Source of the DNA: a virus
Lineage: Duplodnaviria; Caudoviricetes
DNA length: 64,000 nt
Virus record (IMG/VR): IMGVR_UViG_3300032266_000694
Location: 57-64,056 of that record
Direction: 5' to 3' (one strand)
Under the pieces are notes generated by a model that made no database searches, was not told where the DNA came from, and saw only the letters and a list, made by a program, of their open reading frames with translations. Made by a program: the position numbers and the translations under genes. Position 1 is the stretch's first letter. Every line of letters begins with the position of its first letter. Below are positions 1 through 64,000 of this stretch, one piece after another.

Positions 1-3000
1 TTGATGTTACCGCTCAAGAAAGCATTGAGAGAATTCTGCAATCCGTTTGTAGCGATATAAGATTTAGCATCAGCAAATTGTTGTTCGCGGGGTACGGATT
101 GGTAGTACCAAGCGTCCAAAAGTTTATCCTTCACTTTGCCTTCCGGGAGAACGTCAACGAACTGCGTGACGATATTCTTTACGGCTCGGCTCTCACGAAT
201 CTCGGGGGCCGGAGCAACCAGCGGGGAAACCATATTTACGGAACGAAGTTGTACGTTGGGTCCCCAATTTCGTTTTGCTCTCTCTACGGCTTGGAGAAAA
301 TTCATCCCACGAATAGCATCGGAAGCCCATGTATTTCCGTTGTCAGAAGATATTTCTAGCTGCAAGGAATAGGGATATTTTGTTTCGTAAAAACCTTTTC
401 CTTCTTTTCCGCTGCCTTCTTTCGGAAAACCTAAAAGCTGATTTTCTACATTTTCGTAATTTGTTTTAATTTTTCTCAAATCAGAACCGACTGGAGCATC
501 CATTTGCTGATCCTTGGTTAGTCCTCGTGAATAGAGCTTAGTACTTGGATTTTTACCGCTCTCTTTATACAACAACCTCTTGAGTACTTCTGGATTTTGC
601 TTGAGGTACTCAGCTCGGAGTTTAACTGGACTCAATCCTTTGCCTTGATATTTTGCCTCAAACGACTCTGGAAGCATTGCGTTTTGCATGAAATCTGTGA
701 AAGCATCCTCTCTTTGTTGCCCATAAAGACCGCCTCTAGGCAGAGCCTCTACTGCCTTTGCCATTGGGGATTCTTGGCTTAACGCCGATGTAACCTCCAT
801 CAGTCCTCGTGAAAATAGGGAGAGTTGCTCCATTTTGGGAACTTCGACCTCTGGTACTGCCGACTGCTGTTCTAGGACAAGATTCTCTGGCTTTGTGCTT
901 GTCTCCACTTGCATGAGATCTGACTGGAAGGCGATTCCAGGCCATTTCTCTTCACGAGCCTTGTTCATCAGCATCGTGTAAAGAGTCTCTTCTTGAGAGG
1001 ACAACTGCTGGGGAGGTATCGGACGATAATAGCCGTCGTCTTCCTTCTGGTAGGATCCGTGCTTTTTCTTGTGTAGCTGTAGGAGCTTGGTCTTTAGGAC
1101 ATCAATGTTGTTCCTGTCCTTATCTTGGATTTTGATGCCTCGGGCAAACAAGGTGGCCTGTTCCAGCTTTTTCTCGACGTTCCCTTGGCGAAGATTTTCA
1201 ACCATCTTCATAAAGTCGAACGGCTGGCTGGATAGTTCCAAAGCGGCCGATTGCCCTTGGGTCAGAATTGTCGGCTTGATTGCCGAGTTCTGAATCATTG
1301 CGTTCCTAGCTTCTTGAGGAAGTTCGGCCGCCAAGGCTTGCATGTACTCCTTGAGGTTTCCGTTGATCTCAATTCCAGCTTGTCCTGGTATCGATGCCAT
1401 CTCGGTTTGGAAACGATTGTCGCTGTACATTTCGGTAACGAATTCGTGAATGTTTCCAAGGCCGTAGTAGATCGAGCGAACCTTCTGTGGGTCAGTCTGG
1501 ATGTCTGTGACCTTTGTTCGGAACATCGGGGCTGTCGCACGAACCTTGTAAGATGCGTAGAAGAGAGGTTCTAGGTCTTGCTGGCGGAGTTTCTCAATAC
1601 CGCTTGGGGTTAGAACAAGGGTCGTGTTTTGCACTCCGCTTGTTTCCATTCCGCCCAATGCCTCTTCATCCGTCTGGTTCAAGAACACAAAATCTGGGGA
1701 TCCCTTGGAGGCGACAAGGCTCATTCCAGAGTTCCGACCCATTGGTCGTGTTCCTTCCAGCCCTCGATTTTTGAGATATTTGAGGAGGGGGAAGGTGTTC
1801 TCGCTGGTGATCTCGGCCTTCATGTGAATCCCATCCTGTCCAATAGCCCATTCGTATGGGGCCATGTGCAGGGTCACATCGTAGGTAGATGCCAATCCAG
1901 TCCCGAAAACAGCGTCTGCCACAGGGTTGCCAGCGGTATCTTTGGATGCGTTGACGGCCGCCAAATAGGCCTTAATCAGAGCTTTGAGTGGTTTGTATCC
2001 GCCCTTGCTTCCGCTTGCCAATGGCAGGGGATTACCCTCCGCATCCATCTCGATATCTGGGCGGTTTGCGTACTCGACAAGTCTATCCAGCTCCTTCTTG
2101 CCTGTTGCCGTACCAATTCCTTCTTTCACTAAAAGGTTATGAGTCAGAACGTGCTTATACTCGTGGATCGTTGTTTCAATCGGTTCACCGCTGTTCTTGA
2201 TTCCATTAAGGCTCAATACGACCATTCCGTTACCTTCTTTGGATGGCTTGTAGTACGACCTTACAAAGCTCGGATCTGGATTGATTTCGGCTGGTACATA
2301 AAGCCCAGCGGTCATCATGCTTTGCTTGGTGTTTGGCGTAGTAAGCAGTTTCGCCAAGGCTCTCTGGCTCGGTAGTGCGTCTGGCTCGTTCGCAACGGCT
2401 GTGAGGAGATCCCTAAACAGGACGCTATTTCCAGCGTTGCTGTCCAGATAGTTCACCAAACCACGAGAGAACAGAGTCATCTGACCCTTGGTTTCTTCAA
2501 TAGCCTTAAAGCCTTCCATCGGGCTGGCTTCATTAGGGTCTTGATCTTCTCTTGCTGTAGGAGCTTCGATCCCTAAGAAATTTGCGTACTTGGCGAGCTG
2601 GCCTTTGAGGCTTTGGATATGCTTAAACGTCCAAGATCTGTCTGGAGCGACTTCGCCATCGAGGTTGCCCACGTTCCTAGATTTGTAGGCTTCGGGAGTC
2701 TCGGAGATCTGCTGATAGCTCGCCCCGCTGACATACATCATAAAGATCTTCCTGTCGGAATCGGCCAGCGAGGCCATGACCTTTTCGAGCTTGTCGTAGA
2801 GTTCCTTGTTGGATTCTGGGGCTTCTTTTTGAGCCATGTAGTCGCCCACGGAGGCTTCTTCTTGTTCGACATCGCCCTCTTCGTTGAATGTCCCGCTTAT
2901 CGGAGCGTCTTTAGAAATGGTCTCACGGCTCTTGGCTTCTTCTTGCATCTGCTTAATGCGGTTATCAACGGCAGACAGGATGAAGTTAGGCACGTTCTCG

Positions 3001-6000
3001 ATTAGTTCGCCCTTGGTGTTTTGTCCGTGACGCTGGTTAATCTGTGCCTGTAGGGCGATTGCGTAGTCGTATAGGTTCTGGTGGATTTCGTCTTCTCCTA
3101 AGTTTCCAGCTTCGAGCCATCCGTCATCCGATGCCTTCATCGCCTTGTAGCGAATGTTTCTTCCGATGACTCCTTCTGGGGAGAAGTCTTTTGCGTTATC
3201 GTCGGTCAAGAATCCTTCGACGATTTGCTCTTTGGCTCGGCCTTGACCAGCTTCACGGCGTAGACCTCTTGAGCGTAGCGAGAACCCATTCTTTGGTCCT
3301 CGATACATCCAAGCATCATGTCCTTGATTGATTTTAGCCACGATCATCGTTGCGATGGCGTTGCTGTTGTCTAATGCCTCTTTCCTGTAACCCTCGTTCT
3401 TATCATCGAGGAATGCTTTGTCTGGGATGTAGAGGCTTTGCCCAGAGATCATTGACCCGTCGCTGAACACAACAGCCCGAGGTCTGCCTTCCTCGTCGAT
3501 AATGTTATCCATTACCTTGCCGACAGGGCCAAGCAGGGATCCTTGGCCTTTGGCTACTTCTGCCTTGAGATTGACTAGGTTGTCGGAGTTGACCCCAGCG
3601 GGCATCACTACGCCAGTTGTCTTGCCACCATCCTTGGTTGTGAAGGTGGTGACCGCCGCTGGGACATTAGCCCCGAACATAGAGGAAACGAAATTCGCCC
3701 CTGTGAGGAGATTGCCCTCGACCACAAACTGGTCTCTCTGGGTCGCATTCTGCCTTGATCTATCGTAGGTCTTGCCGAATCCGTCACCCTTACGGCTTTC
3801 GGGCATCTTTTCCTCAACGTATCTATTCCAAGAATCTGGATCTAAGGCGTTATCTCCAGTAGTAAGCACCTTGTTGATTGCCTCGTTGAATACTCGGTTC
3901 TCGATCTCAGATTCTTCCACTCCGCTCTCGTGCATCTGAACCGCCATCTCGTATGCAACTGCATTAACCTCTCGCAGTTGCTCTGCGGGAAGAGTGTCCA
4001 CGCATAGAAGGCGAGGCCCGCGCATAAAAACGACCAGACCAGATCCGTCCGTGTTGCGGTAAATGCCAACTGGCAAACTTAAGGGGTCTACGCTTGGGTC
4101 ACGAGTAGGAGCTTCGTTTTCGCCGATAGGTGTCTTATCCAGAGAGACCTTGAAGGGATTAACGTGAGCGAGTTCCGATGCCTGTAGAGGGATTCGGATC
4201 TTGTTCTCGAACCCAGAGGTTTGGATGACTAGGTACTGCCGACTTTCGGCGTGAGGGAAGCGGTTGTTCAGCTCAACACCTACGACATAGGCGGGGATCT
4301 GTTTTGTATCCTTGCCGAACCAAGCTCCCTTGCCAACGAGGTCTAAGGCTCGCTCCACATTGTACTTGGTCTGGGCGTACTGCTTCCGAGACTTCTCCAA
4401 AGCTCTTACCTTTGCCATTTGCTCCATCCGTGGGTTGCTTGAAATACGGGCCAGCTTGTCCTTTAGGACAGAGTCGCTGGCTTTTAAGAAGTCTGATACG
4501 GCTGTTTCGGCCTGTTGTTTGGCCTGTTCGAGGGTCGGGATTACCTCTGCCGAGGTCGGAGGAGGGGTCGGGTTATTGAATCGGTATTTTGCAATGCGGG
4601 CGGGCTTTGCAAATGCGTCTTTACCAGAATCTTGGTTTGTTACCTTATTTTCTATTCTTTGGCTTTCTTGGTAAGCCAGCCTTGTTTGCGCTGATAGAAT
4701 TACATCTTCCCATGTTGTGCTGTACCTGTCTGCATTTACCCACTTGTCTCCGTCTTTTGTCATAAGAAGCTCATATCCGCCCTTAATCTTGCGAACCTTA
4801 AACTTGTAAAGTTCTGACCAAGCCTGTTCTTTTTCTAATGGGATTGAAATCGTTACTTGCGTCCCAACATCCGCTCTGTCCATGGGATTGTTCGCCTTAA
4901 TTGGCTCAAGGTATTCTTGATATTGTCCGATTTCGTCCATTTGTACCACGGACTCTTTTGCTTTTTTGTAATCGGCTGGTGATGGTTCATAGCCAGCGGC
5001 GATCCCATACGCATCCCAAGCCTTTTCGTCAGACAACTTCTCGGCCTTGTAGTCTTTTTCTTGTGATTCCAGCTCGTAGGTTCCGTTCTGTTTAGCGAAA
5101 TCCACCATGGCAACGTATTCGGCTGTGATTTCCTCGAAGAAATGTCTCTGATCCTCGATATCCAAGATCAAGGCCTTGTGGATCATCCTTCGCATCCCAT
5201 CCCCTGGCTCACCCGAAGTTAGGATCTTTCGGATATCCTCAAATTTCTCGGGGAAGTTGGTTCCAGCTCTGGTGTTGTAGGCCGTTCGTAGCTCTGGTTC
5301 GTTTGCCAATACAAGGGCAACGGCGTTGTCTCCGTAGGTATTGAGCATATCCAGCCCAAGGTTCTCGCCAGCGGCCGTGACGTCCTTTCCAGTCGTAGAC
5401 GCACCGAGACGGCGCATCTTCTTCTGGGTCATCGCCATGATCCGCACTTCGGCAGGGATGTCCTCGCTGTAGATGTAGACAAGTTTGGGCGCACTTTGCT
5501 GATTGTTGCGGTTTGTTCTGCCCAAAACTTGGATTGTATCGACGATATCGGGAGCTGGTTGCATCACGATATGGGTTCTGGGAGCTGAACTCTTGTTGCG
5601 GGGATCGTCGTGTGCCGAAAGCCCAGTCGAGCCAGTTCGGCTGACGATCAGAACCTTCGTCTGGTCATTGTTACGGAAAGCGATTAGGGAGTTTTGCTTG
5701 TCTTGGTCGGTGACGGATCTCTGCGAGAAAGCACCAGAGGGGGTGACTGCGATGTCCCGACCCGATATCTCGGCACTTAGGATCTGCCGTCTTTGCAGTT
5801 CAGCACGCAGGGCATCAAATGGGCTGATTGGGAGCTTATTGAGGGTCTCGGCATTGTCCTTGATAATTAGGGCTAGATCCTTGAATCCAGTCTCCATTAA
5901 GGAGTCGTGAAGCTCGATGGACTTTTGACTTACCCAGCTAGGGATGTTGGACTTGCCGTTGGTCTTGTTCCAATCAATCGTGAATTCAAGGGCAGGGGCT

Positions 6001-9000
6001 TCGCTCTTTTCATCCGCTGGCTCGATCTTGACCTTGTTTGTGTTGAGCTTCCTTGCGTACCTCTCCATAAAATCCTTAAAGGTGACCTTCGAGACCTTGT
6101 CGTAGCTCTGAAGGGTTCCGCCCTCCATAATCTCCTTTGCATCCCGAAGGAAGGCCTCGCCAGTCGTATCCATTGAGATGAACACCTTGCGACCAGCTTT
6201 GATTTCAGCCTCGGCCAAGTCTGCTGTGTCCTTGATTTTAGCTCCAAGAACCATGTTGGCGGCGACATTGTGGAACTGGCCAGAAAGGGGATAGATAAGG
6301 GCTTTTGCTTCCGTTCCGTCGTAGGCTTCCTGTGCATCCTGTACGAGCTGTTGGGTCAGCTTCTTCATCTTTTCGCCGATCTCGATCTGCCTCATTTCCC
6401 CGAGGATTTCGTTGGCGGCATTATGGGCATCAATGACCTCTTGCTTGGCTTTGATCGGGGATGGGATGAATGGGATCTTCTGACCCTTCCAAGTAAATCC
6501 GCTCTGGAGGCGGAACATCTGGCCAGCACGAGACAGCATACTGCTGGTCATCTGCATGAATGGATTGCCGAACCGCTTGGCGAGTCTCTCGAACTCACTT
6601 GCGGTAGGAACAGCCATTGGGATGCTGGTCTTGGGGAAGTATGTGGCGATGTTGGCTGGGCTTTTGATAGCCGTTGCCGAAGAGAACACCGCTCCTCGTG
6701 ATCTTGGAATTACGCTTCTAAAGAATTCGCCGATAGAGCTGTCTGTTCCCGCCGCATTGTGGCTCTCGTCCAAGATAAAGATCGCCCTGTCTGCGATTGC
6801 ATTAAGGGCAGGGATAACATCCTTCTTTGCCACCGAGGAGATCTGGGCATAGGTCGTAAAGACTGCGTTATGCTCGCTTGGCATCTTGCCAGTCTGTGCG
6901 GTGAGTCGGAGCTTCTGGATCGGGTTCTTCATCGTAACTGGGCGACCCTTGCTACGCATCGAACTCCAGTTGTTATTTGTGATGAGCGGCTTGATCTGCC
7001 CCTCGAATCCTACGTCCTCGATGTCATCAAGCATCGCTGGGTACAAAGGCTCGGATTTTGTTACAAAAACAGGAATTAGACCCTTTTTGAGGGCATAAAC
7101 GGCCATGATTGACCCAACGATGCGACCCTTACCAACACCCATCTCGTGTCCGATAGTAAGGCTTTTGCCTTTCTCAATCTGATTGATGGAAAGGGCGATG
7201 GTCTCCAAGGCTTCTGCCGAGAGTCTTTCCTCGCCGTCATCCCGCTTGAAGATCTTATCGACAGGGATCCCGATCATCTTTGAGACGTACTGCGGGATCG
7301 GGCCGACCTCTTTAACCAGCTCGTTAATAGCCGAGGTCTGTTCGGGTGCGAGGTTGGCAGGGGCTTGAAGACCTAAAGAGTAGTAGCCATCAATCTTCTT
7401 GGATTCTTCTTCTCCAACTGGAGTCCAGCTCTCTTGTAGCTCGGCCTTTTCTTGGTCTTTGTCGATCTGCTCTTCCCGAGGATCTGGGGCAGGGAGGCCT
7501 CTGGAGCTTAATCTGGTTTTAGATAGGGTCTTCTCGACGGCCTTTTGAGCGGCACTTTGGATTGTTTGTCCAAATGTTTCCTCTGAGGCAATGGGTACAG
7601 GTTCGCCAAATATGTCCGTACCGCCCATGTCCTTGAGGTCTTGGATCTTGGCTTCCAGCTCTGCCGCCAGATTGTTTAGGTAGCTGGAGAGCTTTGCGCT
7701 GGAATCTCTGAAATCGTAAATAGGCTGGAAGACATCGGCGGAAGTCTGGTCGAGGATATTTTCCGCAAGTCCAGGGATCTGGCTTCGATTGTTCTCAACG
7801 AAAGACTGCCAATCCTTGGGAGTGTTTTCTCCGCCAGACCTCTTGGCCTCCAGATAGGCCTGTAGTGACTTGGCAATCGGAACAAGCGGGTCGAGCTGGG
7901 ATGCTTTTTCTGCACCCAGAACCTCTGTGGCTATCTGCCGTAATGAAACAAGTCGGGCAACTGATTTCGTTAGGGCGGCGGCCAAAGTCTTTACCCCAGC
8001 GTTGCTGTTTTCTGGGTCGGTAATGGCGGAGATGATGATCTTTTCGGAGTCTGTAATTTTGCCGTTATTGGAGCTGGCAATCGCATCAGCGAGAAGGGCA
8101 GAGGTTACTCGATCCTTGAAGGACTTTGTGAAGGTCTCGTCGTTGTTCCTGTACTGCTGTGGTGAACCAAATATCTCAAAAAACTTCTGCTGAATCGCCA
8201 CATTATCGGGGGTTTCCGATAGATCTCCGTTTTCGTTTTGCTTGATATCTCGGAGTTCTGGGTTGTCTTGTATTTCACGAGCATCGGAGACGGCAAGCTC
8301 TTCAGTCGCCAAAGTCCCTGTGTTTGCCCTTACCGCAAGCCTCCTCAAGAACTGCTCTGGCGTTTTGTTGACGCCCAACCCAGTTGCCGTCTTGTTGGAC
8401 TCTTCAAAACTCGCCATTAGATCCATCTCGGTGACCACAATCGGCATCTTCATAGATCGGATCTGTTCGGCCATTTCTGGGAACTTCTCCATCAGCTTGG
8501 CTCGATAGGCGGCCGCCCGCTCTGGGTAGCGACGGAACATTTCTATCATTGCCTTGATCCGTCCGTGACCGCTTACGATTTCGTTCTTATCGGTAAGGAT
8601 GGGTGCGCCGTCTCCTGTAGATGTTCCTGGCATCGCTTTGTCTGGATCCCAGTTGCGAGCCATGGTCTCAATCTGTGTTTTATAAGCATCCCGATCTTTT
8701 CGGTTTCTTGGCTGGATGTCCGTGCCTTCCATGTCCTTGGCCTCGGTGGCCTCGATAATTTTGGGCGTCCCGATAACTGTTGACCCAGTAAAGCCCTGCG
8801 TGAATGCCTTGATCGTATTCTTCTTGGGTGTCGGTGCGGGCTTGTTTTCGCCCATCATCTTCTTTGCCACTTCTGATGGATCTATGATTACTGCTCCGTT
8901 TTCATCCAAGAAAGAGTCGCTCTCTGGATTCATTAACACTTCCGAGACGTTAACCTTGATTACCTCACGGAATTTCTTCCCAGCTTCTCTTGCTTCGGCT

Positions 9001-12000
9001 TCGTTCATGCCAGTCGCATCCATAACAAACTTCAAATATTCAGCGTCTCTTTCGCTCGGATTGCGCTGGGCGATGATATAAAGAGCCTTGTCGATATCGT
9101 TGTTAAAGCTCAGTTGAAATAGATTAGATCCGAACCCATAGCGGGGTTTTGCTCCCGCTAGGTAGCTTGGGAGTTTTGGTAGTCCATTTGTAGTTGGGGC
9201 TGGGGGGACAGGCGGAGCGGGCGGAGCGGGTGGCTCTGGTGGGACTGGAGGAGCGGGTGGCTCTAATTGTTCTTCTGCTGTGGCAGGGGCGGTAGGCCTT
9301 GGGTTTGCTCCAGTTGAGGGAAGGTTAGGCTGAACTAACCCACCAGACCTTTTGCCTGTAATCGACGCTGGCGGGACTCCGAGTCCAGCCCAGTCCACCT
9401 TCTTGCCTTTGAGTACATCTTGTATCTTGTTAAGGAGGTCATCCAGTTCTGCTCCGACTTGCGGATTTGCGCTGGAAAGAGCCTTACGCATCCGACTCAA
9501 GGCTTTGTATACGGCCATTAAGTACTGCTTAATTTGACCGATAAGATCCTTGATTTTTACTCCGACAGCTTTTTCTCCACTTGGATAATTGCCCTGTGAT
9601 GCCTGTCTAAGTTCAATTCTGCTTTCTGTTAAGCCACCTTTGGCTTCTATTGTTCCAAGTTGTCTGAGCATCTCGCTCATTACTTGCATCGTCTTTACTT
9701 CGTCTCCAGCAAGGTAGTTTTTGATTTCGCCTACACCCGCTGGCGATCCATCGAAGTCCGTATTTGGATCGTATAAAGAAATGGAGGAGATCAGCGCTTT
9801 TAATACTTGTGTGTCGCTTTCGCCCACCTCCAAAATTTTGTTAAATAAATCGTTCCTACGCTTAACGTGATAAGAGGCGTACTGGTCTGGGCTTAACCCT
9901 TTAGCTTTTGCCTCCTGTATTGAAACTGCAAAGTCTCCAATGTGTAGAACCTCTTCGCCAAATGCCCTGTTGTTAATCTCGGCATCTTGCGAGTCTTGAA
10001 ACTTAAAGTGCGTTGGATCGACTCTTAATGAAATTGAACCATCATTACTGATGCTCGCTTGCATCGACGTTCCGCCGATTTCACCTTCTTCGTAGTTAAG
10101 CCTTATTCCATCAACGGATAGCCCTTTTGCCAGCTCGGAGGTCTTTGCTTTTGCAGACTCAATTCTTTCGATTGATGTTGTGCCAGCCAGTTTGTTGCCA
10201 GACCTTTGAAGTAGCTTGGTTGGAGTGTTTTCGAGAAGGGGCTTCTCAACCTTTTCTGGTTCGTCTGAGGATCCTTCCGTAGCTCGCATCCCAAGTGCTT
10301 CAACCCTTGCCTCAATGGCGGGGATCATGCTCTTGATGTTTTCGTAATCGATGATTGAGGGGACGTTCTTAAAGAAATCTTCGGCAAAACTTGGATTTAG
10401 GATCGTCGCTCCGTCTTCTCGTGTCTGGAAGATCGGCATTCCCTTGATCTTGTAAGACCCCATCTCCTCGGTTATCTGGCCTCCAGTAATGATGTAAGAG
10501 GCCGCTTTTGCCGCCTCTCTCTGGCTCAATTCACTTTTAGATGCAGGGACGTCAGATAGCTGGCTGATCTCATTACGAGTGTTGTTTTGGGCTTTTGCCA
10601 ATGCAGAGATTGTTTCAGCAACGTGCGCTCTTACTGCGAAGTACTCCATCTCGTCGGCGTTCTCCTTGAGCAAATCCAGCTTGTTGCCGATATTGATAAG
10701 CCTGTTTGCGGGCTTGAGGGCTTCGGGTTCTGGTTCGCTCTTAGATAGTTCGCTCTTAGATTCAGTTCTCCCCTTTTCGATTGCTTGAAGAACTTTTTGT
10801 ATATTTTGTCGTAGTCTCTCGGGCGACTCGGCTAGACCTTTTTCAACTGGTGTTACCCCGATTTCACCTAAACCCTTATTAATTGAATTTCCAGACCCAA
10901 CTGGTTTTCCGCTTGTTTGTGTGCCTAATTGTGCGTCCAATCTCTCTGCCATCGCTTTTAACTCTGGGGAACCATAATAAGCGTTAATTTGTTCCTGAGT
11001 TCCCTTGTTGATCCAACCATCTGCGCCAATACCAAAAACTGGGTACCATTTACCTGCCTTTACGTTTTTCTTACCAGCGTATCCAGTTGATCTGTAAAAC
11101 GGAATTTTAACCCCGTTAACATCGACAACCACCATCTCTCGATCCGCAAAACGAACTACTTTTGACTTACCGCTAGTCTTCTTTACAGATTGAGTAGCCT
11201 CATCCCATTCTAGATTATTTTCGTAAGATATTTCTTCAAGGTTAACTTCTGGCGTTAATGTAGGAGCGACAGCTTCTGCAACTTGCCCAGCTAATGGCCT
11301 TGCGTTAAGGACAACATCAGAAGGGGATCCAGATCCTTGGCTGTTTGCCCAAGCCTCCCATCCTCCTGGTTCAATGTCTGCCGTGGCTTTTTGAAGCTCG
11401 AACGATGCTCCTTCTTGGGCTTCGTCAGTTGCACCGATCGTGTTAATGAACTCCTGTCCGAACATGACGCTCTTCTCGGCTCCCGCTGTTACTTGAACTG
11501 CAAGACCTCCAGTTGCGGCCGCAATGATAATGCTCCGTGCCACTTCCTCGTTTGGGTCTCTGGCGGGGTCATAGTCTGCAATCTCAATGGCAATCTGATT
11601 GAGCCATCTCTGCTGGAGTCCTTCGGTAACGCCTTCTACTGCTCCACCCTTGATTGACGGCCACAAAAACTTTGACGCAGACAGGGCATATTTAGCCAAT
11701 AGGTTTCTGGCTTGGGTGGCTGGGAGCTTGGCGAGGGCGAGCTTTTTGCCCAATCCCAAGGTGAACTTGTCTGAAATTGTATCAATCCCTGCGGCGGGCA
11801 GAGCGTAGGTCAATGCGGCAACGTGGCTCTGGCTAGGGGTTAATACTATTCCAGTCTTTTTCTGGGCTTCCTCTTGGTCGGCGATTGCCTCGGCATACAG
11901 AGACGAGACATTCCCAAGATATCCAACAGCACCAGACCCAATAGGCCCAAGCGGAGCGGAGGCAACGTAGGTCATCATCTGAGCTGGAAGCTCTGAAATG

Positions 12001-13964
12001 CCCTTAATGACACCGCCTGTTACGCTTGCGTTAAAATCATTATCGGTAGGGAATGTCTGGTCTAACCAATCCCGATTCTCTTTGGCCGCTTGAGATGCGT
12101 TAAGGAAGAACTCGCCACCGCTACCACCAAGCTGGCGTCCGACCAATGCGTAGAACCCGCTAGCTTGATCTTGGTTAAACCGAATCGACCCCTTGATCGC
12201 TTGGTTAATGGTGTTCCCAATAAATCCTCGTTTGTCCTTCGGTGCTTTCTGGATCTCCTTGCTGGCCTCGATGGCTACTTTTGTTGGGATCTCTTTGTTC
12301 TTCGCCTTTTCCATCAGCGAGTCCGTTGGAGCTTCTGGACTGATATCTGCTGGCTTTGGCTTTACCGCTTCGCCAGTTAGGTATTTCCTCTGATTAACAG
12401 CTCCAGCGGTCTTGTTTGCCTCATAGTCAACCTTGGCCTTTTGGCTTTCCGCCTCCTGTTTAGCGCTTTCAATAGCATCTTTTTCGAGAGACTGGGCTGA
12501 TTCGAGGGACTGGTTGCCCATAATGACGCTTGGCAATTTCCCTTTGAGGTCGGCCTCAAGGACATCAATAGCCCTGCTGGATGCGTCAATTTCATCTTGT
12601 GAAGCCCCAGATTTGATAAGCTCATTGTGTTGGGCGATGGCTAGATCTGTCTTTTTCCGCAACAGAGTCCATACAGCCCTAGCGTTGACGGCGGGCTTTT
12701 TAATTTCGTCGGTGTATTCGGCAAGCTTCTGTTTGCGGTTCTCAAGGTTGGCATCGACTGATTTCTTGACTTGCTCTGCCTCTTGTCTGACTCCTTTGGC
12801 TTCCTCAGACTCTGGGAGGCCGATCATCATTCCGTTAACTACGGATGGGATCATACCCTCGAGGGCTTTGGGAAGGGCAGGGGCGTCTGGGTCGAGATTG
12901 CCTAAATTGAGGGACGATGCTGATTCTTGTAGTGCTTTATATATCGGATCATCCTTGGGGTCATTGGACTTGGAGCCGTCAGCTTTGACAATGCCTTGCT
13001 TGCGAACGTCTTGACCTCTTTGCATGAGGGCGTTGAAGGTTGCTTCTTTTTGTTTTTGTTTTGCAAGTTCCGCTTGGAGAGTTTTGTGGTTCGCAAGTTC
13101 CGATTTTTTTTCATTTAACTCCTTTGTGCGGGCTTGCTCTGCGCTCGCTAGTTCCTTGGCGTATTTGTCCCTTTCCTCGTCGCTATCGCCACCTGTGAAT
13201 GGCGGAGGGTTGTCTCTTGCCTCTTTAATTTGAGCCTCAAGCACGCCGATATCTGCTTGCAACGCATCCTGTGTGGCCTTTAGGCCTCTGAATGCCTCGC
13301 CGTAAATCTTGTTGTCTCTGCTTGTTCTCTCATCCCTAGCAATGGTGCGAATAGCTTCGTCATCCGAGTCCACCAGTTCATCAATGCTCCCGATCCTCTT
13401 GGATTTGCGGGTTGCATCACGCTCTGGGGTCGCACCCTCGACTTGGGGTTTGCCCATGGGGACTCGGTAGATTGCATTTGGATCTTCGCCGTAATCTTTA
13501 TTTCCTGTCTTAATTTGGACTGGAACTTCTGGCTTGTTGATTGGGTTGCCAAATTCGTCAAACTTTGTTGTACCGCCTAGTTCGTTTGGAGTTTCCCCAG
13601 ATCCCCATTCCAGAGTCGGCATTCCTTTGTTATCGGACGTAACCTTCGGCTCAACTCCACCGCCAGCTACTTGCCGATGCCTTACGCCAGCGGTATCTAG
13701 GGTGCGTTCGGTCTGGGCGTTAGAGCGATCTCTGGACGCTTTTGCTTCTTGGTTAGCTATCTGGTTAAGTTTGTTGGCGTCGCTTCTTGAAATGTATGTC
13801 GGGGCAGGGGCGGGCTTCGGTTGGCTTGCTTCCTGTTCCTCTTGTCGCTTCTTGCGAATCCGAGCCAATAATTTGTCTGCTTCGTCTGGTTCGGGGCCAG
13901 CAAAAGCAGTTCCTTGGATGCGGTTAGGGCGTACCGAGGGATTCAACTCGCTGGGCAAGCCCAT
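1..13964 (-). CDS. Giant polyvalent virion/ejection protein, N-terminal >=4654 aa (runs off left edge; absent from ORF track)
   Basis: ATG at 13964 (MGLPSELNPSVRPNRIQG...) lies 3 nt after the stop of the upstream gene. Frame spot-translated open at 1-380, 510-545, 795-830, 1130-1160, 2450-3300 and 7490-7520. The ORF track lists no stop-terminated minus ORF in this frame, consistent with no internal stop. Confidence 0.92.
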   Translation of the reverse strand, partial: MGLPSELNPSVRPNRIQGTAFAGPEPDEADKLLARIRKKRQEEQEASQPKPAPAPTYISRSDANKLNQIANQEAKASRDRSNAQTERTLDTAGVRHRQVAGGGVEPKVTSDNKGMPTLEWGSGETPNELGGTTKFDEFGNPINKPEVPVQIKTGNKDYGEDPNAIYRVPMGKPQVEGATPERDATRKSKRIGSIDELVDSDDEAIRTIARDERTSRDNKIYGEAFRGLKATQDALQADIGVLEAQIKEARDNPPPFTGGDSDEERDKYAKELASAEQARTKELNEKKSELANHKTLQAELAKQKQKEATFNALMQRGQDVRKQGIVKADGSKSNDPKDDPIYKALQESASSLNLGNLDPDAPALPKALEGMIPSVVNGMMIGLPESEEAKGVRQEAEQVKKSVDANLENRKQKLAEYTDEIKKPAVNARAVWTLLRKKTDLAIAQHNELIKSGASQDEIDASSRAIDVLEADLKGKLPSVIMGNQSLESAQSLEKDAIESAKQEAESQKAKVDYEANKTAGAVNQRKYLTGEAVKPKPADISPEAPTDSLMEKAKNKEIPTKVAIEASKEIQKAPKDKRGFIGNTINQAIKGSIRFNQDQASGFYALVGRQLGGSGGEFFLNASQAAKENRDWLDQTFPTDNDFNASVTGGVIKGISELPAQMMTYVASAPLGPIGSGAVGYLGNVSSLYAEAIADQEEAQKKTGIVLTPSQSHVAALTYALPAAGIDTISDKFTLGLGKKLALAKLPATQARNLLAKYALSASKFLWPSIKGGAVEGVTEGLQQRWLNQIAIEIADYDPARDPNEEVARSIIIAAATGGLAVQVTAGAEKSVMFGQEFINTIGATDEAQEGASFELQKATADIEPGGWEAWANSQGSGSPSDVVLNARPLAGQVAEAVAPTLTPEVNLEEISYENNLEWDEATQSVKKTSGKSKVVRFADREMVVVDVNGVKIPFYRSTGYAGKKNVKAGKWYPVFGIGADGWINKGTQEQINAYYGSPELKAMAERLDAQLGTQTSGKPVGSGNSINKGLGEIGVTPVEKGLAESPERLRQNIQKVLQAIEKGRTESKSELSKSEPEPEALKPANRLINIGNKLDLLKENADEMEYFAVRAHVAETISALAKAQNNTRNEISQLSDVPASKSELSQREAAKAASYIITGGQITEEMGSYKIKGMPIFQTREDGATILNPSFAEDFFKNVPSIIDYENIKSMIPAIEARVEALGMRATEGSSDEPEKVEKPLLENTPTKLLQRSGNKLAGTTSIERIESAKAKTSELAKGLSVDGIRLNYEEGEIGGTSMQASISNDGSISLRVDPTHFKFQDSQDAEINNRAFGEEVLHIGDFAVSIQEAKAKGLSPDQYASYHVKRRNDLFNKILEVGESDTQVLKALISSISLYDPNTDFDGSPAGVGEIKNYLAGDEVKTMQVMSEMLRQLGTIEAKGGLTESRIELRQASQGNYPSGEKAVGVKIKDLIGQIKQYLMAVYKALSRMRKALSSANPQVGAELDDLLNKIQDVLKGKKVDWAGLGVPPASITGKRSGGLVQPNLPSTGANPRPTAPATAEEQLEPPAPPVPPEPPAPPAPPVPPAPTTNGLPKLPSYLAGAKPRYGFGSNLFQLSFNNDIDKALYIIAQRNPSERDAEYLKFVMDATGMNEAEAREAGKKFREVIKVNVSEVLMNPESDSFLDENGAVIIDPSEVAKKMMGENKPAPTPKKNTIKAFTQGFTGSTVIGTPKIIEATEAKDMEGTDIQPRNRKDRDAYKTQIETMARNWDPDKAMPGTSTGDGAPILTDKNEIVSGHGRIKAMIEMFRRYPERAAAYRAKLMEKFPEMAEQIRSMKMPIVVTEMDLMASFEESNKTATGLGVNKTPEQFLRRLAVRANTGTLATEELAVSDAREIQDNPELRDIKQNENGDLSETPDNVAIQQKFFEIFGSPQQYRNNDETFTKSFKDRVTSALLADAIASSNNGKITDSEKIIISAITDPENSNAGVKTLAAALTKSVARLVSLRQIATEVLGAEKASQLDPLVPIAKSLQAYLEAKRSGGENTPKDWQSFVENNRSQIPGLAENILDQTSADVFQPIYDFRDSSAKLSSYLNNLAAELEAKIQDLKDMGGTDIFGEPVPIASEETFGQTIQSAAQKAVEKTLSKTRLSSRGLPAPDPREEQIDKDQEKAELQESWTPVGEEESKKIDGYYSLGLQAPANLAPEQTSAINELVKEVGPIPQYVSKMIGIPVDKIFKRDDGEERLSAEALETIALSINQIEKGKSLTIGHEMGVGKGRIVGSIMAVYALKKGLIPVFVTKSEPLYPAMLDDIEDVGFEGQIKPLITNNNWSSMRSKGRPVTMKNPIQKLRLTAQTGKMPSEHNAVFTTYAQISSVAKKDVIPALNAIADRAIFILDESHNAAGTDSSIGEFFRSVIPRSRGAVFSSATAIKSPANIATYFPKTSIPMAVPTASEFERLAKRFGNPFMQMTSSMLSRAGQMFRLQSGFTWKGQKIPFIPSPIKAKQEVIDAHNAANEILGEMRQIEIGEKMKKLTQQLVQDAQEAYDGTEAKALIYPLSGQFHNVAANMVLGAKIKDTADLAEAEIKAGRKVFISMDTTGEAFLRDAKEIMEGGTLQSYDKVSKVTFKDFMERYARKLNTNKVKIEPADEKSEAPALEFTIDWNKTNGKSNIPSWVSQKSIELHDSLMETGFKDLALIIKDNAETLNKLPISPFDALRAELQRRQILSAEISGRDIAVTPSGAFSQRSVTDQDKQNSLIAFRNNDQTKVLIVSRTGSTGLSAHDDPRNKSSAPRTHIVMQPAPDIVDTIQVLGRTNRNNQQSAPKLVYIYSEDIPAEVRIMAMTQKKMRRLGASTTGKDVTAAGENLGLDMLNTYGDNAVALVLANEPELRTAYNTRAGTNFPEKFEDIRKILTSGEPGDGMRRMIHKALILDIEDQRHFFEEITAEYVAMVDFAKQNGTYELESQEKDYKAEKLSDEKAWDAYGIAAGYEPSPADYKKAKESVVQMDEIGQYQEYLEPIKANNPMDRADVGTQVTISIPLEKEQAWSELYKFKVRKIKGGYELLMTKDGDKWVNADRYSTTWEDVILSAQTRLAYQESQRIENKVTNQDSGKDAFAKPARIAKYRFNNPTPPPTSAEVIPTLEQAKQQAETAVSDFLKASDSVLKDKLARISSNPRMEQMAKVRALEKSRKQYAQTKYNVERALDLVGKGAWFGKDTKQIPAYVVGVELNNRFPHAESRQYLVIQTSGFENKIRIPLQASELAHVNPFKVSLDKTPIGENEAPTRDPSVDPLSLPVGIYRNTDGSGLVVFMRGPRLLCVDTLPAEQLREVNAVAYEMAVQMHESGVEESEIENRVFNEAINKVLTTGDNALDPDSWNRYVEEKMPESRKGDGFGKTYDRSRQNATQRDQFVVEGNLLTGANFVSSMFGANVPAAVTTFTTKDGGKTTGVVMPAGVNSDNLVNLKAEVAKGQGSLLGPVGKVMDNIIDEEGRPRAVVFSDGSMISGQSLYIPDKAFLDDKNEGYRKEALDNSNAIATMIVAKINQGHDAWMYRGPKNGFSLRSRGLRREAGQGRAKEQIVEGFLTDDNAKDFSPEGVIGRNIRYKAMKASDDGWLEAGNLGEDEIHQNLYDYAIALQAQINQRHGQNTKGELIENVPNFILSAVDNRIKQMQEEAKSRETISKDAPISGTFNEEGDVEQEEASVGDYMAQKEAPESNKELYDKLEKVMASLADSDRKIFMMYVSGASYQQISETPEAYKSRNVGNLDGEVAPDRSWTFKHIQSLKGQLAKYANFLGIEAPTAREDQDPNEASPMEGFKAIEETKGQMTLFSRGLVNYLDSNAGNSVLFRDLLTAVANEPDALPSQRALAKLLTTPNTKQSMMTAGLYVPAEINPDPSFVRSYYKPSKEGNGMVVLSLNGIKNSGEPIETTIHEYKHVLTHNLLVKEGIGTATGKKELDRLVEYANRPDIEMDAEGNPLPLASGSKGGYKPLKALIKAYLAAVNASKDTAGNPVADAVFGTGLASTYDVTLHMAPYEWAIGQDGIHMKAEITSENTFPLLKYLKNRGLEGTRPMGRNSGMSLVASKGSPDFVFLNQTDEEALGGMETSGVQNTTLVLTPSGIEKLRQQDLEPLFYASYKVRATAPMFRTKVTDIQTDPQKVRSIYYGLGNIHEFVTEMYSDNRFQTEMASIPGQAGIEINGNLKEYMQALAAELPQEARNAMIQNSAIKPTILTQGQSAALELSSQPFDFMKMVENLRQGNVEKKLEQATLFARGIKIQDKDRNNIDVLKTKLLQLHKKKHGSYQKEDDGYYRPIPPQQLSSQEETLYTMLMNKAREEKWPGIAFQSDLMQVETSTKPENLVLEQQSAVPEVEVPKMEQLSLFSRGLMEVTSALSQESPMAKAVEALPRGGLYGQQREDAFTDFMQNAMLPESFEAKYQGKGLSPVKLRAEYLKQNPEVLKRLLYKESGKNPSTKLYSRGLTKDQQMDAPVGSDLRKIKTNYENVENQLLGFPKEGSGKEGKGFYETKYPYSLQLEISSDNGNTWASDAIRGMNFLQAVERAKRNWGPNVQLRSVNMVSPLVAPAPEIRESRAVKNIVTQFVDVLPEGKVKDKLLDAWYYQSVPREQQFADAKSYIATNGLQNSLNAFLSGNI
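238..286. repeat. 49-bp exact direct repeat, second copy at 63952-64000 (cut by window edge)
   Basis: acggaacgaagttgtacgttgggtccccaatttcgttttgctctctcta occurs at both places. Both copies are read in frame as ERAKRNWGPNVQLRSV. Confidence 0.95.
1155..2456 (-). other. Zincin metallopeptidase (MPTase-like) module within giant protein
   Basis: ETTIHEYKHVLT (HEXXH at 2151-2165) plus downstream YGLGNIHEFVTEMYSDNRFQ, the typical third-ligand motif of polyvalent-protein metallopeptidases. Confidence 0.85.
2478..3260 (-). other. Sigma70-family-like module (region 2 to region 4) within giant protein
   Basis: EDEIHQNLYDY...NVPNFILSAVDNRIKQM (sigma2-like), ISKDAPI...EEASVGDYM (SLDxPI linker-like), LEKVMASLADSDRKIFMMYVSGASYQQISE...RSWTFKHIQSLKGQLAKY (sigma4 HTH-like). 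Recognised by eye. Confidence 0.65.
3282..7493 (-). other. Strawberry-notch-type SF2 helicase module within giant protein
   Basis: Motifs GHEMGVGKGR (Walker A, ~7125-7155), FILDESHN (Walker B, ~6755-6780), VFSSATAIK, SRTGSTGLSAH and IQVLGRTNRNNQ...P are characteristic of AAA_34/Helicase_C_4 proteins. Confidence 0.88.
8490..8760 (-). other. ParB-superfamily (DdrB-like ParB) domain within giant protein
   Basis: Translation IQPRNRKDR...GDGAPILTDKNEIVSGHGRIKAM...AAAYRAKL matches the QPRxR / GAPI / VxSGxGR pattern of ParB-like domains in polyvalent proteins. Confidence 0.75.
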
Positions 13965-13967
13965 TGA

Positions 13968-15416
13968 CTACGCCTTCCTTGGGAAGGGGCCAGGACCAGC
14001 ATACTTTTTGTTTAGTTCGTCTACATATGCTTGCTTCTTTCTTTGCCCACGAGCCTCCGCACTTCTCTTATTGTCTTCACGTTGCCTTACCCCAGCTTCT
14101 TTGAAAGCCTCCATTCTTTGGTCATACTCGGCTTGCGAGCTTGCTGGCTTATTTGTCATTGGGCCGACAGCCTCGCCATCTTCTGGGGCTAATATCGATC
14201 CTTCAAACTTTTTGTAGCCTCCCAATGGGACAAGTTCTGGAGGCCTCTCGCTTTGTCTTCGAGATTCGCCGTTGTCTGGCCCATACGGATTGCCGAACAA
14301 CCTATTGTTTCTTCTTCGCTCAAAATCAAGTAGTTGTGATTTTTCGTTAAAATCTTTTTTAACTCCCTCTCTGTCTTCTTGTGCCGCTAATATCTCTCTT
14401 GAGAGAGCCATGCGTTCACCAGCATCACGAGTTCGAGACATGGCAACTCCAGCGGCCTCTTGCCTTGCGATTGTCCTGTCGATCGTATCGTGATCCAGTT
14501 TTGGCTCTTGCCCCGCAAAATCTATCTCATCCATTCCATCTTGTTTTCGGTAAGCGTTAACCCTCTGCATTTGCGCTTGTGGGGACATAAACGAGCTGGC
14601 TCTTTTGTCTGAGGCGGCTCTTGCTTCTTGCCCGCCCTTGTACGAGCCAGCATTCGGAGTGGCTGGCCCAAAATCTCCAGTTCCAGCTGACCACCCTCGG
14701 TAGGTCACTCCCTTGTCGGCAGGGCCACCAGTAGGATATACGTCTCGGAAAGGAAGCAGATCCTGTGCCGACAGCCGTGGCCCTTTTGAAGTTTCCAGCC
14801 TTGGCCCTTTTGAAGTTTCCTTTACTGGAGTTTTGGCTGGCTCGACTTTCGGGGTCTCCGTTGCGGGAGTCGCTGGAGTCGCGGGAGGGTTAACCGCACC
14901 CATTGAAGTGCTTTGAGCTGTTTGAGGTGTGGACTCTGGGACTCGTGGTTTGTTTTCAGTGGGGGCAGGGGGAGTTACTTCTGCTCCTCCGTTGACAGCG
15001 TCTACTAAAGAAGTGGATGGGGTGCGAGCAGTCCTTCCTCGAGATCCGCCTTCAAGTGCCGCATATTGAGATCCAGCTTTTTTCTTCATCTCTTCGGATG
15101 CCCCCGAAAGATTCATTGTTCCGCCAGTAAGTTTCCCGTCATCTCCGATTCTTGCGGTAGGTGTGCCAAATACGCTGATTCCAGCACCTTGAAGTGCCGC
15201 ATATTCTGGGCTGGCTTTTGCCATTCTGATTCCCTTGGCCGAGCGTCCGTATTTCTCGTAAATGCCCATGACCGCCGCTTGCAAAGTCTCAGCGGACACG
15301 TCTTCACCATAATCTACTGGCTCGGGGCCACCATAAGACGTTTGTTTGGCGCCGCCACCGACGCCTCCTTTGAATTCTTTGTTCCTATAGATTCCAGTTA
15401 AATCTTGTAGAGCCAT
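13968..15416 (-). CDS. Probable internal virion/ejection (pilot-like) protein
   Basis: ~480 aa low-complexity Gly/Ala/Pro-rich ORF directly upstream of the giant gene. ATG 15416 preferred because it is 52 nt from a late palindrome. Confidence 0.6.
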   Translation of the reverse strand: MALQDLTGIYRNKEFKGGVGGGAKQTSYGGPEPVDYGEDVSAETLQAAVMGIYEKYGRSAKGIRMAKASPEYAALQGAGISVFGTPTARIGDDGKLTGGTMNLSGASEEMKKKAGSQYAALEGGSRGRTARTPSTSLVDAVNGGAEVTPPAPTENKPRVPESTPQTAQSTSMGAVNPPATPATPATETPKVEPAKTPVKETSKGPRLETSKGPRLSAQDLLPFRDVYPTGGPADKGVTYRGWSAGTGDFGPATPNAGSYKGGQEARAASDKRASSFMSPQAQMQRVNAYRKQDGMDEIDFAGQEPKLDHDTIDRTIARQEAAGVAMSRTRDAGERMALSREILAAQEDREGVKKDFNEKSQLLDFERRRNNRLFGNPYGPDNGESRRQSERPPELVPLGGYKKFEGSILAPEDGEAVGPMTNKPASSQAEYDQRMEAFKEAGVRQREDNKRSAEARGQRKKQAYVDELNKKYAGPGPFPRKA

Positions 15417-15475
15417 CTCTAACAACTGGACAACAGAGTGTAGGCCTCAACAGATTTTCTGTTGGGTGCGACGCA

Positions 15476-17221
15476 TTAGGAGTAACTGGCGACAGGGGTT
15501 CTTGCCATATAGATTGGCTGTAGATCCTTTGGCAAAGTCCTAACCGCAGATGGGGTGTTGAATCTTGTCGCCCCAGCGATGGTGGTAATTCCAATAGCTA
15601 TGGCCAAAACATCGTCGTCGTGCCTACCAGCGGCCGCCTCGGATCTACCGCTTTCGGTGATAACAAAGGTCTTCAACTCCTCAATGGCGTGACGGCAGAA
15701 TATGTCGATTCCAGACCCTTTTTCGTCGTGATCTCTGATAGCTGACGCAAGTTCCTCAATGACAATGCGTCTCGTCTTGTCCGTGGTCTGCCATCCCAAG
15801 GCTTTGCTACGTTTAGATTCTCGTAAATTGAAGATTTCACGCTGATAAAGGTTAATGCTGGACTCTTTGAGTAGCTCGATCAGAGCCAGTCCTGGGCCGT
15901 TGACCTCTGGGACTACTAAACACCCTCCGTAAAACAGGGAAAGTCTCTCAATAAACTCGGCTAATACGTCAATATCGACTCGGCAGGGAGGTCTGACCCT
16001 TGCCACAAGAGCGGGACGGATCCACGAGCCGTCCGAATCGAAGTATCCAGCTCTTAAAACGACTACGGCGTGAGAATCTGGGTCAGCTCCAGAGACTTGG
16101 GAGTTGCCTGTCATACAATCCGCTGAAATTAGGTATCTGCCGTTCTCTTTTGGGTTTTCCCATATCCACGCCCAGCTTTCGGCCATAGAACAGCTTCTAA
16201 ATATGGGTTTTGTAAAGTTCGTCGGGACGTCGATTGTGCCGTAAATGGGGTCTTTTATGGTTTTTTCGAGGGCGGAGATCCCAGAAAGATCAAACCGAGG
16301 CCGTCCAGACGCCAAAAAGCAACTAATCGGGTCAGAAGGGTACTCTTGCTCAAATTGTTTAGCATCGCCACCGCACTTCTCCTTGATGACTCGACGCCTC
16401 CAAGCAAGTTGGTTGTCGGTCAGCGAAAACTCTTCCTGTAGGGATTGCTCCTTAAAAGACAGCTCAAGAGATTCAGTTACAGGCTCTTGGTTTTCCTCAA
16501 AGTTATGCCAAGCGGCGAAGATTCGGATGTATCCGTTTCCTGTTTTACCGCTTTTGTACTCATCAAATGTGACCGCACTTTGCCAAGTATTGTAAAAAGC
16601 TCCACCAGCTCCGTTCGGGGTGGATTCCTCGATGACAATGGTGTTGGGTGAGGTGGGTACGCAGTTACGAATAGCCAATAGGATCTTTTCACCAGACCGC
16701 TCTCCAGCTCTGCGATAGTGGGCGACCTCAGAGCAAAGAAGGGCTTGGAGTGTCATGGATCGCCCTGCACCAGGATCGTTGGCGGTTTCCTTGGCAATTC
16801 TGCTTCCGTTGGATAGCTCGCCTCTGGACACGCTGAATGTCTGCCCCCAATCGAGGTTGTCGTTTTCTACATACCGATTGACCATATTCAGAAGGTTCTG
16901 CGAGGTATCCAGCTCGTCACCCAGAACACAGGCCGTTGCGTTTTCAGTGCTACGGATAAAGTGAGTAATGACGGCGGCCGTAATGGTGCTTGATCCCATC
17001 TGCCGAGGCTTTAAGACGACAAGGCGGATAGGCTTCTGGTTCTTCTTAAGCCAGCGGATTACTCGGGCAACGTGCTTCTGGAGATAGTTAGCCCTTGGGC
17101 TTACCAGCTTTGCATCCTTTGTAAGGATCTTGGTATACGTCTCCCACCACGCAAGGAAGTCGGCCTGTGCAACCGCTTCGATGGTCTCGATGGTTACTTG
17201 CGCTTTTTCTTCTTCGGCCAT
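15476..17221 (-). CDS. terL: Terminase large subunit
   Basis: LKPRQMGSST Walker A, LLCSEVAH Walker B, ESTPNG motif C, nuclease ISADCMTG and GRHDDDVLAIAIG. Confidence 0.95.
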   Translation of the reverse strand: MAEEEKAQVTIETIEAVAQADFLAWWETYTKILTKDAKLVSPRANYLQKHVARVIRWLKKNQKPIRLVVLKPRQMGSSTITAAVITHFIRSTENATACVLGDELDTSQNLLNMVNRYVENDNLDWGQTFSVSRGELSNGSRIAKETANDPGAGRSMTLQALLCSEVAHYRRAGERSGEKILLAIRNCVPTSPNTIVIEESTPNGAGGAFYNTWQSAVTFDEYKSGKTGNGYIRIFAAWHNFEENQEPVTESLELSFKEQSLQEEFSLTDNQLAWRRRVIKEKCGGDAKQFEQEYPSDPISCFLASGRPRFDLSGISALEKTIKDPIYGTIDVPTNFTKPIFRSCSMAESWAWIWENPKENGRYLISADCMTGNSQVSGADPDSHAVVVLRAGYFDSDGSWIRPALVARVRPPCRVDIDVLAEFIERLSLFYGGCLVVPEVNGPGLALIELLKESSINLYQREIFNLRESKRSKALGWQTTDKTRRIVIEELASAIRDHDEKGSGIDIFCRHAIEELKTFVITESGRSEAAAGRHDDDVLAIAIGITTIAGATRFNTPSAVRTLPKDLQPIYMARTPVASYS

Positions 17222-17330
17222 TGCCAGTAGACTTCCGTGCTTTTACCAGATCCGAAGGTGGCTGTTTTCCACTCTCCGAATTTGTTTTCTCTGCGCTTCT
17301 CGGAAAGTCCTTTTGGCTTATTCTTTTTCA

Positions 17331-18548
17331 TCACGGACAAACCTTGGTGGCTGTGAAGTTTGGCCAAGTAACCAGCCAAGGCCGAGGCTGATTGTCGTAC
17401 ACCCTTACAATTTCACCAATGCCTTGAGTGTTTTCATATATCCATGCAGAACCGTCATATCGGACAACCTCATCGCCATATTGATAGGTATCAAGGCCGT
17501 ATGGGGCATACCCGATGGGAGACAGGAGACGAGGGCCATAAGGCCATATTGCGTTTGCGCCAGTCATTAAGACTTTTGCCGTTGCGTCTGGACAGCTTGG
17601 CAAGGCCACGCTTCCTCCGTCATAAGTGGCTATGGGATTTGACACGGCCATAGATGCCACGTTGTTTGAAACCGTGTAAAAGGCCAAGGTATCGAAACTT
17701 GTGAATGGCGTTGCGTCTATGTGTGTGAATTTCGAGGAATACCCAGATCCATATATATGGCTGGTTAGCTCAAGCGAGCTTCCAATCCTTTTTAGTTTGA
17801 TTGAGACGTCGTACTCGTTTTGCCCACCAAACCCGACAACGGAAGTAGATGCAAGTTGCTGGTATACTCCAGTTGTTGTGCTGAGTAGCGGAGGATTTGC
17901 TGTTTCTGTTCTTTTGAGGAGTCTGTTGTCTGCTGGCCCATAACCAAACATATAGCCTGAATATCCATTGAAAACGGCGTTGGATAAGTTGTGGTTGTCA
18001 TAGTTTATGTACGATCCAACGCTATCGAAGAGTCCAATGCGGATTGCGTTGTTAGACGTAATTGTAAAGCCAGTTCTATCAAGCTTGAGTTTTAAAGAGA
18101 TGCTCAATGTCCCGCCTTGTGCTATCTGCCGTGGTGTCGGCCTGTATCTAGTCCAACCATTTGCATCCTGCGCGGTTGTTGCGGCTGTATACTGTGGCGC
18201 GGGGATTCGGGGTACTTGAGGATTAGTGAGCGATCCTGTCTTCCTATACAATCCGTGACCATACCTTCCCCCGTAAACAATATCCCCAACATTATATGTA
18301 CTTGATTCGCTGTATGTCGGATACTGATCCTTCATGCAGTCAAAGTGACACAGGCAATGTCTTCCGCTTGCACCAGAGAATATCCTCACTTCGCCATTGT
18401 CATAAGCTATTGAGTTGGATGGTCCATTGTTAGCCCCAGACGTAAACCATTGCCTGTCCCCAAAGCTACCGCCAGCAGTCAGCATGTCTGAATACAGAGC
18501 TACTGGAGCCAACCCGCTAGGAGCGGTGGATAAGCGGTTGCCGAGCAT
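17331..18548 (-). CDS. Putative virion/tail-fibre accessory protein (beta-rich, lectin-like)
   Basis: 405 aa Gly/Ser/Thr/Tyr-rich ORF in the late operon. Confidence 0.5.
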   Translation of the reverse strand: MLGNRLSTAPSGLAPVALYSDMLTAGGSFGDRQWFTSGANNGPSNSIAYDNGEVRIFSGASGRHCLCHFDCMKDQYPTYSESSTYNVGDIVYGGRYGHGLYRKTGSLTNPQVPRIPAPQYTAATTAQDANGWTRYRPTPRQIAQGGTLSISLKLKLDRTGFTITSNNAIRIGLFDSVGSYINYDNHNLSNAVFNGYSGYMFGYGPADNRLLKRTETANPPLLSTTTGVYQQLASTSVVGFGGQNEYDVSIKLKRIGSSLELTSHIYGSGYSSKFTHIDATPFTSFDTLAFYTVSNNVASMAVSNPIATYDGGSVALPSCPDATAKVLMTGANAIWPYGPRLLSPIGYAPYGLDTYQYGDEVVRYDGSAWIYENTQGIGEIVRVYDNQPRPWLVTWPNFTATKVCP

Positions 18549-18829
18549 TAGACGTTCCTGTAGGCGATGACTTTTCCGTTGGTCAAAGTAAAGGACGTGA
18601 ACGATCCAAAGATCGTAGCCCCAGCGGGAAGGGGAATTGCCGATGCTGTTGATGGCGTCCAGTTGCTTGCGGTTAGCGTGATGACAGATCCCTCGACAGC
18701 TTGAATGGCTCCAAAGTTTCCGTTCGTCTGGGTAGTGTCCGAAACATAGACTGCTCCGCCTTGTCCGAGGGACAGGCTGGTGTCTTTTGCAATTCCTTCG
18801 ATGCTTCTATCTTGTATTGATGTAGACAT
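18548..18829 (-). CDS. Small beta-rich virion protein
   Basis: 93 aa ORF ending ...PLPAGATIFGSFTSFTLTNGKVIAY, SD-like GAGGAG upstream, overlaps next start. Confidence 0.6.
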   Translation of the reverse strand: MSTSIQDRSIEGIAKDTSLSLGQGGAVYVSDTTQTNGNFGAIQAVEGSVITLTASNWTPSTASAIPLPAGATIFGSFTSFTLTNGKVIAYRNV

Positions 18830-18848
18830 ATATGTTTTCTCCTCTTGG

Positions 18849-19049
18849 TTATGACCTCTTCCACCAATCGGCGGAGTCGGTCGGTTTGATTTTTTTTGCT
18901 AACGTGGAAATTGTTTTTTTGGCCTCACGGAGTCCGATGGTCAGCCGAACGCACGGGGTCCCGTCTTTATCAAGAAAGCACTCCAGAAAACCCTCGTCGT
19001 GAAGGTAGGAGATCGCCGCTAGGGCTTCTTTTTCTCGGTTGTAGCTCAT
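18849..19049 (-). CDS. Hypothetical protein (66 aa)
   Basis: ATG 19049 overlaps the stop of the upstream gene. The longer ORF-track version overlaps that gene extensively. Confidence 0.6.
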   Translation of the reverse strand: MSYNREKEALAAISYLHDEGFLECFLDKDGTPCVRLTIGLREAKKTISTLAKKIKPTDSADWWKRS

Positions 19050-19666
19050 ACAGTATAAAGCGTGAGTTCGCCACGCAGACTCGCCCCCACAAGATTTGTA
19101 AATACTACTTGCATCGCAAGATTTGTTCCTGCGGATATGACAATCGGACTTAAGGTTGAGGAAAATGACGTCATCCCATTTCCAGCTATTCCTAAAGTCC
19201 AATTACTAAATAAGCTATATATCGAACCCGAACTTGTAGATGCCTCGCTTGCTTTAGCTACTAAATTAAATCCAACTGTTCCACCTCGTTCAGAAGCCAA
19301 TGCGTTTGCAGATGTGTTATAAATTGTTGCAGAACAGGCAACTACTCTGAAAAGATAAGGCAATTTAAAGTTTCTTAATTCTAAAGCACTAACAGGTCCA
19401 ACTGCATCAATAGTTGAGAAATATCTTGTATCACTAACATTTGATACGGTTGTAGTAGCAAACAGAGTCCTAAACGTGTACGGAAAATTAGGAAGATTTA
19501 CAGTCGGAACTTTTGAGCTTACGTCTAGTGGGGCATAGCCGTTGGCAACACCCTTGTTGGCCTTGTCTTCTTTAAGCGTAAGGTCGATTGAACCACCTCC
19601 GTTTGTGTATGGAGCTGGGATCGTCTCGTTGGTCGTTACGCCTGTGTATGGAAGTTGTATTGCCAC
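19046..19666 (-). CDS. Tail-fibre-like protein
   Basis: KANKGVANGYAPLD..SKVP motif is common in phage fibre N-termini. Beta-rich C-terminus is encoded by AT-rich DNA. Confidence 0.6.
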   Translation of the reverse strand: MAIQLPYTGVTTNETIPAPYTNGGGSIDLTLKEDKANKGVANGYAPLDVSSKVPTVNLPNFPYTFRTLFATTTVSNVSDTRYFSTIDAVGPVSALELRNFKLPYLFRVVACSATIYNTSANALASERGGTVGFNLVAKASEASTSSGSIYSLFSNWTLGIAGNGMTSFSSTLSPIVISAGTNLAMQVVFTNLVGASLRGELTLYTV

Positions 19667-19723
19667 AAATCACACGCTCGAACCTATTACCAAACCAGCA
19701 AACAGGATCTGTTGTATGCGTCG

Positions 19724-19993
19724 TTATCGCTTAATAAGGTAATCCTTGGCGTATGCCCAAGCTGGATTCATGTGGACCTTAATATGGCAACTAAAGCAAA
19801 CCCCCAAGAAATAGCCAGCATCGTTAAGCCTGTCTCCAAAGCGACCTCTTTTGTGGTGGATCTGGTCGGCGAGTCTGGAATGGCAGACTTCGCACATAGG
19901 TTTCTTGTCTAGGTAGTCTTTACGGATCTTTGTGTAGAGCCTGTTTTGCTTGGCTCGTTTCTTGGACACCCTGCGTAGGGGCGACCTTTTCAA
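19724..19993 (-). CDS. HNH-type endonuclease
   Basis: CEVC...QIHHKRGR...CFSCH. Confidence 0.75.
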   Translation of the reverse strand: MKRSPLRRVSKKRAKQNRLYTKIRKDYLDKKPMCEVCHSRLADQIHHKRGRFGDRLNDAGYFLGVCFSCHIKVHMNPAWAYAKDYLIKR

Positions 19994-20178
19994 GACTTTG
20001 CTATTTGTTTTAAGGCTTCTTGAATTGCGTAGGAAATGACGGCCTGTCTGTCTTTTTTTAATAACTTCATTCCGCTCTGAAAAAGCCTCTTCTCGGCAAC
20101 TGCGTCAAAGGTAACGTCAACTTCGACCATTTTAGGGGCTGGTCGAGATTTGCCAAACTTGATTAGCCCAGCTTTCAA
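19990..20178 (-). CDS. Hypothetical protein
   Basis: 62 aa ORF coupled by overlapping stop/start on both sides. Confidence 0.55.
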   Translation of the reverse strand: MKAGLIKFGKSRPAPKMVEVDVTFDAVAEKRLFQSGMKLLKKDRQAVISYAIQEALKQIAKS

Positions 20179-20543
20179 GACAGGGTAAGGAGGTATTTGA
20201 GCTGGTTGGCCGTCCCAAGCATTTCGTCACGCAAGTTAAGTAGATCGGTATCTTTGGGTGAGAGAAGGGTCGGGAGGACTTCGACCAGGAACTTGATGAA
20301 TCCGTTTATGTAAACCAAGAATTGGCCAGAGTAATCATCGAGCTGGATGTCGGCTCCGCCTGTAGGCCGTGAGTACTTTCCAATATAGACCTCAAGAAAC
20401 TCGTCGATTGTTTCCGTCAATTCTTCATAGGCTTTACCAAAGGCTTGGTGCTGGGCGTAGGACTTGGTCTGCCAATGAAACAGCTTGATCTGGTTTTGAA
20501 ACCCAAGAAAAGAACTTACAATGGCTTTGCCAGAGTTTTTCAT
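20175..20543 (-). CDS. Ferritin/Dps-like four-helix protein (DUF5856-like)
   Basis: KLFHWQTKSYAQHQAFG..YEEL...IDEFLEVY.G...DLLNLRDEMLG...LKYLLTL. Confidence 0.85.
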   Translation of the reverse strand: MKNSGKAIVSSFLGFQNQIKLFHWQTKSYAQHQAFGKAYEELTETIDEFLEVYIGKYSRPTGGADIQLDDYSGQFLVYINGFIKFLVEVLPTLLSPKDTDLLNLRDEMLGTANQLKYLLTLS

Positions 20544-20568
20544 TTTAGCAGTCCCACTTCCGAAGGCT

Positions 20569-20727
20569 TTACTCTTGGTAGGATTTCTTTACGTCAATCT
20601 TGCGAGCCTTGCGGACTGGCTTTTTAATTTCCAAGTCTGCCTCTCTTTTGGCTTCTTGGCTGTTGGGTGCCTCATCTTCTGGCCCCTCATCTGGGCTGGG
20701 GCCGACGTATTTTTTGCGAGGATTCAT
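20569..20727 (-). CDS. Small basic protein ending KIDVKKSYQE (52 aa, not in ORF track)
   Basis: Translated MNPRKKYVGPSPDEGPEDEAPNSQEAKREADLEIKKPVRKARKIDVKKSYQE*. Confidence 0.75.
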   Translation of the reverse strand: MNPRKKYVGPSPDEGPEDEAPNSQEAKREADLEIKKPVRKARKIDVKKSYQE

Positions 20728-20730
20728 AAA

Positions 20731-21033
20731 TTACTCTGGGTAAGACTTACGGATGTTTTTCTTGGATAGCTTTGTGGACTGTACTTTTTCTTTCGGAGCC
20801 ATCGGAGTGTTGGCGACTTTATTGCGTCTCGCTGAATCCATTTTCTCATAACTATCGAATCTGTCTTTTCCGTCGCTCGTCCAAAGTATTTCGTTTTGCC
20901 GTCCGTTCCTTGGGAATTTGCTCATCCTGCTTTGCATTGACTTGACCATGGGGGCAATAGCTCCAGTTGCGGCTCCACTAGCCATCGACTCTGCGATGTC
21001 GGAGGAATCTGGTCCTTTGTATTTGTCGGCCAT
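20731..21033 (-). CDS. Small basic protein ending KNIRKSYPE
   Basis: 100 aa Lys/Arg-rich ORF. Confidence 0.75.
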   Translation of the reverse strand: MADKYKGPDSSDIAESMASGAATGAIAPMVKSMQSRMSKFPRNGRQNEILWTSDGKDRFDSYEKMDSARRNKVANTPMAPKEKVQSTKLSKKNIRKSYPE

Positions 21034-21036
21034 AAA

Positions 21037-21348
21037 TTACTCTGGGTAAGATTTGCGGAGGTCGATCTTGGGTTTGCTTGCACGAAGCAAGGGCTTTTGC
21101 ATTGGCCTTTCAGTCTTTTTTGCCATTTGGGACATTGAGGACATTGATTCAGATAATCCTTCTGCGGCGTTGCTAGATGCGGTGCTATTGAAGCTATTGA
21201 AGGCTTCTTTTTTTGCTTTGTATTTCTTAAAAGCAGATTTCGCCCCTTGAGCGGCCGCAACTCCTGGAACAACCGCTCCAGCGATATCGTATCCAGAGAA
21301 GCGGGGCTTGCTCATCTCTTCGTTCATTTTGTTCCAGATGTCTCCCAT
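21037..21348 (-). CDS. Small basic protein ending KIDLRKSYPE
   Basis: ATG 21348 preferred. The track's ATG 21408 lies inside the late palindrome. Confidence 0.7.
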   Translation of the reverse strand: MGDIWNKMNEEMSKPRFSGYDIAGAVVPGVAAAQGAKSAFKKYKAKKEAFNSFNSTASSNAAEGLSESMSSMSQMAKKTERPMQKPLLRASKPKIDLRKSYPE

Positions 21349-21458
21349 TCGGCGAGAATGGGAAGTCGCTATTTTTCTGAAAGCACTTTTCGTGCTTAGG
21401 CGACGCATAGCTCCGTGGGGTGTGGTATCGCTTTTTATTTCAGATATTTGTTTTTGAA

Positions 21459-22037
21459 ATGGCCGACGTGAAAGAGGCTTGGGACAAGTTGAAAACCGAT
21501 GGATTCTTCACGCCACACCTACGAGTCAAGGAGGCTGGAAACAAGGGACTGGGAGTTTTTGCAGATATAGATATTGAGAAGGGGAAGCCGATTGAGTTTT
21601 GTCATTCCATCGTGATGGAGCATCGCAACCGCTATCAGCACGACCCAGAGTTTCGTCGCTACTCTTACTGGGCTAATTGTGATTGTGGGGAATGTAAAAA
21701 GCACGGATCCCAAGCTGTTCTACCTTTGGGCAATGGTTGTATTTACAACTGCGCTGATGCACAGGAGCTGGCGAATTGTGCGTACAAGGTGATTCCCAAT
21801 CAGAGGTTGGTGGTCTTTTTTGCCGTCAAAGATATCAAAGCAGGGGAGGAGATTCTGACTTGGTGGGGGCAGGGGTATTACAACCGATATTGTAAGGCTA
21901 GTTCTCCCCCCGATACGAAGGTGGTTGATGGTACAGCGTCGGCCACTTCTGATTCTTATCCGACATCTCGTACTGAATCTTCGGATCCACGCCCTGTCGA
22001 AACTTCGGCAGAAGCAAAAGTCGAGACCAGCCAGTAA
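21459..22037 (+). CDS. SET-domain protein-lysine methyltransferase
   Basis: KGLGVFA..DI.KG..IE, LGNGCIYNC (NH motif variant), FAVKDIKAGEEILTWWG; CxCxxC insertion. Confidence 0.88.
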   Translation: MADVKEAWDKLKTDGFFTPHLRVKEAGNKGLGVFADIDIEKGKPIEFCHSIVMEHRNRYQHDPEFRRYSYWANCDCGECKKHGSQAVLPLGNGCIYNCADAQELANCAYKVIPNQRLVVFFAVKDIKAGEEILTWWGQGYYNRYCKASSPPDTKVVDGTASATSDSYPTSRTESSDPRPVETSAEAKVETSQ

Positions 22038-22087
22038 GTTTGTTAAAGACACTAGGCCTTCCAGACTTGGGGATTCCTGTGAGTAGT

Positions 22088-22726
22088 TTAATCATCTTGG
22101 CTTCTCGTTGTTGCCTTTTCCTTAAGCACCTTTCGCCACAGACGCCAAGCTGTTCCTGGTGAAAGTCCAAGTGTTCGGGACAAGTGACGGACGCTGACAA
22201 CCTCACCAGAATCAATCACAAGCCTAGCGAGCTGGAGCTGTTCTTGGGTAACCGATGTAACCCGACCACAATGAACGCCTCGATCCATGGCGGCACGCAT
22301 CCCAGCTTTGGTACGCTCACGAATCAGATCACGCTCAAACTCTGCGACGGCCGCCAGCACATTGAGCTGTAACTTGGAGGCGGGGTTCATAGCTCCTCCT
22401 GTCGTGTCGATACCTTGGGAGGGGACACACAAACCGCAGTCGTAGGACAGGAGGTCGTTAATCAACCCAGCCAAGTGTTGGGTAGACCTACCAAGCCTAT
22501 CAAGTTTCCAAGCCAAGATAACTTGGATCTCCTTGTCCATCGCCGCCCGCATCATCTTGTCCAAGGCTGGGCGTTCTGTAACCGACCCAGATATTCCGTG
22601 ATCCTCGTAAAAAACAGGAGTCCAACCCCGAGCCTTGCAGATCTGGGTAAGGTTATCCTTTTGAAGGTCGGTGTTCTGCTCGTCCGTCGATACTCTTAAA
22701 TAGATACCAGCATTTGATGTAGTCAT
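22088..22726 (-). CDS. Small serine recombinase (resolvase/invertase)
   Basis: IYLRVSTDEQ (catalytic Ser), RPALDKM, WKLDRLGRS, AEFERDLIRERTKAG...GR, C-terminal HTH. Confidence 0.95.
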   Translation of the reverse strand: MTTSNAGIYLRVSTDEQNTDLQKDNLTQICKARGWTPVFYEDHGISGSVTERPALDKMMRAAMDKEIQVILAWKLDRLGRSTQHLAGLINDLLSYDCGLCVPSQGIDTTGGAMNPASKLQLNVLAAVAEFERDLIRERTKAGMRAAMDRGVHCGRVTSVTQEQLQLARLVIDSGEVVSVRHLSRTLGLSPGTAWRLWRKVLKEKATTRSQDD

Positions 22727-22805
22727 ACCCTGTAGTCCTCTGGTGTTCCAAAATAATTTTGTGGCATGGTGTCCGAATTAAAATGGGGCACCCTTTCGGA
22801 CAAGG

Positions 22806-22990
22806 TTTCTGTGACAGAAATCGTGACATAACGGTTTTGTCACGCAAATGTCACGCCTTGGTAGTTCCTAATAATTAACCTATTCCATAAACAAGCCGTG
22901 ACACGTCACGCTCTGTCACGCCCTTGCAACGAAATAATCACGGGGCAGAGTCCAGAAGCCAGAGGCCAGAAGCTAGATATACAGGGGAGT
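22806..22990. repeat. Iteron-like cluster (TGTCACGC/CGTGACA): probable replication origin or res site
   Basis: tgtcacgc at 22838, 22849 and 22914, cgtcacgc at 22904, inverted cgtgaca at 22822 and 22897. Palindromes tttctgt-g-acagaaa (22806-22820) and cgtgac-ac-gtcacg (22897-22910). Non-coding and AT-rich downstream. Confidence 0.7.
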
Positions 22991-23724
22991 GGCTGTCGCC
23001 ACATACGTTCGTGTTTTTCTTTATTAAACTCGAATTAGAAGGGCTATGCTAACATTACGCAATCTAACGACTCGGATCGTTTCTAGGGGCATTACAAAGC
23101 GATTGTGAGGCTTTTAATAATAGAGTCTGACGTTAGATTTTATAAGAGAGGCCGTCGAAGTAACGGAGCATCCGTAAGAACGTGTCGCAAATATAGGGTA
23201 AAAAAAAATTATGGGGGGGGGTGGCTATTTTGAAGCACCAGGACAAAGTTGGCGGCAGGGGGTGGGTGGGCTGTTGAAGTGGGTGAGGGTAGGTATCTAT
23301 TTCTTTTTATCGTAGAACACGAACGACTGGGATGCGTGGATTTGGGGGTTGGGTAGGGGTGGCCTCTGAAGATTCGTGCCTGTCGTTGCCTGTGTGTCCT
23401 CTAGCGTTCCCTGTGTCCAGCGTCCGAAAGCCTCCCTCAACGGACACCGCCCAAACCGCCCACCCTTTCGGACACTCCCGACCCGCCGACCCTCCCCCAT
23501 CTCACGCACGACCCCCCAAACGCAAGAAGGGAGGCCGTAAAGCCTCCCCCCTTTTGTCCTTTCTGTGTGTGTTGCTTACTCTGCTGTATATCCGTCAAAC
23601 CATCCGTCGCCTCTGGTATCGTCTCGGCTACAATGGGCTTGTGCCTCCTCAAGCGTCAGCCCTTCTTCAATGGTTTCCCTGCTTCTGCCGTCTCTAAAGA
23701 ACCTTACGATGCTGTAAGTTTCCA

Positions 23725-24120
23725 TCAGACAACCCCCGACTCGACCACGCCTACAGGCCTAAAGCCTGTATCCACCTCAATCCCAATCCCCAGCCGACCT
23801 TTTACGCTCGCCAGCTCTGACAGGCTAAACGAACCCCACTCTGGGTAATCGCCGACCACATACCCAAAGCAAATGTCCGAGCCGTCCCAGTCTTGCACAT
23901 ACCAAGTCCACGACCCGCAAGGGTCAAACAACTTCACCCGAAAGACTGGGCTAATGGTGTTGCCGTCTTGGTCTGTGTTTTCGTCGGTCAAGGGCGTTCC
24001 CTGCAAACGGCAAGCCTTCTGCATCAACTCAAGCTTCCGCTGTCCGTAGGTGATGCCGTTCTGGTTTATATGGTCGGCCAAATATACCCCGCCGACCGCT
24101 GGGGCTGTTGTGTTGCTCAT
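23725..24120 (-). CDS. DUF2958-like protein
   Basis: [14 protein letters not shown]...[32 protein letters not shown]. Confidence 0.85.
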
Positions 24121-24769
24121 ACCTTTGAGTCCTCCGCCGTTGCCTTTTCCCTGTCTCGCAGATAATACTGCTTTTTAAGTTTCTTCTGGTATGCCGTCCA
24201 AGGCTTTTCCCCTAAAGCATCCTCCCAAGCCTCCGCTATTGTCTCGCCTTCGCCCACCTTCACAAAGCCGAGCCAGTTCGTCAGACCGCTGACCGCTTCG
24301 ATGATGTATCGCTTGCCGTATTGGTTCATCGTGTTGCCTCCCTCGCTTCCGCAACTGCCAAACACTCCGCCAGCGTTGGCTCTTGCCAGTAGGCCTTACT
24401 GAAAGTTACCATCCACGCCCGATTGAAGGGGTGACGGATTCCACGAAAGACCATCTCTCCAGCGGGGTGACTCTCGCACTCGTCGGTTAAAATCCTAAAC
24501 TTGCCCGATTTCACCGAGCCTTCGATTGTGTAGCCGACCCGCCGAGCCTCGCTTATGTAAGGCCGTAGGGCTTCCATCGTCATCAGCTTAATGAATGTGT
24601 TTTCCATTTTTTTTCCTTGTGGCCGTTGGGGTTGAACCTTGGCCTTTTGGGGTTAGCTCAACGCCATTTCGCCGACATACGACCCGCAAAGGTCGTAGAC
24701 TGACAGCGTCAAGTCGGTTGAAGTTTCGTTTTGGGTTTCCGTCCAGTTTAGTTCGTTGTTGTTGCTCAT
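24117..24769 (-). CDS. Three small hypothetical genes (24117-24329, 24326-24607, 24653-24769)
   Basis: The first two are coupled by an ATGA overlap. 24653-24769 (MSNNNELNWTETQNETSTDLTLSVYDLCGSYVGEMALS) starts at a motif-defined ATG. Confidence 0.6.
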
Positions 24770-24796
24770 AGTCTGGAGTCCGTAGGTGTTGCCGTT

Positions 24797-25288
24797 TTAG
24801 AGTCTGCTCGCACACACCCGCCCGATTCCACGCTCCACGCTTTCGGGATCTGTCAGCCTTGCCCCGCAGACAACGCACCGCCCGATTGCCCGCCCTATCT
24901 CTTGGCATTGTGCCAGCGTGAGACGCATTGACTCGTCAAGGCTTCCCATCGCACCCCGCACAAAATCAAACTTCCCTGTGCTTGTGTTGAGGGTGAGGGC
25001 ATAGAGATGCCCAGCCGATGCTTTCTGGACTCGGTAGACGATGCCCGATGCGTCCCGATACATTCCTTCCGCCTTCGGGGAATTGGTCGGGGTTGGGTTA
25101 GCCTCTTGCCATTTGTCGAGGGCTTGCCGAAAAGCCACCGAGTCGGCAAAGCGGTGATTGGGCAGAAAGTTTTCTGCAAACCAACGCAACGAGCTGGCGG
25201 GCATATTGGAGACGGCCACGCCCCGCCACTTCCCAACAGGGCAAAGGGCGGAGCGGTAATCTTCTGATAGTGTGTGTGGGTTGTTCAT
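24797..25288 (-). CDS. DUF6011-like zinc-ribbon protein
   Basis: C-terminal GRCVVCGARLTDPESVERGIGRVCA; N-terminal P.GKWRG...MP...LRWF small domain; motif-defined ATG. Confidence 0.8.
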   Translation of the reverse strand: MNNPHTLSEDYRSALCPVGKWRGVAVSNMPASSLRWFAENFLPNHRFADSVAFRQALDKWQEANPTPTNSPKAEGMYRDASGIVYRVQKASAGHLYALTLNTSTGKFDFVRGAMGSLDESMRLTLAQCQEIGRAIGRCVVCGARLTDPESVERGIGRVCASRL

Positions 25289-25312
25289 ACCCACGAGTCC
25301 GTCCGTGTTGCA

Positions 25313-26741
25313 TCATTTTGACCTCACAAGTTTTTGAGCGTCTCTTTTTTTAATTGGCAGTTTGTTTAGCTCTGCCCATCGACAAAAAAAGTCTGGCGTT
25401 CCTCCTTTTGCTAAAAAGTTTTCGTAGAGTCTTTTCGCCCAGTAGCTGTAGGAAGGCTCTGCCCAATGGGGGTCTTTCATTTCAAAAACTCCAGCCAGTC
25501 CAGCAAAGCCATCCCAATCAGAACGCCGAAGGACAGGACGCACCACCACTTCAACAGCTCGGCAAGCCTGTCGTTCGTCATTTCGTGACCTCCTCGGCGG
25601 GCTGAAAGAAGGGTTTATTTTTCGCTATGATTTCGGCGAGGATACCTTCTGAATCTTCCGTTTTCTGCCAGTATTCGTGTTTGCGGAGCTGGTCGTTGTC
25701 CAGTCGCTTCCAATCCTTTTCTCCGTCTAGGGATTGTTCGAGAACGACTGCGTCATTTTCAAACGAAATCCTGTAAGTGCCGTTGTCGTAGTTTTCGCAA
25801 TCCAACTGACCAAGGATTCCGACCCCGAGGCTGGTTGTGCCTCCGAAGAAGTTCCCGATGATCTGTGCGAGCCTTGCTGTTGCATAGGTTTCATCGTAGA
25901 AACGCACCCCGAAGTGTTTTGCGGTCTCGGCAAACGCCAAGACTGACTCCGCACCGCCGTTCCAATGCAGATAGATTCCGACTGAGTTTTCCGTTGGCTT
26001 TTTTGCCAATGTGATGACTGCTCTGTTTCCCATAATTAGATTCTCCTTTGGTTGAGGTTGCTGTTCATATCTTGGAGTCCTTGCGTGTTGCGTAAATGCT
26101 TCGGGGTGTAAGAGTCTTTCAGTTTTTCCATTTCTGCGTCTGCCACGGCTTGAGCGTCGGAAGTTGTCGCCCCCAAGGCCTCCAGCTCCAGCACCCGCTT
26201 CTGCCACAGCTCGTCGGAACAGAAGCCTTCATTGACAGGGGAGCAGTTGAGATGGCCGTATGTGCAGGGATTCACGCTTTCCCCAAGGCTTTAAGTGTTT
26301 TTTGGGCTATGCACTGGTGCAGGGCTTCAATGGTTATCATAACCTTTTCCGAGTCGAATGCCTTTTGCCTGTCACACTCTCCCGCATAGTCGGCGAGGAG
26401 TTGGAAAGTATCCGCCAACAGGGAAAGGTCGGGTGCGTGGATTTCGTGTTCCCACCGCCACTTCTGGTCGGGGGTTGCTCGGTGTTGCGAGTCCTTGACG
26501 AGGTGGGCGAGGACGGAAAGCAGTAAATCCATCTGGTCTACTGATTCGGTGTGACGCTCGACATCGTCACAGAGTCCTAGGAAAGCCGACCATTCTTTTT
26601 GGGAAAATCCCACAAACTTTCTCATTTGAAAACCTCCTCAAGTTGCTCTGCCTTGGTCGGCATAAGGTCTGCGATGTCAGTTGTCTTGACCGAGAATACC
26701 TCTCGGAAAAGTTGGAATACTAAGTCTTGGTTGTCGTTCAT
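25313..26741 (-). CDS. Run of small hypothetical genes (25313-25480, 25477-25581 TM peptide, 25578-26033, 26036-26275, 26272-26625, 26622-26741)
   Basis: Mostly a chain of ATGA-overlapping ORFs. 25578-26033 begins MGNRAVI...GIYLHWNGG with SD AAGGAG. Confidence 0.65.
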
Positions 26742-26764
26742 ATTGTGGAGTCCGTTGCCGTTGC

Positions 26765-26815
26765 AAAAAAAGTTGGCGGGATGGGCAGAACAACAACGAA
26801 CACCCACCCCGCCAA
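26765..26815 (-). terminator. Intrinsic terminator
   Basis: Minus strand TTGGCGGGGTGGG...CCCATCCCGCCAAC followed by T7, immediately upstream of a promoter-motif copy. Confidence 0.75.
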
Positions 26816-26819
26816 TCAA

Positions 26820-27035
26820 AAACCCGCACAGGATTAAGGGTTGCATCATCGACCCTACTACTCTCGCAAAAGTCCAGCCTGTGCTTACTTACGGATCACC
26901 ATTTTACTGGTGACGGAAAGACCAGCTCGACACCCCGCCCACTCCTTACTGACTTCTGGATCAAATCCAATCGTCTAGCTGGAGCAACCGACAGGCCGCC
27001 ACCCTTATCCGCTTAACTTATCTGGGTTTTTGAAA
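26820..27035 (-). ncRNA. Candidate structured non-coding RNA
   Basis: Intergenic stretch with nested stems: 26826-26832/26878-26884, 26896-26901/26908-26913, 26922-26927/26977-26982, hairpin 26957-26969, 26892-26896/27007-27011. Confidence 0.4.
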
Positions 27036-27037
27036 TC

Positions 27038-27507
27038 CTATATGGAAAAGCCTTTCTTGGTCTGGGCGACCAGATCATCCACCAGCTCGTTGAACTGGTC
27101 TGGAGTCACAGACTCTTTTCGTGTGGCGGGTTGCCCGCCCCACTCTGCCAGAATCCACAACAGGCTTTCCACTTGGTTAATGTTTAGGGAAAAGCTAAAC
27201 AGGGAAGGCCTTTCCTCGGTATGTGTCGCAAGGGCGATCATACCTCTACTCCTGTTTGGTAGGCCTCCAGAACTGGCTCGCTACCCATTCGGTTTAGCTT
27301 GCACCCTTCTGGGATCATTATTGATGCCTTGCCCTCTTTCCAACCGCTGATTTGCTGTTGAACTTCCAAGAGTTTTTCCGTGGAAGGACACCAGACGGAC
27401 TGCCAAGAGGAGAGGAAAAGGTTGCCTGTTGAAACAAGCCAACCACTTCCGTCTTTCACGACTTCGACCATCCGTTCGCCGATATACATTTTATAGATCA
27501 AGCTCAT
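27038..27507 (-). CDS. Two small hypothetical genes (27038-27241, 27238-27507)
   Basis: Coupled start/stop overlaps. Confidence 0.6.
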
Positions 27508-27920
27508 TAGTATTCAGCCCTGCTTTCAAGTGTTCGGACGCTGGAAAAGAAGATGCGGATAAGAATGTCTGCATCCTCCAAGCCTTGACGCACCGCCAAG
27601 CCATCACAGGGAATACTCGAAGCCTTGATAAGCTCCAAAGCCCTGCGGGTAATCCGAATCTCGGTCAAGCACGCACGGAACTTCTCGGCGAACTCCTTGG
27701 CAGACGGAGAACCCTCGGCCTCGCCGTGACGGAAATACATCGCCGTGGCAGAGCGGAGCAACATCTCGGAAAGATGTCCACCAGCCCGATCTTCGGGCAG
27801 AGACCCTGCAAGCCCCAGCATATTGCTGGTGAATGTCAGAAGCCTGTCCTTCAAGTCTGGGGAGCGGTGTGTGGGGGGTTGTGGTTGCGGTTGTGGAGTA
27901 GATTTAAGTTTGGTTGTCAT
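27507..27920 (-). CDS. Four-helix-bundle protein (23S rRNA IVS-encoded protein family)
   Basis: DLKDRLLTF...SLPEDRAGGHLSEMLLRSAT...HGEAEGSPSAKEFAEKF..CL.E.R.T...LELI; motif-defined ATG. Confidence 0.85.
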   Translation of the reverse strand: MTTKLKSTPQPQPQPPTHRSPDLKDRLLTFTSNMLGLAGSLPEDRAGGHLSEMLLRSATAMYFRHGEAEGSPSAKEFAEKFRACLTEIRITRRALELIKASSIPCDGLAVRQGLEDADILIRIFFSSVRTLESRAEY

Positions 27921-27942
27921 AGGTTGTAGTCCTTTCGTGTTG

Positions 27943-28509
27943 CTAACTTTTCTTTGTGTAAGCGTGAGCCTCCACCTCATCGTATTCCTCAAGGGTCGAG
28001 CTGATGCCTAGCTCCTTGTCCAGCTCCTCTGGGGTCTCTTCCTTTTTGGTGTAGTAGTTGTCGAGGGGTGTATCTCCGTTGGCGTAGAAGTAGGTCTCGC
28101 CCCAGAATCCAAAGCCCTCGTCAAGGTATGTCATACGGATGTCGGCCTTGATGAGCTTCGCCAGCTTCTCAATGACAGGGAAGGGAGGCGTCCAAGCAGT
28201 TTGGAGGCTGATGGAATCGCCATCGAAGTCCACGGAGTAGCTGTTCCACTTCGTCCCCCAGTTTGCGACACACCATTCATACCAAGTCGGGAATCCATAC
28301 TTTGCTTTGTTGGCATCGTATTGAGCTTGGCGGGTGCGACCTTCATCCGTGTTGAGATCCACCGACCCAGAAGTGATGTTCAACTCCTTGGGCATCGGGA
28401 TGATCTTGTTGAAGTCGAGGAACACCGAGCCTTCGGCTGACAGGTATTCTTTGACCAGCTTCCGTGCATCGGAAGGGAAGTAGAGTCTGACGCTAGTATG
28501 GTTGGGCAT
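27943..28509 (-). CDS. DUF1281/YubB-like ferredoxin-fold protein
   Basis: MPNH...DFNKIIPMP...WYEWCVANWGTKWN...QTAWTPP.PV...YLDEG.GFWG; SD AAGGAG. Confidence 0.8.
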   Translation of the reverse strand: MPNHTSVRLYFPSDARKLVKEYLSAEGSVFLDFNKIIPMPKELNITSGSVDLNTDEGRTRQAQYDANKAKYGFPTWYEWCVANWGTKWNSYSVDFDGDSISLQTAWTPPFPVIEKLAKLIKADIRMTYLDEGFGFWGETYFYANGDTPLDNYYTKKEETPEELDKELGISSTLEEYDEVEAHAYTKKS

Positions 28510-28741
28510 TTGTTTTTCTCCTTTGGTTGGTTGTTATCGTGGAGTCCTCTGCTGTTGCTAACTTTTCCAAACAATCCACCCATAAAAGCAAAGGATGAAC
28601 AAGGATAACCCTATGAAGAACCATTCTTCGTTGGGGGTAAGGGTGGCGATCATCGGCAGAACAAGCTCCTAAACCTTGCGACTGCTTTTTTTCTTTTTAG
28701 GAATGATCTTTTGCCAGCCTTTGCGTAGTTAGATTTCTTTT

Positions 28742-29308
28742 TCATATAAACCTATCCTTTGCCCAAAATCTGCATTCCGCATCGGGCGAGCGGGTTTGTG
28801 TTTCATATTTGGAGAGGGGGTGTTTGCAGACCACTCCCTCCCATACCACTTCTTTGCGTAGAGCATTGACGGCCTTCATCGTCTCAATCGCTTGGACGGC
28901 CTCGGACTGCGTGAAGCTTGGCAAACGAAGGAATCGACCTTTGGGAATATCGTCCCAAGGACACTCCAGAAGCACGGAGAGCCAGTCTCTGCGTTCGGTG
29001 TAAGTCCCATCGCCTACGACATCCAACAAGAGAACAGACCCAGCTCCAGTTTTGGTGCGTCGGCCAAGCAACTCGCAATCCAGCCAACGCACAGCCCCGA
29101 AGTTGTATCCGTCGCCCCGCACGACTGACATCACTTGTGAGGCCATCGAGAAAGGTTTGCCGTGTCTTGACCACACGACCCCATCTTGAAGATCTACCAA
29201 GCAACGCCAGCCGTTCGCCTTTGGCTCGAAAGCCCAGTTTGAAAAGGCTTTGTTCTGACTTGCCCCTCTGCAACTGAATGGTCGCAGGGGGTAAGTCAAA
29301 AAGGGCAT
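28742..29308 (-). CDS. ATP-dependent ligase-like nucleotidyltransferase (adenylation domain only)
   Basis: FEPKANGWR (motif I Lys), WSRHG, LDCELLG (III), LLDV (IIIa), EGVVCK (IV), WAKDR (V), then stop. Confidence 0.8.
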   Translation of the reverse strand: MPFLTYPLRPFSCRGASQNKAFSNWAFEPKANGWRCLVDLQDGVVWSRHGKPFSMASQVMSVVRGDGYNFGAVRWLDCELLGRRTKTGAGSVLLLDVVGDGTYTERRDWLSVLLECPWDDIPKGRFLRLPSFTQSEAVQAIETMKAVNALRKEVVWEGVVCKHPLSKYETQTRSPDAECRFWAKDRFI

Positions 29309-29315
29309 ACGCCTC

Positions 29316-29906
29316 TCAAGCAACATAGATCCTCGCAGGGCATACGGCCTGTAACGCCATATTCTGTTCGGGGGTGAGGAGCTTGTGACGCTCGGTGTGG
29401 AACTGCTCGGTGGGTTGGATGCCAGCCTTGATAGTGACAGCCTCGCCACCACCGCACTTGGCGACCAAGTCCCGAAGCCCATCGACGAATGCTTGAGCCG
29501 AGCCAGCGGGGAGCTTTGCACCCTCGACTTTGAAATCGAAGGTCTGACGGAAGCCCGACAAGGCAACTTTCTCGCCAACGATGGCAACGAGGGGAGCAGT
29601 ATCCGTGACAACAGGATAGATCCTCGCACAAGTGATGCGGGCGATGACATTGTCACCGAGCATCTCTGCCGTTGAGGCGGGTTCTTGGCCTTGCGAAGCC
29701 CGCTGATTGTTGAGCTTCCAGAACTCTTGGGAAGCGTGTTCAAGGAGAATACCCTTGGTTGCCTTGAGGACTCCCTCGGCACTCTCAAAGGAGGCCTTGG
29801 CTTCCACGAAGCTAGTCACCGCCTCCGCAGGGCAGGGGATGATAGGCTTCTCGGTTTTCTTCTTCTTTTCCGTCGTCGTAGTGAATCCAGCTAGGTTGAT
29901 GTTCAT
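29316..29906 (-). CDS. Hypothetical protein (196 aa)
   Basis: Motif-defined ATG 29906 (MNINLAGF). Confidence 0.75.
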   Translation of the reverse strand: MNINLAGFTTTTEKKKKTEKPIIPCPAEAVTSFVEAKASFESAEGVLKATKGILLEHASQEFWKLNNQRASQGQEPASTAEMLGDNVIARITCARIYPVVTDTAPLVAIVGEKVALSGFRQTFDFKVEGAKLPAGSAQAFVDGLRDLVAKCGGGEAVTIKAGIQPTEQFHTERHKLLTPEQNMALQAVCPARIYVA

Positions 29907-29931
29907 AAGGTGTAGTCCTTTGGTGTTTCGA

Positions 29932-31880
29932 TTATTCGTCGTCCGAATAGTCTGTATTGATTGTGATGACTCCGAAGTGGAGAACTCCGTCATCGTTCCA
30001 GCACAGGGTTGGGGACTTGAACTCAACCTCTCTGTTTTCGTGTTCCCTGCCTCCGTAGGCCACAGGCACTAGCCCGATCAACCCAGCATCGACCCCATAT
30101 TTTCTCCCACCCTTGTCGAAATAAACTCCGTCTCCGTGCTTTGTGCCAAAGGCAAGGATCTGGTATCCGCCGACCTCGCCCACAGGGTTGCGGAAGTAGT
30201 CGCAGTTTTCGAGCAGGGGAATCCAGTCATCATCACGGATGACATAACAAGGGTCACCCAAGTAATAGCGACCAGCGGGAATAGTAACTTCAAAGGAGGT
30301 TTTTGTTTTTATGATTGTTTTCATATCTGGGAGTCCTTTGGTGTTGCTAAAGAATCTCCTCTGCTTCCAAGATTTTGGATGGCGTGAGGATGACCTTCCA
30401 GCGGGGGTCTTTTTTGTATTCGTAACAGGGGCGGAGGGTTTGGCCGTGGCCTTTGAGTCCCAGCCAGCGGGCAGGGGAATAGGCTACATAGTCTCCGTTG
30501 GGTAAGGCCTCCTCGATCTTGTAGAAAAAGACCGCACCCTTATCGTCTGTGATCCTGTATTCGACCCCGCATTTTAGGATCAAGCCCAGGAGAAGCGTCT
30601 GGAGTAGCTTCATTGTTGCTCCTGTAGGTTTGCAATCGCTTCAGCCTTGCTTGAGCCAAAGCCAACTAGGGAGTCTTCGGCCTCGTTGTCCTTTTCCCAC
30701 GCCTCCCAATCCCAGCTCCTCCAAGGAATAGGCTTGGGCAAGTATGTGGTTGCTATGGTCATTGGATCTCCTCCATCTCGGATTGCGGAATCCAAGTCTT
30801 GTTAAGTCTGTTCCAAGAAGTGTCCTCGGCGGCCTTCGGTGGACGGATGAGCTTGGCCTCGGATATGTCGAGGGCAGACATAAGGATCTGTTCCTTATTC
30901 CAGACGATGATGGGAATACGCCCACCATTGTATCCGACGATCTTCTTCGGGCGACGAACGACATAGTCTCCGTCTGGGGTGACTGCATCGACCTTGCAGA
31001 AGGTAGACCGCCCAGAAGTGTGGGTGATCTTATACTCGCCACCGATGGCAAGGATGATGGCTAGGAACAAGGGGAATAGGCGGTTCACGCCAGATCCCTC
31101 ATTGTCACTACGCCCTCGGCATCGTTGTATTCACGAGGCTCGTGGGGATCATTGACCCGCTGTTTGAACAGGTACTCCCATCTGACGCCGTCGCCTTCCT
31201 CGCCTGTTTCCGTGGAGTAAATGTCGCTCTCCTCGGCAAAGTAGGCGTAATGATATTTCTTGTGGTTGTTGGGGAACATTTGACGGATGCCACGCTCAAG
31301 AATTTGGCGAACAGCCTCCCTGTCGTGCTTGGCGTCAATGGTTAGGCTTACATCTATTTGGAGTCTTACTTCTTGTTTCATAAGCTTTAGTCCTTTGGCG
31401 TGGCTATTTTTCGGTACTTTTTGCCAAAAGCTTTGTCCAAGGCTTTTTTGACGCACTCGTTTTTGGAGAAGCCAACATTTTCCAAGGGGAACGAGTCCGA
31501 AATTGCGTCACCTTTGGTTTCGTTGAACCAATGACGCACTCCGCCTTCAATGTCGGCAAGCAATTCGCAAGCCTGTTTTTGAGACAAGGTGTTGCCGTGG
31601 CGAACTGCAATGTCTTGAACATCTTCCCAAGTGATTTCGAATTTGAGTTTGGTAATCATTTGGACACCTCTTCCCATTGAGACTTCGTGACGGAATAAAT
31701 GTCGTAATGGCTTTGAAGCCCAAAACTTCGCAGGAACTTCAGCAAATCTGGGCTGACAAAGCCGTAGGCCACAGGGTTGCGAACTCCGATGGTTGGGTTG
31801 GTAGCGTGAATGTCCACCCAGTAGAGGTGGGTTAATGGTTTGGTTTGCGGGGTTATTTTGATTCTGCTTTTTGTTTTCAT
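29932..31880 (-). CDS. Run of small hypothetical genes (29932-30324, 30347-30613, 30610-30762, 30759-31088, 31085-31381, 31387-31659, 31656-31880)
   Basis: ATGA coupling or motif-defined starts. 29932-30324 has the common phage motif YYLGDPCYV...VDAGLIGLV. Confidence 0.65.
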
Positions 31881-31902
31881 GTGTTGGTGTCCTTTCGTGT
31901 TG

Positions 31903-32508
31903 CTACGGATTGGCCTCGAAGAACGCTTGAGCAAACCCAGCAGGGGTGACTGATCGCAGTTCTTTGGTCTTCTCGCTGTTGCCACCCAGCTTCGCCCACA
32001 TCCACGAACCTTTCTGACCCTTGGAGTTGGTATACATAATGGGACGTACTGGATTGCGTACAGGAGGCATCTTGAACTTGCCCCACAGACCAGTTTTCTT
32101 GGTGTAAGGATCGCCGTACTGCCAAGGCTGGAAGTAGGTCGGGCCGAAGTATTCCATTTCGGGGAAGAGGCTGTTGATGCGACCCACAGGATTCTCGATG
32201 ACCCACCACTTGGGATCTGTCTTCTGGATAATCCACATAGTTTTGTGGAGTAGCTTCAACCCCTCGGAGGTGCGTCCGTCCTTATCCTTGGCGGAGAAGT
32301 GCCTAGCCCCAGAGACGCAGAAGTGAGTGCAGGGAGGGGCGGCCAAGATGCCGTGGATCTTTCCAACCTTATCCAGCCAAGCCTCGGTGATGTCTAAAAC
32401 ATCGTCGCCGTGCTTGATGTCTACTTGGATCGTTTTGTAGCCAGCCTCGTGATAAGGCCGTGACCACGCACCAGAGTAGTCGAATAGTGACAATATCGTC
32501 ACCGCCAA
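31903..32508 (-). CDS. C5-cytosine DNA methyltransferase (short phage type)
   Basis: LSLFDYSG (motif I), LAAPPCTHF (catalytic PC), WVIENPVG, YTKKTGLWG. Confidence 0.88.
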   Translation of the reverse strand: MAVTILSLFDYSGAWSRPYHEAGYKTIQVDIKHGDDVLDITEAWLDKVGKIHGILAAPPCTHFCVSGARHFSAKDKDGRTSEGLKLLHKTMWIIQKTDPKWWVIENPVGRINSLFPEMEYFGPTYFQPWQYGDPYTKKTGLWGKFKMPPVRNPVRPIMYTNSKGQKGSWMWAKLGGNSEKTKELRSVTPAGFAQAFFEANP

Positions 32509-33245
32509 CCCCGCTCGCCACGACGAATGAAGATCTTGCCCTTGGAGTACTTAATCTCCATGACAGGGGCTCCCGACGAATAAGACTCTGCGATGTGTTC
32601 CGCAAAGGTGTCAGTTACCGCCCCACCGCTGATATCGATGATGGGCTTGTCACCCTTGCCAGAGACCTTGAACTTGCCCTTGGGATTTAGGCTGAGATCA
32701 ATTTCTCCTTGGTGAGGGGAGATCACCCCCTCCTTGTTCATTCGGGCGACCTTGCGACAGACTCGGTCATACCGAGTGCCGACTTCGAACCCCGCCTCCA
32801 CGAGGCGTTTGCCTTCCAGCCAGATACGGCTCGTTCCCTTGCCGTGGTTAGTTCCGATTATGGTTAGTTGTGTTTTCATAAGTCATAGTCCTCTCGTGTT
32901 GCGAAAATCGTATGGGTCGGGCAAAGTGAAGAGCTTTGCCTTGCTGTGGTTCTTGACGTTCTCGGCGTGCTTGGTGTCCTTGTTTCTTCGTACCTTGTGG
33001 GGCGATGGTGCAACGTGCCCCTTGGCTGGGTTGGCGTTAATGCTGGTCTTGTCTCTGTTCACCCAAATCAATGTTTCGTGGATTGGGTCGTATGAAATAA
33101 CCTCACCTTGGGAAGCCCAGCGATTGATGTAGTCCAAGTAGGACTGAGCCTCTTTGAGGTCGGGGAAGGGGATGGAATAGCCGTCAATCCAGACGTTCCA
33201 TCTGTTTGCGATATACTTGAGTTTATGTATTCCAACCTGGCTCAT
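32499..33245 (-). CDS. Two hypothetical genes (32499-32879, 32883-33245)
   Basis: Each starts at a full or degenerate promoter motif. The first has RIWLEG..L..AGF..G and KPIIDI. Confidence 0.7.
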
Positions 33246-33336
33246 AGGCTGGAGTACGCATCTGCTCCCAAAGCTATGCGTCGCCTATACGCAGAAACCT
33301 TTTGGCTTACTTGGGGGAATAGTCACATTTCGACCT

Positions 33337-33690
33337 ATGGCATTTAGCGCAACACCATCGGGCTGGCTGGGAGCGGGTTATACCCTCTCGGGTAGCGGAA
33401 CTACGGCGGCAATCAATTTCGGGATCAGCGGGAATACCAACGCAACCCTCCCAGAGATCACTACTGCCGAGGCCAACGCAACTACTGGCGACATTCGCAA
33501 GATTTACTACGGAATAGTGGAACAGCTTTACCAATCCTACCTAGCCAAGGCCACAGCAGACAGACCCAACAGGATGACTCTCTCGAAATCCTCAAGCGTT
33601 GATGCAACGACTGGTTTAATTACCACCAATTACACCGTTCAGTTCGTTCTGGCCGCTACTGGGCTGGATGTAACTACTGAATCCGCTTAA
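33337..33690 (+). CDS. Probable virion structural protein (117 aa), orphan late gene
   Basis: Thr/Ala-rich MAFSATPSGWLGAGY...; ATG is 53 nt from a late palindrome. Confidence 0.6.
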   Translation: MAFSATPSGWLGAGYTLSGSGTTAAINFGISGNTNATLPEITTAEANATTGDIRKIYYGIVEQLYQSYLAKATADRPNRMTLSKSSSVDATTGLITTNYTVQFVLAATGLDVTTESA

Positions 33691-33741
33691 TTTTTCCACC
33701 TTACGCTTGACCTCGCTTTTCGTGAGGGTACAAGAAAAGGT

Positions 33742-34197
33742 GTGAAGCTATATCAGATAGAGGGAATACCCTCACTTGAGCAGTTGAAGAAGGAACATCC
33801 ATTCACCATTTCTGGAATACTTACCGAGGATGAGAGCCTTGTGGCCTTAGTCGGGCCGAATGTGGAAAGCCAGACTTGGACGGCGATGATCTCGATTAAG
33901 AAGAATACAGATACTTGGTCGACCAGAGCTTTCCTGTGGTGTCACCCAGAGCCGATGAACATCCTTTACGAGAAGTGGGGAGTGGATGTGCAACCTCCGT
34001 TCCAATGGGCAAAAATGAAACAGGCACCAGGACACGGATTGGAATGGCAGATCGAGGAGAGTGCAGGGGATATGACAGACGCCTTGGAGAAGACCTTGGC
34101 AAGTATCACCAAATGCAGACAGGGAACTCGCTTGGCTATGGCTCACTTAAAGGCAGAGGCCGTCAGACTCCAAGCCAGTCGAGTCAGTCTTAATTAA
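33742..34197 (+). CDS. Hypothetical protein
   Basis: 151 aa ORF preceded by TTGACC-N16-TACAAG-N7-GTG (possible sigma70 leaderless promoter). Confidence 0.6.
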   Translation: MKLYQIEGIPSLEQLKKEHPFTISGILTEDESLVALVGPNVESQTWTAMISIKKNTDTWSTRAFLWCHPEPMNILYEKWGVDVQPPFQWAKMKQAPGHGLEWQIEESAGDMTDALEKTLASITKCRQGTRLAMAHLKAEAVRLQASRVSLN

Positions 34198-34493
34198 AGA
34201 ATCGTAATTAACTGGGAGGCTTCCAGTAGTTTGAGCTTCGTACTCTTCTCGCCTTTTGGGCCAAGGATAAGGCCACGACCACCGACCTTAGTTTTCCCAA
34301 TTAGGAACTCGCCCTTGTGCCGTTTCGATGGCTCTTTGACGCTCCAGTCTTCGTCCACGAATAAAACATCGCTACCAATTCCTATGGCCTCGATGTAGCC
34401 GCCGACCAAATTCTGAATCCCAGCCAGATCGCCCTTTATCTGAATTTCGCTAATTGCTGGAGTTGCCTTCGGATCTATTAAAATTGCTCTCAT
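34194..34493 (-). CDS. DUF3846-like protein
   Basis: AILIDP...LAGIQNLVGGYIEAI...LFVDED...VGGRGLILG. Confidence 0.7.
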   Translation of the reverse strand: MRAILIDPKATPAISEIQIKGDLAGIQNLVGGYIEAIGIGSDVLFVDEDWSVKEPSKRHKGEFLIGKTKVGGRGLILGPKGEKSTKLKLLEASQLITIL

Positions 34494-34668
34494 TGCGTAA
34501 GCGTCCTTTTCTGTTTCGGGACTTCAATAAGTAATCATCCAATATGTCGTGCATCAAGACAGATAGGGTAGTCTGTTTTTTAATTGCGTGTTCCCGTAGT
34601 TTCTCCTTGAGGAGAGTTGTAGCCCAGAATCCCATGAACTTTCTGGCTGGGTGACGCTTATTCGGCAT
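34450..34668 (-). CDS. Ribbon-helix-helix regulator
   Basis: FMGFWATTLLKEKLREHAIKKQTTLSVLMHDILDDYL fits the RHH pattern; located at the divergent control region. Confidence 0.65.
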   Translation of the reverse strand: MPNKRHPARKFMGFWATTLLKEKLREHAIKKQTTLSVLMHDILDDYLLKSRNRKGRLRNESNFNRSEGNSSN

Positions 34669-34725
34669 TCATAAGTACCAGTACCCAATCTGGGGCATGC
34701 AGGGCAACACCAATATGAAGTCTAT

Positions 34726-34755
34726 GGTGTTCAACACCTTGCGGTGTTTTACACC
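34726..34755. promoter_or_regulatory. Tandem palindromic operators GGTGT-N3-ACACC
   Basis: ggtgttcaacacc 34726-34738 and ggtgttttacacc 34743-34755 lie between divergent genes. Confidence 0.65.
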
Positions 34756-34804
34756 TTTTTTTGGATTTGATAGATTAACTATTCCTTGGTTTTATTCCTA
34801 AGTT

Positions 34805-35741
34805 ATGAGGTTAATTTCGGTGCATCCACCTTATAGCCCAGAGAGGACAATAGGGTCGTGTTTAAGTCCTATAAACCATGGGGTTATGACTCTTTCGCAC
34901 GGAATAGTACACGATTGTATGAAGAAATTAAGGTATTGCCCGAGCAGAAGCATGGGAGGGGAGTCGTGGGGACAACTCGCCGTCGGCTTCAAAGCGGGAG
35001 CAGATTGCATTCTGACGGAGGTAGACGGCCGTTGGTACGTCAAGTCGGAGAAAGGATCTAACACCTACCCGCTCAGTCACGAGGCACAGGTAGAATCAGA
35101 GTTCCAGCCTGTCCTGTCTTGCTGGCGAGGCTCTAGGAAGGGCTGTGTGGACTGCTCCAGAGCCTGTCCAGAGATCGATCCCGCAGTCAAAGCGAGGCGT
35201 GAAGCCCTAATGTCGCCCGCTGTCGTCGCTTCCCAGAGGGCTAGAAAAAAAGTTGAAAGATTTTTGGTGACAAATGAGATCGGTTTAGCAATCTCTGGTG
35301 AATGCACTTCCGAGAAAGTCTCCAACTTAATGCGAATTCTCGGGCAAAAAGGTGGGAGAGCTAAGAGTGAAAAAAAGCGTCTCGCCGCAAAAAGAAACAT
35401 CCTCAAGCGTTGGGCTACCAAGCGCTGTATCTGAAATTCGATACAATATTTATGGCGAGCAGAAGAATCTGGTTGGTATCGACTGCGTCATTTCCGAGAG
35501 CGAATTGCAGATACCAAACGCTGTAAAATCCGAGCCTCTTAAAAATTTTTGGTCAAATGTAGCGGTTGGTAATCGTAACCCCTTAAAGGGAATCTCCTCC
35601 TCAGTCCTCGCTAAACGACTGGGCTTTTCGCTCTGCCAAGTTTTCGAGTTGATCGAAGCTGGCTCAATTATTTGCCGAAACGGACTTATCCCTGCGGAGG
35701 AGGCCGAACGCCTTCTCCAACCCAAAATAGAAAAAGTATAG
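34805..35741 (+). CDS. Two hypothetical genes (34805-35434; ORF ending 35741, HTH-like)
   Basis: First ends GQKGGRAKSEKKRLAAKRN (KGG basic motif). Second has SSSVLAKRLGFSLCQVFELIEAG; its start is uncertain. Confidence 0.55.
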
Positions 35742-35748
35742 GAGAACA

Positions 35749-36618
35749 ATGACTCAACCAATAATGACCCCAGAATTGTACACACAGCTTGCAGACCCAA
35801 CTGCTTTGCATCGTCGTTCCATTGCAGTTGCCAACGCCGTCCGTGAAGGAGTGCTTGGACAGACAATCGAGATTCAAGGAAAGAAATATATCCAGTCCCC
35901 AGGTTGGGCGATGATGGCGAACGCATTTGGATTCGTAGTCAGCGGTGGTGAAGTTCGCAAGGAAGGCGAAGGATTTGTTGCCAAAGCCTACCTAAAACGT
36001 GTGGATGACGGAGTAGTGGTGGCAGAGGCCGAAGGATATTGTGACCGCACAGAACCCCGCTGGAAGTCAGCCCCCGAGTACGCAGTCAGATCAATGGCAC
36101 AGACTCGTGCGGCGTCCAAGGTTTGTAAGATGGCTCTGGCCTCTTGCGTGCCTTTGATGGGAGTAAAGAACCTCTCTGTCACCCCAGCCGAGGAAGTGCC
36201 AGAAGGTGGCTTCTCTTCTTCCTACGCAACCCAAGCCCCTGTGAAGATCGTCTCTACTCCAGCTCCAGCCCCCAAGCTCGAGATCGTCAAGGAAGAGGAG
36301 AAGTCCCTCAAGAAAGACTTCGCAGAGGCGATTGTTCGGGAAGCCAAGGCGATGCCAAAGCGTGACCCCAACGCCCCGACTCGTGATATGGCTCTGACCT
36401 TTGGGAAGTACAAGGGTCTGACCATTCGCCAAGTTGCCAAGGATGAGGATGGTCTTCGCTACCTCGAATGGCTGGCCTCCCAAGACTTGAAATTGGCCAA
36501 TGACGGCAAGCCTTTCAAAAAGGATGTCGAGCGTAACGAGATCATTGCCGAAGTGCTGATTGAAAACCCTGAGAAACCTCAAGGAGGAGCCGATGAATCT
36601 GATGACCTCCCCTTCTGA
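35749..36618 (+). CDS. Putative ssDNA-annealing recombinase with SSB-like acidic tail
   Basis: IQGKKY...AEAEGYC...E.RW...YAVRSMAQTRA.SK, a C-terminal TFGKYKG domain and DDLPF end; SD AGGAG. Confidence 0.7.
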   Translation: MTQPIMTPELYTQLADPTALHRRSIAVANAVREGVLGQTIEIQGKKYIQSPGWAMMANAFGFVVSGGEVRKEGEGFVAKAYLKRVDDGVVVAEAEGYCDRTEPRWKSAPEYAVRSMAQTRAASKVCKMALASCVPLMGVKNLSVTPAEEVPEGGFSSSYATQAPVKIVSTPAPAPKLEIVKEEEKSLKKDFAEAIVREAKAMPKRDPNAPTRDMALTFGKYKGLTIRQVAKDEDGLRYLEWLASQDLKLANDGKPFKKDVERNEIIAEVLIENPEKPQGGADESDDLPF

Positions 36619-36956
36619 TTTTTCGATCTGGAAAGAACTCCTGTCATGGATCCACACCATCGTCTTTGTCTTGTTTGGCGTAGGGCTGGGGGTGTCGGGT
36701 CTCGTTTTCTTGGTGGCTTGCTTTTGCACAGCCATCGACTGGGTGCGGAAGGAGCTAATAGATTGAAAATAAATAAAATGAAGACTGCCTCAATCAAGGA
36801 GGCCATCGACAGGCTTGAGGCAATGCGAAGCGGTAAGTGGACGGCTGAACAGGACAAGAAGACTTGGTCGGAATTCCCGAAAGGTCGGGAGACTGGAAGC
36901 CTCTACTACAAACATCTGAGAAACGAAATACAGGCGAGAGCCTCGGAGGGTGCAAT

Positions 36957-38042
36957 ATGACATTTGATGACGGACGGATGGGGCTTCCTAGTGCATCGAA
37001 GGCCGAGCGGTGGACAAACTGCGTCGGGTCGGTGCAGTTGGAAGAACTGATCCCAGACGCAGAGCAGGGACCAGAGGCAAGAAGAGGGGATCGGATTCAC
37101 CTCGCCTTGGCTGACGGAAAGGTCAATGACCTACCCAATGCCGACGAGGTGGAGTGTGCCGAGCTTTTGCAAGAGATGGAAAAGCAAGCCGTTGAGGCCT
37201 TCCGTCTTGAGGTCAAAGCCGTTGACGAAACCTTTAAGGGCAAGCTGACGGCCAGCAGGGAACAGCGACTTGTTTTGAAGCGTGGGGAAACCCCGCTGAT
37301 GACAGGGAAGCCCGACCTTGTTTTGTGGACGGATACCATCGTCAAGCGTGGGCTGATCGTAGACTACAAGACAGGGATGGGGATCGTTCCAACCGAGAAA
37401 AGCCACCAGCTTCGGGTGTTGGCATTCTTGGCGGCGGACGAATACGGACTCGAGGAGGTCTATGTGACTATCCTCCAGCCGAACAACCCAATCGTCTTGC
37501 AGAAGATGACTCGGTCAGAGATCCGACTTGAGCGGGAACGCACCTTGTTGGCCTTGGACAGGATCGCAGATAAGTCTGCCTTCCGCCAAGTTGGTCCTTG
37601 GTGTCAGTACTGCAAAGCCACAGGGATATGCCCAGAGGCACAGGAAGCCACCAAGACCCTCACGACCACAAGCTCGACAGCGGTTATCGACCCCAGCCAG
37701 CTACCAAGGCTTCTGGAGGTCTGCACCCTTGCCGAGAGCGTAATTGAGAATGTTCGCAAGCGGGCAAGGGAGATCCTCGACGCTGGAGGCGAGATTTCTG
37801 GTTGGAAGTTAATCAACAGCAAGCGGAGATCCATCACCAGCTCTGCCTCTGCCTATCACCTCATCAAAGAGGCGTTTGGCGAAGAAGTAGCGATGGGGGC
37901 TTCCTCTGTTTCGTTGACTGATGCGACAAGGAGCTTGGCGTCTAAGGCGGGCCTCAAGGAGAAGGAGGCCAAGGCAAAAATCGAGTCGGTGCTTGCCGAC
38001 ATCATTGAAATGAAAAATTCACAACGACTGATGAGGTCGTAA
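36957..38042 (+). CDS. PD-(D/E)XK exonuclease (DUF2800/Cas4-like)
   Basis: SASKAERWTNC.GS, G.RIH, TGKPDLV, IVDYKTG, HQL..LA, WCQYCKA...CP. Confidence 0.88.
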   Translation: MTFDDGRMGLPSASKAERWTNCVGSVQLEELIPDAEQGPEARRGDRIHLALADGKVNDLPNADEVECAELLQEMEKQAVEAFRLEVKAVDETFKGKLTASREQRLVLKRGETPLMTGKPDLVLWTDTIVKRGLIVDYKTGMGIVPTEKSHQLRVLAFLAADEYGLEEVYVTILQPNNPIVLQKMTRSEIRLERERTLLALDRIADKSAFRQVGPWCQYCKATGICPEAQEATKTLTTTSSTAVIDPSQLPRLLEVCTLAESVIENVRKRAREILDAGGEISGWKLINSKRRSITSSASAYHLIKEAFGEEVAMGASSVSLTDATRSLASKAGLKEKEAKAKIESVLADIIEMKNSQRLMRS

Positions 38043-38050
38043 GGAGAAAT

Positions 38051-39016
38051 ATGGAAACCATATACGAAAAGATTAAGACACTTGTGGCTGGCTCTGAGGT
38101 CAGCCTCTTGAACGAGCAGATCTGGCAACAGCACAAAACGATTATGTCCCTTGAGGAGCGGGTAAGTGCATTTGAGCGAATGATGCACGCCTACACAAAG
38201 GTCACGATGGATCTGGCTAAAGAGTTGAAGTTTGTCGTTGCACAGCACAGCAGGGTCACTTCCTACAGAAAAACGAGTACTGGTAGGTATGGTCGCTCTG
38301 CTGGAGAGGTGGCAAAACGCTGGGCTGAATGGAAGTCTATGGAAGAAGGCGGGATGTCAACATTCCACATCGCCAGACTATTCAAGGTTCGTAGGGAATC
38401 CGTGGACTACGCAAAGAGAAAAGGCTACTCAAACACAAAAACTTCAATTCCAGCAAGCCTCATTGGTCACGAGCTTGTTGCCCTTCCTCCTACCCGCAAG
38501 GGTCATCGCAAACACAACAGGATTCACATGAGGCTGGCGGCGTGAAGGCAGACGAAAAGGCAATCAAGGCTCTTTCGAGCCTAAAGGAATCCAACGCCAC
38601 CTATCTGGTGTTGGTCGAGTTCCAAGAAAGCCCAGATGTGTTTGTCGACAGCCGTGGAGATCAGACGAAAGGACAGCGAAGCAAGTTCATGCAAGCCCTG
38701 TACCACCATTGGTCTGGGCAACCCAAAGCAAAGGAGAAAGACGATGAATAGGCCTCAAAAGACCAAACCCGAACAAGTAATTGGATCTGCACGCAAGCAA
38801 ACCAATTTCTGGCAGAACGTGGTTGCCCTGTACGCCTTTCGATATGGGGCGATGGAGATCACCGAGGAGTGTGCTTTTGAAGTGCTAAAAAGCACTGAGC
38901 AAGCCGTGGTGGATCTGGATAGGACAGGGGAAAACCTCGTTGTCTCTCTTCGGGGCAACAAGCGGAGTGTTTTGGACAAGCTGAAAGCGTGCTGGCAAAC
39001 ATGGAATTCAAGCTAA
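38051..39016 (+). CDS. HTH protein (38051-38545) and two small hypothetical genes
   Basis: GMSTFHIARLFKVRRESVDYAKRK HTH; coupled downstream ORFs. Confidence 0.6.
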
Positions 39017-39399
39017 ACATCGAACCCAAGACGATTCAGTCTGGTCTCCGCTTCTCTAGCAAGGGCGGTAGGCCAAGGGTGTTCCGTGACTCTTCTTCCA
39101 AGGCTTATGTGCGGGAGCTGATCTTTGCTTCCAAACAATACGCCAAGGAGCAGATCCAAGGGCCACTCCGTTGCGATGTTACTTTTGTACTAAGGCGACC
39201 CCAAAGGCTTAAGGCTAATGGCCGTCAGCCAGCTCCAGTCCGTCCAGACAGGGACAACTTACTTAAACCACTACAGGACGCACTTACACAGGCGATGTTC
39301 TGGGTGGATGACAGCCAGATCGTTGCTGGCGAAACCTTAAAACTATATGCGGGGAAGACAGAAAAGCCCTGCATCGAAGTAAAGATTACAAAACTATGA
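39001..39399 (+). CDS. rusA: RusA-family Holliday junction resolvase
   Basis: RPDRDNLLKPLQDALT...WVDDSQIV. Confidence 0.92.
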   Translation: MEFKLNIEPKTIQSGLRFSSKGGRPRVFRDSSSKAYVRELIFASKQYAKEQIQGPLRCDVTFVLRRPQRLKANGRQPAPVRPDRDNLLKPLQDALTQAMFWVDDSQIVAGETLKLYAGKTEKPCIEVKITKL

Positions 39400-40184
39400 A
39401 ACTACCTTGGATTAAATTCTTCCCATCCGACTGGCTTTCCGACGAAAGCCTTCGCTCTTGCTCGATTGGGGCAAGGGGTCTCTGGATGGATCTACTGGCA
39501 ATGATGGCAAAGTCGAATACCCACGGATTCTTGCTGATAGGTGGAACCCCAGCATCCGTGGAGCAAATAGCTCGGATTGTTGGAGAGGATTCCCAGACCA
39601 CCAGGAAGTTGCTTGAGGAGCTTGAGGCCAATGGAGTTTTCAGCAGGGACGAAAAGAATGTCGTTTTTTCAAGGAGAATGCGGAGGGATGAAGCTGTAAG
39701 GGAGTCGGATCGGGAACGCCAGATCCGCCACAGATCCAAAGATGCTGAATGTCCCCAAAGGGACATATCCCCAAAGAGTAGCAAGCCTACTCGTGAAGAG
39801 TGGCTTGAGTACGCAAATACCATCAAGGGCTGGAATGCTGGGGATGCGGAGAAGGCTTTTGACTACTACGAAGCCAACGGCTGGAAGCTAGGTGGTCGTA
39901 GTGCTGTCCTAGACTGGAAAGCCTGTGCTAGGAACTGCGCCCGCCGTTCGGATTCAAATGACGTAAGGCCGAAGATTCAAGGCAAGCCAGTCCAAAAGTC
40001 TTCGTGCGATAGCCCTCGGCCAGACCCTATTGACTACAACTCCGTGGATGTGGTCGTTGGCCTAATCGGAACTGCAGTAAGAGAAAGACTTAGTTTAGCG
40101 ATGCTCCAAGCGTCAACCCCCAAGGCTGTCTGGGAAAAAGCATTCCAGATGGCGAAAAGTAAGGAGGCCGTATGCCAACGCTAA
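39396..40184 (+). CDS. Phage replication initiator (replisome-organiser/lambda-O-like)
   Basis: PWIKFFPSDWLSD..LR.CS..ARGLWMDLL..M wHTH; C-terminal PT.EE...FDYYEANGWK.G....DWKA. Confidence 0.85.
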   Translation: MKLPWIKFFPSDWLSDESLRSCSIGARGLWMDLLAMMAKSNTHGFLLIGGTPASVEQIARIVGEDSQTTRKLLEELEANGVFSRDEKNVVFSRRMRRDEAVRESDRERQIRHRSKDAECPQRDISPKSSKPTREEWLEYANTIKGWNAGDAEKAFDYYEANGWKLGGRSAVLDWKACARNCARRSDSNDVRPKIQGKPVQKSSCDSPRPDPIDYNSVDVVVGLIGTAVRERLSLAMLQASTPKAVWEKAFQMAKSKEAVCQR

Positions 40185-40576
40185 CAACCAGAGAAAAAGT
40201 ATCCGAACTATCCAAGAAGAAGACTGAGTGGCTCGAAAACGAGCTGAACTCCCCAGATATGCAGAAGACCATTCTGTCTGTGTTAAAGGAGGGTCTGGGG
40301 GCAACCAAGTTTCAATGGGACGGACAAAGGCAACAGGCCGACGAGGTCGTGGATTTCCCAACCCGCCTCAAGTCTTGCGAACTGGCATTGGCCTACGCCA
40401 TCGGACGCCCGATGGAACGCCAGCAGATTATGGTCGCCCATCAACAGATCAAGGATCCCGCAGAGCTGGTGAAAGGATCGCCAGCACTCAAGGAAGCACT
40501 TCGCGAGTTACTCGATGAGAAAGAAGAAACCCACACCATAAAGTCACAAAACATAAAAGAGGTCACAAAACAATGA
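40172..40576 (+). CDS. Possible terminase small subunit
   Basis: D..TRLKSCELALAYAIGRP...Q motif resembles small-terminase oligomerisation helices. Confidence 0.4.
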   Translation: MPTLTTREKVSELSKKKTEWLENELNSPDMQKTILSVLKEGLGATKFQWDGQRQQADEVVDFPTRLKSCELALAYAIGRPMERQQIMVAHQQIKDPAELVKGSPALKEALRELLDEKEETHTIKSQNIKEVTKQ

Positions 40577-40887
40577 TAAGCCAACAAGATCTAACCACAG
40601 GAATGGTCGCGGCCCTCGGGTTGCGAGTAAAGAAGGTGGAGGAACGAGTCGAAGTCCTTGAGGGTAAGCGTCTCGTAAAGCCCACCGAAACCGATGACGA
40701 TCAACTTGAGAAGGAATGCCAGAATGTTGGCGTTTCGATGGACATCGTCCTACGCCACGACCGATATGGCGTTGGAGCTGATGCCCGATACCAAGTCGCT
40801 CGCAATTTAAGCAAGCTGGGCTGGGACACCCGAAGGATCTCTAGGGTTCTTCGTCGTTCAGTTCGCTCAATCCAGAGGATGATATGA
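40573..40887 (+). CDS. HTH protein (DnaA C-terminal-like)
   Basis: DARYQVARNLSKLGWDTRRISRVLRRSVRSI. Confidence 0.55.
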   Translation: MISQQDLTTGMVAALGLRVKKVEERVEVLEGKRLVKPTETDDDQLEKECQNVGVSMDIVLRHDRYGVGADARYQVARNLSKLGWDTRRISRVLRRSVRSIQRMI

Positions 40888-41255
40888 AGTCAGTAGGGGA
40901 CAAGCGAAGGAGAAAGGCGACTAACGCTAGGAAGCGCAAGAAAAACTACGCATGGGTTTGGGAGCTTAGAGCCAACACTCCGTGCAAGGATTGTGGGAGA
41001 AAGTATCACCCTGTGATGATGGAGTTCGACCATAGAGTTCCTATGGAAAAAACAGCTTTAGTTTCAGCTCTAATGAACTTTTCGCGAGATCGCATAATGG
41101 AAGAAATCAATAAATGCGATCTGGTCTGCTCGAACTGCCATCAATACAGGACATACACACGAGGCCAGCACAAATTGGCATTTATGGGGAAGCGTCTTGG
41201 CGAGGATACATTCACAACCTCTGGGAACCTTCAACTGGAGCTATCTTATGACTGA
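40884..41255 (+). CDS. HNH endonuclease
   Basis: PCKDCG...MEFDH...EINKCDLVCSNCH. Confidence 0.85.
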   Translation: MKSVGDKRRRKATNARKRKKNYAWVWELRANTPCKDCGRKYHPVMMEFDHRVPMEKTALVSALMNFSRDRIMEEINKCDLVCSNCHQYRTYTRGQHKLAFMGKRLGEDTFTTSGNLQLELSYD

Positions 41256-42985
41256 ACCACTCCAAGCCTTAGACTTTATCCGAGACAACGCCTTGCCGTT
41301 GGCACAGGCCAAGGCCAACCGCATCTATCTGGAGGAATTCAGAAAGACCAAGAAGGCCATCTTGATGCGGGACGCCAGCGACGAGGGGATGGTCACAATC
41401 GCCGCCCAGGAGCGAGAGGCCTATTCCCACGAGGAGTACCAGAAGCTGTTGCTTGGATTGAAGGAAGCCGTCCAAGAAGAGGAGCGTCTTCGTTGGCTGA
41501 TGATTGCCGCTCAAGCCAAGATCGAGGTCTGGCGGTCGTTTGAGTCATCCAAGCGGGCGGAGATGCGACTATGAGCGTGAAGAGATTTTCTAGGCTATTG
41601 GACAGCCTTGACCATGGGAACAGGCTTTTGCGTGCAATATCCAAGACAGCTCCTACGCCTATGGTTTACTCGATCCAGCAATGCCTAACCCATTACGAAG
41701 CCGTAACCCTAATGGCAAAAGAGTCGCTTGAGCTTGCCAAGAGGCACAAGGCCAAGGCTCTGGAGGAACGGATGTGATCGTTGTCCGTTTAGAGAAGTAC
41801 GAGGCCGAGGTGGCTGTCCTTGTGGGGTCGGCTAGGAACAAGTCTGCTCTAAACAAAGAATCTCGAGATGTATACCCAGTTAACCCTGTTATGTCTTGGG
41901 GTCAGCACGTCGAGGCCGCAGGGGCTGAGATGGCGGTGGCAAAGTATCTCGGGCTATACTGGGACGGATCTGTGGACACATACCGATCGGGTAGCGGGGA
42001 TCTACCTTACACCCAGATTGACGTTAAGCACTCACAGGACGGCAAGTGGAAAGTCAAGGATCGTGATGAAGGAGAGCTGATTCTTGTTAAGGGAGTCATG
42101 CCCGAATACACGATTGAGGCCTACTGCATCACGGATGAGGTAAAGAGGGCTTCTGACCCCTGCAAGATGGGCGAATCTAAGCTCTGGTTTATTTCGGACA
42201 GGGTAAAGAGAAAGGATCTTGAAGGCCTAAAGAAGACTCTTTGGAGGAGGGCATTTGACGCACGGCAAGCGTCTCCGCCCTGTGAGGTCAAATGAGGGCT
42301 TTAGCTTGGACTCTCTATTGGATTGGGGACTTCATATCCAACACCATCCTGCGGTTTGGTTGGGGCTACAGGATTTACAACAAGGTTATGACTTGGTCTT
42401 TGAGGTTCGATAAGAACGACGAGATCTGGAAGAGGGTCAAATGACCAGCTATCTGCCAAGCCCTCGCTGGGTTCAGACTCCGCTCGGACAGGCTCTATGG
42501 ATTGCCACCATCGACTACGGCATCTCCCATAACCCTATTTACTTGGTCGAGATCTGCTCAACAGGGGAACACCGATGCGTGGACATGAGGGAGATTCGTG
42601 GGATGGAGAATTACACTTTTGATATCAATAGGCCAGAGATGGCCAGAAAGAGAGACGAGTGGCTATGAAAGACATGACAGAAGACACGAAACACGTTCCA
42701 TCCATTGCCGAGATGGCTAGTGCGGCCGCCGAGATAACTTGGAGAATTATGAGTAACGGGTCGGCTAAGTCGGCTTATGGCGAATGGCTACATAAGGATA
42801 AGCCCACCTACGATTACCATATTTGCAGGGCAATCAAACACGCTGTAACTGCCCAGCAACAGATCCACCTCAACGAACCCCAGCCCGACAATAATGGCGA
42901 GACAGCCATTGACCACCTTGAGAGAACTATCGTTCGTGGTCTCTTTGCTTGGTTTCAGCTCAAGAGGAAAATGCCTAGACTATGA
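41248..42985 (+). CDS. Nin-like run of small genes (41248-41574 coiled-coil, 41571-41777, 41774-42295 PD-(D/E)XK-like, 42441-42668, 42665-42985)
   Basis: Mostly coupled ORFs. 41774-42295 has AE.AVAKYL...D....IDVK. Confidence 0.6.
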
Positions 42986-44040
42986 AGGTTTATATCTGGG
43001 GCTATCTGCATCAATGCGGTGGGGCGGGACCCGAAACAGGACACGCAATCGAGCTATTCCGAGACAACGGAGTCGAGGTCACTTGTGTTGTTCCACAGGG
43101 AACAGATGTCCTTTCAACCCACGAGCCTAGAAGGCGGTACTTGGATTCTCTAGGGGTAGCCACGGAAGCATATAGTCCTGGTATGTTCAACGACCAGAAT
43201 GTCTGGTGCTGGTGTGAGGACAGCATTTTTGAGTATCTGGCTAGGCACGAAGAGACTCCTCGGCAAGTTGTGTACTGGCCCTGTATGAATGTTCTTCGGG
43301 ACAAGGAGCTAGTAGGCATAGCCAAGACAAAGAATCTAAAGATACTTTGCCAGTCGAACTACCAGCTTGGGGAGCTTGCTAAACGCCTAAACGAAGTAGG
43401 GCTTTCTGCGGATCTCCAGCACGTTTTCCCCTTCTTCAACATTGATAGTAGATGGGGAAGGTTAAGGTTTTCCAATAAGTCCCTAGATACTCTCAATGTA
43501 TTAAGAATTGGCAGGGACGATGAACCCTTCAAATACCCAAGGGATATGTGGGATCTGTTCTACAAGGTGACAGCTCCTGTCGGGGTCACAACAAGACTGA
43601 ATGTCATTGGATGGGGCAGGGAGGGGGAGGCTCTCTTGGGTGATGTGGGCAAAGAAGGGCATCCCTATCACGGCAGAATCAACGCCGAGCTTATCCCCCA
43701 TATCTACAGCCCAGCGACTTTGGCTAACTACTTCCGAGACGCCCACGCTTTATTGATGTGGTATCCAGTACATGAAAATGCCCCCAGAGTCCTTTTTGAG
43801 GCAATTACCAGCGGAGCTGTTGTGGTAGGAGCATCCCACGGAGGCATCCCAGAGTTCGTTAGAGACCAAGAGACTGGCTTTCTGGTCTCAAGCAATGATG
43901 AGGCCTCTCACAGGCTTTCACAGCTTGCCTTTAATCCAAACAAAACAACCCGAATGGCTGAAAATGCCTACGACAATCTCAAGAAGGGGATTGGATGCCC
44001 GAAGTGTGCCTTTGCTAGGTTTAGTGCGGAGTTCCGATGA
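42982..44040 (+). CDS. Glycosyltransferase, GT4/GT-B fold
   Basis: N-terminal GGAG.E; C-terminal ENAPRVLFEAITSGAVVVGASHGGIPEFV.DQETGFLV. Confidence 0.88.
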   Translation: MKVYIWGYLHQCGGAGPETGHAIELFRDNGVEVTCVVPQGTDVLSTHEPRRRYLDSLGVATEAYSPGMFNDQNVWCWCEDSIFEYLARHEETPRQVVYWPCMNVLRDKELVGIAKTKNLKILCQSNYQLGELAKRLNEVGLSADLQHVFPFFNIDSRWGRLRFSNKSLDTLNVLRIGRDDEPFKYPRDMWDLFYKVTAPVGVTTRLNVIGWGREGEALLGDVGKEGHPYHGRINAELIPHIYSPATLANYFRDAHALLMWYPVHENAPRVLFEAITSGAVVVGASHGGIPEFVRDQETGFLVSSNDEASHRLSQLAFNPNKTTRMAENAYDNLKKGIGCPKCAFARFSAEFR

Positions 44041-44303
44041 AAAGCGAGTGGGCTGTAGCCTTACAGAAACATTTAAGGGAGAAAGTTGAGCCACCTCCCG
44101 CTGGGTGGAAGTCGGTCAAGCAGATCTCCGAAGAGCTTGGCAAATCAGCTTGCCACACCAGCAAGGTAATCAAAAAGATGATTAAGCTTGGTCTTGCCGA
44201 AACAAAGAGCTACCGATGCTTAATGTCTGAAAATGGTAAAAAAGCACCTTACGGCAGAATGATTCCGCACTACCGCCTGTTGCCAAAGGCTAAATCTCCT
44301 TAA
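44037..44303 (+). CDS. Winged-HTH protein
   Basis: PPAGWKSVKQISEELGKS...I..M.KLG....PHYRL. Confidence 0.6.
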   Translation: MKSEWAVALQKHLREKVEPPPAGWKSVKQISEELGKSACHTSKVIKKMIKLGLAETKSYRCLMSENGKKAPYGRMIPHYRLLPKAKSP

Positions 44304-45036
44304 AATCCATCGGCAATATCCACTTCCCAGAGATCTGCCTAGCTTGGTAGACGGCGAAACTACCATCGTCAAAGATAAGTCCGTAGATCCAGCCATTCTC
44401 GTGGTTTAGCGTCCCCAGCATCGAGCGGTTGTACTCGTAGTCTAGCTGACATAAGCATCCAGCCACCCAGCCTTGTTTGGGAACAAGCCCCTCGACAGAT
44501 ACGGATTGGATGGTGTGGGTATGTCCCATAATGACATTTTCTCCATAGCTCTGAAGGGTTTTGCGTAGGGCGTAGACCCCAGCGGCATATCCGTGAAGGA
44601 AGCAAAGGCGACCCTCCCTGTGGATCCCAAGTCTTTTTGAGTAGGGGTAGGTTTTAATCCCAAGGGTCTTACATAGATCGTCCAGCTCTTGGACTCCTTT
44701 AATCGCCGCATCTCGCTTTAGTCCGTCCGATTCGCTTTCGGCCACATCCCATAGTCGCTGACAATGATTTCCACGAAGCCAGACCTTTGTGCCTTTGCCA
44801 TCCATCCATTTACTCAAGAACTCGATCCCACAGGCTACGTCATCTGAAAGGCTTTCTGCCTGTTCTGCCTTGTCGGCCTTCTTCCTCAACCCACGAAAAT
44901 CAAAGAGGTCTCCGCCCATTATTTTGATATCGGGTCGGAATGCCTCAGAAAACTGAAAAAACTTCTTTGTCACAGCTCTATCTTGCATGTCTCCGTGGAG
45001 GTCGAACCCAGCCATGAACTTTTGGTACTTTTTCAT
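44290..45036 (-). CDS. Calcineurin-like metallophosphoesterase
   Basis: DLH, GGDLFD, GNH, FLHG and GHTH motifs. Confidence 0.9.
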   Translation of the reverse strand: MKKYQKFMAGFDLHGDMQDRAVTKKFFQFSEAFRPDIKIMGGDLFDFRGLRKKADKAEQAESLSDDVACGIEFLSKWMDGKGTKVWLRGNHCQRLWDVAESESDGLKRDAAIKGVQELDDLCKTLGIKTYPYSKRLGIHREGRLCFLHGYAAGVYALRKTLQSYGENVIMGHTHTIQSVSVEGLVPKQGWVAGCLCQLDYEYNRSMLGTLNHENGWIYGLIFDDGSFAVYQARQISGKWILPMDFKEI

Positions 45037-45223
45037 CGGTAGTAGTTGTCGTCCTTTTGAGGCTCAAAACGATCGTCGTATCCGTCTCTATCTTTATCCT
45101 TAAAATCCCACGGAGTCCGAGTACCAGGACGCTTGCTCCACAGCCAACGAGAGAAGGATGACCTCTCTTCTTCGGGTTTTCTTTCAACCCACAGCTCGAT
45201 TAACCCTTTAATAAATTGGGCTA

Positions 45224-45751
45224 TCATTTCAGCCAATCTCGGCACAGGAGCGTCCGCATCGACCTTTTCCTTCGGTATACGCCGTCACCCCCGCCAGCTC
45301 CCCGATCCCCAGCCGAGTTGGTATTACCCTCGATTGTGGTCGCAAACCCATTCTCCGTTCGCTCAATCAGTCCTGTATGGGCTACACGCCCAAGGGAACT
45401 AAAGTAGATCCCGAAGACGGAAGCAGGGGGTGAATAGGAGACTCTCTTGCCACCAACTACCCACGACGGACTCCATCCTGTTTGTGGTACAAGATTGCCA
45501 TACCCAGCTTCACGAAAGACATAGTAGTTAAAAGCGGCACACCAAGGATTTCCTGGTTCAAGTCCAACCGATGAGAGGATAATGTCTACCTCTGGGCCTG
45601 TATTCACTCCCCATTCCCTTACTCCAATCATCTTTCTGGCTTGCACAAGGACGCATCCTCGGTCATCAGCAAAAGACAGGAATGGGATTAGGATTAACGC
45701 CAGCCAAGAAGGCATACCACGGCTCCTATGAAAAGGACGCACCATAGGCAA
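45224..45751 (-). CDS. CHAP/NlpC-type endolysin
   Basis: IGVRE...PWCAAF...VAHTGLI...TIEGNT; hydrophobic N-terminus; start uncertain. Confidence 0.88.
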   Translation of the reverse strand: MPMVRPFHRSRGMPSWLALILIPFLSFADDRGCVLVQARKMIGVREWGVNTGPEVDIILSSVGLEPGNPWCAAFNYYVFREAGYGNLVPQTGWSPSWVVGGKRVSYSPPASVFGIYFSSLGRVAHTGLIERTENGFATTIEGNTNSAGDRGAGGGDGVYRRKRSMRTLLCRDWLK

Positions 45752-46044
45752 AGCACAATGACGAGGCGAGTTGTTCTGCTGGTGGCTCTCCAGTCCTGTA
45801 GCCAGCTCAAGGTATCAATATACTCATTGATTGAGGGCCACTCCATTTGCACTACAAACCACGCCAGCCATACCGCTAATAGGTAGGCAGAAGCCCCAAG
45901 GATTAAACCATGCAGGGATCCTCGGTCATACGTCCCAGCCGATGGATCAAACTGCTGGATCAGCGGGGCGGCCGACCAAAACACAATTATGGCTATACAA
46001 AACGACCCAAGACCTTGGAACTTGGAAAGGAACTTCTTCACCAA
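45694..46044 (-). CDS. Holin-like multi-TM membrane protein
   Basis: Three hydrophobic segments; directly upstream of the endolysin. Confidence 0.6.
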   Translation of the reverse strand: MVKKFLSKFQGLGSFCIAIIVFWSAAPLIQQFDPSAGTYDRGSLHGLILGASAYLLAVWLAWFVVQMEWPSINEYIDTLSWLQDWRATSRTTRLVIVLCLWCVLFIGAVVCLLGWR

Positions 46045-46434
46045 GGGATCCCTACGAACTTTCTAGCCACAAACATAATACCACCAAATATGACCCCTCT
46101 AAACATCCATAGCCCTAAAGCGATAAGCGCACCTCGATAGATCCAAAGCTCCTTCAAGGCCTTCCGCTGTTTATCCTTCCAGACCCCAGCATTCTTAATG
46201 GCCTCGTTCTTCTCTTTGACGGCCTCGTCCAGATCCACGGAGGTCTGCTTACAGGCCTGTACGGCACTCTCTAGCTGTGCCTTGGCTACAACTAGGTGCT
46301 TCTTGGCCTCTGGGTTGGCGACAGCGATTGCCTCGTCGATACGAGCTTCCGCTACAGAAAAGTCAGCCGACTGCCGAGGTGTTGAACACCCGCAAAGCAA
46401 TACAACTAAAAAGATTAAGTACATGTGCATGGTG
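46038..46434 (-). CDS. Lipoprotein with coiled coil and C-terminal TM (unimolecular spanin-like)
   Basis: Lipobox LLCGC, helical middle, hydrophobic C-terminus; lies in the lysis module. Confidence 0.55.
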
Positions 46435-47038
46435 TTACAGGAAGATTTGCGAGATTGAGCTGTCCTTGGCCACCCCAAGTTCCCTCTTCCTCATCAAAAG
46501 TCCTAGAAGCTCGGTCATTCCCCTCTGCGTGTCTCTCAAGTTGCCTAGATTGACCTTTCTTTGTGTCGGATTGCCATTGCCCGCTCTGTTGCTGTTTCTT
46601 GTCGCTATCTTGAGAAGATTCAACGGAACCCGCCTTGCCGTTCCGCTTGTCTCCCTCTTGGGTATTTTGGGATTCTTGACTGATTTCTTTAGTGAGTTCC
46701 GCTTGACCTTCTCTTGATGTTTCGTTGTTTTGAGACAAGTTTCCGCTGGATGTGCGAGAGATTGCCCTAGCAGATTCGATAGATGCGTTTAGGCTCTTCT
46801 GGGACTCCGAAGTAACCTCGGAAGAATTATCTGAATCGCTTGAGACAACGTTTCTTGTGAGGCCTTGGTGAGCCGATGTGACCATAATCTCGAAATCTAT
46901 TTTTTCTGGCAGATCGACCATCACTCCATTTAAGGGGTTTGCCTGTGTTGCATTTCGCGAGTTGGCAATCCCTCTTCTTACTTCAAACAGGGAATCACGG
47001 ATAAATGTATCGAGATCGGAAAGATCAACGATTGTCAT
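46415..47038 (-). CDS. Trypco2-like N-half protein with long polar Pro-free tail
   Basis: DLDTFIRDSLFEVRRGI...DLPEKIDFEIMVT; paralog of 47730-48320. Confidence 0.6.
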   Translation of the reverse strand: MTIVDLSDLDTFIRDSLFEVRRGIANSRNATQANPLNGVMVDLPEKIDFEIMVTSAHQGLTRNVVSSDSDNSSEVTSESQKSLNASIESARAISRTSSGNLSQNNETSREGQAELTKEISQESQNTQEGDKRNGKAGSVESSQDSDKKQQQSGQWQSDTKKGQSRQLERHAEGNDRASRTFDEEEGTWGGQGQLNLANLPVTPCTCT

Positions 47039-47286
47039 CTGTTCCTCCAGTTTATCGCCGCCTCAACAGCAAATCCAACTAGCGACCCAACTGCAGATGC
47101 GGCTAAAATAAAGAACTTCTTGAAGCCCTCAAGTGCGTTGACCCTGTTGGCAAGATCCCCGAAGCTCGAAAAACTCTTCTCCATGACATCCTTAATCTCT
47201 GTTACATCCTTGGACATGGAGATCATGCGTTCTTCCATTCTTGCCATACGCTCCGACATAAACTCACGATGTTCGGATCGGCTCAT
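47035..47286 (-). CDS. Coiled-coil plus TM small protein (holin/haemolysin XhlA-like)
   Basis: ERMARMEERM...RVNALEGFK followed by one TM helix. Confidence 0.6.
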   Translation of the reverse strand: MSRSEHREFMSERMARMEERMISMSKDVTEIKDVMEKSFSSFGDLANRVNALEGFKKFFILAASAVGSLVGFAVEAAINWRNR

Positions 47287-47720
47287 GAGACATCTCCTGG
47301 GTATTGGACAACAATCGGCACGCTGAACCGAATGACACAACCGATATCGTCCTTCTGAGTTTCAATTCTGCTAGAGATTCCAGAGCGACTCGTGCTGGAG
47401 GACTGGGATGAGCTGGTGGACGAAGATCCACTAGAGGACTGACTCGAGCTTGAGCTTCCAGAAGTCGAGGAGCTTGAGGAACTACTTCGGCTTGTCGAAG
47501 AACTTGAGCTATTCGAGCTAGATCGGCTACTGCTACTGCTGGAGGAGGAGGAACGACTACTGCTTGAGCTGTTCGAGGAGGATCGACTAGAGCTATTACT
47601 ACTGGACGAACTAGAAGATCCGCTTGACGAATTGCTTGAAGACGAAGAATTCGACGAGGATACGCTCGCAGAATTGTTGGCAACGGATGTATTCTGTGTG
47701 TCTACTAATGAGTATCCCAT
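47283..47720 (-). CDS. Poly-serine protein with Trypco2-like C-terminal strand
   Basis: SD TAAGGAGG; 94-residue Ser tract with mixed codons; ends VIRFSVPIVVQYP. Confidence 0.75.
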   Translation of the reverse strand: MGYSLVDTQNTSVANNSASVSSSNSSSSSNSSSGSSSSSSSNSSSRSSSNSSSSSRSSSSSSSSSRSSSNSSSSSTSRSSSSSSSTSGSSSSSQSSSGSSSTSSSQSSSTSRSGISSRIETQKDDIGCVIRFSVPIVVQYPGDVS

Positions 47721-47729
47721 AAAGCCTCC

Positions 47730-48320
47730 TTAAATAGAAATCCCCTCAATCTTGCCTGTGTCCGAATCGAATTTGTCGTATAGTCTCTGGGCGTCGTGTC
47801 TCTGGAATGTGCATCTGTTTTCAACCTCTCCGTCGTTACTTGCTCCATTGCCTTGGCTTCCTTCTGTTGAGCCAGACTGAGATTTTCCATTTTCTTTTTC
47901 GTTGCTGGTTTCGTCTTCTAAACCTTGAGCAGACTCTCGAGAACTTTGAGATCCGCCTTCATTGCCTACACCTATGCGGGATGTCTGTTCGGAGTCTTGA
48001 CCACGAGTCTGCTCTTGGGAATTTGTCGACTCCAGATCACCAGAGACCTTGCTTGAAACAGACGATTCATTGGACGTGGTGACCCTTGACTCTCTTCCAC
48101 CTTCGGTGGCTGTTGCCTCAACAAGCCTTTGATAAGAAGATGACTGGTGGGTTTTGAGAAGAGTCATCTCAAAATCAATCTTTTCTGGGAGATCCACCAT
48201 TACCCCTGTGTTTGGATTGGCCTGTGAAGCATTTCGAGACAACGCAATCCCTCTCCGCACTTTGAAGAGGATATTCTCGATGACGCTGGCAGAAGAGGCG
48301 AGTGGTACGACAAGGGCCAT
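47730..48320 (-). CDS. Trypco2-like N-half protein with long polar Pro-free tail
   Basis: IENILFKVRRGIALSRNASQANP.TGVMVDLPEKIDFEMTL; paralog of 46415-47038. Confidence 0.6.
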   Translation of the reverse strand: MALVVPLASSASVIENILFKVRRGIALSRNASQANPNTGVMVDLPEKIDFEMTLLKTHQSSSYQRLVEATATEGGRESRVTTSNESSVSSKVSGDLESTNSQEQTRGQDSEQTSRIGVGNEGGSQSSRESAQGLEDETSNEKENGKSQSGSTEGSQGNGASNDGEVENRCTFQRHDAQRLYDKFDSDTGKIEGISI

Positions 48321-48321
48321 A

Positions 48322-49865
48322 CTAGAACCCCACAGGAGTCATCATTATGTTCATCGCACCGCTGATAGGCTCGTGGTACGACTTCAAGAAGGCCAAGGAC
48401 TCCGACGCCTTCTTTACGATAAGGTTTTTGTCTAGGTCTGGTTTGAGCAGGGAAGTTGTCGCCAGCTCCCCAACGATAAGGGGAACTAAGAAGGCCTCAA
48501 TATCAGAGCTGGGGGTGTAGATCCCAATAGGAATCTGTAGATCCGAGAGAACCAACTGCTGTGGCTCTAGCGAAGCCGAGAAGCGGATTGAGGAAGCCTT
48601 TGTAGGCAAGGGGATGACCCGAACTAAAGCCCTAGCCCCACCGCCAATAGTGTCTCCGAGGTATTCTGCCGTGTAGTAAGCGGGAAGCCCGCTCTGCCTA
48701 TAATAAGTAAGGGTGTCTTGGCGTACTGGAGCTTCTGAAAGAAAGGTTAGGCGATGGTCTTCGTCCCAGATTACAGACCCTTCGATGCGACGGATTGGTG
48801 CCCACAATGGGATCGCATCGTCATAAAGCAGACCAGTATATGTCCCAGTTGCTAAAGACCACGGATCACGAAGGGTAGATCCAATGCCAAGAGGACACTT
48901 GCGATCACCGACTTCAAGAGTATCCCCGATCCGTTCGGTATCAGAGGACAGGGTGAGGCCTGTCACATTCCTAGATCCTTGGGTCAGTCCAACCGACACG
49001 CTTACAGGGGCAAGCTGGAACGAGGTGACAGGAGTTGTCTTACGCCCAGAAGGGGCTGAAAAGTAGTATTTCGCAAACCCAGCATTGATCGCACCAATTA
49101 GTGTAGAGGCTTGGTCTACTGGGATTGAAATTGGATCGTTCGGTAGGTTAGTGAACGAGATTACCCTTTGGGCGAGCTGTAATGATGTCATTTGGCCTCC
49201 TCCAGGGTTTTCAACGCCCTGTCATACTCGGCCTTTAACAAAGGCTCTCTCTGTTTGCTTTTATCGGCAAAAAACAACGAACTGCTGGATAGGTAGCGGG
49301 CGATGGGCAACAGCAGGGTCTCTGCGTAGTTGTGAGGCATCGGGATAATTGTGGAGGCCGAATAATCGCTAGTTGTAAAAGCAGGGGCTTTAATCGAAAC
49401 CTCGACGGAAAGAGCTGTGCTTGTGGTGGGAGAAGGCACAACAAACATCGTGATCTTGGTGGAATCGGCGGCGTCTGGGGAAGGCCGTTTCTCGTCTGCA
49501 AAGTAGGCTTGGGGTGGCGCACCAGTAAGGGCAGTCAGACTGCCAGCATAGATTGAGGCAAATGAATCGTACTCGCCTCGTGTGCGGATGGGACGAAGGC
49601 CTACGCCGTCAGAAACACGCTTTACAGGGCCGAGAACCGCTTCAACCGATTCATCGAGCGTGACGTTATTTGAGTTGGCTGAAATCGTCGCAGTAATCGT
49701 CTGGCGTGTGTAGTAATCCAAGAGCCGATGCCCCTTGGCCCAAATGAGTTGTAACGCCGAATTAAGGTCGTTGAATATCCGCCTCCGCATAATTTCGGGG
49801 GCAGATGCGTTATTAGGGATGCCGAATACTTCATAAATTGCATCTATGGCTTGGGTGACGTTCAT
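48322..49865 (-). CDS. Two paralogous head-tail adaptor/tail tubular-like proteins (48322-49191, 49188-49865)
   Basis: Both have the G.P..Y...I.V.P.P...IP....E..LVP pattern typical of podoviral adaptors and lie downstream of the capsid gene. Confidence 0.65.
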
Positions 49866-50152
49866 ACAGCCACCGCCTTGCGAGGCCTCCTAGGCTTTTC
49901 CAAAGGGGCAGGGGTTTCATCAATAACAGGCTCATCTTTAAGAATCTTAACTGATGGCCTATAGAAAGCATCTTTCGTAGCGAAAATATCATCCACCGAT
50001 GAGGAATCCTCTTGGCTAATAACGCCTCGATTCCAGACATGGGTATTAAATTCGTTGTTCCAGATAAAAGTGTAGTACCTACCAGAACCACCAGAGAGTC
50101 TGATGGCTGGGTTGTAGCGTGAAGAACCAGTAATTGTGATGACGAGATTCAT
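49862..50152 (-). CDS. Hypothetical virion protein
   Basis: 96 aa ORF following the capsid gene. Confidence 0.6.
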   Translation of the reverse strand: MNLVITITGSSRYNPAIRLSGGSGRYYTFIWNNEFNTHVWNRGVISQEDSSSVDDIFATKDAFYRPSVKILKDEPVIDETPAPLEKPRRPRKAVAV

Positions 50153-50193
50153 AAAAGGAAAGGCGGGGCCGAGGGTTTCCCCCGACCCCGCTC
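50153..50193 (-). terminator. GC hairpin/terminator after capsid gene
   Basis: GCGGGGTCGGGGGAAACCCTCGGCCCCGC followed by CTTTCCTTTT. Confidence 0.7.
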
Positions 50194-50203
50194 TCCAATA
50201 GAC

Positions 50204-51799
50204 TTAGATATTGTCCACGGGCAACACCAACCCTGCGTAACGAACAGCGTGGTTCAGTACGAGGTAGTTGGGTTGTTCGCCGTCAACACGGACATAAGGG
50301 CTTTGCCCAAAGATGCTCGTGATGTAGGTCTTGCGAATGAACTCGCCATCGAACGTCTCTTCGGAACGCTCGCCGTCCAAGGATCCGTAACCGCGAACTG
50401 CGGCCATAGCTCCCAGAACCATCGTGCGACCAATCGGTACGCCCGCCGCATTACACTCGATAACCAAATCGCCAACTGCGTGTGAGTTGGTGATCTTGGT
50501 GTTATCAAATGCGTTGGTGTTGAGGGTGACACCTTCGGTTGCATTCCATCCAGTCGTGGCCGTGGTGGCTTTGACTGCAAGGGTGTTACTTGCGCCAGGA
50601 GTGGCGTCGGAAGGAATCAATGCCTTGGTGATGTTCAGCGTGTTTCCGTCGTTCCCAGCGACTGCTCCTACGGTTGTATATTTGTACAAGCCGTACTTTC
50701 CGCTTGAGAGGATCAGAACGTATCCACCAGTAAACGAAGTCCCGCTGGCCGTGCCAGTAGGATTCGAGAAGTCAATCGACCCCTCTACGCCACTTGTGAA
50801 TACCTGATTCCCACCAGTCGGGTAGGTGTACCCGCTGAAGAACTTGAAGTACTTCGGAGCGGTTTTCGCGGCGGCGGTAGCAGATCCACCACCCTTGAGG
50901 GTGAGGGAGGTCTTGCTGGCGGCCAAGATATCAGAAGCAGAGACGATTGCGACGCCCAAGCTGGCTTTGGCGTTGATCGGAGATCCGATCGCACCGAAAC
51001 CATCGTGGTCGGCAGGGTCAAACTGACGGATGACGTGACCATCGAGGTCAACGTATCCACCAGTGAACTGCTTCGCACCTTCACCTTCAGCGGCGGCGGC
51101 GGCGTTCAAGGCGGCCAGATATTTCGATTCGCTCTTGAGGGAAAGCAAGCCTTCGCCTGTGGAAACGATAACGAACTTCTGGATCTTGTTCTTGCCAACT
51201 TGGCCGATGGTCGCAGGGCGAGCCCCACGAGTGCGGAGTTGCTGACCAGCGGCGATCAAGCCGTCATAGGAGAGGGTATCGGTATGCGTCAGCGCATTGA
51301 TCGAGGCCTTTCCGTTAGCCTGGTAGTAGTTTTTCGCAGTACCTTTGTGGAGGAACAGCTTCTGGAGGCGTTCGGTTTTCATCCGTCCGAGCCAGTTGCC
51401 GAGCATCACAGGCACATTGCTCTTCAATTCGCTGGCGAGAGCAGTTTTCTCCTCGAGCCGACGATTGTAAGAGACAGCGTGACGCAAGAAATCCACAGTC
51501 AGATTATAAGATCCGACTCGGAAGTCTTCCGTGTTGTCTTGGATGAGTGTTTCACCCTGCACGCCTTCGCCGTAGAGTTGAGCCATCGTGCGGAACGTGA
51601 TTTTCGTCCCTGCACCTTTGCTCAAGTCCCGAACGGACATGACTGGGTAGCTTTCTGTGGGTCCCTCGAACTGCTGAAAGAAATTCTCAGCGGCCTCCGA
51701 GAGTTGAACCCCTTTCTTCCAAAGTTCGGGAAGAAAATTGGAAGCTTGCGACGACACATCGGTCGTCGCGTTGTTTGTAGGAATTAAAAGGTTAGCCAT
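50204..51799 (-). CDS. Major capsid protein (N4-gp56/DUF4043-like)
   Basis: DLSKGAG.KITF...L.GEGVQGE...L.VD..RHAV; strong SD AGGAGG; follows the scaffold gene; carries a Thr/Gly-rich inserted domain. Confidence 0.88.
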   Translation of the reverse strand: MANLLIPTNNATTDVSSQASNFLPELWKKGVQLSEAAENFFQQFEGPTESYPVMSVRDLSKGAGTKITFRTMAQLYGEGVQGETLIQDNTEDFRVGSYNLTVDFLRHAVSYNRRLEEKTALASELKSNVPVMLGNWLGRMKTERLQKLFLHKGTAKNYYQANGKASINALTHTDTLSYDGLIAAGQQLRTRGARPATIGQVGKNKIQKFVIVSTGEGLLSLKSESKYLAALNAAAAAEGEGAKQFTGGYVDLDGHVIRQFDPADHDGFGAIGSPINAKASLGVAIVSASDILAASKTSLTLKGGGSATAAAKTAPKYFKFFSGYTYPTGGNQVFTSGVEGSIDFSNPTGTASGTSFTGGYVLILSSGKYGLYKYTTVGAVAGNDGNTLNITKALIPSDATPGASNTLAVKATTATTGWNATEGVTLNTNAFDNTKITNSHAVGDLVIECNAAGVPIGRTMVLGAMAAVRGYGSLDGERSEETFDGEFIRKTYITSIFGQSPYVRVDGEQPNYLVLNHAVRYAGLVLPVDNI

Positions 51800-51839
51800 T
51801 TTAATATCCTCCTATTCTTTTGTGTTCGTAAGCCTCGCC

Positions 51840-52808
51840 CTACAGCTTGGCCATCAAGAGCTGATACGCCTCTAGGTCGTCCAGTTTGTTAGCCAAGTCT
51901 CTAGCATTAAGCGGGGCTTGTGGAGTTGTGCGGGCGTTACCGCTCGCTGGTTGAATTGACGGAGCCTTGCGGGCGACACTTGGCGAGGGTGCTTTTGCAC
52001 TAGGGTTGCGAGGTGCAATCCCAAGCTCATTAGCGGCCATTTGTGTCAGCTTGAATGGCATCGAGGGGTCTCTTACGAGGGGATTCCCTGTATCGACCAT
52101 AACGTCGAAGATTTCATTCATCTTCTTAACAAGGGCTGAATCGGCCTTGCCCGCATCGGGATAAAACTCCACGGCACGAGCTTTCGCTTCTTCGATTCCC
52201 TTGGCACGTTGCGTCTGCTGAACATTTTCACGCTCCACGGCCATCTTTTCAGATTTCCGAAGCTCTCTGTTCAGTTTCAGCATCTCGACTTCAAGTTCGG
52301 CAACCTTGTCGAATTCAAGATTCTTAAAAGCGGCGGCTTTCGCCTGTGCTACTTCTTCAATCTTGTTTTCGATGTCGGCGGGAGCTACGAACTGCTCCTC
52401 TTGTGCCTTGGCTGGTTCAGCCTCTCCTTTGACCATGGCCATAGCCTGTTCAAGGGTGAGGTCTGGATTCCTAGCCCGAATCTTGAGAGCTTTGCGTTCA
52501 TTCTCCGACCAGCTTCCGATCCGCACCCTTTCGGGGAGTTCGGCTTCTGCTTCTGGAGTCTCGTCTTCGGCCTTGGGTTCGACTGGAGCTTCCTCGACCG
52601 CAGGGGCTTGTTCAGCCGTAGGCTCTTCCTTGGGAGCCTCTGGAGTCTGGGCGGGTTCCGCCGATTCTTTTAAGCCTTGAACGAGTTCGTGATAAGCACG
52701 CTCATCAAGTGTCGCCACGTTAGATTCCGTCCGTGCAGTAACTTGTGGTTCTGCACCCGTTGTTTGAGGGGTTATCTCGGCTTGCGCCAGAGTGTTATTT
52801 TCGCTCAT
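51840..52808 (-). CDS. Capsid scaffolding protein
   Basis: Acidic Glu/Pro/Ala N-terminus and coiled coil, immediately upstream of the capsid gene. Confidence 0.75.
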   Translation of the reverse strand: MSENNTLAQAEITPQTTGAEPQVTARTESNVATLDERAYHELVQGLKESAEPAQTPEAPKEEPTAEQAPAVEEAPVEPKAEDETPEAEAELPERVRIGSWSENERKALKIRARNPDLTLEQAMAMVKGEAEPAKAQEEQFVAPADIENKIEEVAQAKAAAFKNLEFDKVAELEVEMLKLNRELRKSEKMAVERENVQQTQRAKGIEEAKARAVEFYPDAGKADSALVKKMNEIFDVMVDTGNPLVRDPSMPFKLTQMAANELGIAPRNPSAKAPSPSVARKAPSIQPASGNARTTPQAPLNARDLANKLDDLEAYQLLMAKL

Positions 52809-52916
52809 GACATAAGCCAAAAGATCCAGAGCAAGAACGGAAGAGATTTGTTAGTGGATGCGACGCATAGTGATAGGCGAGGTTGCTGGATAGGATCTGG
52901 AGCGGATTAGTTGAGC

Positions 52917-53462
52917 ATGAGCAATATGAAATCCCTTGGCCCGCTAGGGGTTAGCCCAGCGTCTGGGTATGGGTATGTTTCTGGGTCGAATGCCGCAAGG
53001 TTTTTTGGTGAGGGGACTATCACCCCCAAGTTCTTTGCTTGGCACGCATTTTTCCAGATCCGACCAGGAAAGTTTACTGGTAGCGTTATGTCAAAATATT
53101 ATGTCGGCCCTAAAGGCTCATTTATTTACGGATCTACAGCTGAAGTTCAAGGCCTTGACGAAGCGCTAACTCCAGCGGGGACAAAGACTTATGTATATAT
53201 TGAGTGCGGTGTAACAGATGCGGCGATAACTACCGCTGAAATCAAGGGGTACTCAACTCAAAAGCCCTTGTTTGAGCCAGAGGCCGAACTTTCGGAGCAG
53301 ACGAAGGTACGTCACTTCCTTGGCCTTGTTGTAAAGCAGAGGCCGTTTCCAAAATTTGGGCATAATTTAACCTACCCAGTAATTCAAAGCTCATTTTCTG
53401 TCCCAATCGCCGTCCCTGCGTGTATCAATGGATATCGTGGGGTTCTGATTACAACTTCATGA
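52917..53462 (+). CDS. Putative tail protein
   Basis: Beta-rich ORF, first gene of an inverted late operon. Confidence 0.55.
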   Translation: MSNMKSLGPLGVSPASGYGYVSGSNAARFFGEGTITPKFFAWHAFFQIRPGKFTGSVMSKYYVGPKGSFIYGSTAEVQGLDEALTPAGTKTYVYIECGVTDAAITTAEIKGYSTQKPLFEPEAELSEQTKVRHFLGLVVKQRPFPKFGHNLTYPVIQSSFSVPIAVPACINGYRGVLITTS

Positions 53463-56017
53463 AGGGCAGACGCACTTCCTTCCAGCGTTTTGGGAGTATG
53501 GTCGGAGTTCAAGGGTCAGCTCTTAACAAGTGGCCGAGGGGTTATGAAGTCCGTAGGGACATGAACACACCCATATCCAGCTCTCCTCCAACAGATCAGT
53601 CTGATGGCAAAGGCATTTATAACCTAACGCTAAAAAATAACGACCAGCTTGAATACACGCCGTCAGAGGCCGACATGGGTGAAGAGGTGTATGGTTGTAT
53701 CACATCTGGATACACGAAAAACCAGAAAGCTCCTCAAATCGAGTACAATTCAGATATTGCTATAGCTAACAGGCGAGAGAGAGAAGATTACGAAGCCGAG
53801 AAATATCACTTCTCTAGCTCTGGGCGCATTTGGGCAGTTGGAGAAAACCGAGAGGTTGGAAGTGTAGATAGTTCCTGTATCCCTACAGAAAATGTCCCGC
53901 TAGTAGCTAATTCCAAGTTCAAGATGAAGTTTTGGGATGAAGCAACAAGCAAAATGATAGAAATCCCAAAAGGTGCTGGATTCACTTCTGGAAGTTTGGT
54001 TAGGCCGATCGCTTTCAGCGATAAGGCTGACAAAATGCCGAATGGTGCTGGAGTGGCTGGTATGCGTGCCCACACGATTGAGGGCGTACCAATCAAGATT
54101 GCTCATGCAATCCTAAATCGTTGCAAGGAGGTCTCCCTAACTGGTTCTGTTGATTACACCATAGAAAGAAACAGCAAGGAGTGTGAGGGTCCAACAACAA
54201 GCACTTATAGTTGGACTTCCGAGAGTGGCCCTAATGGATGTCCACCAGGAACGTGCGAGGACACAAGTGGAAGCATCACGCTTACGTGTGTCTCTGAGAA
54301 ACAAACTACAAAGATTGGCCTTACTGGCTCGTTTGACATGACTGCCTATAGGTACAAGCAACTATCGGATGTATGGGAAGACCCAACGTCGCTAGATTTG
54401 TCCCTAAATTACTTTTATGGAAGCGTGGAAGATGGTGCTTCGTTAAGGAAAGTCTCACTTTCGAGTTGCGATCCAGAATCAGATAGCGTCAATACGCCAA
54501 TTCCTCCACCGACGCTTGAATATATCACTGATTACGACAAGCAGACAAAGTTAAGCTCTGGATGTCTGGTCTACCCGCACTCTAACAACACCATCCTTTG
54601 CGCCACGCTAGAGGACAACCTAAAGACAACTGACTTTACTGCGGATAACTGCATTCCAAGTACGGCAAAGACAACTTACGACCTAATCACATCGCCATAC
54701 TCATTCTATGTCTACGCAAATTATCTTTATGACACAGATAATTTTTTCCCAGACGGAGTTCCTCGTGGCCTCCCGCAGATATGCCCACAGCTTATTGCTG
54801 GCCCAAGCCTTGAAGCTTTTTTCCAAGGTGATGGCTGGGATTTTAGCGGGATTGGAATTGAGGGGCCAGAGCCTTGGTATACTGATAACGACTGCGGAGA
54901 TAAGTCGCAAAACTATAAGAACTACAAAATGGATTGGAAAGGTACTGGCCTCAAGAAGGTCATTCTATCTGGAACGTGCGGAAATGGCTTTGCTGGTATG
55001 GGTAAATATGACAGGAAGGGTTCTAGCGGTTGCGAATGCGACTCGGGTTGCGAGGCGTGTACAAACAAATACGGAGACTTAAAGTTCAGCTGTGAATGCC
55101 AGCCCCTGTGCAATGATCCAGATTATAGCGGTGGTTTTGATGAAAACCCATGCAATGGCGAGCGCAAGGACAAGTGCGATGGTAATTTCAGAGCTAGGAT
55201 TGCAATCGGAAAATATGTCGGAGTCGAAAATTACTCGCCGTTCAAACTTTACAATGTTGCGCCAGTTCCGCTTTCAACAAAGGCAACAACAAAGACAGAA
55301 GATCTGACTCTGTGGTGGTTTGCTGCTTTTACGGATATACTTGAGTACGCTTGGTATCTCGAAACTGGATTGCTATCCGTTCCAGTTTATCTTAACGCTG
55401 AAAGCATTAAGATGCCCTCTGACAATTCTGTAACAAGATATGAGAAGAAAACTGTAGGGAATCTGACAGTCAAATGTGATGACTGGTCAACCACAATACC
55501 GCTGTTGGGCATCTTTGGTATATCCAAAGAGACGGAGTGCAAAGGCAATAGTAACTCTGACGGGTATAACGTAATCGTTGGATCCGAATCTGGCACACCA
55601 CGGCAATATTGTGTTGGGTGTGACGGGGCGGATTTACAGTATTGCTGTTCGGCGAGCGGATGTAGCGGATCAGAGGGGCAGGGTGATTGTTGCGTGTCAA
55701 CTTATTGCGGGATTGATGACCCATGCGGTTATGCTTACAGGTCATCAAACTATGGGCATGAGTGCGACCAAAACAAAAATGCTGGGGATTGCTCTGGTTC
55801 GTGTGAAGAGCATTACGAGGACTGCGGGTGTTGTGGGTGTGGTGATGACACAACATACTGCGATGTACCATGTCCGCCATATACAACTTGCAAACCTTAC
55901 AAAGTAACCCAGCAATTCAAAGCATTGGGTTGCTACGGCGACGCCCACGAAGAAGACAAACACGAAGCATCAGTAAACCTCACGCTTGAATTCAAACTTT
56001 TCACAGAAATGGAGTAA
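53459..56017 (+). CDS. Large cysteine-rich putative tail/receptor-binding protein
   Basis: ~850 aa with dense Cys clusters (e.g. YCCSASGCSG, DCGCCGCGDDTTYCDVPCPP). Confidence 0.65.
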   Translation: MKGRRTSFQRFGSMVGVQGSALNKWPRGYEVRRDMNTPISSSPPTDQSDGKGIYNLTLKNNDQLEYTPSEADMGEEVYGCITSGYTKNQKAPQIEYNSDIAIANRREREDYEAEKYHFSSSGRIWAVGENREVGSVDSSCIPTENVPLVANSKFKMKFWDEATSKMIEIPKGAGFTSGSLVRPIAFSDKADKMPNGAGVAGMRAHTIEGVPIKIAHAILNRCKEVSLTGSVDYTIERNSKECEGPTTSTYSWTSESGPNGCPPGTCEDTSGSITLTCVSEKQTTKIGLTGSFDMTAYRYKQLSDVWEDPTSLDLSLNYFYGSVEDGASLRKVSLSSCDPESDSVNTPIPPPTLEYITDYDKQTKLSSGCLVYPHSNNTILCATLEDNLKTTDFTADNCIPSTAKTTYDLITSPYSFYVYANYLYDTDNFFPDGVPRGLPQICPQLIAGPSLEAFFQGDGWDFSGIGIEGPEPWYTDNDCGDKSQNYKNYKMDWKGTGLKKVILSGTCGNGFAGMGKYDRKGSSGCECDSGCEACTNKYGDLKFSCECQPLCNDPDYSGGFDENPCNGERKDKCDGNFRARIAIGKYVGVENYSPFKLYNVAPVPLSTKATTKTEDLTLWWFAAFTDILEYAWYLETGLLSVPVYLNAESIKMPSDNSVTRYEKKTVGNLTVKCDDWSTTIPLLGIFGISKETECKGNSNSDGYNVIVGSESGTPRQYCVGCDGADLQYCCSASGCSGSEGQGDCCVSTYCGIDDPCGYAYRSSNYGHECDQNKNAGDCSGSCEEHYEDCGCCGCGDDTTYCDVPCPPYTTCKPYKVTQQFKALGCYGDAHEEDKHEASVNLTLEFKLFTEME

Positions 56018-56018
56018 T

Positions 56019-56630
56019 ATGAACAAATCAGAACTGGTATGGAACGAAACTGGAATTGTTATGACCCAAGGCCTTATGTGCCTAGAGGTTGACAGGCGAG
56101 TTTTTAAGCTAGATCCAAACTCCCCAGACCAACTGATGCTTGAGCTTGGCCGTACAAAGACCCTCCAGTACGAAAGTTCTAGTAGAACCGCCTATCTCTT
56201 TGAGGCTCCGATGAAGGAAGACGTGCCTCACTTAAGGCCTTTTGTGAAAAGGGGGATGATCGGTAGGTGCTATGAATCAAATGCTTTAACCCATCAGACC
56301 ATCACAAGCGATTGGGTTTGCTCTGTGGATGGCGATATTCTCCCATCTCCTCGGCCTGTCCTTGAGTTGTTTTATAGGGCTCCGTCTCTTGTCCAACAGG
56401 CCATGTCGTTTGGATCTGCCATAAAAAAGGCTACTTCCGATGGGACTTTAGCGACTAAAGTAAGGCCAGAGACGTTCGCCTTCCGTAAGGAAATCTGTTT
56501 TGGGTGCGAGTACTACGATCCCTCAGCTTTCTTGGGTACTGGAAGGTGCAGGGTGTGTGGATGCGGGGTGGGTAAGTTGCACATGCCGTCCCAGAGCTGT
56601 CCTAAAGGGAAATGGGGTAAAGAAGAATGA
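56019..56630 (+). CDS. Protein with C-terminal DUF6171-like Cys domain
   Basis: RKEICFGCEYY...GRCRVCGC...K..MPSQSCPKGKW. Confidence 0.7.
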   Translation: MNKSELVWNETGIVMTQGLMCLEVDRRVFKLDPNSPDQLMLELGRTKTLQYESSSRTAYLFEAPMKEDVPHLRPFVKRGMIGRCYESNALTHQTITSDWVCSVDGDILPSPRPVLELFYRAPSLVQQAMSFGSAIKKATSDGTLATKVRPETFAFRKEICFGCEYYDPSAFLGTGRCRVCGCGVGKLHMPSQSCPKGKWGKEE

Positions 56631-58006
56631 TCGTTGTGATGCAGATCTGGGACGGAGACAAGGACGACTCCGTAATGACGGCAAAGGCTGTCAAAGAGGA
56701 GTACCCCGACTGCCAGCTTGGGATCCTAGCCAATAACTGCGTCCATCCAGAAGAGCTGGAGGGCTATGCTGACTTAATCCATACGACAACCGAGGATGTC
56801 TACCATGATCGAGCAGGGGGTTTAGCTATCCACGAGCTACTCGTTTTAGGTCTTCGCTTGTCTGGGAAGGTGATCGTTAAGATAGATCCAAACACGGACA
56901 TATCTTTTCAAGAAGGCCTCGAGGAGGAGCTAATCAGTAGGAGCGGGGTATTCGGTCAGCTTAATATGATCGAAAGAGACCAGTTGCTCGTTTCAGCCAG
57001 TATATTCGCAGTCTCCAGAATCACCGCCAGAGAGGTTGTGGATTCTTGTATCTTGCTTGATACCGCCATCCAGAACCCTTCAACAGGCAACCAAGCAATG
57101 CTTCGTAGGTACTTTAACCCAAAGAAGGGACTTTCATCGCACGACTGGCCGATTGCCTACGCCTCGTCAGTATTGGGTATCCCGCACCACTATTCTGGCA
57201 AGTTTTTAGAAGCGTTTCGTCACAAACCACGAGAGCGTGTTTCAACGATGATGTTCAAGAAGACCCCCGAAGAGACTTCTAGCGGAATCGTGATTCCTCC
57301 AAGTGCCACAGATTTGCGTTCCGAGATCCTTGCCGAGTCACCAGAACACATTGGGCTTAACAAGGCCATTGAGTTTCTATCAATGATCTGGGGTAGTGAA
57401 GGAGTCTCCATATCCATGAAGCGTGACCCAGATGCTCGGATGTATATCGGTGATAAGATGGATTCTGATGGGGTTCTTCATCATTCCGCACCCACATTCA
57501 ACGACATAGCAGAAGCCAAGAAGGTGCTTAAAGAGGGTGTGTTTTCTTTCAAGGTAATGAATGCCAAGCCAGACAACGGAGCGGGGGTTTCGATGCTTGT
57601 CTTGGACGTTGACCGCCCAATCCCAGAAGACTGCCAAGCCTCGGTCATCTCAACCTCTCATACCCACTCCCAGATCTTCATGCTGATGGATCAAAACATC
57701 ACACAGGAACAAGCCGTAGAGCTTATCAAAGAAGCCGACTTCGCCGACAAGAGCGGAAGTAAGGCCACAACCTTGCTGGTGGGAGTCCGAGTACCAGGAT
57801 CTGCGTCTTACGAGGAGGTTTGCCTACACAATACAACTGAAGACAGATGCACCGCCCATAAGGTTTTGGCTGACGAAAAGGTTCGGCTGGTCAAGCTCGT
57901 GGATAAATTCTTTACTTACGACGAGGCTCTGGCCGTGATTCGTGGCCTTGCAGAATCCTATAAAGTGCGGCCTCCTGTGACGGAACCAGAGCCAGTACTT
58001 CCTTAA
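56627..58006 (+). CDS. Fusion: glycosyltransferase-like N-terminus and primase(RepB/AEP)-like C-terminus
   Basis: N-terminal VIVKIDPNT (DxD-like); C-terminal LVLDVD...ISTSHTHSQ...VRVPGS. Confidence 0.4.
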   Translation: MIVVMQIWDGDKDDSVMTAKAVKEEYPDCQLGILANNCVHPEELEGYADLIHTTTEDVYHDRAGGLAIHELLVLGLRLSGKVIVKIDPNTDISFQEGLEEELISRSGVFGQLNMIERDQLLVSASIFAVSRITAREVVDSCILLDTAIQNPSTGNQAMLRRYFNPKKGLSSHDWPIAYASSVLGIPHHYSGKFLEAFRHKPRERVSTMMFKKTPEETSSGIVIPPSATDLRSEILAESPEHIGLNKAIEFLSMIWGSEGVSISMKRDPDARMYIGDKMDSDGVLHHSAPTFNDIAEAKKVLKEGVFSFKVMNAKPDNGAGVSMLVLDVDRPIPEDCQASVISTSHTHSQIFMLMDQNITQEQAVELIKEADFADKSGSKATTLLVGVRVPGSASYEEVCLHNTTEDRCTAHKVLADEKVRLVKLVDKFFTYDEALAVIRGLAESYKVRPPVTEPEPVLP

Positions 58007-58181
58007 CTGCCATATACGCTGAATGCCTGTTTTGACGTTCTTCTGGGGTAATCCCAGCCTCTAAAACTGCTTCTTTAAGCCCTTCCAGATGCCTTGAAAG
58101 GGTCGGTAGGTACCACTCGTTGTACCCAGAATTGTCTTTTAGCCGCTCTATGAGTGCCAGTTGGCTGGCGGGATCGCTCAT
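57912..58181 (-). CDS. Small post-portal protein
   Basis: 89 aa helical ORF coupled to the portal stop. Confidence 0.65.
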   Translation of the reverse strand: MSDPASQLALIERLKDNSGYNEWYLPTLSRHLEGLKEAVLEAGITPEERQNRHSAYMAVKEVLALVPSQEAALYRILQGHESRPEPRRK

Positions 58182-60403
58182 GCGGGTGTCGGATTACCGC
58201 CAGCTAGGCCAGCGTCAACAGGGACGCTTTTCGTTCCACCAACGCTAGGCGGAGGTGAGCCAGGGGATCCAGCTTGGCCGAATACTCGTCCGTCTGGAGT
58301 CATCCCATTCTGTGTGGGTGGCGGAGCAAAGGGCTGAATGATCGACTCTGCATCCACGATCCCAAGGGCTTTGAGGCTCTGGTTGTAGAACAGGGCGACC
58401 TTCTGCTGAACCTCTGGTGGCAATCCATAGAACTGGGTCACAAGACCCGCCGCTTGAGCGTTGCTCTGGAGCTGTTGCTCTCCGTGGTAGCGGGTGAGAA
58501 GGAGTCGGATATTGATGTTAATATCGGCAATTTCTTCTGGGGTGATTGTCACAAGCTGGACTGCATCGCCTTCCAAGTAGTTGAACATTTCTTTTTTGTT
58601 CATGTTGTCCAACAGGATCAAGACCAGCCGATTGACCACTTGGGACAGGGCTGGCTCCAAGGACATCAAGTACTGCGAGAACATTTCGTTGCCAGCTTGG
58701 TCGATGCTTCGGATGCCAGTAGCCAACTTGCTCGATGGCAATCCAGAGAACTCTTGGTCGCCACCAGTCATCACGCCAGACTCAAGTTGAACGAGCTGGG
58801 TGAAGTATTGGAGCATGAAATTGAGATCCTTTTCCTTGGACTCTGGAAGAGCCACATAGGTCAAAGCATCTGCGGCCGCAAAGCCTGGGCGAAGCGTATA
58901 AGTGCCTCCAGAATTGAGGATCAGATTGGGATTCGCTGACCCTTCAAAGGTCGCATCTGGACGCCAGAAGGTGACTCGCCCGCTTGAACTTTGGCTGAAA
59001 TTAAGTCGGTTAATAGTCAGATCCATGAAGTCTTGTGAGGTCTTGAACTGCTCCACTCCGCCCATTCCGTACCAGCGTCCGTCCACAGGGTTCACTCGGA
59101 CTACTGTGAATGGTCTACGGCCATCGGAGGTCACATTAGCCACATACTCGTAGAAGATTGCCCGCTGATTGCGAACATCCAACAGAAGCATTATTTCTTC
59201 GGTGATTCCGTCTCCGTTCGCATCATACCGCAAGTAGCATTCCGCAATCTCCATCGTCGGGTTATTGAAGGTATTGTTTGGCTCGTAAGCCTCACCACGC
59301 TCTGTTCTGGCCTGTTTAGCACCAGTCTTGGGGATCCCAGACTCGGTTGCAGACATACGGATCTGGTCAATCGCCGCTTGGATTCGGAGCATCTCCTCTT
59401 CGGGGGTCTCCTCGCTTTTCGCCCCTTTCTTATTGTAGAGGTCGGCCAGCTCCATCACAGGAGCATCATAAAGGTGAGCGACAAAGTCGGCATCATCCAC
59501 AGAGGTTGCATTGAGGGGACAGATAAAGTCTTGGTAGTAGACAGGCTCGGCAGTCGGGCCTTCTGAAATGATTGCCCTTCGGCTGATCGTTTGCTCGATG
59601 AACACAGGAACAGGGGGCTGGATCGTGGCCATATCCCGCCTCAAAAGCATAATAGGTTCGCCGATCTCGTTCTGGGCTGGGACAAAGCTGTCCTTGTCGG
59701 TAATGAAATCTCCGTCCGTTGCGAGGATTGGCTGGCCGTTTAGATCCACCAGAACCTTGGCATTCCGCTGATAGACTTGCTCTTTTTTAACGTGGGTCGT
59801 CTTGACCACGCATTCGCCACGGACAAAGGCTAGTTGCAAGGCCATCGCCATAGCATCCTTTACCCCAAGCCTGTTGAACTTGTAGCGAGCATACCGCTCA
59901 ACCTTGTCTGCAATGTCCCGATCGGCCGCTCCTTCGGGCAGGGCAGAGAACCAAGGATCTGTGCCAAGGAAGTATTTCTGTGCCTTTGCGATCATCTGCC
60001 GAACGATACGGCGTGTGACAGGCACGATAAGATTGCTCTGCTCGAAGATCCCGCCCATTACCGCTGGACGCCAAGAAACATTGTTCTCATAGACCCACTC
60101 GTAGATCTGACGGCGACCTAAGAAAGTCTCGAAGGCCATCAAGGAAGTTGGGTTGGTGTTGTAAGCAGTATTACGGACGATACTTCGCCCCATCTCTACC
60201 TCGAGCTTGCGGAGGCGTTCCCATGCGTGGCGAACCAGCTCCTTTTCTTGCTCCTCGGTCAGCTTATAGGCTGTTGGGAAGGCAACCGCAGTCGGGCTTC
60301 CGCCACCCAAAGCTCGTGCGTTCGGTCCACTACGAGCAGAATCAAGAGCCTTCTCGAGTTCTTCGGCCTTCTTTACGAGGTTATCTACTTGATTCTCAGC
60401 CAT
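58178..60403 (-). CDS. Portal protein
   Basis: ~740 aa; LRYDANGDGITEE, RPF..V..NPVDGRWYGMG, QLESGV, ATGI...DQAG; Pro/Gly tail. Confidence 0.88.
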   Translation of the reverse strand: MAENQVDNLVKKAEELEKALDSARSGPNARALGGGSPTAVAFPTAYKLTEEQEKELVRHAWERLRKLEVEMGRSIVRNTAYNTNPTSLMAFETFLGRRQIYEWVYENNVSWRPAVMGGIFEQSNLIVPVTRRIVRQMIAKAQKYFLGTDPWFSALPEGAADRDIADKVERYARYKFNRLGVKDAMAMALQLAFVRGECVVKTTHVKKEQVYQRNAKVLVDLNGQPILATDGDFITDKDSFVPAQNEIGEPIMLLRRDMATIQPPVPVFIEQTISRRAIISEGPTAEPVYYQDFICPLNATSVDDADFVAHLYDAPVMELADLYNKKGAKSEETPEEEMLRIQAAIDQIRMSATESGIPKTGAKQARTERGEAYEPNNTFNNPTMEIAECYLRYDANGDGITEEIMLLLDVRNQRAIFYEYVANVTSDGRRPFTVVRVNPVDGRWYGMGGVEQFKTSQDFMDLTINRLNFSQSSSGRVTFWRPDATFEGSANPNLILNSGGTYTLRPGFAAADALTYVALPESKEKDLNFMLQYFTQLVQLESGVMTGGDQEFSGLPSSKLATGIRSIDQAGNEMFSQYLMSLEPALSQVVNRLVLILLDNMNKKEMFNYLEGDAVQLVTITPEEIADININIRLLLTRYHGEQQLQSNAQAAGLVTQFYGLPPEVQQKVALFYNQSLKALGIVDAESIIQPFAPPPTQNGMTPDGRVFGQAGSPGSPPPSVGGTKSVPVDAGLAGGNPTPA

Positions 60404-60437
60404 ATTCGATTTCAACCATCAATGGCGAGGTGTGCGA

Positions 60438-63400
60438 CTACTTTGTCTGCTTTGCGTCGCCCATTGCATATCTCTGACGGACAATCTGTTCCTCGTATTT
60501 GTTGCGGAGCTTAGAGGCTAGATCTTGAATTCTTTGCTTCTTTTTGTCGGTTGGGTTGGCGATATCGGCTTCGGTAATGTTCACCTCGAACAAGGCCTGT
60601 AGCTGGGGCTGGACAATGGAGTTGAGTGTCTCTTGTTCCCGCAGAGTCAACCGAACCTTCTTTTTGCTGTAGGGATCTGTGATCTCGGCTCTGGGTGAGT
60701 TAAGAACCCAAGTCTTTCCATCTGTTGAGATCTGTTGCCTGTTGTAGGACTCCACGAACCGATTGAGCTTGGAGGCGGGCTTCTTTTTGTAGACGGCGAC
60801 AGGGGAGAGATTCCTAAGTGCAAACTTGGCAAACTTCCCAGCTTTGGTGTCTGGCACGACCTCCGTGAACGGCTTGACTACTTTTTTGCCTTCGTAGTCG
60901 TAAGCGTATGGAGTCCTGTATCCAGTAGCTGAAGGGTATGCTCCTATTGCAGGGGCAAACTTTGACAGCATCCTGTCTTTGTTTAACAGGCTTGGCTCTT
61001 CGGATGCAGTTCTGGATACATAATCTTTTGAGGCTTCCACAAGACCCCTAGCGATTGGAGGGGCTGTAAATACCGATGCAAAATCTATAACAGGGTCAAC
61101 CACGTTCCAGTCGACGAACAATCTCTTTGCTGTACGAAGCTGTCCTCCGAATGTTTTCTGGGTAAGGATTCTGCTGAAATCTCCAACAAGGTTTTGAGAG
61201 ACAGCGATTCCACCACCACGATGAACTGCGTCTTTTACTGCTGTTGCCAATGCAACACCAAATCCCATAGCGGTCACAAACGGCTCAATCCTGCTGATAT
61301 CGAACTCATTGTCGCCAATTCGGATCATATAGGATCTGTTCCCATACCTAGTCGTTCTGCCAGCGGAATCGGCTTGGGCGGCGGGGCCAGTAATCAACAG
61401 GAGCTTCTTATCGTCATCCTTGTCGCCTTCCATACTTCTGAACAGAGCCATCAGAATTGCTGTCCCAATCGCTCCCTCAGTAAGCCCTGCTACGGCGTTT
61501 TCGTAGTTGGTCAGATCCATAAACCTCTGGCCTTCTTTATTAGTTTTGACTGAATTCATCGCTCCGATTGCTGAATCGGCCAGTCCTACAGGGGTGAAGG
61601 CCATCCCTCTTGCCAGCACGTTGTACGAGATCCGAGCGAACAAGGTAAGGCCTCGAAGGATCTGTAATCCCATCGACCCACCGAAGGCCACAGGGGCCGT
61701 GACAGCTCTTGCTCCACCCTTGCTCGGGTCAAAGCCCCAGTTTTCGAGGCTCTGGGAGGCGTCGGATATGCCTTTGCTAACTTTATTCAAAGCCCGAGGG
61801 ATCGCCTTGCCAGCCCTCTTGAATGTAAACGGCTCGTCTTCGTTTGAGGCTACATCCTCGTTAAGGGTCTCACGAGAAGACCGCTCAACTGCAATTTTCC
61901 AAGAGTCAGACCCATACTCGCTGATCTGGTTCCGCACATAATCGACCATTTCTTGGCCTTTGAGGCCTTTTGCCTTGGCCATTCTGAATGCGATAGATCC
62001 TACAAGGGTTTCTGCCGTGAATGATTTAGCAAACTCGTCGGCCGCCAAAAGAGCCCGCAGGGGCAAGCGGATCTTCTTTCCAAAAGAGCCAGGGATCTTG
62101 GGATCGTTCTCGTAAAACTTCTGATCGCCTTCGTCCAGCAGGGTCGCATCGGTATGGTCGATGTTGTAGTAGGGCTTTTCGGTGTTGAATGCCAAGCGGG
62201 CGTACCGCAGTCCGTTAATTACGGAAGGCCACATCGCCATGAAAGCCTCTTTTGCTTCCTCGCTGGCTCCGTTCACAACATCCGAGACGCTGGCGTATGG
62301 GTTCCCGATTGTTCCGTCTGGAAGCCTCACATTGAGGCCAGCCTTGCCCATGAGGTAAGACATCCCAGCCTCCACCATCCGATAGAATGGGTTAAAGGCC
62401 ACGAAAGGGGTCTTCGATACGTTGGCAAGCTGGGTCGATGTGCTGGATACAAGCAGGGCAACGTGAGCTTCAAATACTGCATCACCGACGCTGGCTTTCT
62501 TTCCTTGCGCCCTGCGAACCATCTGCATGGCCACCCCGACGTTGCTTGGCTTCCTCCAGTCGAATAAGGAGCTTTTGCCGTCAACATTGTGCCAATCGGA
62601 CTTGCCAGATGTGTCCGACTGCCCTGCGTAATCAAATCCCATGGCTGACACAATCTCTGCGAGAATCTCTTCTTTGGTGAGGGGAGCCTCTTCTTGGTTG
62701 GCTTCGATACCCCTAGACCGCAGGGATGCTCCGTTGGCAAATGCGGTCAACTTTGCCCTCAACTGGCTTCTTGTGATCCCTTGGGTTGCAAGCTCTCCAG
62801 CTACTTGGTCAAACCTCTGCTTTGTGTTCGTCTCAAGAGATTTCATCAACTGCATCACTCTGGCTGGCTTGATCCCAGCCTGTTTAGCGGCCGCCATCGG
62901 AACCATTCCAGCCATCACAAGTCGGATTGCCTCGGCGTCATCTTTAGACATCTTGATTGTGTCCAGCACGTCTTGAGCTGATTTGCTCTCACGGATCTTG
63001 AGCTGGGCAGTATCCCAATCCATCTGCTCGAGGCTGGTATTTGCCTTTGCCAGCTCTGCCTGTAGAGCCTCTCTTTCTCTCGATGCTTTTTCTAGGGCAA
63101 CTTGGTTCTGGTCGTTAATTTCAGCCCATTGCCTGTTGTATTCCTCAACTTCTTTAATGCGAGCCTCCATGTAAGCTCCCCATCTCTGCCATTCCTCGTT
63201 TGCGTCAAAAGCCTCACCAGCCTGTCTCTTTGCTGTCTCCAGCTCCTCTTTTAATACCCGAATTAGCTCATTGTTGTTTTCAATAGCATTTTGCTTCTTA
63301 ACGGAGGAGACTGCATTGTTGTAAAGATCCAGCTCGCTTCTTGAGGGTCTCATAAGCTCATCCATGACAAATTGCTTATTTCTTTCCTCTCTGGTTAAAG

Positions 63401-64000
63401 GATCCAGCTTGCCCATGACTCCAAGGGCTCTTCCTAGGTTACTTCTTCCGTATCTCCTTTTTTGATCCAATAAGACATTTATTGGCGTAGCCCCGCTTTT
63501 GTTTGAGTCTTCTGCTGTGGCAATGCTTAACGCAACCTCAATTACATCGCTTGTTCGATCGAGGGTTCCGTCTAGCAATCCCTTGTAAAGTTTGTCCTTA
63601 TTTTCAGCAACCAGCTTTCTGGCGGCATTGACTACGTCTTGTTTTCTGTGGATCTCTGGGTTTTCAAGTTTATTGAGTTCAGCAGCGAGCCTTTCAACGA
63701 ATCTGTAATTATCATTTGCGTCTGGGCCAGCACTCATTACGTCTTGCCCAGCAAAAGGCGCCCCAATCTTGTACGGCATCGTCTCTGCGGATGCTCGATT
63801 GGCTAGATCGTTAATCTCCTCGTCGGTAATGACGCTTCCAGATGCTCCCAAAAAGGAGGCAAGCAAGTCGTTTAGCGGAGCTTGTTGTGCTCCATTATTG
63901 ATTGGTTCTTCCTCTGGCATCGGGGGAAGTCCTCGTGCCCGCAGGGAATTCACGGAACGAAGTTGTACGTTGGGTCCCCAATTTCGTTTTGCTCTCTCTA
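60438..64000 (-). CDS. C-terminal >=1186 aa of a giant internal virion protein (5' end beyond window; probably the same gene as 1-13964)
   Basis: Frame is open past GTG 63953 to the edge. It shares SLR[AS]RG motifs and the 49-bp repeat with the left ORF. RALLAADEF.K and IRIGD...DISRIEPF are typical of podoviral ejection-protein C-termini. Confidence 0.85.
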   Translation of the reverse strand, partial: ERAKRNWGPNVQLRSVNSLRARGLPPMPEEEPINNGAQQAPLNDLLASFLGASGSVITDEEINDLANRASAETMPYKIGAPFAGQDVMSAGPDANDNYRFVERLAAELNKLENPEIHRKQDVVNAARKLVAENKDKLYKGLLDGTLDRTSDVIEVALSIATAEDSNKSGATPINVLLDQKRRYGRSNLGRALGVMGKLDPLTREERNKQFVMDELMRPSRSELDLYNNAVSSVKKQNAIENNNELIRVLKEELETAKRQAGEAFDANEEWQRWGAYMEARIKEVEEYNRQWAEINDQNQVALEKASREREALQAELAKANTSLEQMDWDTAQLKIRESKSAQDVLDTIKMSKDDAEAIRLVMAGMVPMAAAKQAGIKPARVMQLMKSLETNTKQRFDQVAGELATQGITRSQLRAKLTAFANGASLRSRGIEANQEEAPLTKEEILAEIVSAMGFDYAGQSDTSGKSDWHNVDGKSSLFDWRKPSNVGVAMQMVRRAQGKKASVGDAVFEAHVALLVSSTSTQLANVSKTPFVAFNPFYRMVEAGMSYLMGKAGLNVRLPDGTIGNPYASVSDVVNGASEEAKEAFMAMWPSVINGLRYARLAFNTEKPYYNIDHTDATLLDEGDQKFYENDPKIPGSFGKKIRLPLRALLAADEFAKSFTAETLVGSIAFRMAKAKGLKGQEMVDYVRNQISEYGSDSWKIAVERSSRETLNEDVASNEDEPFTFKRAGKAIPRALNKVSKGISDASQSLENWGFDPSKGGARAVTAPVAFGGSMGLQILRGLTLFARISYNVLARGMAFTPVGLADSAIGAMNSVKTNKEGQRFMDLTNYENAVAGLTEGAIGTAILMALFRSMEGDKDDDKKLLLITGPAAQADSAGRTTRYGNRSYMIRIGDNEFDISRIEPFVTAMGFGVALATAVKDAVHRGGGIAVSQNLVGDFSRILTQKTFGGQLRTAKRLFVDWNVVDPVIDFASVFTAPPIARGLVEASKDYVSRTASEEPSLLNKDRMLSKFAPAIGAYPSATGYRTPYAYDYEGKKVVKPFTEVVPDTKAGKFAKFALRNLSPVAVYKKKPASKLNRFVESYNRQQISTDGKTWVLNSPRAEITDPYSKKKVRLTLREQETLNSIVQPQLQALFEVNITEADIANPTDKKKQRIQDLASKLRNKYEEQIVRQRYAMGDAKQTK

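Follow-up and report, generated by a model that had tools for sequence, protein, structure and literature searches.

The window, by which the whole 64,000-nucleotide stretch of viral DNA analysed here is meant, carries a giant open reading frame (ORF) on its minus strand that exits at the window start and continues at the window end. Joined in frame across the record ends, it encodes a protein of about 5,746 aa. The two parts meet at a 53-nt repeat (234-286 and 63948-64000, one mismatch), the offset of which, 63714, is divisible by 3 and keeps the frame; in relatives the giant ORF is one continuous ORF. The gene sits between those for the terminase (15479-17221) and an SU10-type portal (58181-60415, coming after the last part of the giant ORF), with capsid and adaptor genes nearby, and the virus is an uncultured, SU10-like short-tailed phage. 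Judged from gene position only, the giant protein most likely travels inside the head and enters the host together with the DNA. Its features, in order from the N-terminus, are the following.

234-13964, minus strand: first part of the giant ORF (aa 1-4577 of about 5746; ORF list and translation), ATG start at 13964
11292-11309, minus strand: junction LNARPL (relaxed ninth site; aa 886-891), kept in 10/10 relatives
8427-8768, minus strand: DdrB-like ParB domain (aa 1733-1846; Pfam PF18763, E 1e-15)
7494-7514, minus strand: junction RLSSRGL (aa 2151-2157), boundary of N-terminal part and helicase
5070-7229, minus strand: Strawberry-notch-like (Sbno) helicase (Pfam AAA_34 aa 2246-2481, Helicase_C_4 aa 2731-2965)
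3261-3281, minus strand: junction SLRSRGL (aa 3562-3568), boundary of helicase and sigma-like module
2700-2795, minus strand: weak sigma-70 region-4-like helix-turn-helix (Pfam Sigma70_r4_2, E 0.0025, below cut-off)
2457-2477, minus strand: junction TLFSRGL (aa 3830-3836), boundary of sigma-like module and zincin
1155-2456, minus strand: zincin-like metallopeptidase module (aa 3837-4270), HEYKH at 2151-2165 and YG..N..EF at 1440-1466
1134-1154, minus strand: junction TLFARGI (aa 4271-4277), end of the zincin module
801-821, minus strand: junction SLFSRGL (aa 4382-4388), cassette insertion point in relatives
519-539, minus strand: junction KLYSRGL (aa 4476-4482), cassette insertion point in relatives
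234-518, minus strand: inserted 95-aa cassette (aa 4483-4577), absent from 9 close IMG/VR relatives
1-233, minus strand: record end prolonging the ORF with the sequence MVSPLVAPAPEIRESR..., which belongs to the giant protein of a different phage group
60438-64000, minus strand: last part of the giant ORF (C-terminal 1169 aa and stop), comprising a 407-aa module and, at the C-terminus, a conserved domain of about 755 aa
63927-63947, minus strand: junction SLRARGL, second boundary of the inserted 95-aa cassette
62706-62726, minus strand: junction SLRSRGI, preceding the conserved C-terminal domain

The modules thus follow one another as N-terminal part, ParB-like domain, Sbno helicase, sigma-like helix-turn-helix, zincin, three small cassettes, 407-aa module and C-terminal domain, the last being common to 14 lineage representatives. 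Matches to Sigma70_r2 and r4 are clearer in the relatives L063, L067 and L078, the giant proteins of relatives add InPase, MuF_C, methylase and sigma domains, and no RNA polymerase domain was found in the giant protein. With several unrelated enzyme or effector domains in one polypeptide of about 5,746 aa, it belongs among the polyvalent proteins. For the 95-aa cassette no family was found (Pfam among the searches), and over its last 87 aa it shares 98% identity with a stretch inserted into the giant protein of another phage group. Positions 1-233 are probably an assembly chimera formed through this shared module; L012 and aa 4491-4654 of P0001 show 98% identity, and L013-L016 match the tail only.

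Judged by sequence, the HExxH domain within the giant protein is an intact zincin. The HExxH signature and the downstream YG..N..EF are both present in all 19 aligned sequences, with H, E, H, Y, G, E, F and F invariant, and the downstream Glu is presumably a metal ligand. In the AF2 model (core pLDDT 74-88) the HExxH and the downstream E lie in helices 114-133 and 358-367, and three strands (77-81, 90-92 and 100-104) come ahead of the HExxH helix. Foldseek returned nothing at E<=0.001; the VIA matches of the model to zincins (SPRTN, ArdC, neprilysin, HtpX and others) are weak, at Z 3.4-4.9, and the best match of all, at Z 5.5, is a phage ejectosome protein. Neither the module nor its homologue from the lineage with AQR[ILM] sites matches a Pfam family at E<=1 or a curated peptidase family, and the module has no PHROG and no PDB sequence match. 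No Pfam MPTase model matches it.

Central to the organisation of this protein is a short peptide, xLx[SA]RG[LI]. The eight copies reported in the earlier note were all recovered, at the coordinates given there, by the regular expression.L.[SA]RG[LI], in one frame of the minus strand; shuffling the residues of this protein 2000 times produced 0.038 matches on average and never more than 2. Scanned in all six frames, the window yielded nine matches, the eight in the giant ORF and RLHSRGL (61811-61831), which lies in a different frame. Neither the capsid, the portal nor any other gene of the window contains the strict motif. The copies delimit, as had been proposed, the helicase, the weak sigma-r4-like and the HExxH modules together with several modules of 94-111 aa. 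A weaker match named at the same time, YLKNRGL (1758-1778), is not conserved, reading YLKDQGL or HLKDQGL in L006-L008, and is therefore not a site. LNARPL was missing from that first list; it is conserved as LNAR[PS][LI] in 10/10 full-length relatives, and the extra site of P0018, LQARSL (aa 878), lies in the same region. No junction site occurs in aa 1-885. Each of the nine joints between modules bears the same peptide, L-x-[SA]-R-G-[LI], or LNARPL at one of them. To judge from the sequence comparison, the motifs may lie in linkers; the AF2 models are too poor to show it.

The comparison with close relatives reveals what is kept at these joints and what is exchanged. Every site is retained in 14/14 close relatives while its codons drift synonymously, with six DNA versions of TLFSRGL, six of KLFSRGL and five of SLFSRGL among orthologous sites, and the eight copies of the window encode the same residues with different codons. 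Since the copies differ in codons and orthologous sites vary synonymously, it is the peptide and not the DNA that is under selection, in line with the earlier view that conservation lies mainly at the protein level. At the five joints free of cassette indels the motif columns are 0.93-1.0 identical, against a mean identity of 0.79 (alignment of 10 full-length relatives), and the stretches flanking several joints hold indels and variable sequence rich in P, E and D. Small cassettes are gained or lost precisely at the motif, where the indels fall (P0013, P0014 and P0016), and each additional cassette carries one additional motif copy of its own. P0011 displays the empty form of a cassette position, KLYSRGLTTDEQQMEANSLRARGL; there and in L059 the empty pad holds two motifs at a distance of 10-17 residues.

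L.[SA]RG[LI] is missing from distant homologues (25-37% identity), each of which bears its own version at homologous joints: AQR[ILM], LxARx[LI][DE]P, LxARxP[DE], QxLxAK, LKSQxL or QxMAAP. Written out for the further lineages, the versions are LxARxP[DE], LxA[RK]xPD, QxLxAK, LKS[QS]xL and QxMA[AG]P. In a table of three lineages by three patterns, L.[SA]RG[LI] occurs 8, 7 and 7 times in the giants of the window's lineage and never outside it; AQR[ILM] is found 9, 9 and 6 times in a second lineage and never elsewhere, and L.AR[^G][LIA] 7 times in P0018 and once elsewhere. Together with five further lineage versions, this table establishes that the site consensus co-varies with lineage; the core common to the versions is [LMI]-x-[AS]-[RKQ]. 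Homology between lineages is collinear, is limited to matching segments between motifs and extends to the segment ends. At the site that follows the zincin the lineages can be aligned position by position (LFARGI, LFAQRI and LLARQI), and the joint before the conserved C-terminal domain bears the lineage motif in every motif-bearing lineage. To judge from these alignments, the junction motif is a selected, protein-level signal at the module boundaries of a giant polyvalent protein. Such concerted change at the protein level between lineages suggests one trans-acting reader, which would most likely be a protease.

RNA viruses provide a parallel, in which the modules of a single-ORF polyprotein are split at a short protease-specific consensus that co-varies with lineage. 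A motif at module boundaries, the exchange of cassettes at it and its lineage versions are what viral polyprotein cleavage sites would look like, and two hallmarks, the short consensus at boundaries and its co-variation with lineage, are seen here. As in RNA-virus polyproteins, the predicted protease in the window's lineage is embedded between its own candidate sites, and the zincin is likewise flanked by sites in the AQRI, P0018 and L061 lineages. Unlike them, the virus is a dsDNA phage, the protein is a single accessory one rather than the replication machinery, and not all motif-bearing relatives have the embedded protease.

It is thus probable that the junction peptides are cut, and the precursor would then yield about ten products. 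The specificity determinants would be a hydrophobic residue, any residue, a small residue (A or S) and then R, K or Q; being common to all lineages, they would place the scissile bond at [SA]|R or directly ahead of the final [LI]. In the window's lineage the cutter could be the protein's own HExxH zincin, at roughly even odds against an unrecognised phage or host protease, so that the zincin as cutter is about half as likely as cutting itself. The whole reading, a polyvalent protein cut at its junction peptides with its own zincin as a possible cutter, is given a probability of about 0.55.

However, code and zincin do not always travel together. The giant of L059, from a complete genome and read over about 4,780 aa, keeps 7 sites and that of L065 (about 5,660 aa) keeps 6; in the parts read, neither has the HExxH or YxLxNxxEF signature. 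L059 is 65-75% identical to L058 and misses exactly one cassette, the HExxH-bearing one. Conversely, self-similarity scans found no junction code in the zincin-core giants L034, L046 and L047, nor in giants with the C-terminal domain (the L063 lineage, L067, L069, L071 and L073). A cognate protease wherever sites occur, as expected of a polyprotein, is thus not what L059 and L065 display, nor do the 56 other ORFs of at least 90 aa in 3.3-44.6 kb of the L059 record contain an HExxH or a Pfam protease family. Because L059 and L065 keep the code without HExxH and several zincin-bearing relatives show no code, motif and zincin cannot be firmly linked. The earlier proposal of a viral polyprotein with a defined processing or translocation signal is supported in part, by boundary position, cassette exchange and lineage versions; the HExxH module is a candidate cutter.

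These same observations favour the leading alternative, that the peptides are cut by another protease, either an unrecognised phage activity (in the giant itself or in a head-assembly protein) or a host enzyme; in that case the zincin itself would count among the payloads. The motif survives without HExxH in L059 and L065, and L058 has the HExxH cassette where L059 does without it. Further, sites of assemblin-type and Ser-Lys viral proteases appear to resemble the common core, a hydrophobic residue, any residue and [AS] followed by a polar residue, and a relaxed copy, LNARDL, lies 22 residues from the C-terminus of a putative scaffold ORF (51840-52820). However, that scaffold-like site does not clearly track the lineage motif: L059 has INASDV at this place and the AQRI lineage ISPKDL. 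Searches of the window ORFs (PHROGs, Pfam) and of the 56 L059 ORFs detected no protease family, prohead or other. The C-terminal domain shows neither an invariant His or Cys nor an evident catalytic set, and the capsid, portal and all other window genes lack the strict motif. A conserved host enzyme would also explain lineage-specific motifs less easily. Overall, a cutter other than the zincin is possible but on the unlikely side.

Less probable still is that the peptide stays uncut and serves as a docking or handling motif. Its partner might be a chaperone or a factor for packaging or ejection, or the motif might mark where the chain passes, one module at a time, through the channel of portal and tail. 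A co-evolving binding partner would also fit the protein-level conservation, the junction position and the co-variation with lineage, the code survives in lineages without a recognisable protease, and the giant virion protein of phage N4 is described as packaged uncut (PMC5512222). However, no candidate partner was identified, a docking motif has no obvious need to accompany each inserted cassette and flank it on both sides, and the empty pad of P0011 and L059 looks like an excision remnant at sites and not like a docking array.

It is very improbable that the repeats act at the DNA level, as short homologies for cassette recombination that gene conversion keeps alike and that have no peptide function: indels do fall precisely at the motif and the string CACGAGGACT is common to three copies of the variable region, but codon choice for the same residues differs among the eight copies, the peptide stays fixed while orthologous sites drift synonymously, and the motif is kept at joints of constant cassette content and at homologous joints at 25-37% identity. 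Equally slim is the chance that some sites are sliding-clamp-binding peptides near new C-termini left by the cut, as three copies read Q-x-[ST]-L-F (QMTLF, QATLF and QLSLF), which resembles the bacterial beta-clamp-binding consensus, and distant lineages also have a Q-x-x-L-F form (QGQLF and QGNLF in P0017, QQSLF in P0018), but only 3 of the 8 strict sites fit and the invariant part is [SA]RG[LI], not QxxLF.

Cutting at the junction peptides, the preferred reading, also needs to be viewed against known phage systems. Zincins have been proposed as processors of polyvalent proteins (Iyer et al., 2017; PMC5512222), and the window protein resembles those described there in being a giant multi-domain protein among late or virion genes, with a DdrB-like ParB domain, an SF2 helicase, a zincin and modules of uncharacterised nature. 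In contrast, the main text of that paper defines no motif ('linker' is absent from it and 'cleavage site' occurs in a reference only), and, compared with the proteins as described there, only the window protein has a defined, lineage-varying junction peptide at which cassettes are exchanged. P1 DdrB, processed to about 76 kDa ahead of packaging, is similarly head-packaged (for the window protein this would follow from gene position) and has a DdrB-type ParB domain together with a zincin at its C-terminus; DdrB is, however, about 10-fold smaller, and its account in PMC5512222 gives no defined processing site or repeated junction code. By Pfam, homology between the two is confined to the ParB domain. 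The N4 virion RNA polymerase, a giant virion protein of a podophage, likewise contains a zincin domain, but it is reportedly packaged unprocessed, with no junction motif known from that source (PMC5512222). In SPN3US-type giant phages, one prohead protease cuts many packaged and ejected proteins at a short consensus; as described (PMC5694885, PMC10052503), it is separately encoded, essential for head maturation and cuts separate proteins including the capsid. In the window, on the contrary, the sites lie inside one polypeptide, no prohead protease was detected and the capsid protein lacks the strict motif. No junction code of this kind was found in print.

Finally, a bolder and rather unlikely possibility is that these 60-65 kb podophages would use a plug-and-play polyprotein. 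Payload cassettes tagged with a lineage-specific code would be swapped, even between unrelated phage groups, and the code would be read by a dedicated, unrecognised protease independent of the HExxH module. If so, a protease activity would be concealed in the conserved parts of the giant protein or among the head-assembly genes.

The window's largest feature is a minus-strand giant ORF that starts at 13964, stays open through the window start (4654 aa) and continues at the window end for 1186 aa, down to 60438. The record is 64,056 bases long, and the window comprises its bases 57-64056. A 53-nt repeat lies at window 234-286 and again, with one mismatch, at 63948-64000, an offset of 63,714 that is a multiple of three and hence in frame. 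Since the repeat is in frame and the ORF runs uninterrupted, with the portal gene next, in nine close IMG/VR loci, the giant gene is read as a single frame of ~5,746 codons, the genome of ~63.7 kb (63,714-bp unit) being circularly permuted. Within window 1-233 (289 bases in the record), the frame continues as giant-protein sequence of another group, the 67-70 kb phages L012-L016, and the record end is probably an assembly chimera formed via a module common to both phages. The neighbours of the giant gene encode a large terminase, an SU10-type portal and adaptor, and a capsid protein; the window phage is a short-tailed phage with the giant gene among its head genes, and the giant protein qualifies as a phage polyvalent protein. 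Such proteins are regarded as toolkits that phages inject against host defences.

Features of the window, in order of position
234-518, minus strand: 95-aa cassette inserted in the giant protein, its SLRARGL lying at 63927-63947
1155-2456, minus strand: HExxH module, a putative zincin metallopeptidase
11292-11309, minus strand: relaxed junction site LNARPL
21420-22034, plus strand: SET-domain protein, early region
22091-22726, minus strand: serine recombinase/invertase, early region
31906-32508, minus strand: DNA methyltransferase, early region
51840-52820, minus strand: putative scaffold, upstream of the capsid gene
52911-58003, plus strand: four ORFs of 183, 865, 214 and 459 aa without a family, which interrupt the minus-strand head-gene block between portal and scaffold-like gene and may be fibre or receptor-binding genes
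60441-62705, minus strand: C-terminal domain of the giant protein, ~755 aa

The earlier note had reported eight copies of a peptide, xLx[SA]RG[LI], at domain boundaries of this protein, written in differing codons. All eight were recovered at their positions, every one in the giant frame, and the codon usage does differ among them. Shuffling the protein 2000 times gave a mean of 0.038 copies and a maximum of 2, and the sole further match in the window, any frame considered, occurs on that strand in another frame. A relaxed pattern adds the previously overlooked site LNARPL, which reads LNAR[PS][LI] in 10/10 full-length relatives. The weaker match YLKNRGL, inside the peptidase, is not kept, as relatives read YLKDQGL or HLKDQGL there. 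A Q-x-[ST]-L-F sequence precedes three of the junctions (QLSLF, QATLF and QMTLF at 801-830, 1134-1163 and 2457-2486, minus strand), with QGQLF and QQSLF in distant lineages; this form resembles the bacterial sliding-clamp-binding peptide.

Among close relatives, the motif is kept at each homologous joint in 14 proteins (83-98% identical in the peptidase module) and in the nine IMG/VR loci. When ten relatives are aligned over their full length, the mean column identity is 0.79, but it is 0.93-1.0 in the motif columns of the five joints without cassette indels; indels and variable proline- and acid-rich sequence flank several joints. Orthologous sites vary synonymously, TLFSRGL and KLFSRGL each occurring in six DNA versions and SLFSRGL in five, and selection therefore acts on the peptide. 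Gene conversion as the cause of the likeness between copies is ruled out by the same codon evidence, namely different codons per copy and synonymous drift.

Further afield, a HMMER search with the peptidase module returned only five proteins at E<=0.001 from 1.84 billion representatives. Two of these are giants, P0017 and P0018, 31-34% identical and without the window motif; P0017 has a code of its own, [ILM]-x-A-Q-R-[ILM], in nine copies, and P0018 has L-x-A-R-x-[LI]-[DE]-P in seven. AQRI recurs at the same spacing in five further loci of the P0017 lineage. By BLAST, homology of the inter-motif segments is collinear, restricted to corresponding segments and extends to the segment ends, and the site that follows the peptidase can be aligned residue by residue as LFARGI, LFAQRI and LLARQI.

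Copies of three junction patterns in the giants of the window lineage (window, P0008, P0016), the AQRI lineage (P0017, L024, L028) and the third lineage (P0018)
L.[SA]RG[LI]: window 8, P0008 7, P0016 7; P0017 0, L024 0, L028 0; P0018 0
AQR[ILM]: window 0, P0008 0, P0016 0; P0017 9, L024 9, L028 6; P0018 0
L.AR[^G][LIA]: window 1, P0008 1, P0016 1; P0017 1, L024 1, L028 1; P0018 7

A scan with the C-terminal region brought in more lineages that share the ~755-aa domain and carry other payloads (InPase, MuF_C, Eco57I-like methylase, SNF2, HATPase, sigma r2/r4). Five lineages recovered in this way have a junction peptide of their own: L-x-A-R-x-P-[DE] in L058 and L066, L-x-A-[RK]-x-P-D in L059, Q-x-L-x-A-K in L061, L-K-S-[QS]-x-L in L065 and Q-x-M-A-[AG]-P in L070. 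A core is mostly common to the versions: a hydrophobic residue, any residue, a small one and then usually R, K or Q, with A or G at that place in L070. Crude self-similarity scans, in which many ORFs were partial, did not show a junction code in the giants L034, L046 and L047, which share the zincin core, or in the L063 lineage, L067, L069, L071 and L073, which share the C-terminal domain. The L047 giant ORF (6052 aa), with only the zincin core in common, holds about ten copies of a [DE]-I-D-P-E-[ES]-V-like peptide that may be another junction or domain-start signature. A search for longer proteins reached 1202-3430 aa and gave no new lineage, and there was no match in PHROGs, PDB sequence searches, Atlas look-ups or a genome-contig scan.

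The joints are also the places at which the protein gains and loses parts. Close relatives differ in how many small cassettes they have between the peptidase and the 407-aa module, and each additional cassette comes with one additional motif (ALFSRGL in P0013; TLKSRGL and DLYSRGL in P0014; SLYARGL and KVFARGL in P0016). Two junction peptides stand 10-17 residues apart where relatives hold a whole cassette, in P0011 (aa 4279-4302, KLYSRGL-10 residues-SLRARGL) and in L059 (aa 1005-1028), and these empty pads look like footprints of cassette loss. The insert of the window phage is absent from the nine close loci; over its final 87 residues it shares 98% identity with an insert in the giant of L012 (aa 2001-2087), an unrelated phage without the junction motif. 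This ~87-95-aa cassette, of no known family, is an insertion in both phage groups and is missing in L014 as well as in the window's close relatives; these comparisons suggest a module that is transferred in frame from phage to phage.

That the peptide is uniform within each protein, lineage-specific, fixed at homologous joints, synonymously varying and carried by each mobile cassette points to one co-evolving factor that would read it. Cutting is the preferred function, because the pattern matches that of polyproteins cleaved by a virus-specific protease, and we put the probability that the junction peptides are cut at roughly 0.55-0.6. In an AlphaFold2 model of the zincin and the motifs on either side of it (alignment of 19 sequences; mean pLDDT 59.8), the motifs border the confident core, with low-confidence helices as flanks; that of the last 1186 residues reached a mean pLDDT of 37.6, too low for use, on an alignment of two lineages, the C-terminal part of P0018 being left out. 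The alternative that the peptide is a docking or threading signal and is not cut appears unlikely. Proteolytic processing at the junctions is the best available interpretation of the sequence pattern. The earlier proposal of a polyprotein with a defined processing signal is partly supported, its motif being confirmed and extended; the link to the HExxH module is uncertain, since L059 and L065 keep their sites without HExxH.

As the enzyme that would cut, the zincin and an unrecognised protease are given about equal odds. To judge by its sequence, the module embedded in the giant is an intact zincin: HExxH and, downstream of it, YG..N..EF are invariant in 19/19 aligned sequences from many lineages. 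The moderately confident core of its model (pLDDT 74-88) has three strands ahead of the HExxH helix, in apparent agreement with the strand and helix layout that Iyer et al. describe for MPTases, three strands before that helix (PMC5512222). Foldseek gave no match in the PDB at E<=0.001. A wide VIA search gave weak rows only, often zincins (SPRTN, ArdC, neprilysin, HtpX and others; Z 3.4-4.9); the best, a PhiM1 ejectosome protein, was dropped as a protease lead, as its paper has no protease mention. Junction sites bound the zincin module in four lineages, L061 with the same HExxH...YxLxNxxEF signature included.

There is, however, strong evidence against the zincin as the general reader of the code. 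L059 is 65-75% identical to and collinear with L058 and lacks exactly one cassette, the HExxH one, with two motifs left 17 residues apart, and its giant retains seven sites despite this absence. Both HExxH and YxLxNxxEF are absent from the giants of L059 (~4,780 aa read) and L065 (~5,660 aa, six sites), and among the remaining 56 ORFs of 90 aa or more within 3.3-44.6 kb of the L059 record there is no HExxH and no protease family. Across lineages, many with partly read ORFs, six have motif and HExxH, two the motif only, at least four HExxH only (L069, L034/L035, L046, L047) and four neither, with no clear association between the two.

The window yielded no separate prohead protease. The C-terminal domain makes an unconvincing protease: none of its His or Cys residues is invariant, and Ser is conserved at two positions in 13/14 representatives. 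The putative scaffold carries LNARDL at aa 304-309 of 326, 22 residues from its C-terminus, in the same LNAR form as the relaxed site LNARPL of the giant. Its homologues read VSAKDV (L061 lineage, code LxAK), INASDV and ISPKDL at that position and do not clearly track the lineage code.

If all nine joints were used, cutting would release ten products.

Predicted products from N- to C-terminus, in approximate residues
891: N-terminal part, no family match, moderately hydrophobic stretch near aa 808
1266: DdrB-like ParB domain
1411: Strawberry-notch-like helicase
268: weak sigma region-4-like HTH
441: HExxH module
111, 94 and 102: three small cassettes
407: 407-aa module
755: conserved C-terminal domain

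The C-terminal domain is the most widely shared part, with 14 lineage representatives, an invariant acidic cluster EGDxDDDKK, a block RxPxRxLxxxDxFxK and moderately hydrophobic helices; it matched no family and no PDB sequence, and it may anchor the protein in the head or form part of the ejection apparatus.

To our knowledge, there have been only guesses so far as to how a chain of at least 5,000 residues is converted into many working enzymes. Polyvalent proteins are known, as is the idea of their processing by zincins (PMC5512222); what appears to be new is the lineage-specific junction code, no defined junction peptide having been found, by word search included, in the main text of that paper or in the literature searched. 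The nearest experimental analogue comes from giant phages, in which numerous packaged proteins are processed by the prohead protease at a short motif (PMC5694885, PMC10052503). A junction peptide that varies by lineage makes the processing of polyvalent proteins directly testable, and should the cutter be an enzyme other than the zincin, a new protease is still to be discovered. It also provides a sequence rule by which metagenomic giants can be divided into functional units, which aids the search for new anti-defence modules, including family-less small cassettes such as the 95-aa insert common to another phage group.

Follow-up and report, generated by a model that had tools for sequence, protein, structure and literature searches.

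Length-coupled polar arrays in a trio of phage genes: candidate subunits of a register-locked heteromeric β-structure

The window analysed here is a stretch of 64,000 nucleotides from a tailed-phage record (IMG/VR IMGVR_UViG_3300032266_000694, positions 57 to 64,056). Three genes on its minus strand encode the proteins A (47730..48320, an ORF of 196 aa), S (47283..47720, 145 aa), and B (46415..47038, 207 aa), the last being a paralog of A. They form a tight operon after a SU10-type head-to-tail adaptor and an adaptor-like gene. The former (49188..49865, minus strand, 225 aa) matches Pfam PF24175 (SU10_adaptor) with E 1.1e-6 and 29.6 bits, the cut-off being 27. The latter (48322..49191, minus strand, 289 aa) lies directly upstream of A, and does so in all lineages examined. 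Its AF2 model has a pLDDT of 83.2, and the Foldseek matches of this model are podophage tail/neck entries: GP4 8jov_G (E 2e-5), DEV 9bgm_B, N4 9lc0_H, and SU10 7z47_A. Downstream of the trio follows, on the same strand, a lysis cassette (45224..46478). It consists of a lipoprotein resembling a unimolecular spanin (46038-46478 as listed; lipobox and C-terminal membrane helix read from the sequence), a holin-like protein of 116 aa (45694-46044), and a CHAP endolysin (45224-45751; PHROG endolysin E 2.7e-13, Pfam CHAP E 5.9e-4, which is below the Pfam cut-off). Within the lysis cassette, a weak Rz-like spanin match was obtained (PHROG, E 0.043). The location between head-tail adaptors and lysis genes is the one proposed by the first-pass annotation, which a model had made from the letters and a list of open reading frames. 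The window also codes for a group-1 glycosyltransferase (42982-44040; Pfam E 5.4e-11).

A fourth gene, T (47035..47286, minus strand), is located between S and B and had been missed at first pass. It encodes 83 aa if counted from a conserved ATG; the ORF as listed starts upstream of this codon, at TTG 47340. T combines a coiled coil with a C-terminal membrane helix and gives a weak XhlA match (Pfam, E 0.089). Among relatives its position varies: it may lie between S and B, precede the adaptor-like gene, or stand immediately ahead of the lysis genes, as in the relative L040, where it heads the lysis cassette. Because the gene sits elsewhere in relatives, T is probably not part of the assembly proposed below, and a role as fourth subunit is unlikely, given that its location relative to the trio is not fixed.

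The N-termini of A and B are identical in 34 of 56 residues (61%, BLASTP E 4e-22), including the motif which had led the first-pass annotation to describe two paralogs, each continuing in a long polar stretch free of proline. Both observations hold: proline is absent from A between residue 46 and the C-terminus and from residues 45 to 199 of B. The middle parts contain few hydrophobic residues, 11 of 106 in A and 12 of 117 in B, an observation that speaks against an exterior facing a membrane. The N-domain of A (residues 1-60) comprises a helix (7-31) and a GVMVDLPEKIDFEMTLL strand; a polar array (residues ~61-168) and a conserved C-end, RCTYQxHxANRxYDKFDTDTGxIxGIS, follow. Within the array, conserved residues alternate, and charged residues occupy 22 of 54 odd versus 7 of 55 even positions. 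B has the same layout, with an N-domain as in A, an array at ~60-165, and the C-end SRQxExHxEANDRASKTFDEEEGTWGGQGQ...PCxC. Alignments extend the resemblance of the two proteins to their C-termini, which had been overlooked before. Four cysteines are conserved: C170 in A, C128 in S, and C204 and C206 in B. No Pfam, PHROG or NCBIfam family was found for A; A, S, and B lack an N-terminal hydrophobic segment on inspection of their sequences, and have no signal peptide. The AF2 monomer of A (pLDDT 46.9 overall, 36-45 over the array) contains only helix 7-31, and no strands in the array.

The middle protein S consists of 57% serine and has the C-end ...GCVIRFSVPIVVQYPGDVS; the serine tract ending in VIRFSVPIV, noted at first pass, is thus present. 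Conserved parts of S are the N-end MGYxLVDTxNxSxANNSASV and the C-end ETQKDDxGCVIRFSVPIVVQYPGDV, the proposed closing strand. In the array (residues 19-113), serine is found at 48 of 48 odd positions, and all 20 non-serine residues are at even ones (P 5.7e-8). As judged from the sequence, this alternation is the period of a β-strand. The tract draws on all six serine codons. Repeated DNA in 46415-48320 amounts to the N-domain paralogy (105 nt, 73%) and a 21-nt two-copy match inside B; no inverted repeats were found there, and tandem arrays are weak ones, within S only. The use of six codons together with the missing DNA repeat indicates that selection on S acts at the protein level. The same repeat content rejects an origin of the three arrays as DNA copies of one another in another frame or on the other strand.

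By means of a word-index search, 71 relatives of A were found, and a search of 1.84 billion proteins gave 52 representatives at E ≤ 0.001. The conservation of the trio is far beyond chance. Synteny in related phages, which the first-pass annotation had suggested examining, is maintained: the trio is kept and syntenic in every related contig reaching that far. The contigs derive from freshwater samples. We compared 25 distinct A/S gene sets, 18 of which include B; two-gene relatives possess one A-like (A') and one S-like protein (S'). In the two-gene relatives L040 and L042, the pair is followed first by a tail-protein gene (PHROG tail, E 3e-14) and then by the lysis cassette. Because a tail gene is placed between the pair and the lysis cassette, gene order, on which this assignment is based, argues that A, S, and B are probably virion components and not lysis proteins. 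Outside this group of contigs, an N-domain scan of 185,579 prokaryotic genomes gave no relative, 50,697 phage records contained no tblastn match for A or the capsid protein, and a search of the ESM Atlas with the N-domain gave no usable match; the collections searched contain neither a cultured nor a deposited relative of the phage lineage. A fused single-chain form is not among the 52 representatives, the elements being encoded on separate genes in 25 of 25 sets. A search for the S C-end in longer proteins, which is weak evidence, did not detect a fused form either.

The three proteins vary considerably in length among the sets (A 165-271 aa, S 96-225 aa, B 160-286 aa), and these lengths are tightly coupled: the Pearson correlation is 0.95 for A and S (n=24), and 0.98 for both A and B and S and B (n=17). 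The coupling is frequently exact to the residue. In the window's lineage, A minus S equals 51 in 8 of 12 sets and 46-49 in the other 4; the values are 47 in a second lineage (5 of 5 sets), 69-72 in a third one (4 of 4), and 41 in the two-gene lineage (2 of 2). Sets having an identical difference deviate by up to 75 residues in total length. The flanking adaptor-like gene, with one ORF listed at 321 aa as the exception, is steady at 283-289 aa.

The relative orientation of the chains can be deduced from the order of insertions and deletions. Among 12 genome pairs, three gave clean comparisons, the placement of gaps in low-complexity sequence being partly arbitrary; other pairs, e.g. L054 to L051 and L036 to L059, showed scattered, unreadable gaps. 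From L019 to L010, A gained 34 and then 18 residues and B 36 and then 20, whereas the order in S was 20 and then 36. From L019 to L014, ~24 residues were added near the C-end of the array in A and B and near its N-end in S. From L040 to L042, A' gained 47 residues in a C-proximal and S' 43 in an N-proximal position. These matched insertions, which occur in reverse order in S, place S antiparallel to A and B. Repeat arrays in L040, L042, and L013 are C-proximal in A and B, and N-proximal in S. Their periods are even and common to the chains of one genome: 10 (L013, L009), 6 (L010, L014), and 4 (L040). In L040, A' carries (TSTG)n and S' carries (NENR)n; in its sister L042, the arrays are exchanged. 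When S is placed antiparallel to B, the charge register is optimal at an offset of -3 to -6 in each of 14 genomes; a parallel S gives optimal offsets spread over -27 to +30. Support from this register is modest to weak, since conserved base-proximal pairs dominate it and the genomes are related to each other. In combination, the exact length match, the reversed indels, the common repeat period, and the array swap indicate a lateral pairing at the level of residues. Length coupling and array swap are a clean example, rarely met with, of genes that co-evolve through compensatory indels.

Based on the exact length co-variation, the reversal of insertions in S, and the swap of arrays between partners, the three chains very probably co-assemble, with the C-terminal strand of S located at the same end as the N-halves of A and B. 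We favour, with moderate confidence, a model in which A, S, and B together make up a single register-locked heteromeric β-structure belonging to the tail or ejection apparatus of the virion. Each chain would contribute one very long, almost purely polar β-strand of ~95-109 residues in this phage. The strands of A and B would be co-directional and that of S antiparallel, and A (or B) plus S would make up a giant β-hairpin which is split at its tip. At the base, the C-terminal strand of S (CVIRFSVPIVVQY) would join the amphipathic helix and hydrophobic strand of the A and B N-domains; at the tip, the N-end of S would meet the conserved C-ends of A and B. Several such units would probably close into a narrow, water-soluble β-barrel or needle. 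If the strands are fully extended, its array-determined length would be ~30 nm here and ~15-58 nm across the relatives. Several points count against this architecture: the low-confidence AF2 monomer of A has no strands in the array; arrays without hydrophobic residues look like disordered regions; serine is a poor β-former; neither an unsplit single-chain form nor homology to Trypco2, the one known family with such a unit, was detected; and three chain types fit an all-antiparallel closed sheet only with two copies of S per A and B.

Another explanation, which we consider unlikely, is that the arrays are disordered spacers, possibly O-glycosylated and mucin-like or serine-rich-repeat-like, and that the chains are held to each other by nothing but their conserved ends. 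Such a composition is often seen in disordered regions, and the AF2 confidence over the A array is low; alternating serine resembles the dipeptide repeats of serine-rich repeat glycoproteins, and the glycosyltransferase mentioned above is encoded in the window. Moreover, both ends are conserved in all three chains, and lengths would match since ropes tied at both ends need near-equal length. Flexible tethers, however, tolerate slack, yet the difference between A and S is residue-exact in 8 of 12, 5 of 5, and 2 of 2 sets of the respective lineages. Nor does disorder agree with matched insertions at matching positions in reversed order, with one even repeat period shared by all chains of a genome, and with arrays that swap as a complementary pair.

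A parallel heterotrimeric fibre, i.e. a triple β-helix or β-spiral containing one copy each of A, S, and B and serving as tail needle or fibre, is quite improbable in our judgment. Such a fibre would explain the number of chains, as phage fibres and needles are trimers, and it would cluster the four conserved cysteines near one end, where they could form a metal site. The P22 needle gene, which reportedly follows adaptor genes, is similarly placed. The position after the adaptor genes also matches that of the SU10 long-tail-fibre genes, as described in PMC9509320. A parallel arrangement is contradicted by the indel order in S and by the repeat arrays of L040, L042, and L013, which lie at opposite ends in S and in A/B; likewise, the charge register is consistent only with an antiparallel S. 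Solenoid fibres have a fixed period, whereas the repeat period varies between homologous sets (4, 6, 10, or none); in addition, two-gene relatives exist and a hydrophobic core is absent.

The first-pass annotation had considered the trio a split Trypco2-like domain. Its notion of co-assembly and of a split hairpin is supported by length co-variation, reversed insertions, and array swap; the proposed homology is not. Trypco2 belongs to the Pepco proteins, for which basal amphipathic helices, hairpins, and 9-10-mer β-barrels are described in a preprint (bioRxiv 10.1101/2025.11.14.688446), and we regard it as very doubtful that the trio is a true, highly diverged, split pore-former of this type, acting in lysis or as a decoy for a host protease-Pepco defence. 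The order of elements is the same, namely an amphipathic helix, an 'hxhPExhEhxh' strand, a polar hairpin, and a closing 'hRhxhxP' strand, and the trio of the window abuts the lysis cassette. By contrast, family searches in Pfam and NCBIfam remained without a match up to E ≤ 10: hmmscan (E ≤ 1 or 10) detected no Trypco2 in A, S, B, the isolated N-domains, the S C-end, or 15 distant relatives, and a six-frame search of the whole 64-kb genome with PF19631 (gathering score 24.2 bits) yielded 0 matches at E ≤ 10, while 9 of 401 Acidobacteriota genomes, used as control, matched above the cut-off. A profile comparison, proposed along with the assignment, gave hhalign probabilities not exceeding 10%. 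With shallow Trypco2 alignments, the N-domain profile (67 sequences) matched 11 Trypco2 domains locally and in the expected register over 34 columns (probability 9.8%, P 0.0033), and 18 Trypco2 sequences over 10 columns (probability 2.2%); for the S C-end (E 0.68), the closing strand was not aligned. The neighbourhood is different, too. According to PMC7159879, Trypco2 genes adjoin a trypsin- or caspase-like protease together with STAND, vWA-MoxR, or another sensor. In Pfam scans of 36 window ORFs no trypsin-like or caspase-like protease was found and, unlike in Pepco systems, there is no neighbouring STAND or vWA-MoxR gene. The resemblance to Trypco2 appears to be one of pattern and topology only. 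A lysis pore is also less likely because of the tail-protein gene which separates the pair from the lysis cassette in L040 and L042. For the same reason, and for want of an N-terminal hydrophobic segment, A, S, and B are probably not spanins or other lysis proteins, whose features are present instead in the neighbouring lipoprotein and in T.

Returning to the heteromeric β-structure, a more far-reaching version can be offered, which we put forward as a tentative and distinctly less probable proposal. The assembly may be a fully polar hetero-oligomeric β-barrel or needle, tens of nm in length and built from giant hairpins split at the tip, whose length is tuned by coordinated expansion and contraction of the arrays, possibly to the thickness of the host envelope. 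It might act as a tail needle or as a self-assembling conduit for DNA delivery and may be related, as an ancient phage form, to the Pepco pore-formers of bacterial immunity.

Our data suggest a very long, thin β-structure of a type for which virus particles have so far provided no described example. A limited literature search on heterotrimeric phage fibres and on serine-rich or low-complexity virion proteins of podophages returned nothing similar in the portions of the sources covered, and a prior publication may exist. If correct, the model would represent a protein architecture without description in the literature searched: a polar zipper of strands comprising 50-175 residues, which has no hydrophobic core. 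The length of the rod or tube would be encoded by the number of array residues, co-evolving residue-exact across genes, and would thus act as a molecular ruler of natural origin for part of a phage tail, one that can be read from the sequence. Such a system could serve as a test bed for the folding and in-register pairing of fully polar β-sheets and offer a design principle for length-programmable protein nanorods. It would also demonstrate that strict structural constraints can act on phage ORFs of the "low-complexity, disordered-looking" kind.

A comparison with known systems helps to delineate the proposed architecture. The Pepco proteins (Trypco1/Trypco2), which are protease-activated pore effectors of bacterial defence, share with the trio the order of helix, acidic-alternating amphipathic strand, Gly/Ser hairpin, and closing strand near a proline; their barrel, as outlined in the preprint, is built from hairpins with helices at the base, like the base proposed here. 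However, a Pepco protein is one chain of ~100-125 aa encoded by a cellular gene, whereas the unit is split here over two or three genes of a phage, and the hairpin arm has ~50-175 residues instead of ~10-15. The Pepco barrel is SDS-resistant and, according to the same source, hydrophobic on its exterior, whereas the arrays are polar on both faces; the structure would consequently be soluble and not inserted into a membrane.

Podophage needles and ejection proteins (P22 gp26, SU10 gp18, T7 gp14-16, SU10 gp20-24) are similar in size (~150-290 aa), and the expected job is alike, i.e. that of an elongated part plugging or extending a short tail. In T7 and P22, the needle and ejection genes are said to lie just after the adaptor genes in the late operon. 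The same late-operon place after the adaptor genes is occupied in SU10, as stated in PMC9509320. Ejection proteins are packaged in the head and leave it before the DNA; for A, S, and B, the gene order behind the adaptors is what bears on such a role. No sequence match to these families was found in Pfam or PHROG. Needles described so far consist of trimeric coiled coils, ejection proteins are mostly helical, and none of them is known to have length-coupled polar arrays; in A, no coiled-coil shaft was found, as AF2 proposes a single helix (7-31) and the arrays are without the hydrophobic positions needed for heptads.

Silk-like and serine-rich-repeat proteins reportedly show the same strict period-2 alternation of small and variable residues over ~100 residues, the small one being Ser, Gly, Ala, or Thr. 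They are single chains which are secreted or wall-anchored, whereas the arrays studied here are distributed over two or three chains without signal peptide, the lengths of which are exactly coupled. Another relevant structure is the tip of the T4 long tail fibre, gp37, which is said to be a six-stranded antiparallel β-needle made of three long hairpins. It resembles the proposed structure in being a long, thin, soluble rod with strands running along the axis up and back and, reportedly, in being a phage tail appendage with a core of small or metal-binding residues. The T4 needle is homotrimeric, its hairpins are unsplit, and it has His-x-His iron sites. In the phage proteins studied here, HxH motifs are absent, the up and down strands come from different genes, and the arrays exceed those of gp37 several-fold in length and are variable.

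The first-pass annotation had described two polar paralogs separated by a gene with a Ser tract. The description is correct: the proteins A (47730-48320, minus strand, 196 aa) and B (46415-47038, minus strand, 207 aa) have 34 of 56 N-terminal residues in common (E 4e-22), and past this shared N-domain both have no Pro and hardly any hydrophobic residues over a stretch of more than 150 positions. Their partner S (47283-47720, minus strand, 145 aa) consists of 57% Ser and has the C-terminal end GCVIRFSVPIVVQYPGDVS. What the description left out was a small membrane protein, T, encoded between S and B, the homology of A and B at their C-ends as well (RCTYQxHxANRxYDKFDTDTG in A, xQxExHxEANDRASKTFDEEEG in B), and the N-end of S, which is conserved in the alignment of its relatives. 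Conserved Cys and His residues, which may bind metal or form disulfides, lie near the chain ends (C170 and H175 in A; H170, C204 and C206 in B; C128 in S); signal or membrane segments were found in none of the three proteins.

A word-index search with A gave 71 relatives, many of them still of exactly 196 aa at identities as low as 50%. Among 1.84 billion representatives, the N-domain profile matched only 52 proteins at E <= 0.001; two of these (P0109 and P0113) are unrelated repeat proteins, and several are short relatives of 98-160 aa, which combine the same N-domain with a shorter Thr/Ser-rich tail. No N-domain relatives occurred in 185,579 prokaryote genomes, and no relatives of A or of the capsid protein in 50,697 deposited phage records; the phage lineage is uncultured. 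Neither Pfam nor PHROGs nor NCBIfam contains a family to which A, S or B could be assigned. An unsplit, single-chain form was found neither among the N-domain profile matches nor among longer proteins searched with the S C-end.

In order to compare protein lengths, related loci were taken from viral and metagenome contigs and their genes were tabulated, which gave 25 distinct sets with complete A and S, 18 of them also with B. Left out were L012 and L018, whose A gene is cut at the contig end, L020-L022, which are without A, and L003, L039 and L013, where B was not captured (for L013, reading by eye gave a B of about 267 aa); in L052 the start of B is ambiguous, with 263 aa for the listed ORF and 246 aa if counted from an ATG at 5001. 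Over the sets, A varies between 165 and 271 aa, S between 96 and 225 aa, and B between 160 and 286 aa, and the lengths are tightly correlated, with Pearson r = 0.95 for A and S (n=24) and 0.98 both for A and B and for S and B (n=17). Inside each lineage, A minus S is constant or nearly so. In the window's lineage (12 sets) it is 51 in eight sets (196/145, 214/163, 238/187, 270/219) and 46-49 in the other four; in a second lineage it is 47 in 5/5 sets with A of 207-267 aa, and in a third it is 69-72 (four sets, A 165-246 aa). A fourth, two-gene lineage, represented by the loci L040 and L042 and having one A-like (A') and one S-like (S') protein, shows a difference of 41 in both sets (184/143, 230/189). 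In the window's lineage and in the second one, B exceeds A by 10-15 residues. Therefore, length differences as large as 75 residues are mirrored, often exactly, across two to three separate genes. The product of the upstream adaptor-like gene keeps to 283-289 aa, apart from a single ORF listed with 321 aa.

The placement of these changes bears on the relative orientation of the chains. Twelve genome pairs were compared for indels, and three pairs of close relatives with unequal lengths were cleanly readable; several more distant pairs gave scattered, unreadable gaps. L014 exceeds L019 by about 24 residues near the C-end of the array, i.e. the long polar low-complexity middle part, of A and of B; in S, the 24 extra residues lie near the N-end of the array. 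From L019 to L010, A gained 34 then 18 and B 36 then 20 residues, whereas S shows the reversed order, 20 then 36. From L040 to L042, the indel comparison shows a gain of 47 residues C-proximally in A' and of 43 N-proximally in S'; both arrays are 46 residues longer in L042. Likewise, perfect repeat arrays are C-proximal in A/B and N-proximal in S (L040, L042, L013). A scan for opposite charges between B and an antiparallel S had its best offset at -3 to -6 in 14/14 genomes, whereas offsets were scattered for the parallel arrangement; this counts as weak support, since the genomes are relatives of one another and conserved residues near the proposed base end contribute. Together, indel order, repeat placement and charge scan would place the C-terminal strand of S beside the N-domains of A/B, and the N-end of S beside the C-ends of A/B. 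This orientation matches the split-hairpin topology suggested in the first-pass annotation.

Further evidence comes from the residue pattern. L040 (4989-5986) has (TSTG)n in A' and (NENR)n in S', and its sister L042 (4989-6262) has (NENR)n in A' and (TSTG)n in S'. The pair thus always combines one (TSTG)n with one (NENR)n array, no matter which gene carries which, as expected if the arrays pair mutually. All chains in a genome have a common, even repeat period, which is 10 in L013 and L009, 6 in L010 and L014, and 4 in L040. Homologous sets with other periods or, like the window, without repeats have the identical layout, which indicates that a period of two is conserved and not a solenoid-like one. 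At positions 19-113 of the window's S, Ser occupies 48/48 odd positions, and each of the 20 non-Ser residues falls on an even one (P 5.7e-8). In 13 S proteins, the alternate Ser columns show no variation. S uses all six Ser codons, five of them at odd positions, and no DNA repeats were detected between or within arrays except a weak 30-nt, 2.1-copy array; consequently, the alternation is maintained by selection on the protein. In A, conserved residues alternate too (e.g. R.T.S.E.S.T.K.S.D), and charged residues occupy 22/54 odd versus 7/55 even positions. One face of the arrays is always small (Ser, Thr, Gly, Ala, Asn), the other polar or charged; from this pattern we infer that a tightly packed narrow barrel or needle fits better than a wide open tube. 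At 3.3-3.4 Å per residue, extended arrays would measure about 31-37 nm in the window and about 15-58 nm across relatives. An all-antiparallel sheet would need two S per A plus B; the two-gene systems would fit 1:1. The core of the first-pass reading, a putative co-assembly of split chains via very long polar strands, has strong and independent comparative support. Literature searches found no comparable architecture, from which absence from print does not follow.

The window is an almost complete virus record (record length 64,056 bases), and the genes belong to a tight late operon on the minus strand with intergenic gaps of 1-10 nt or 4-nt overlaps. The capsid gene (50204-51799; Pfam Phage_capsid_3, E 1.3e-11) is followed by genes for a 96-aa protein, an SU10-type adaptor (49188-49865, 225 aa; Pfam SU10_adaptor PF24175, 29.6 bits) and a 289-aa protein without sequence family (48322-49191). 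The latter has a confident predicted fold (pLDDT 83.2), which is adaptor-like with an inserted beta domain and matches the podophage adaptor/neck proteins GP4 (8jov_G, E 2e-5), DEV, N4, cyanophage A4 and SU10 (7z47_A) with TM values of about 0.4-0.5; the phage thus has two tandem adaptor-like genes. Gene order in the two-gene lineage runs from capsid and small protein through adaptor (PF24175, E 4.4e-5, cut-off not reached) and adaptor-like protein to A', S' and a tail protein (PHROG tail, E 3.1e-14); only after it come T, lipoprotein, holin-like protein and CHAP endolysin. Judging by this context and by the lack of signal or membrane segments, A, S and B putatively belong to the tail, neck or ejection module. 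Needle and ejection proteins occupy the corresponding gene position in T7 and P22. In SU10, long-tail-fibre genes are found there, according to PMC9509320.

T (47035-47286, minus strand; 83 aa counted from the conserved ATG) has a coiled coil and a C-terminal membrane helix, as have its relatives (L054:3887-4141; L040:8501-8767), and only weak matches to XhlA and PHROG 35984. It is kept in all lineages at three different positions: between S and B in the window and in one other lineage, preceding the adaptor-like gene in a further one, and heading the lysis cassette in L040. Because of these shifts, membership was judged unlikely, and T is probably outside the A/S/B assembly. Next in the window's minus-strand operon is a lipoprotein (46038-46478; lipobox ...LLCGCS, helical middle, C-terminal membrane helix), whose layout is that of a unimolecular spanin; after it come a holin-like protein and a CHAP endolysin (PHROG endolysin, E 2.7e-13) whose N-end is signal-like. 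These lysis genes point to a Gram-negative host; the label of one A homolog as Micrococcales MAG in one database source is at odds with them and may be a binning error.

Elsewhere in the window, a group-1 glycosyltransferase (42982-44040, plus strand; Pfam E 5.4e-11) lies about 2.4 kb from the Ser/Thr-rich genes, whose products it could glycosylate. The low end cuts off a giant open frame (3-13964, minus strand; at least 4654 aa). It contains a ddrB-like ParB domain at residues 1733-1846 (E 1e-15) and a Strawberry-notch-type Helicase_C_4 domain (E 2.2e-24), together with a weak AAA_34 match (24.5 bits, cut-off 27 not reached), and is similar to giant anti-restriction proteins known from plasmids and phages. 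If the record is circularly permuted, a 1171-aa frame at the high end (60438-63953, minus strand) could represent the start of this frame. There are also a serine resolvase (22088-22726, minus strand; E 9.9e-41), a C5 cytosine methylase fragment (31903-32508, minus strand) and a DUF2800/PD-(D/E)XK nuclease (36864-38042, plus strand).

The trio had been likened to Trypco2, a family of pore-formers (PF19631). Trypco1 and Trypco2 are named in PMC7159879 and, according to a 2025 preprint (10.1101/2025.11.14.688446), are called Pepco; there, a 117-aa protein assembles into SDS-resistant beta-barrels, which are 9-10-mers and have amphipathic helices at their base, and turns into a pore upon C-terminal cleavage. 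For comparison, we used 11 Trypco2 domains from 9/401 Acidobacteriota genomes plus seven further homologs. By eye, the order of helix, strand and closing strand is similar (strand: lvFEVPEVEVELkv in Trypco2, vmVDLPEKIDFEMTL in the phage; closing strand: hRLKLrP in Trypco2, VIRFSVPI in S). These comparisons do not establish membership: hhalign of the N-domain profile gave a probability of 9.8% with the 11 sequences (P 0.0033, 34 columns, expected register) and of 2.2% with all 18, the S C-end reached E 0.68 with the closing strand not aligned, and Pfam gave no Trypco2 match in A, S, B, distant relatives or the phage genome. Unlike in Pepco, both faces of the phage arrays are polar and the unit is distributed over several genes; no protease neighbour was found among the 36 window ORFs scanned. 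The nearest known working model is still the Pepco barrel, by analogy and not as a family assignment.
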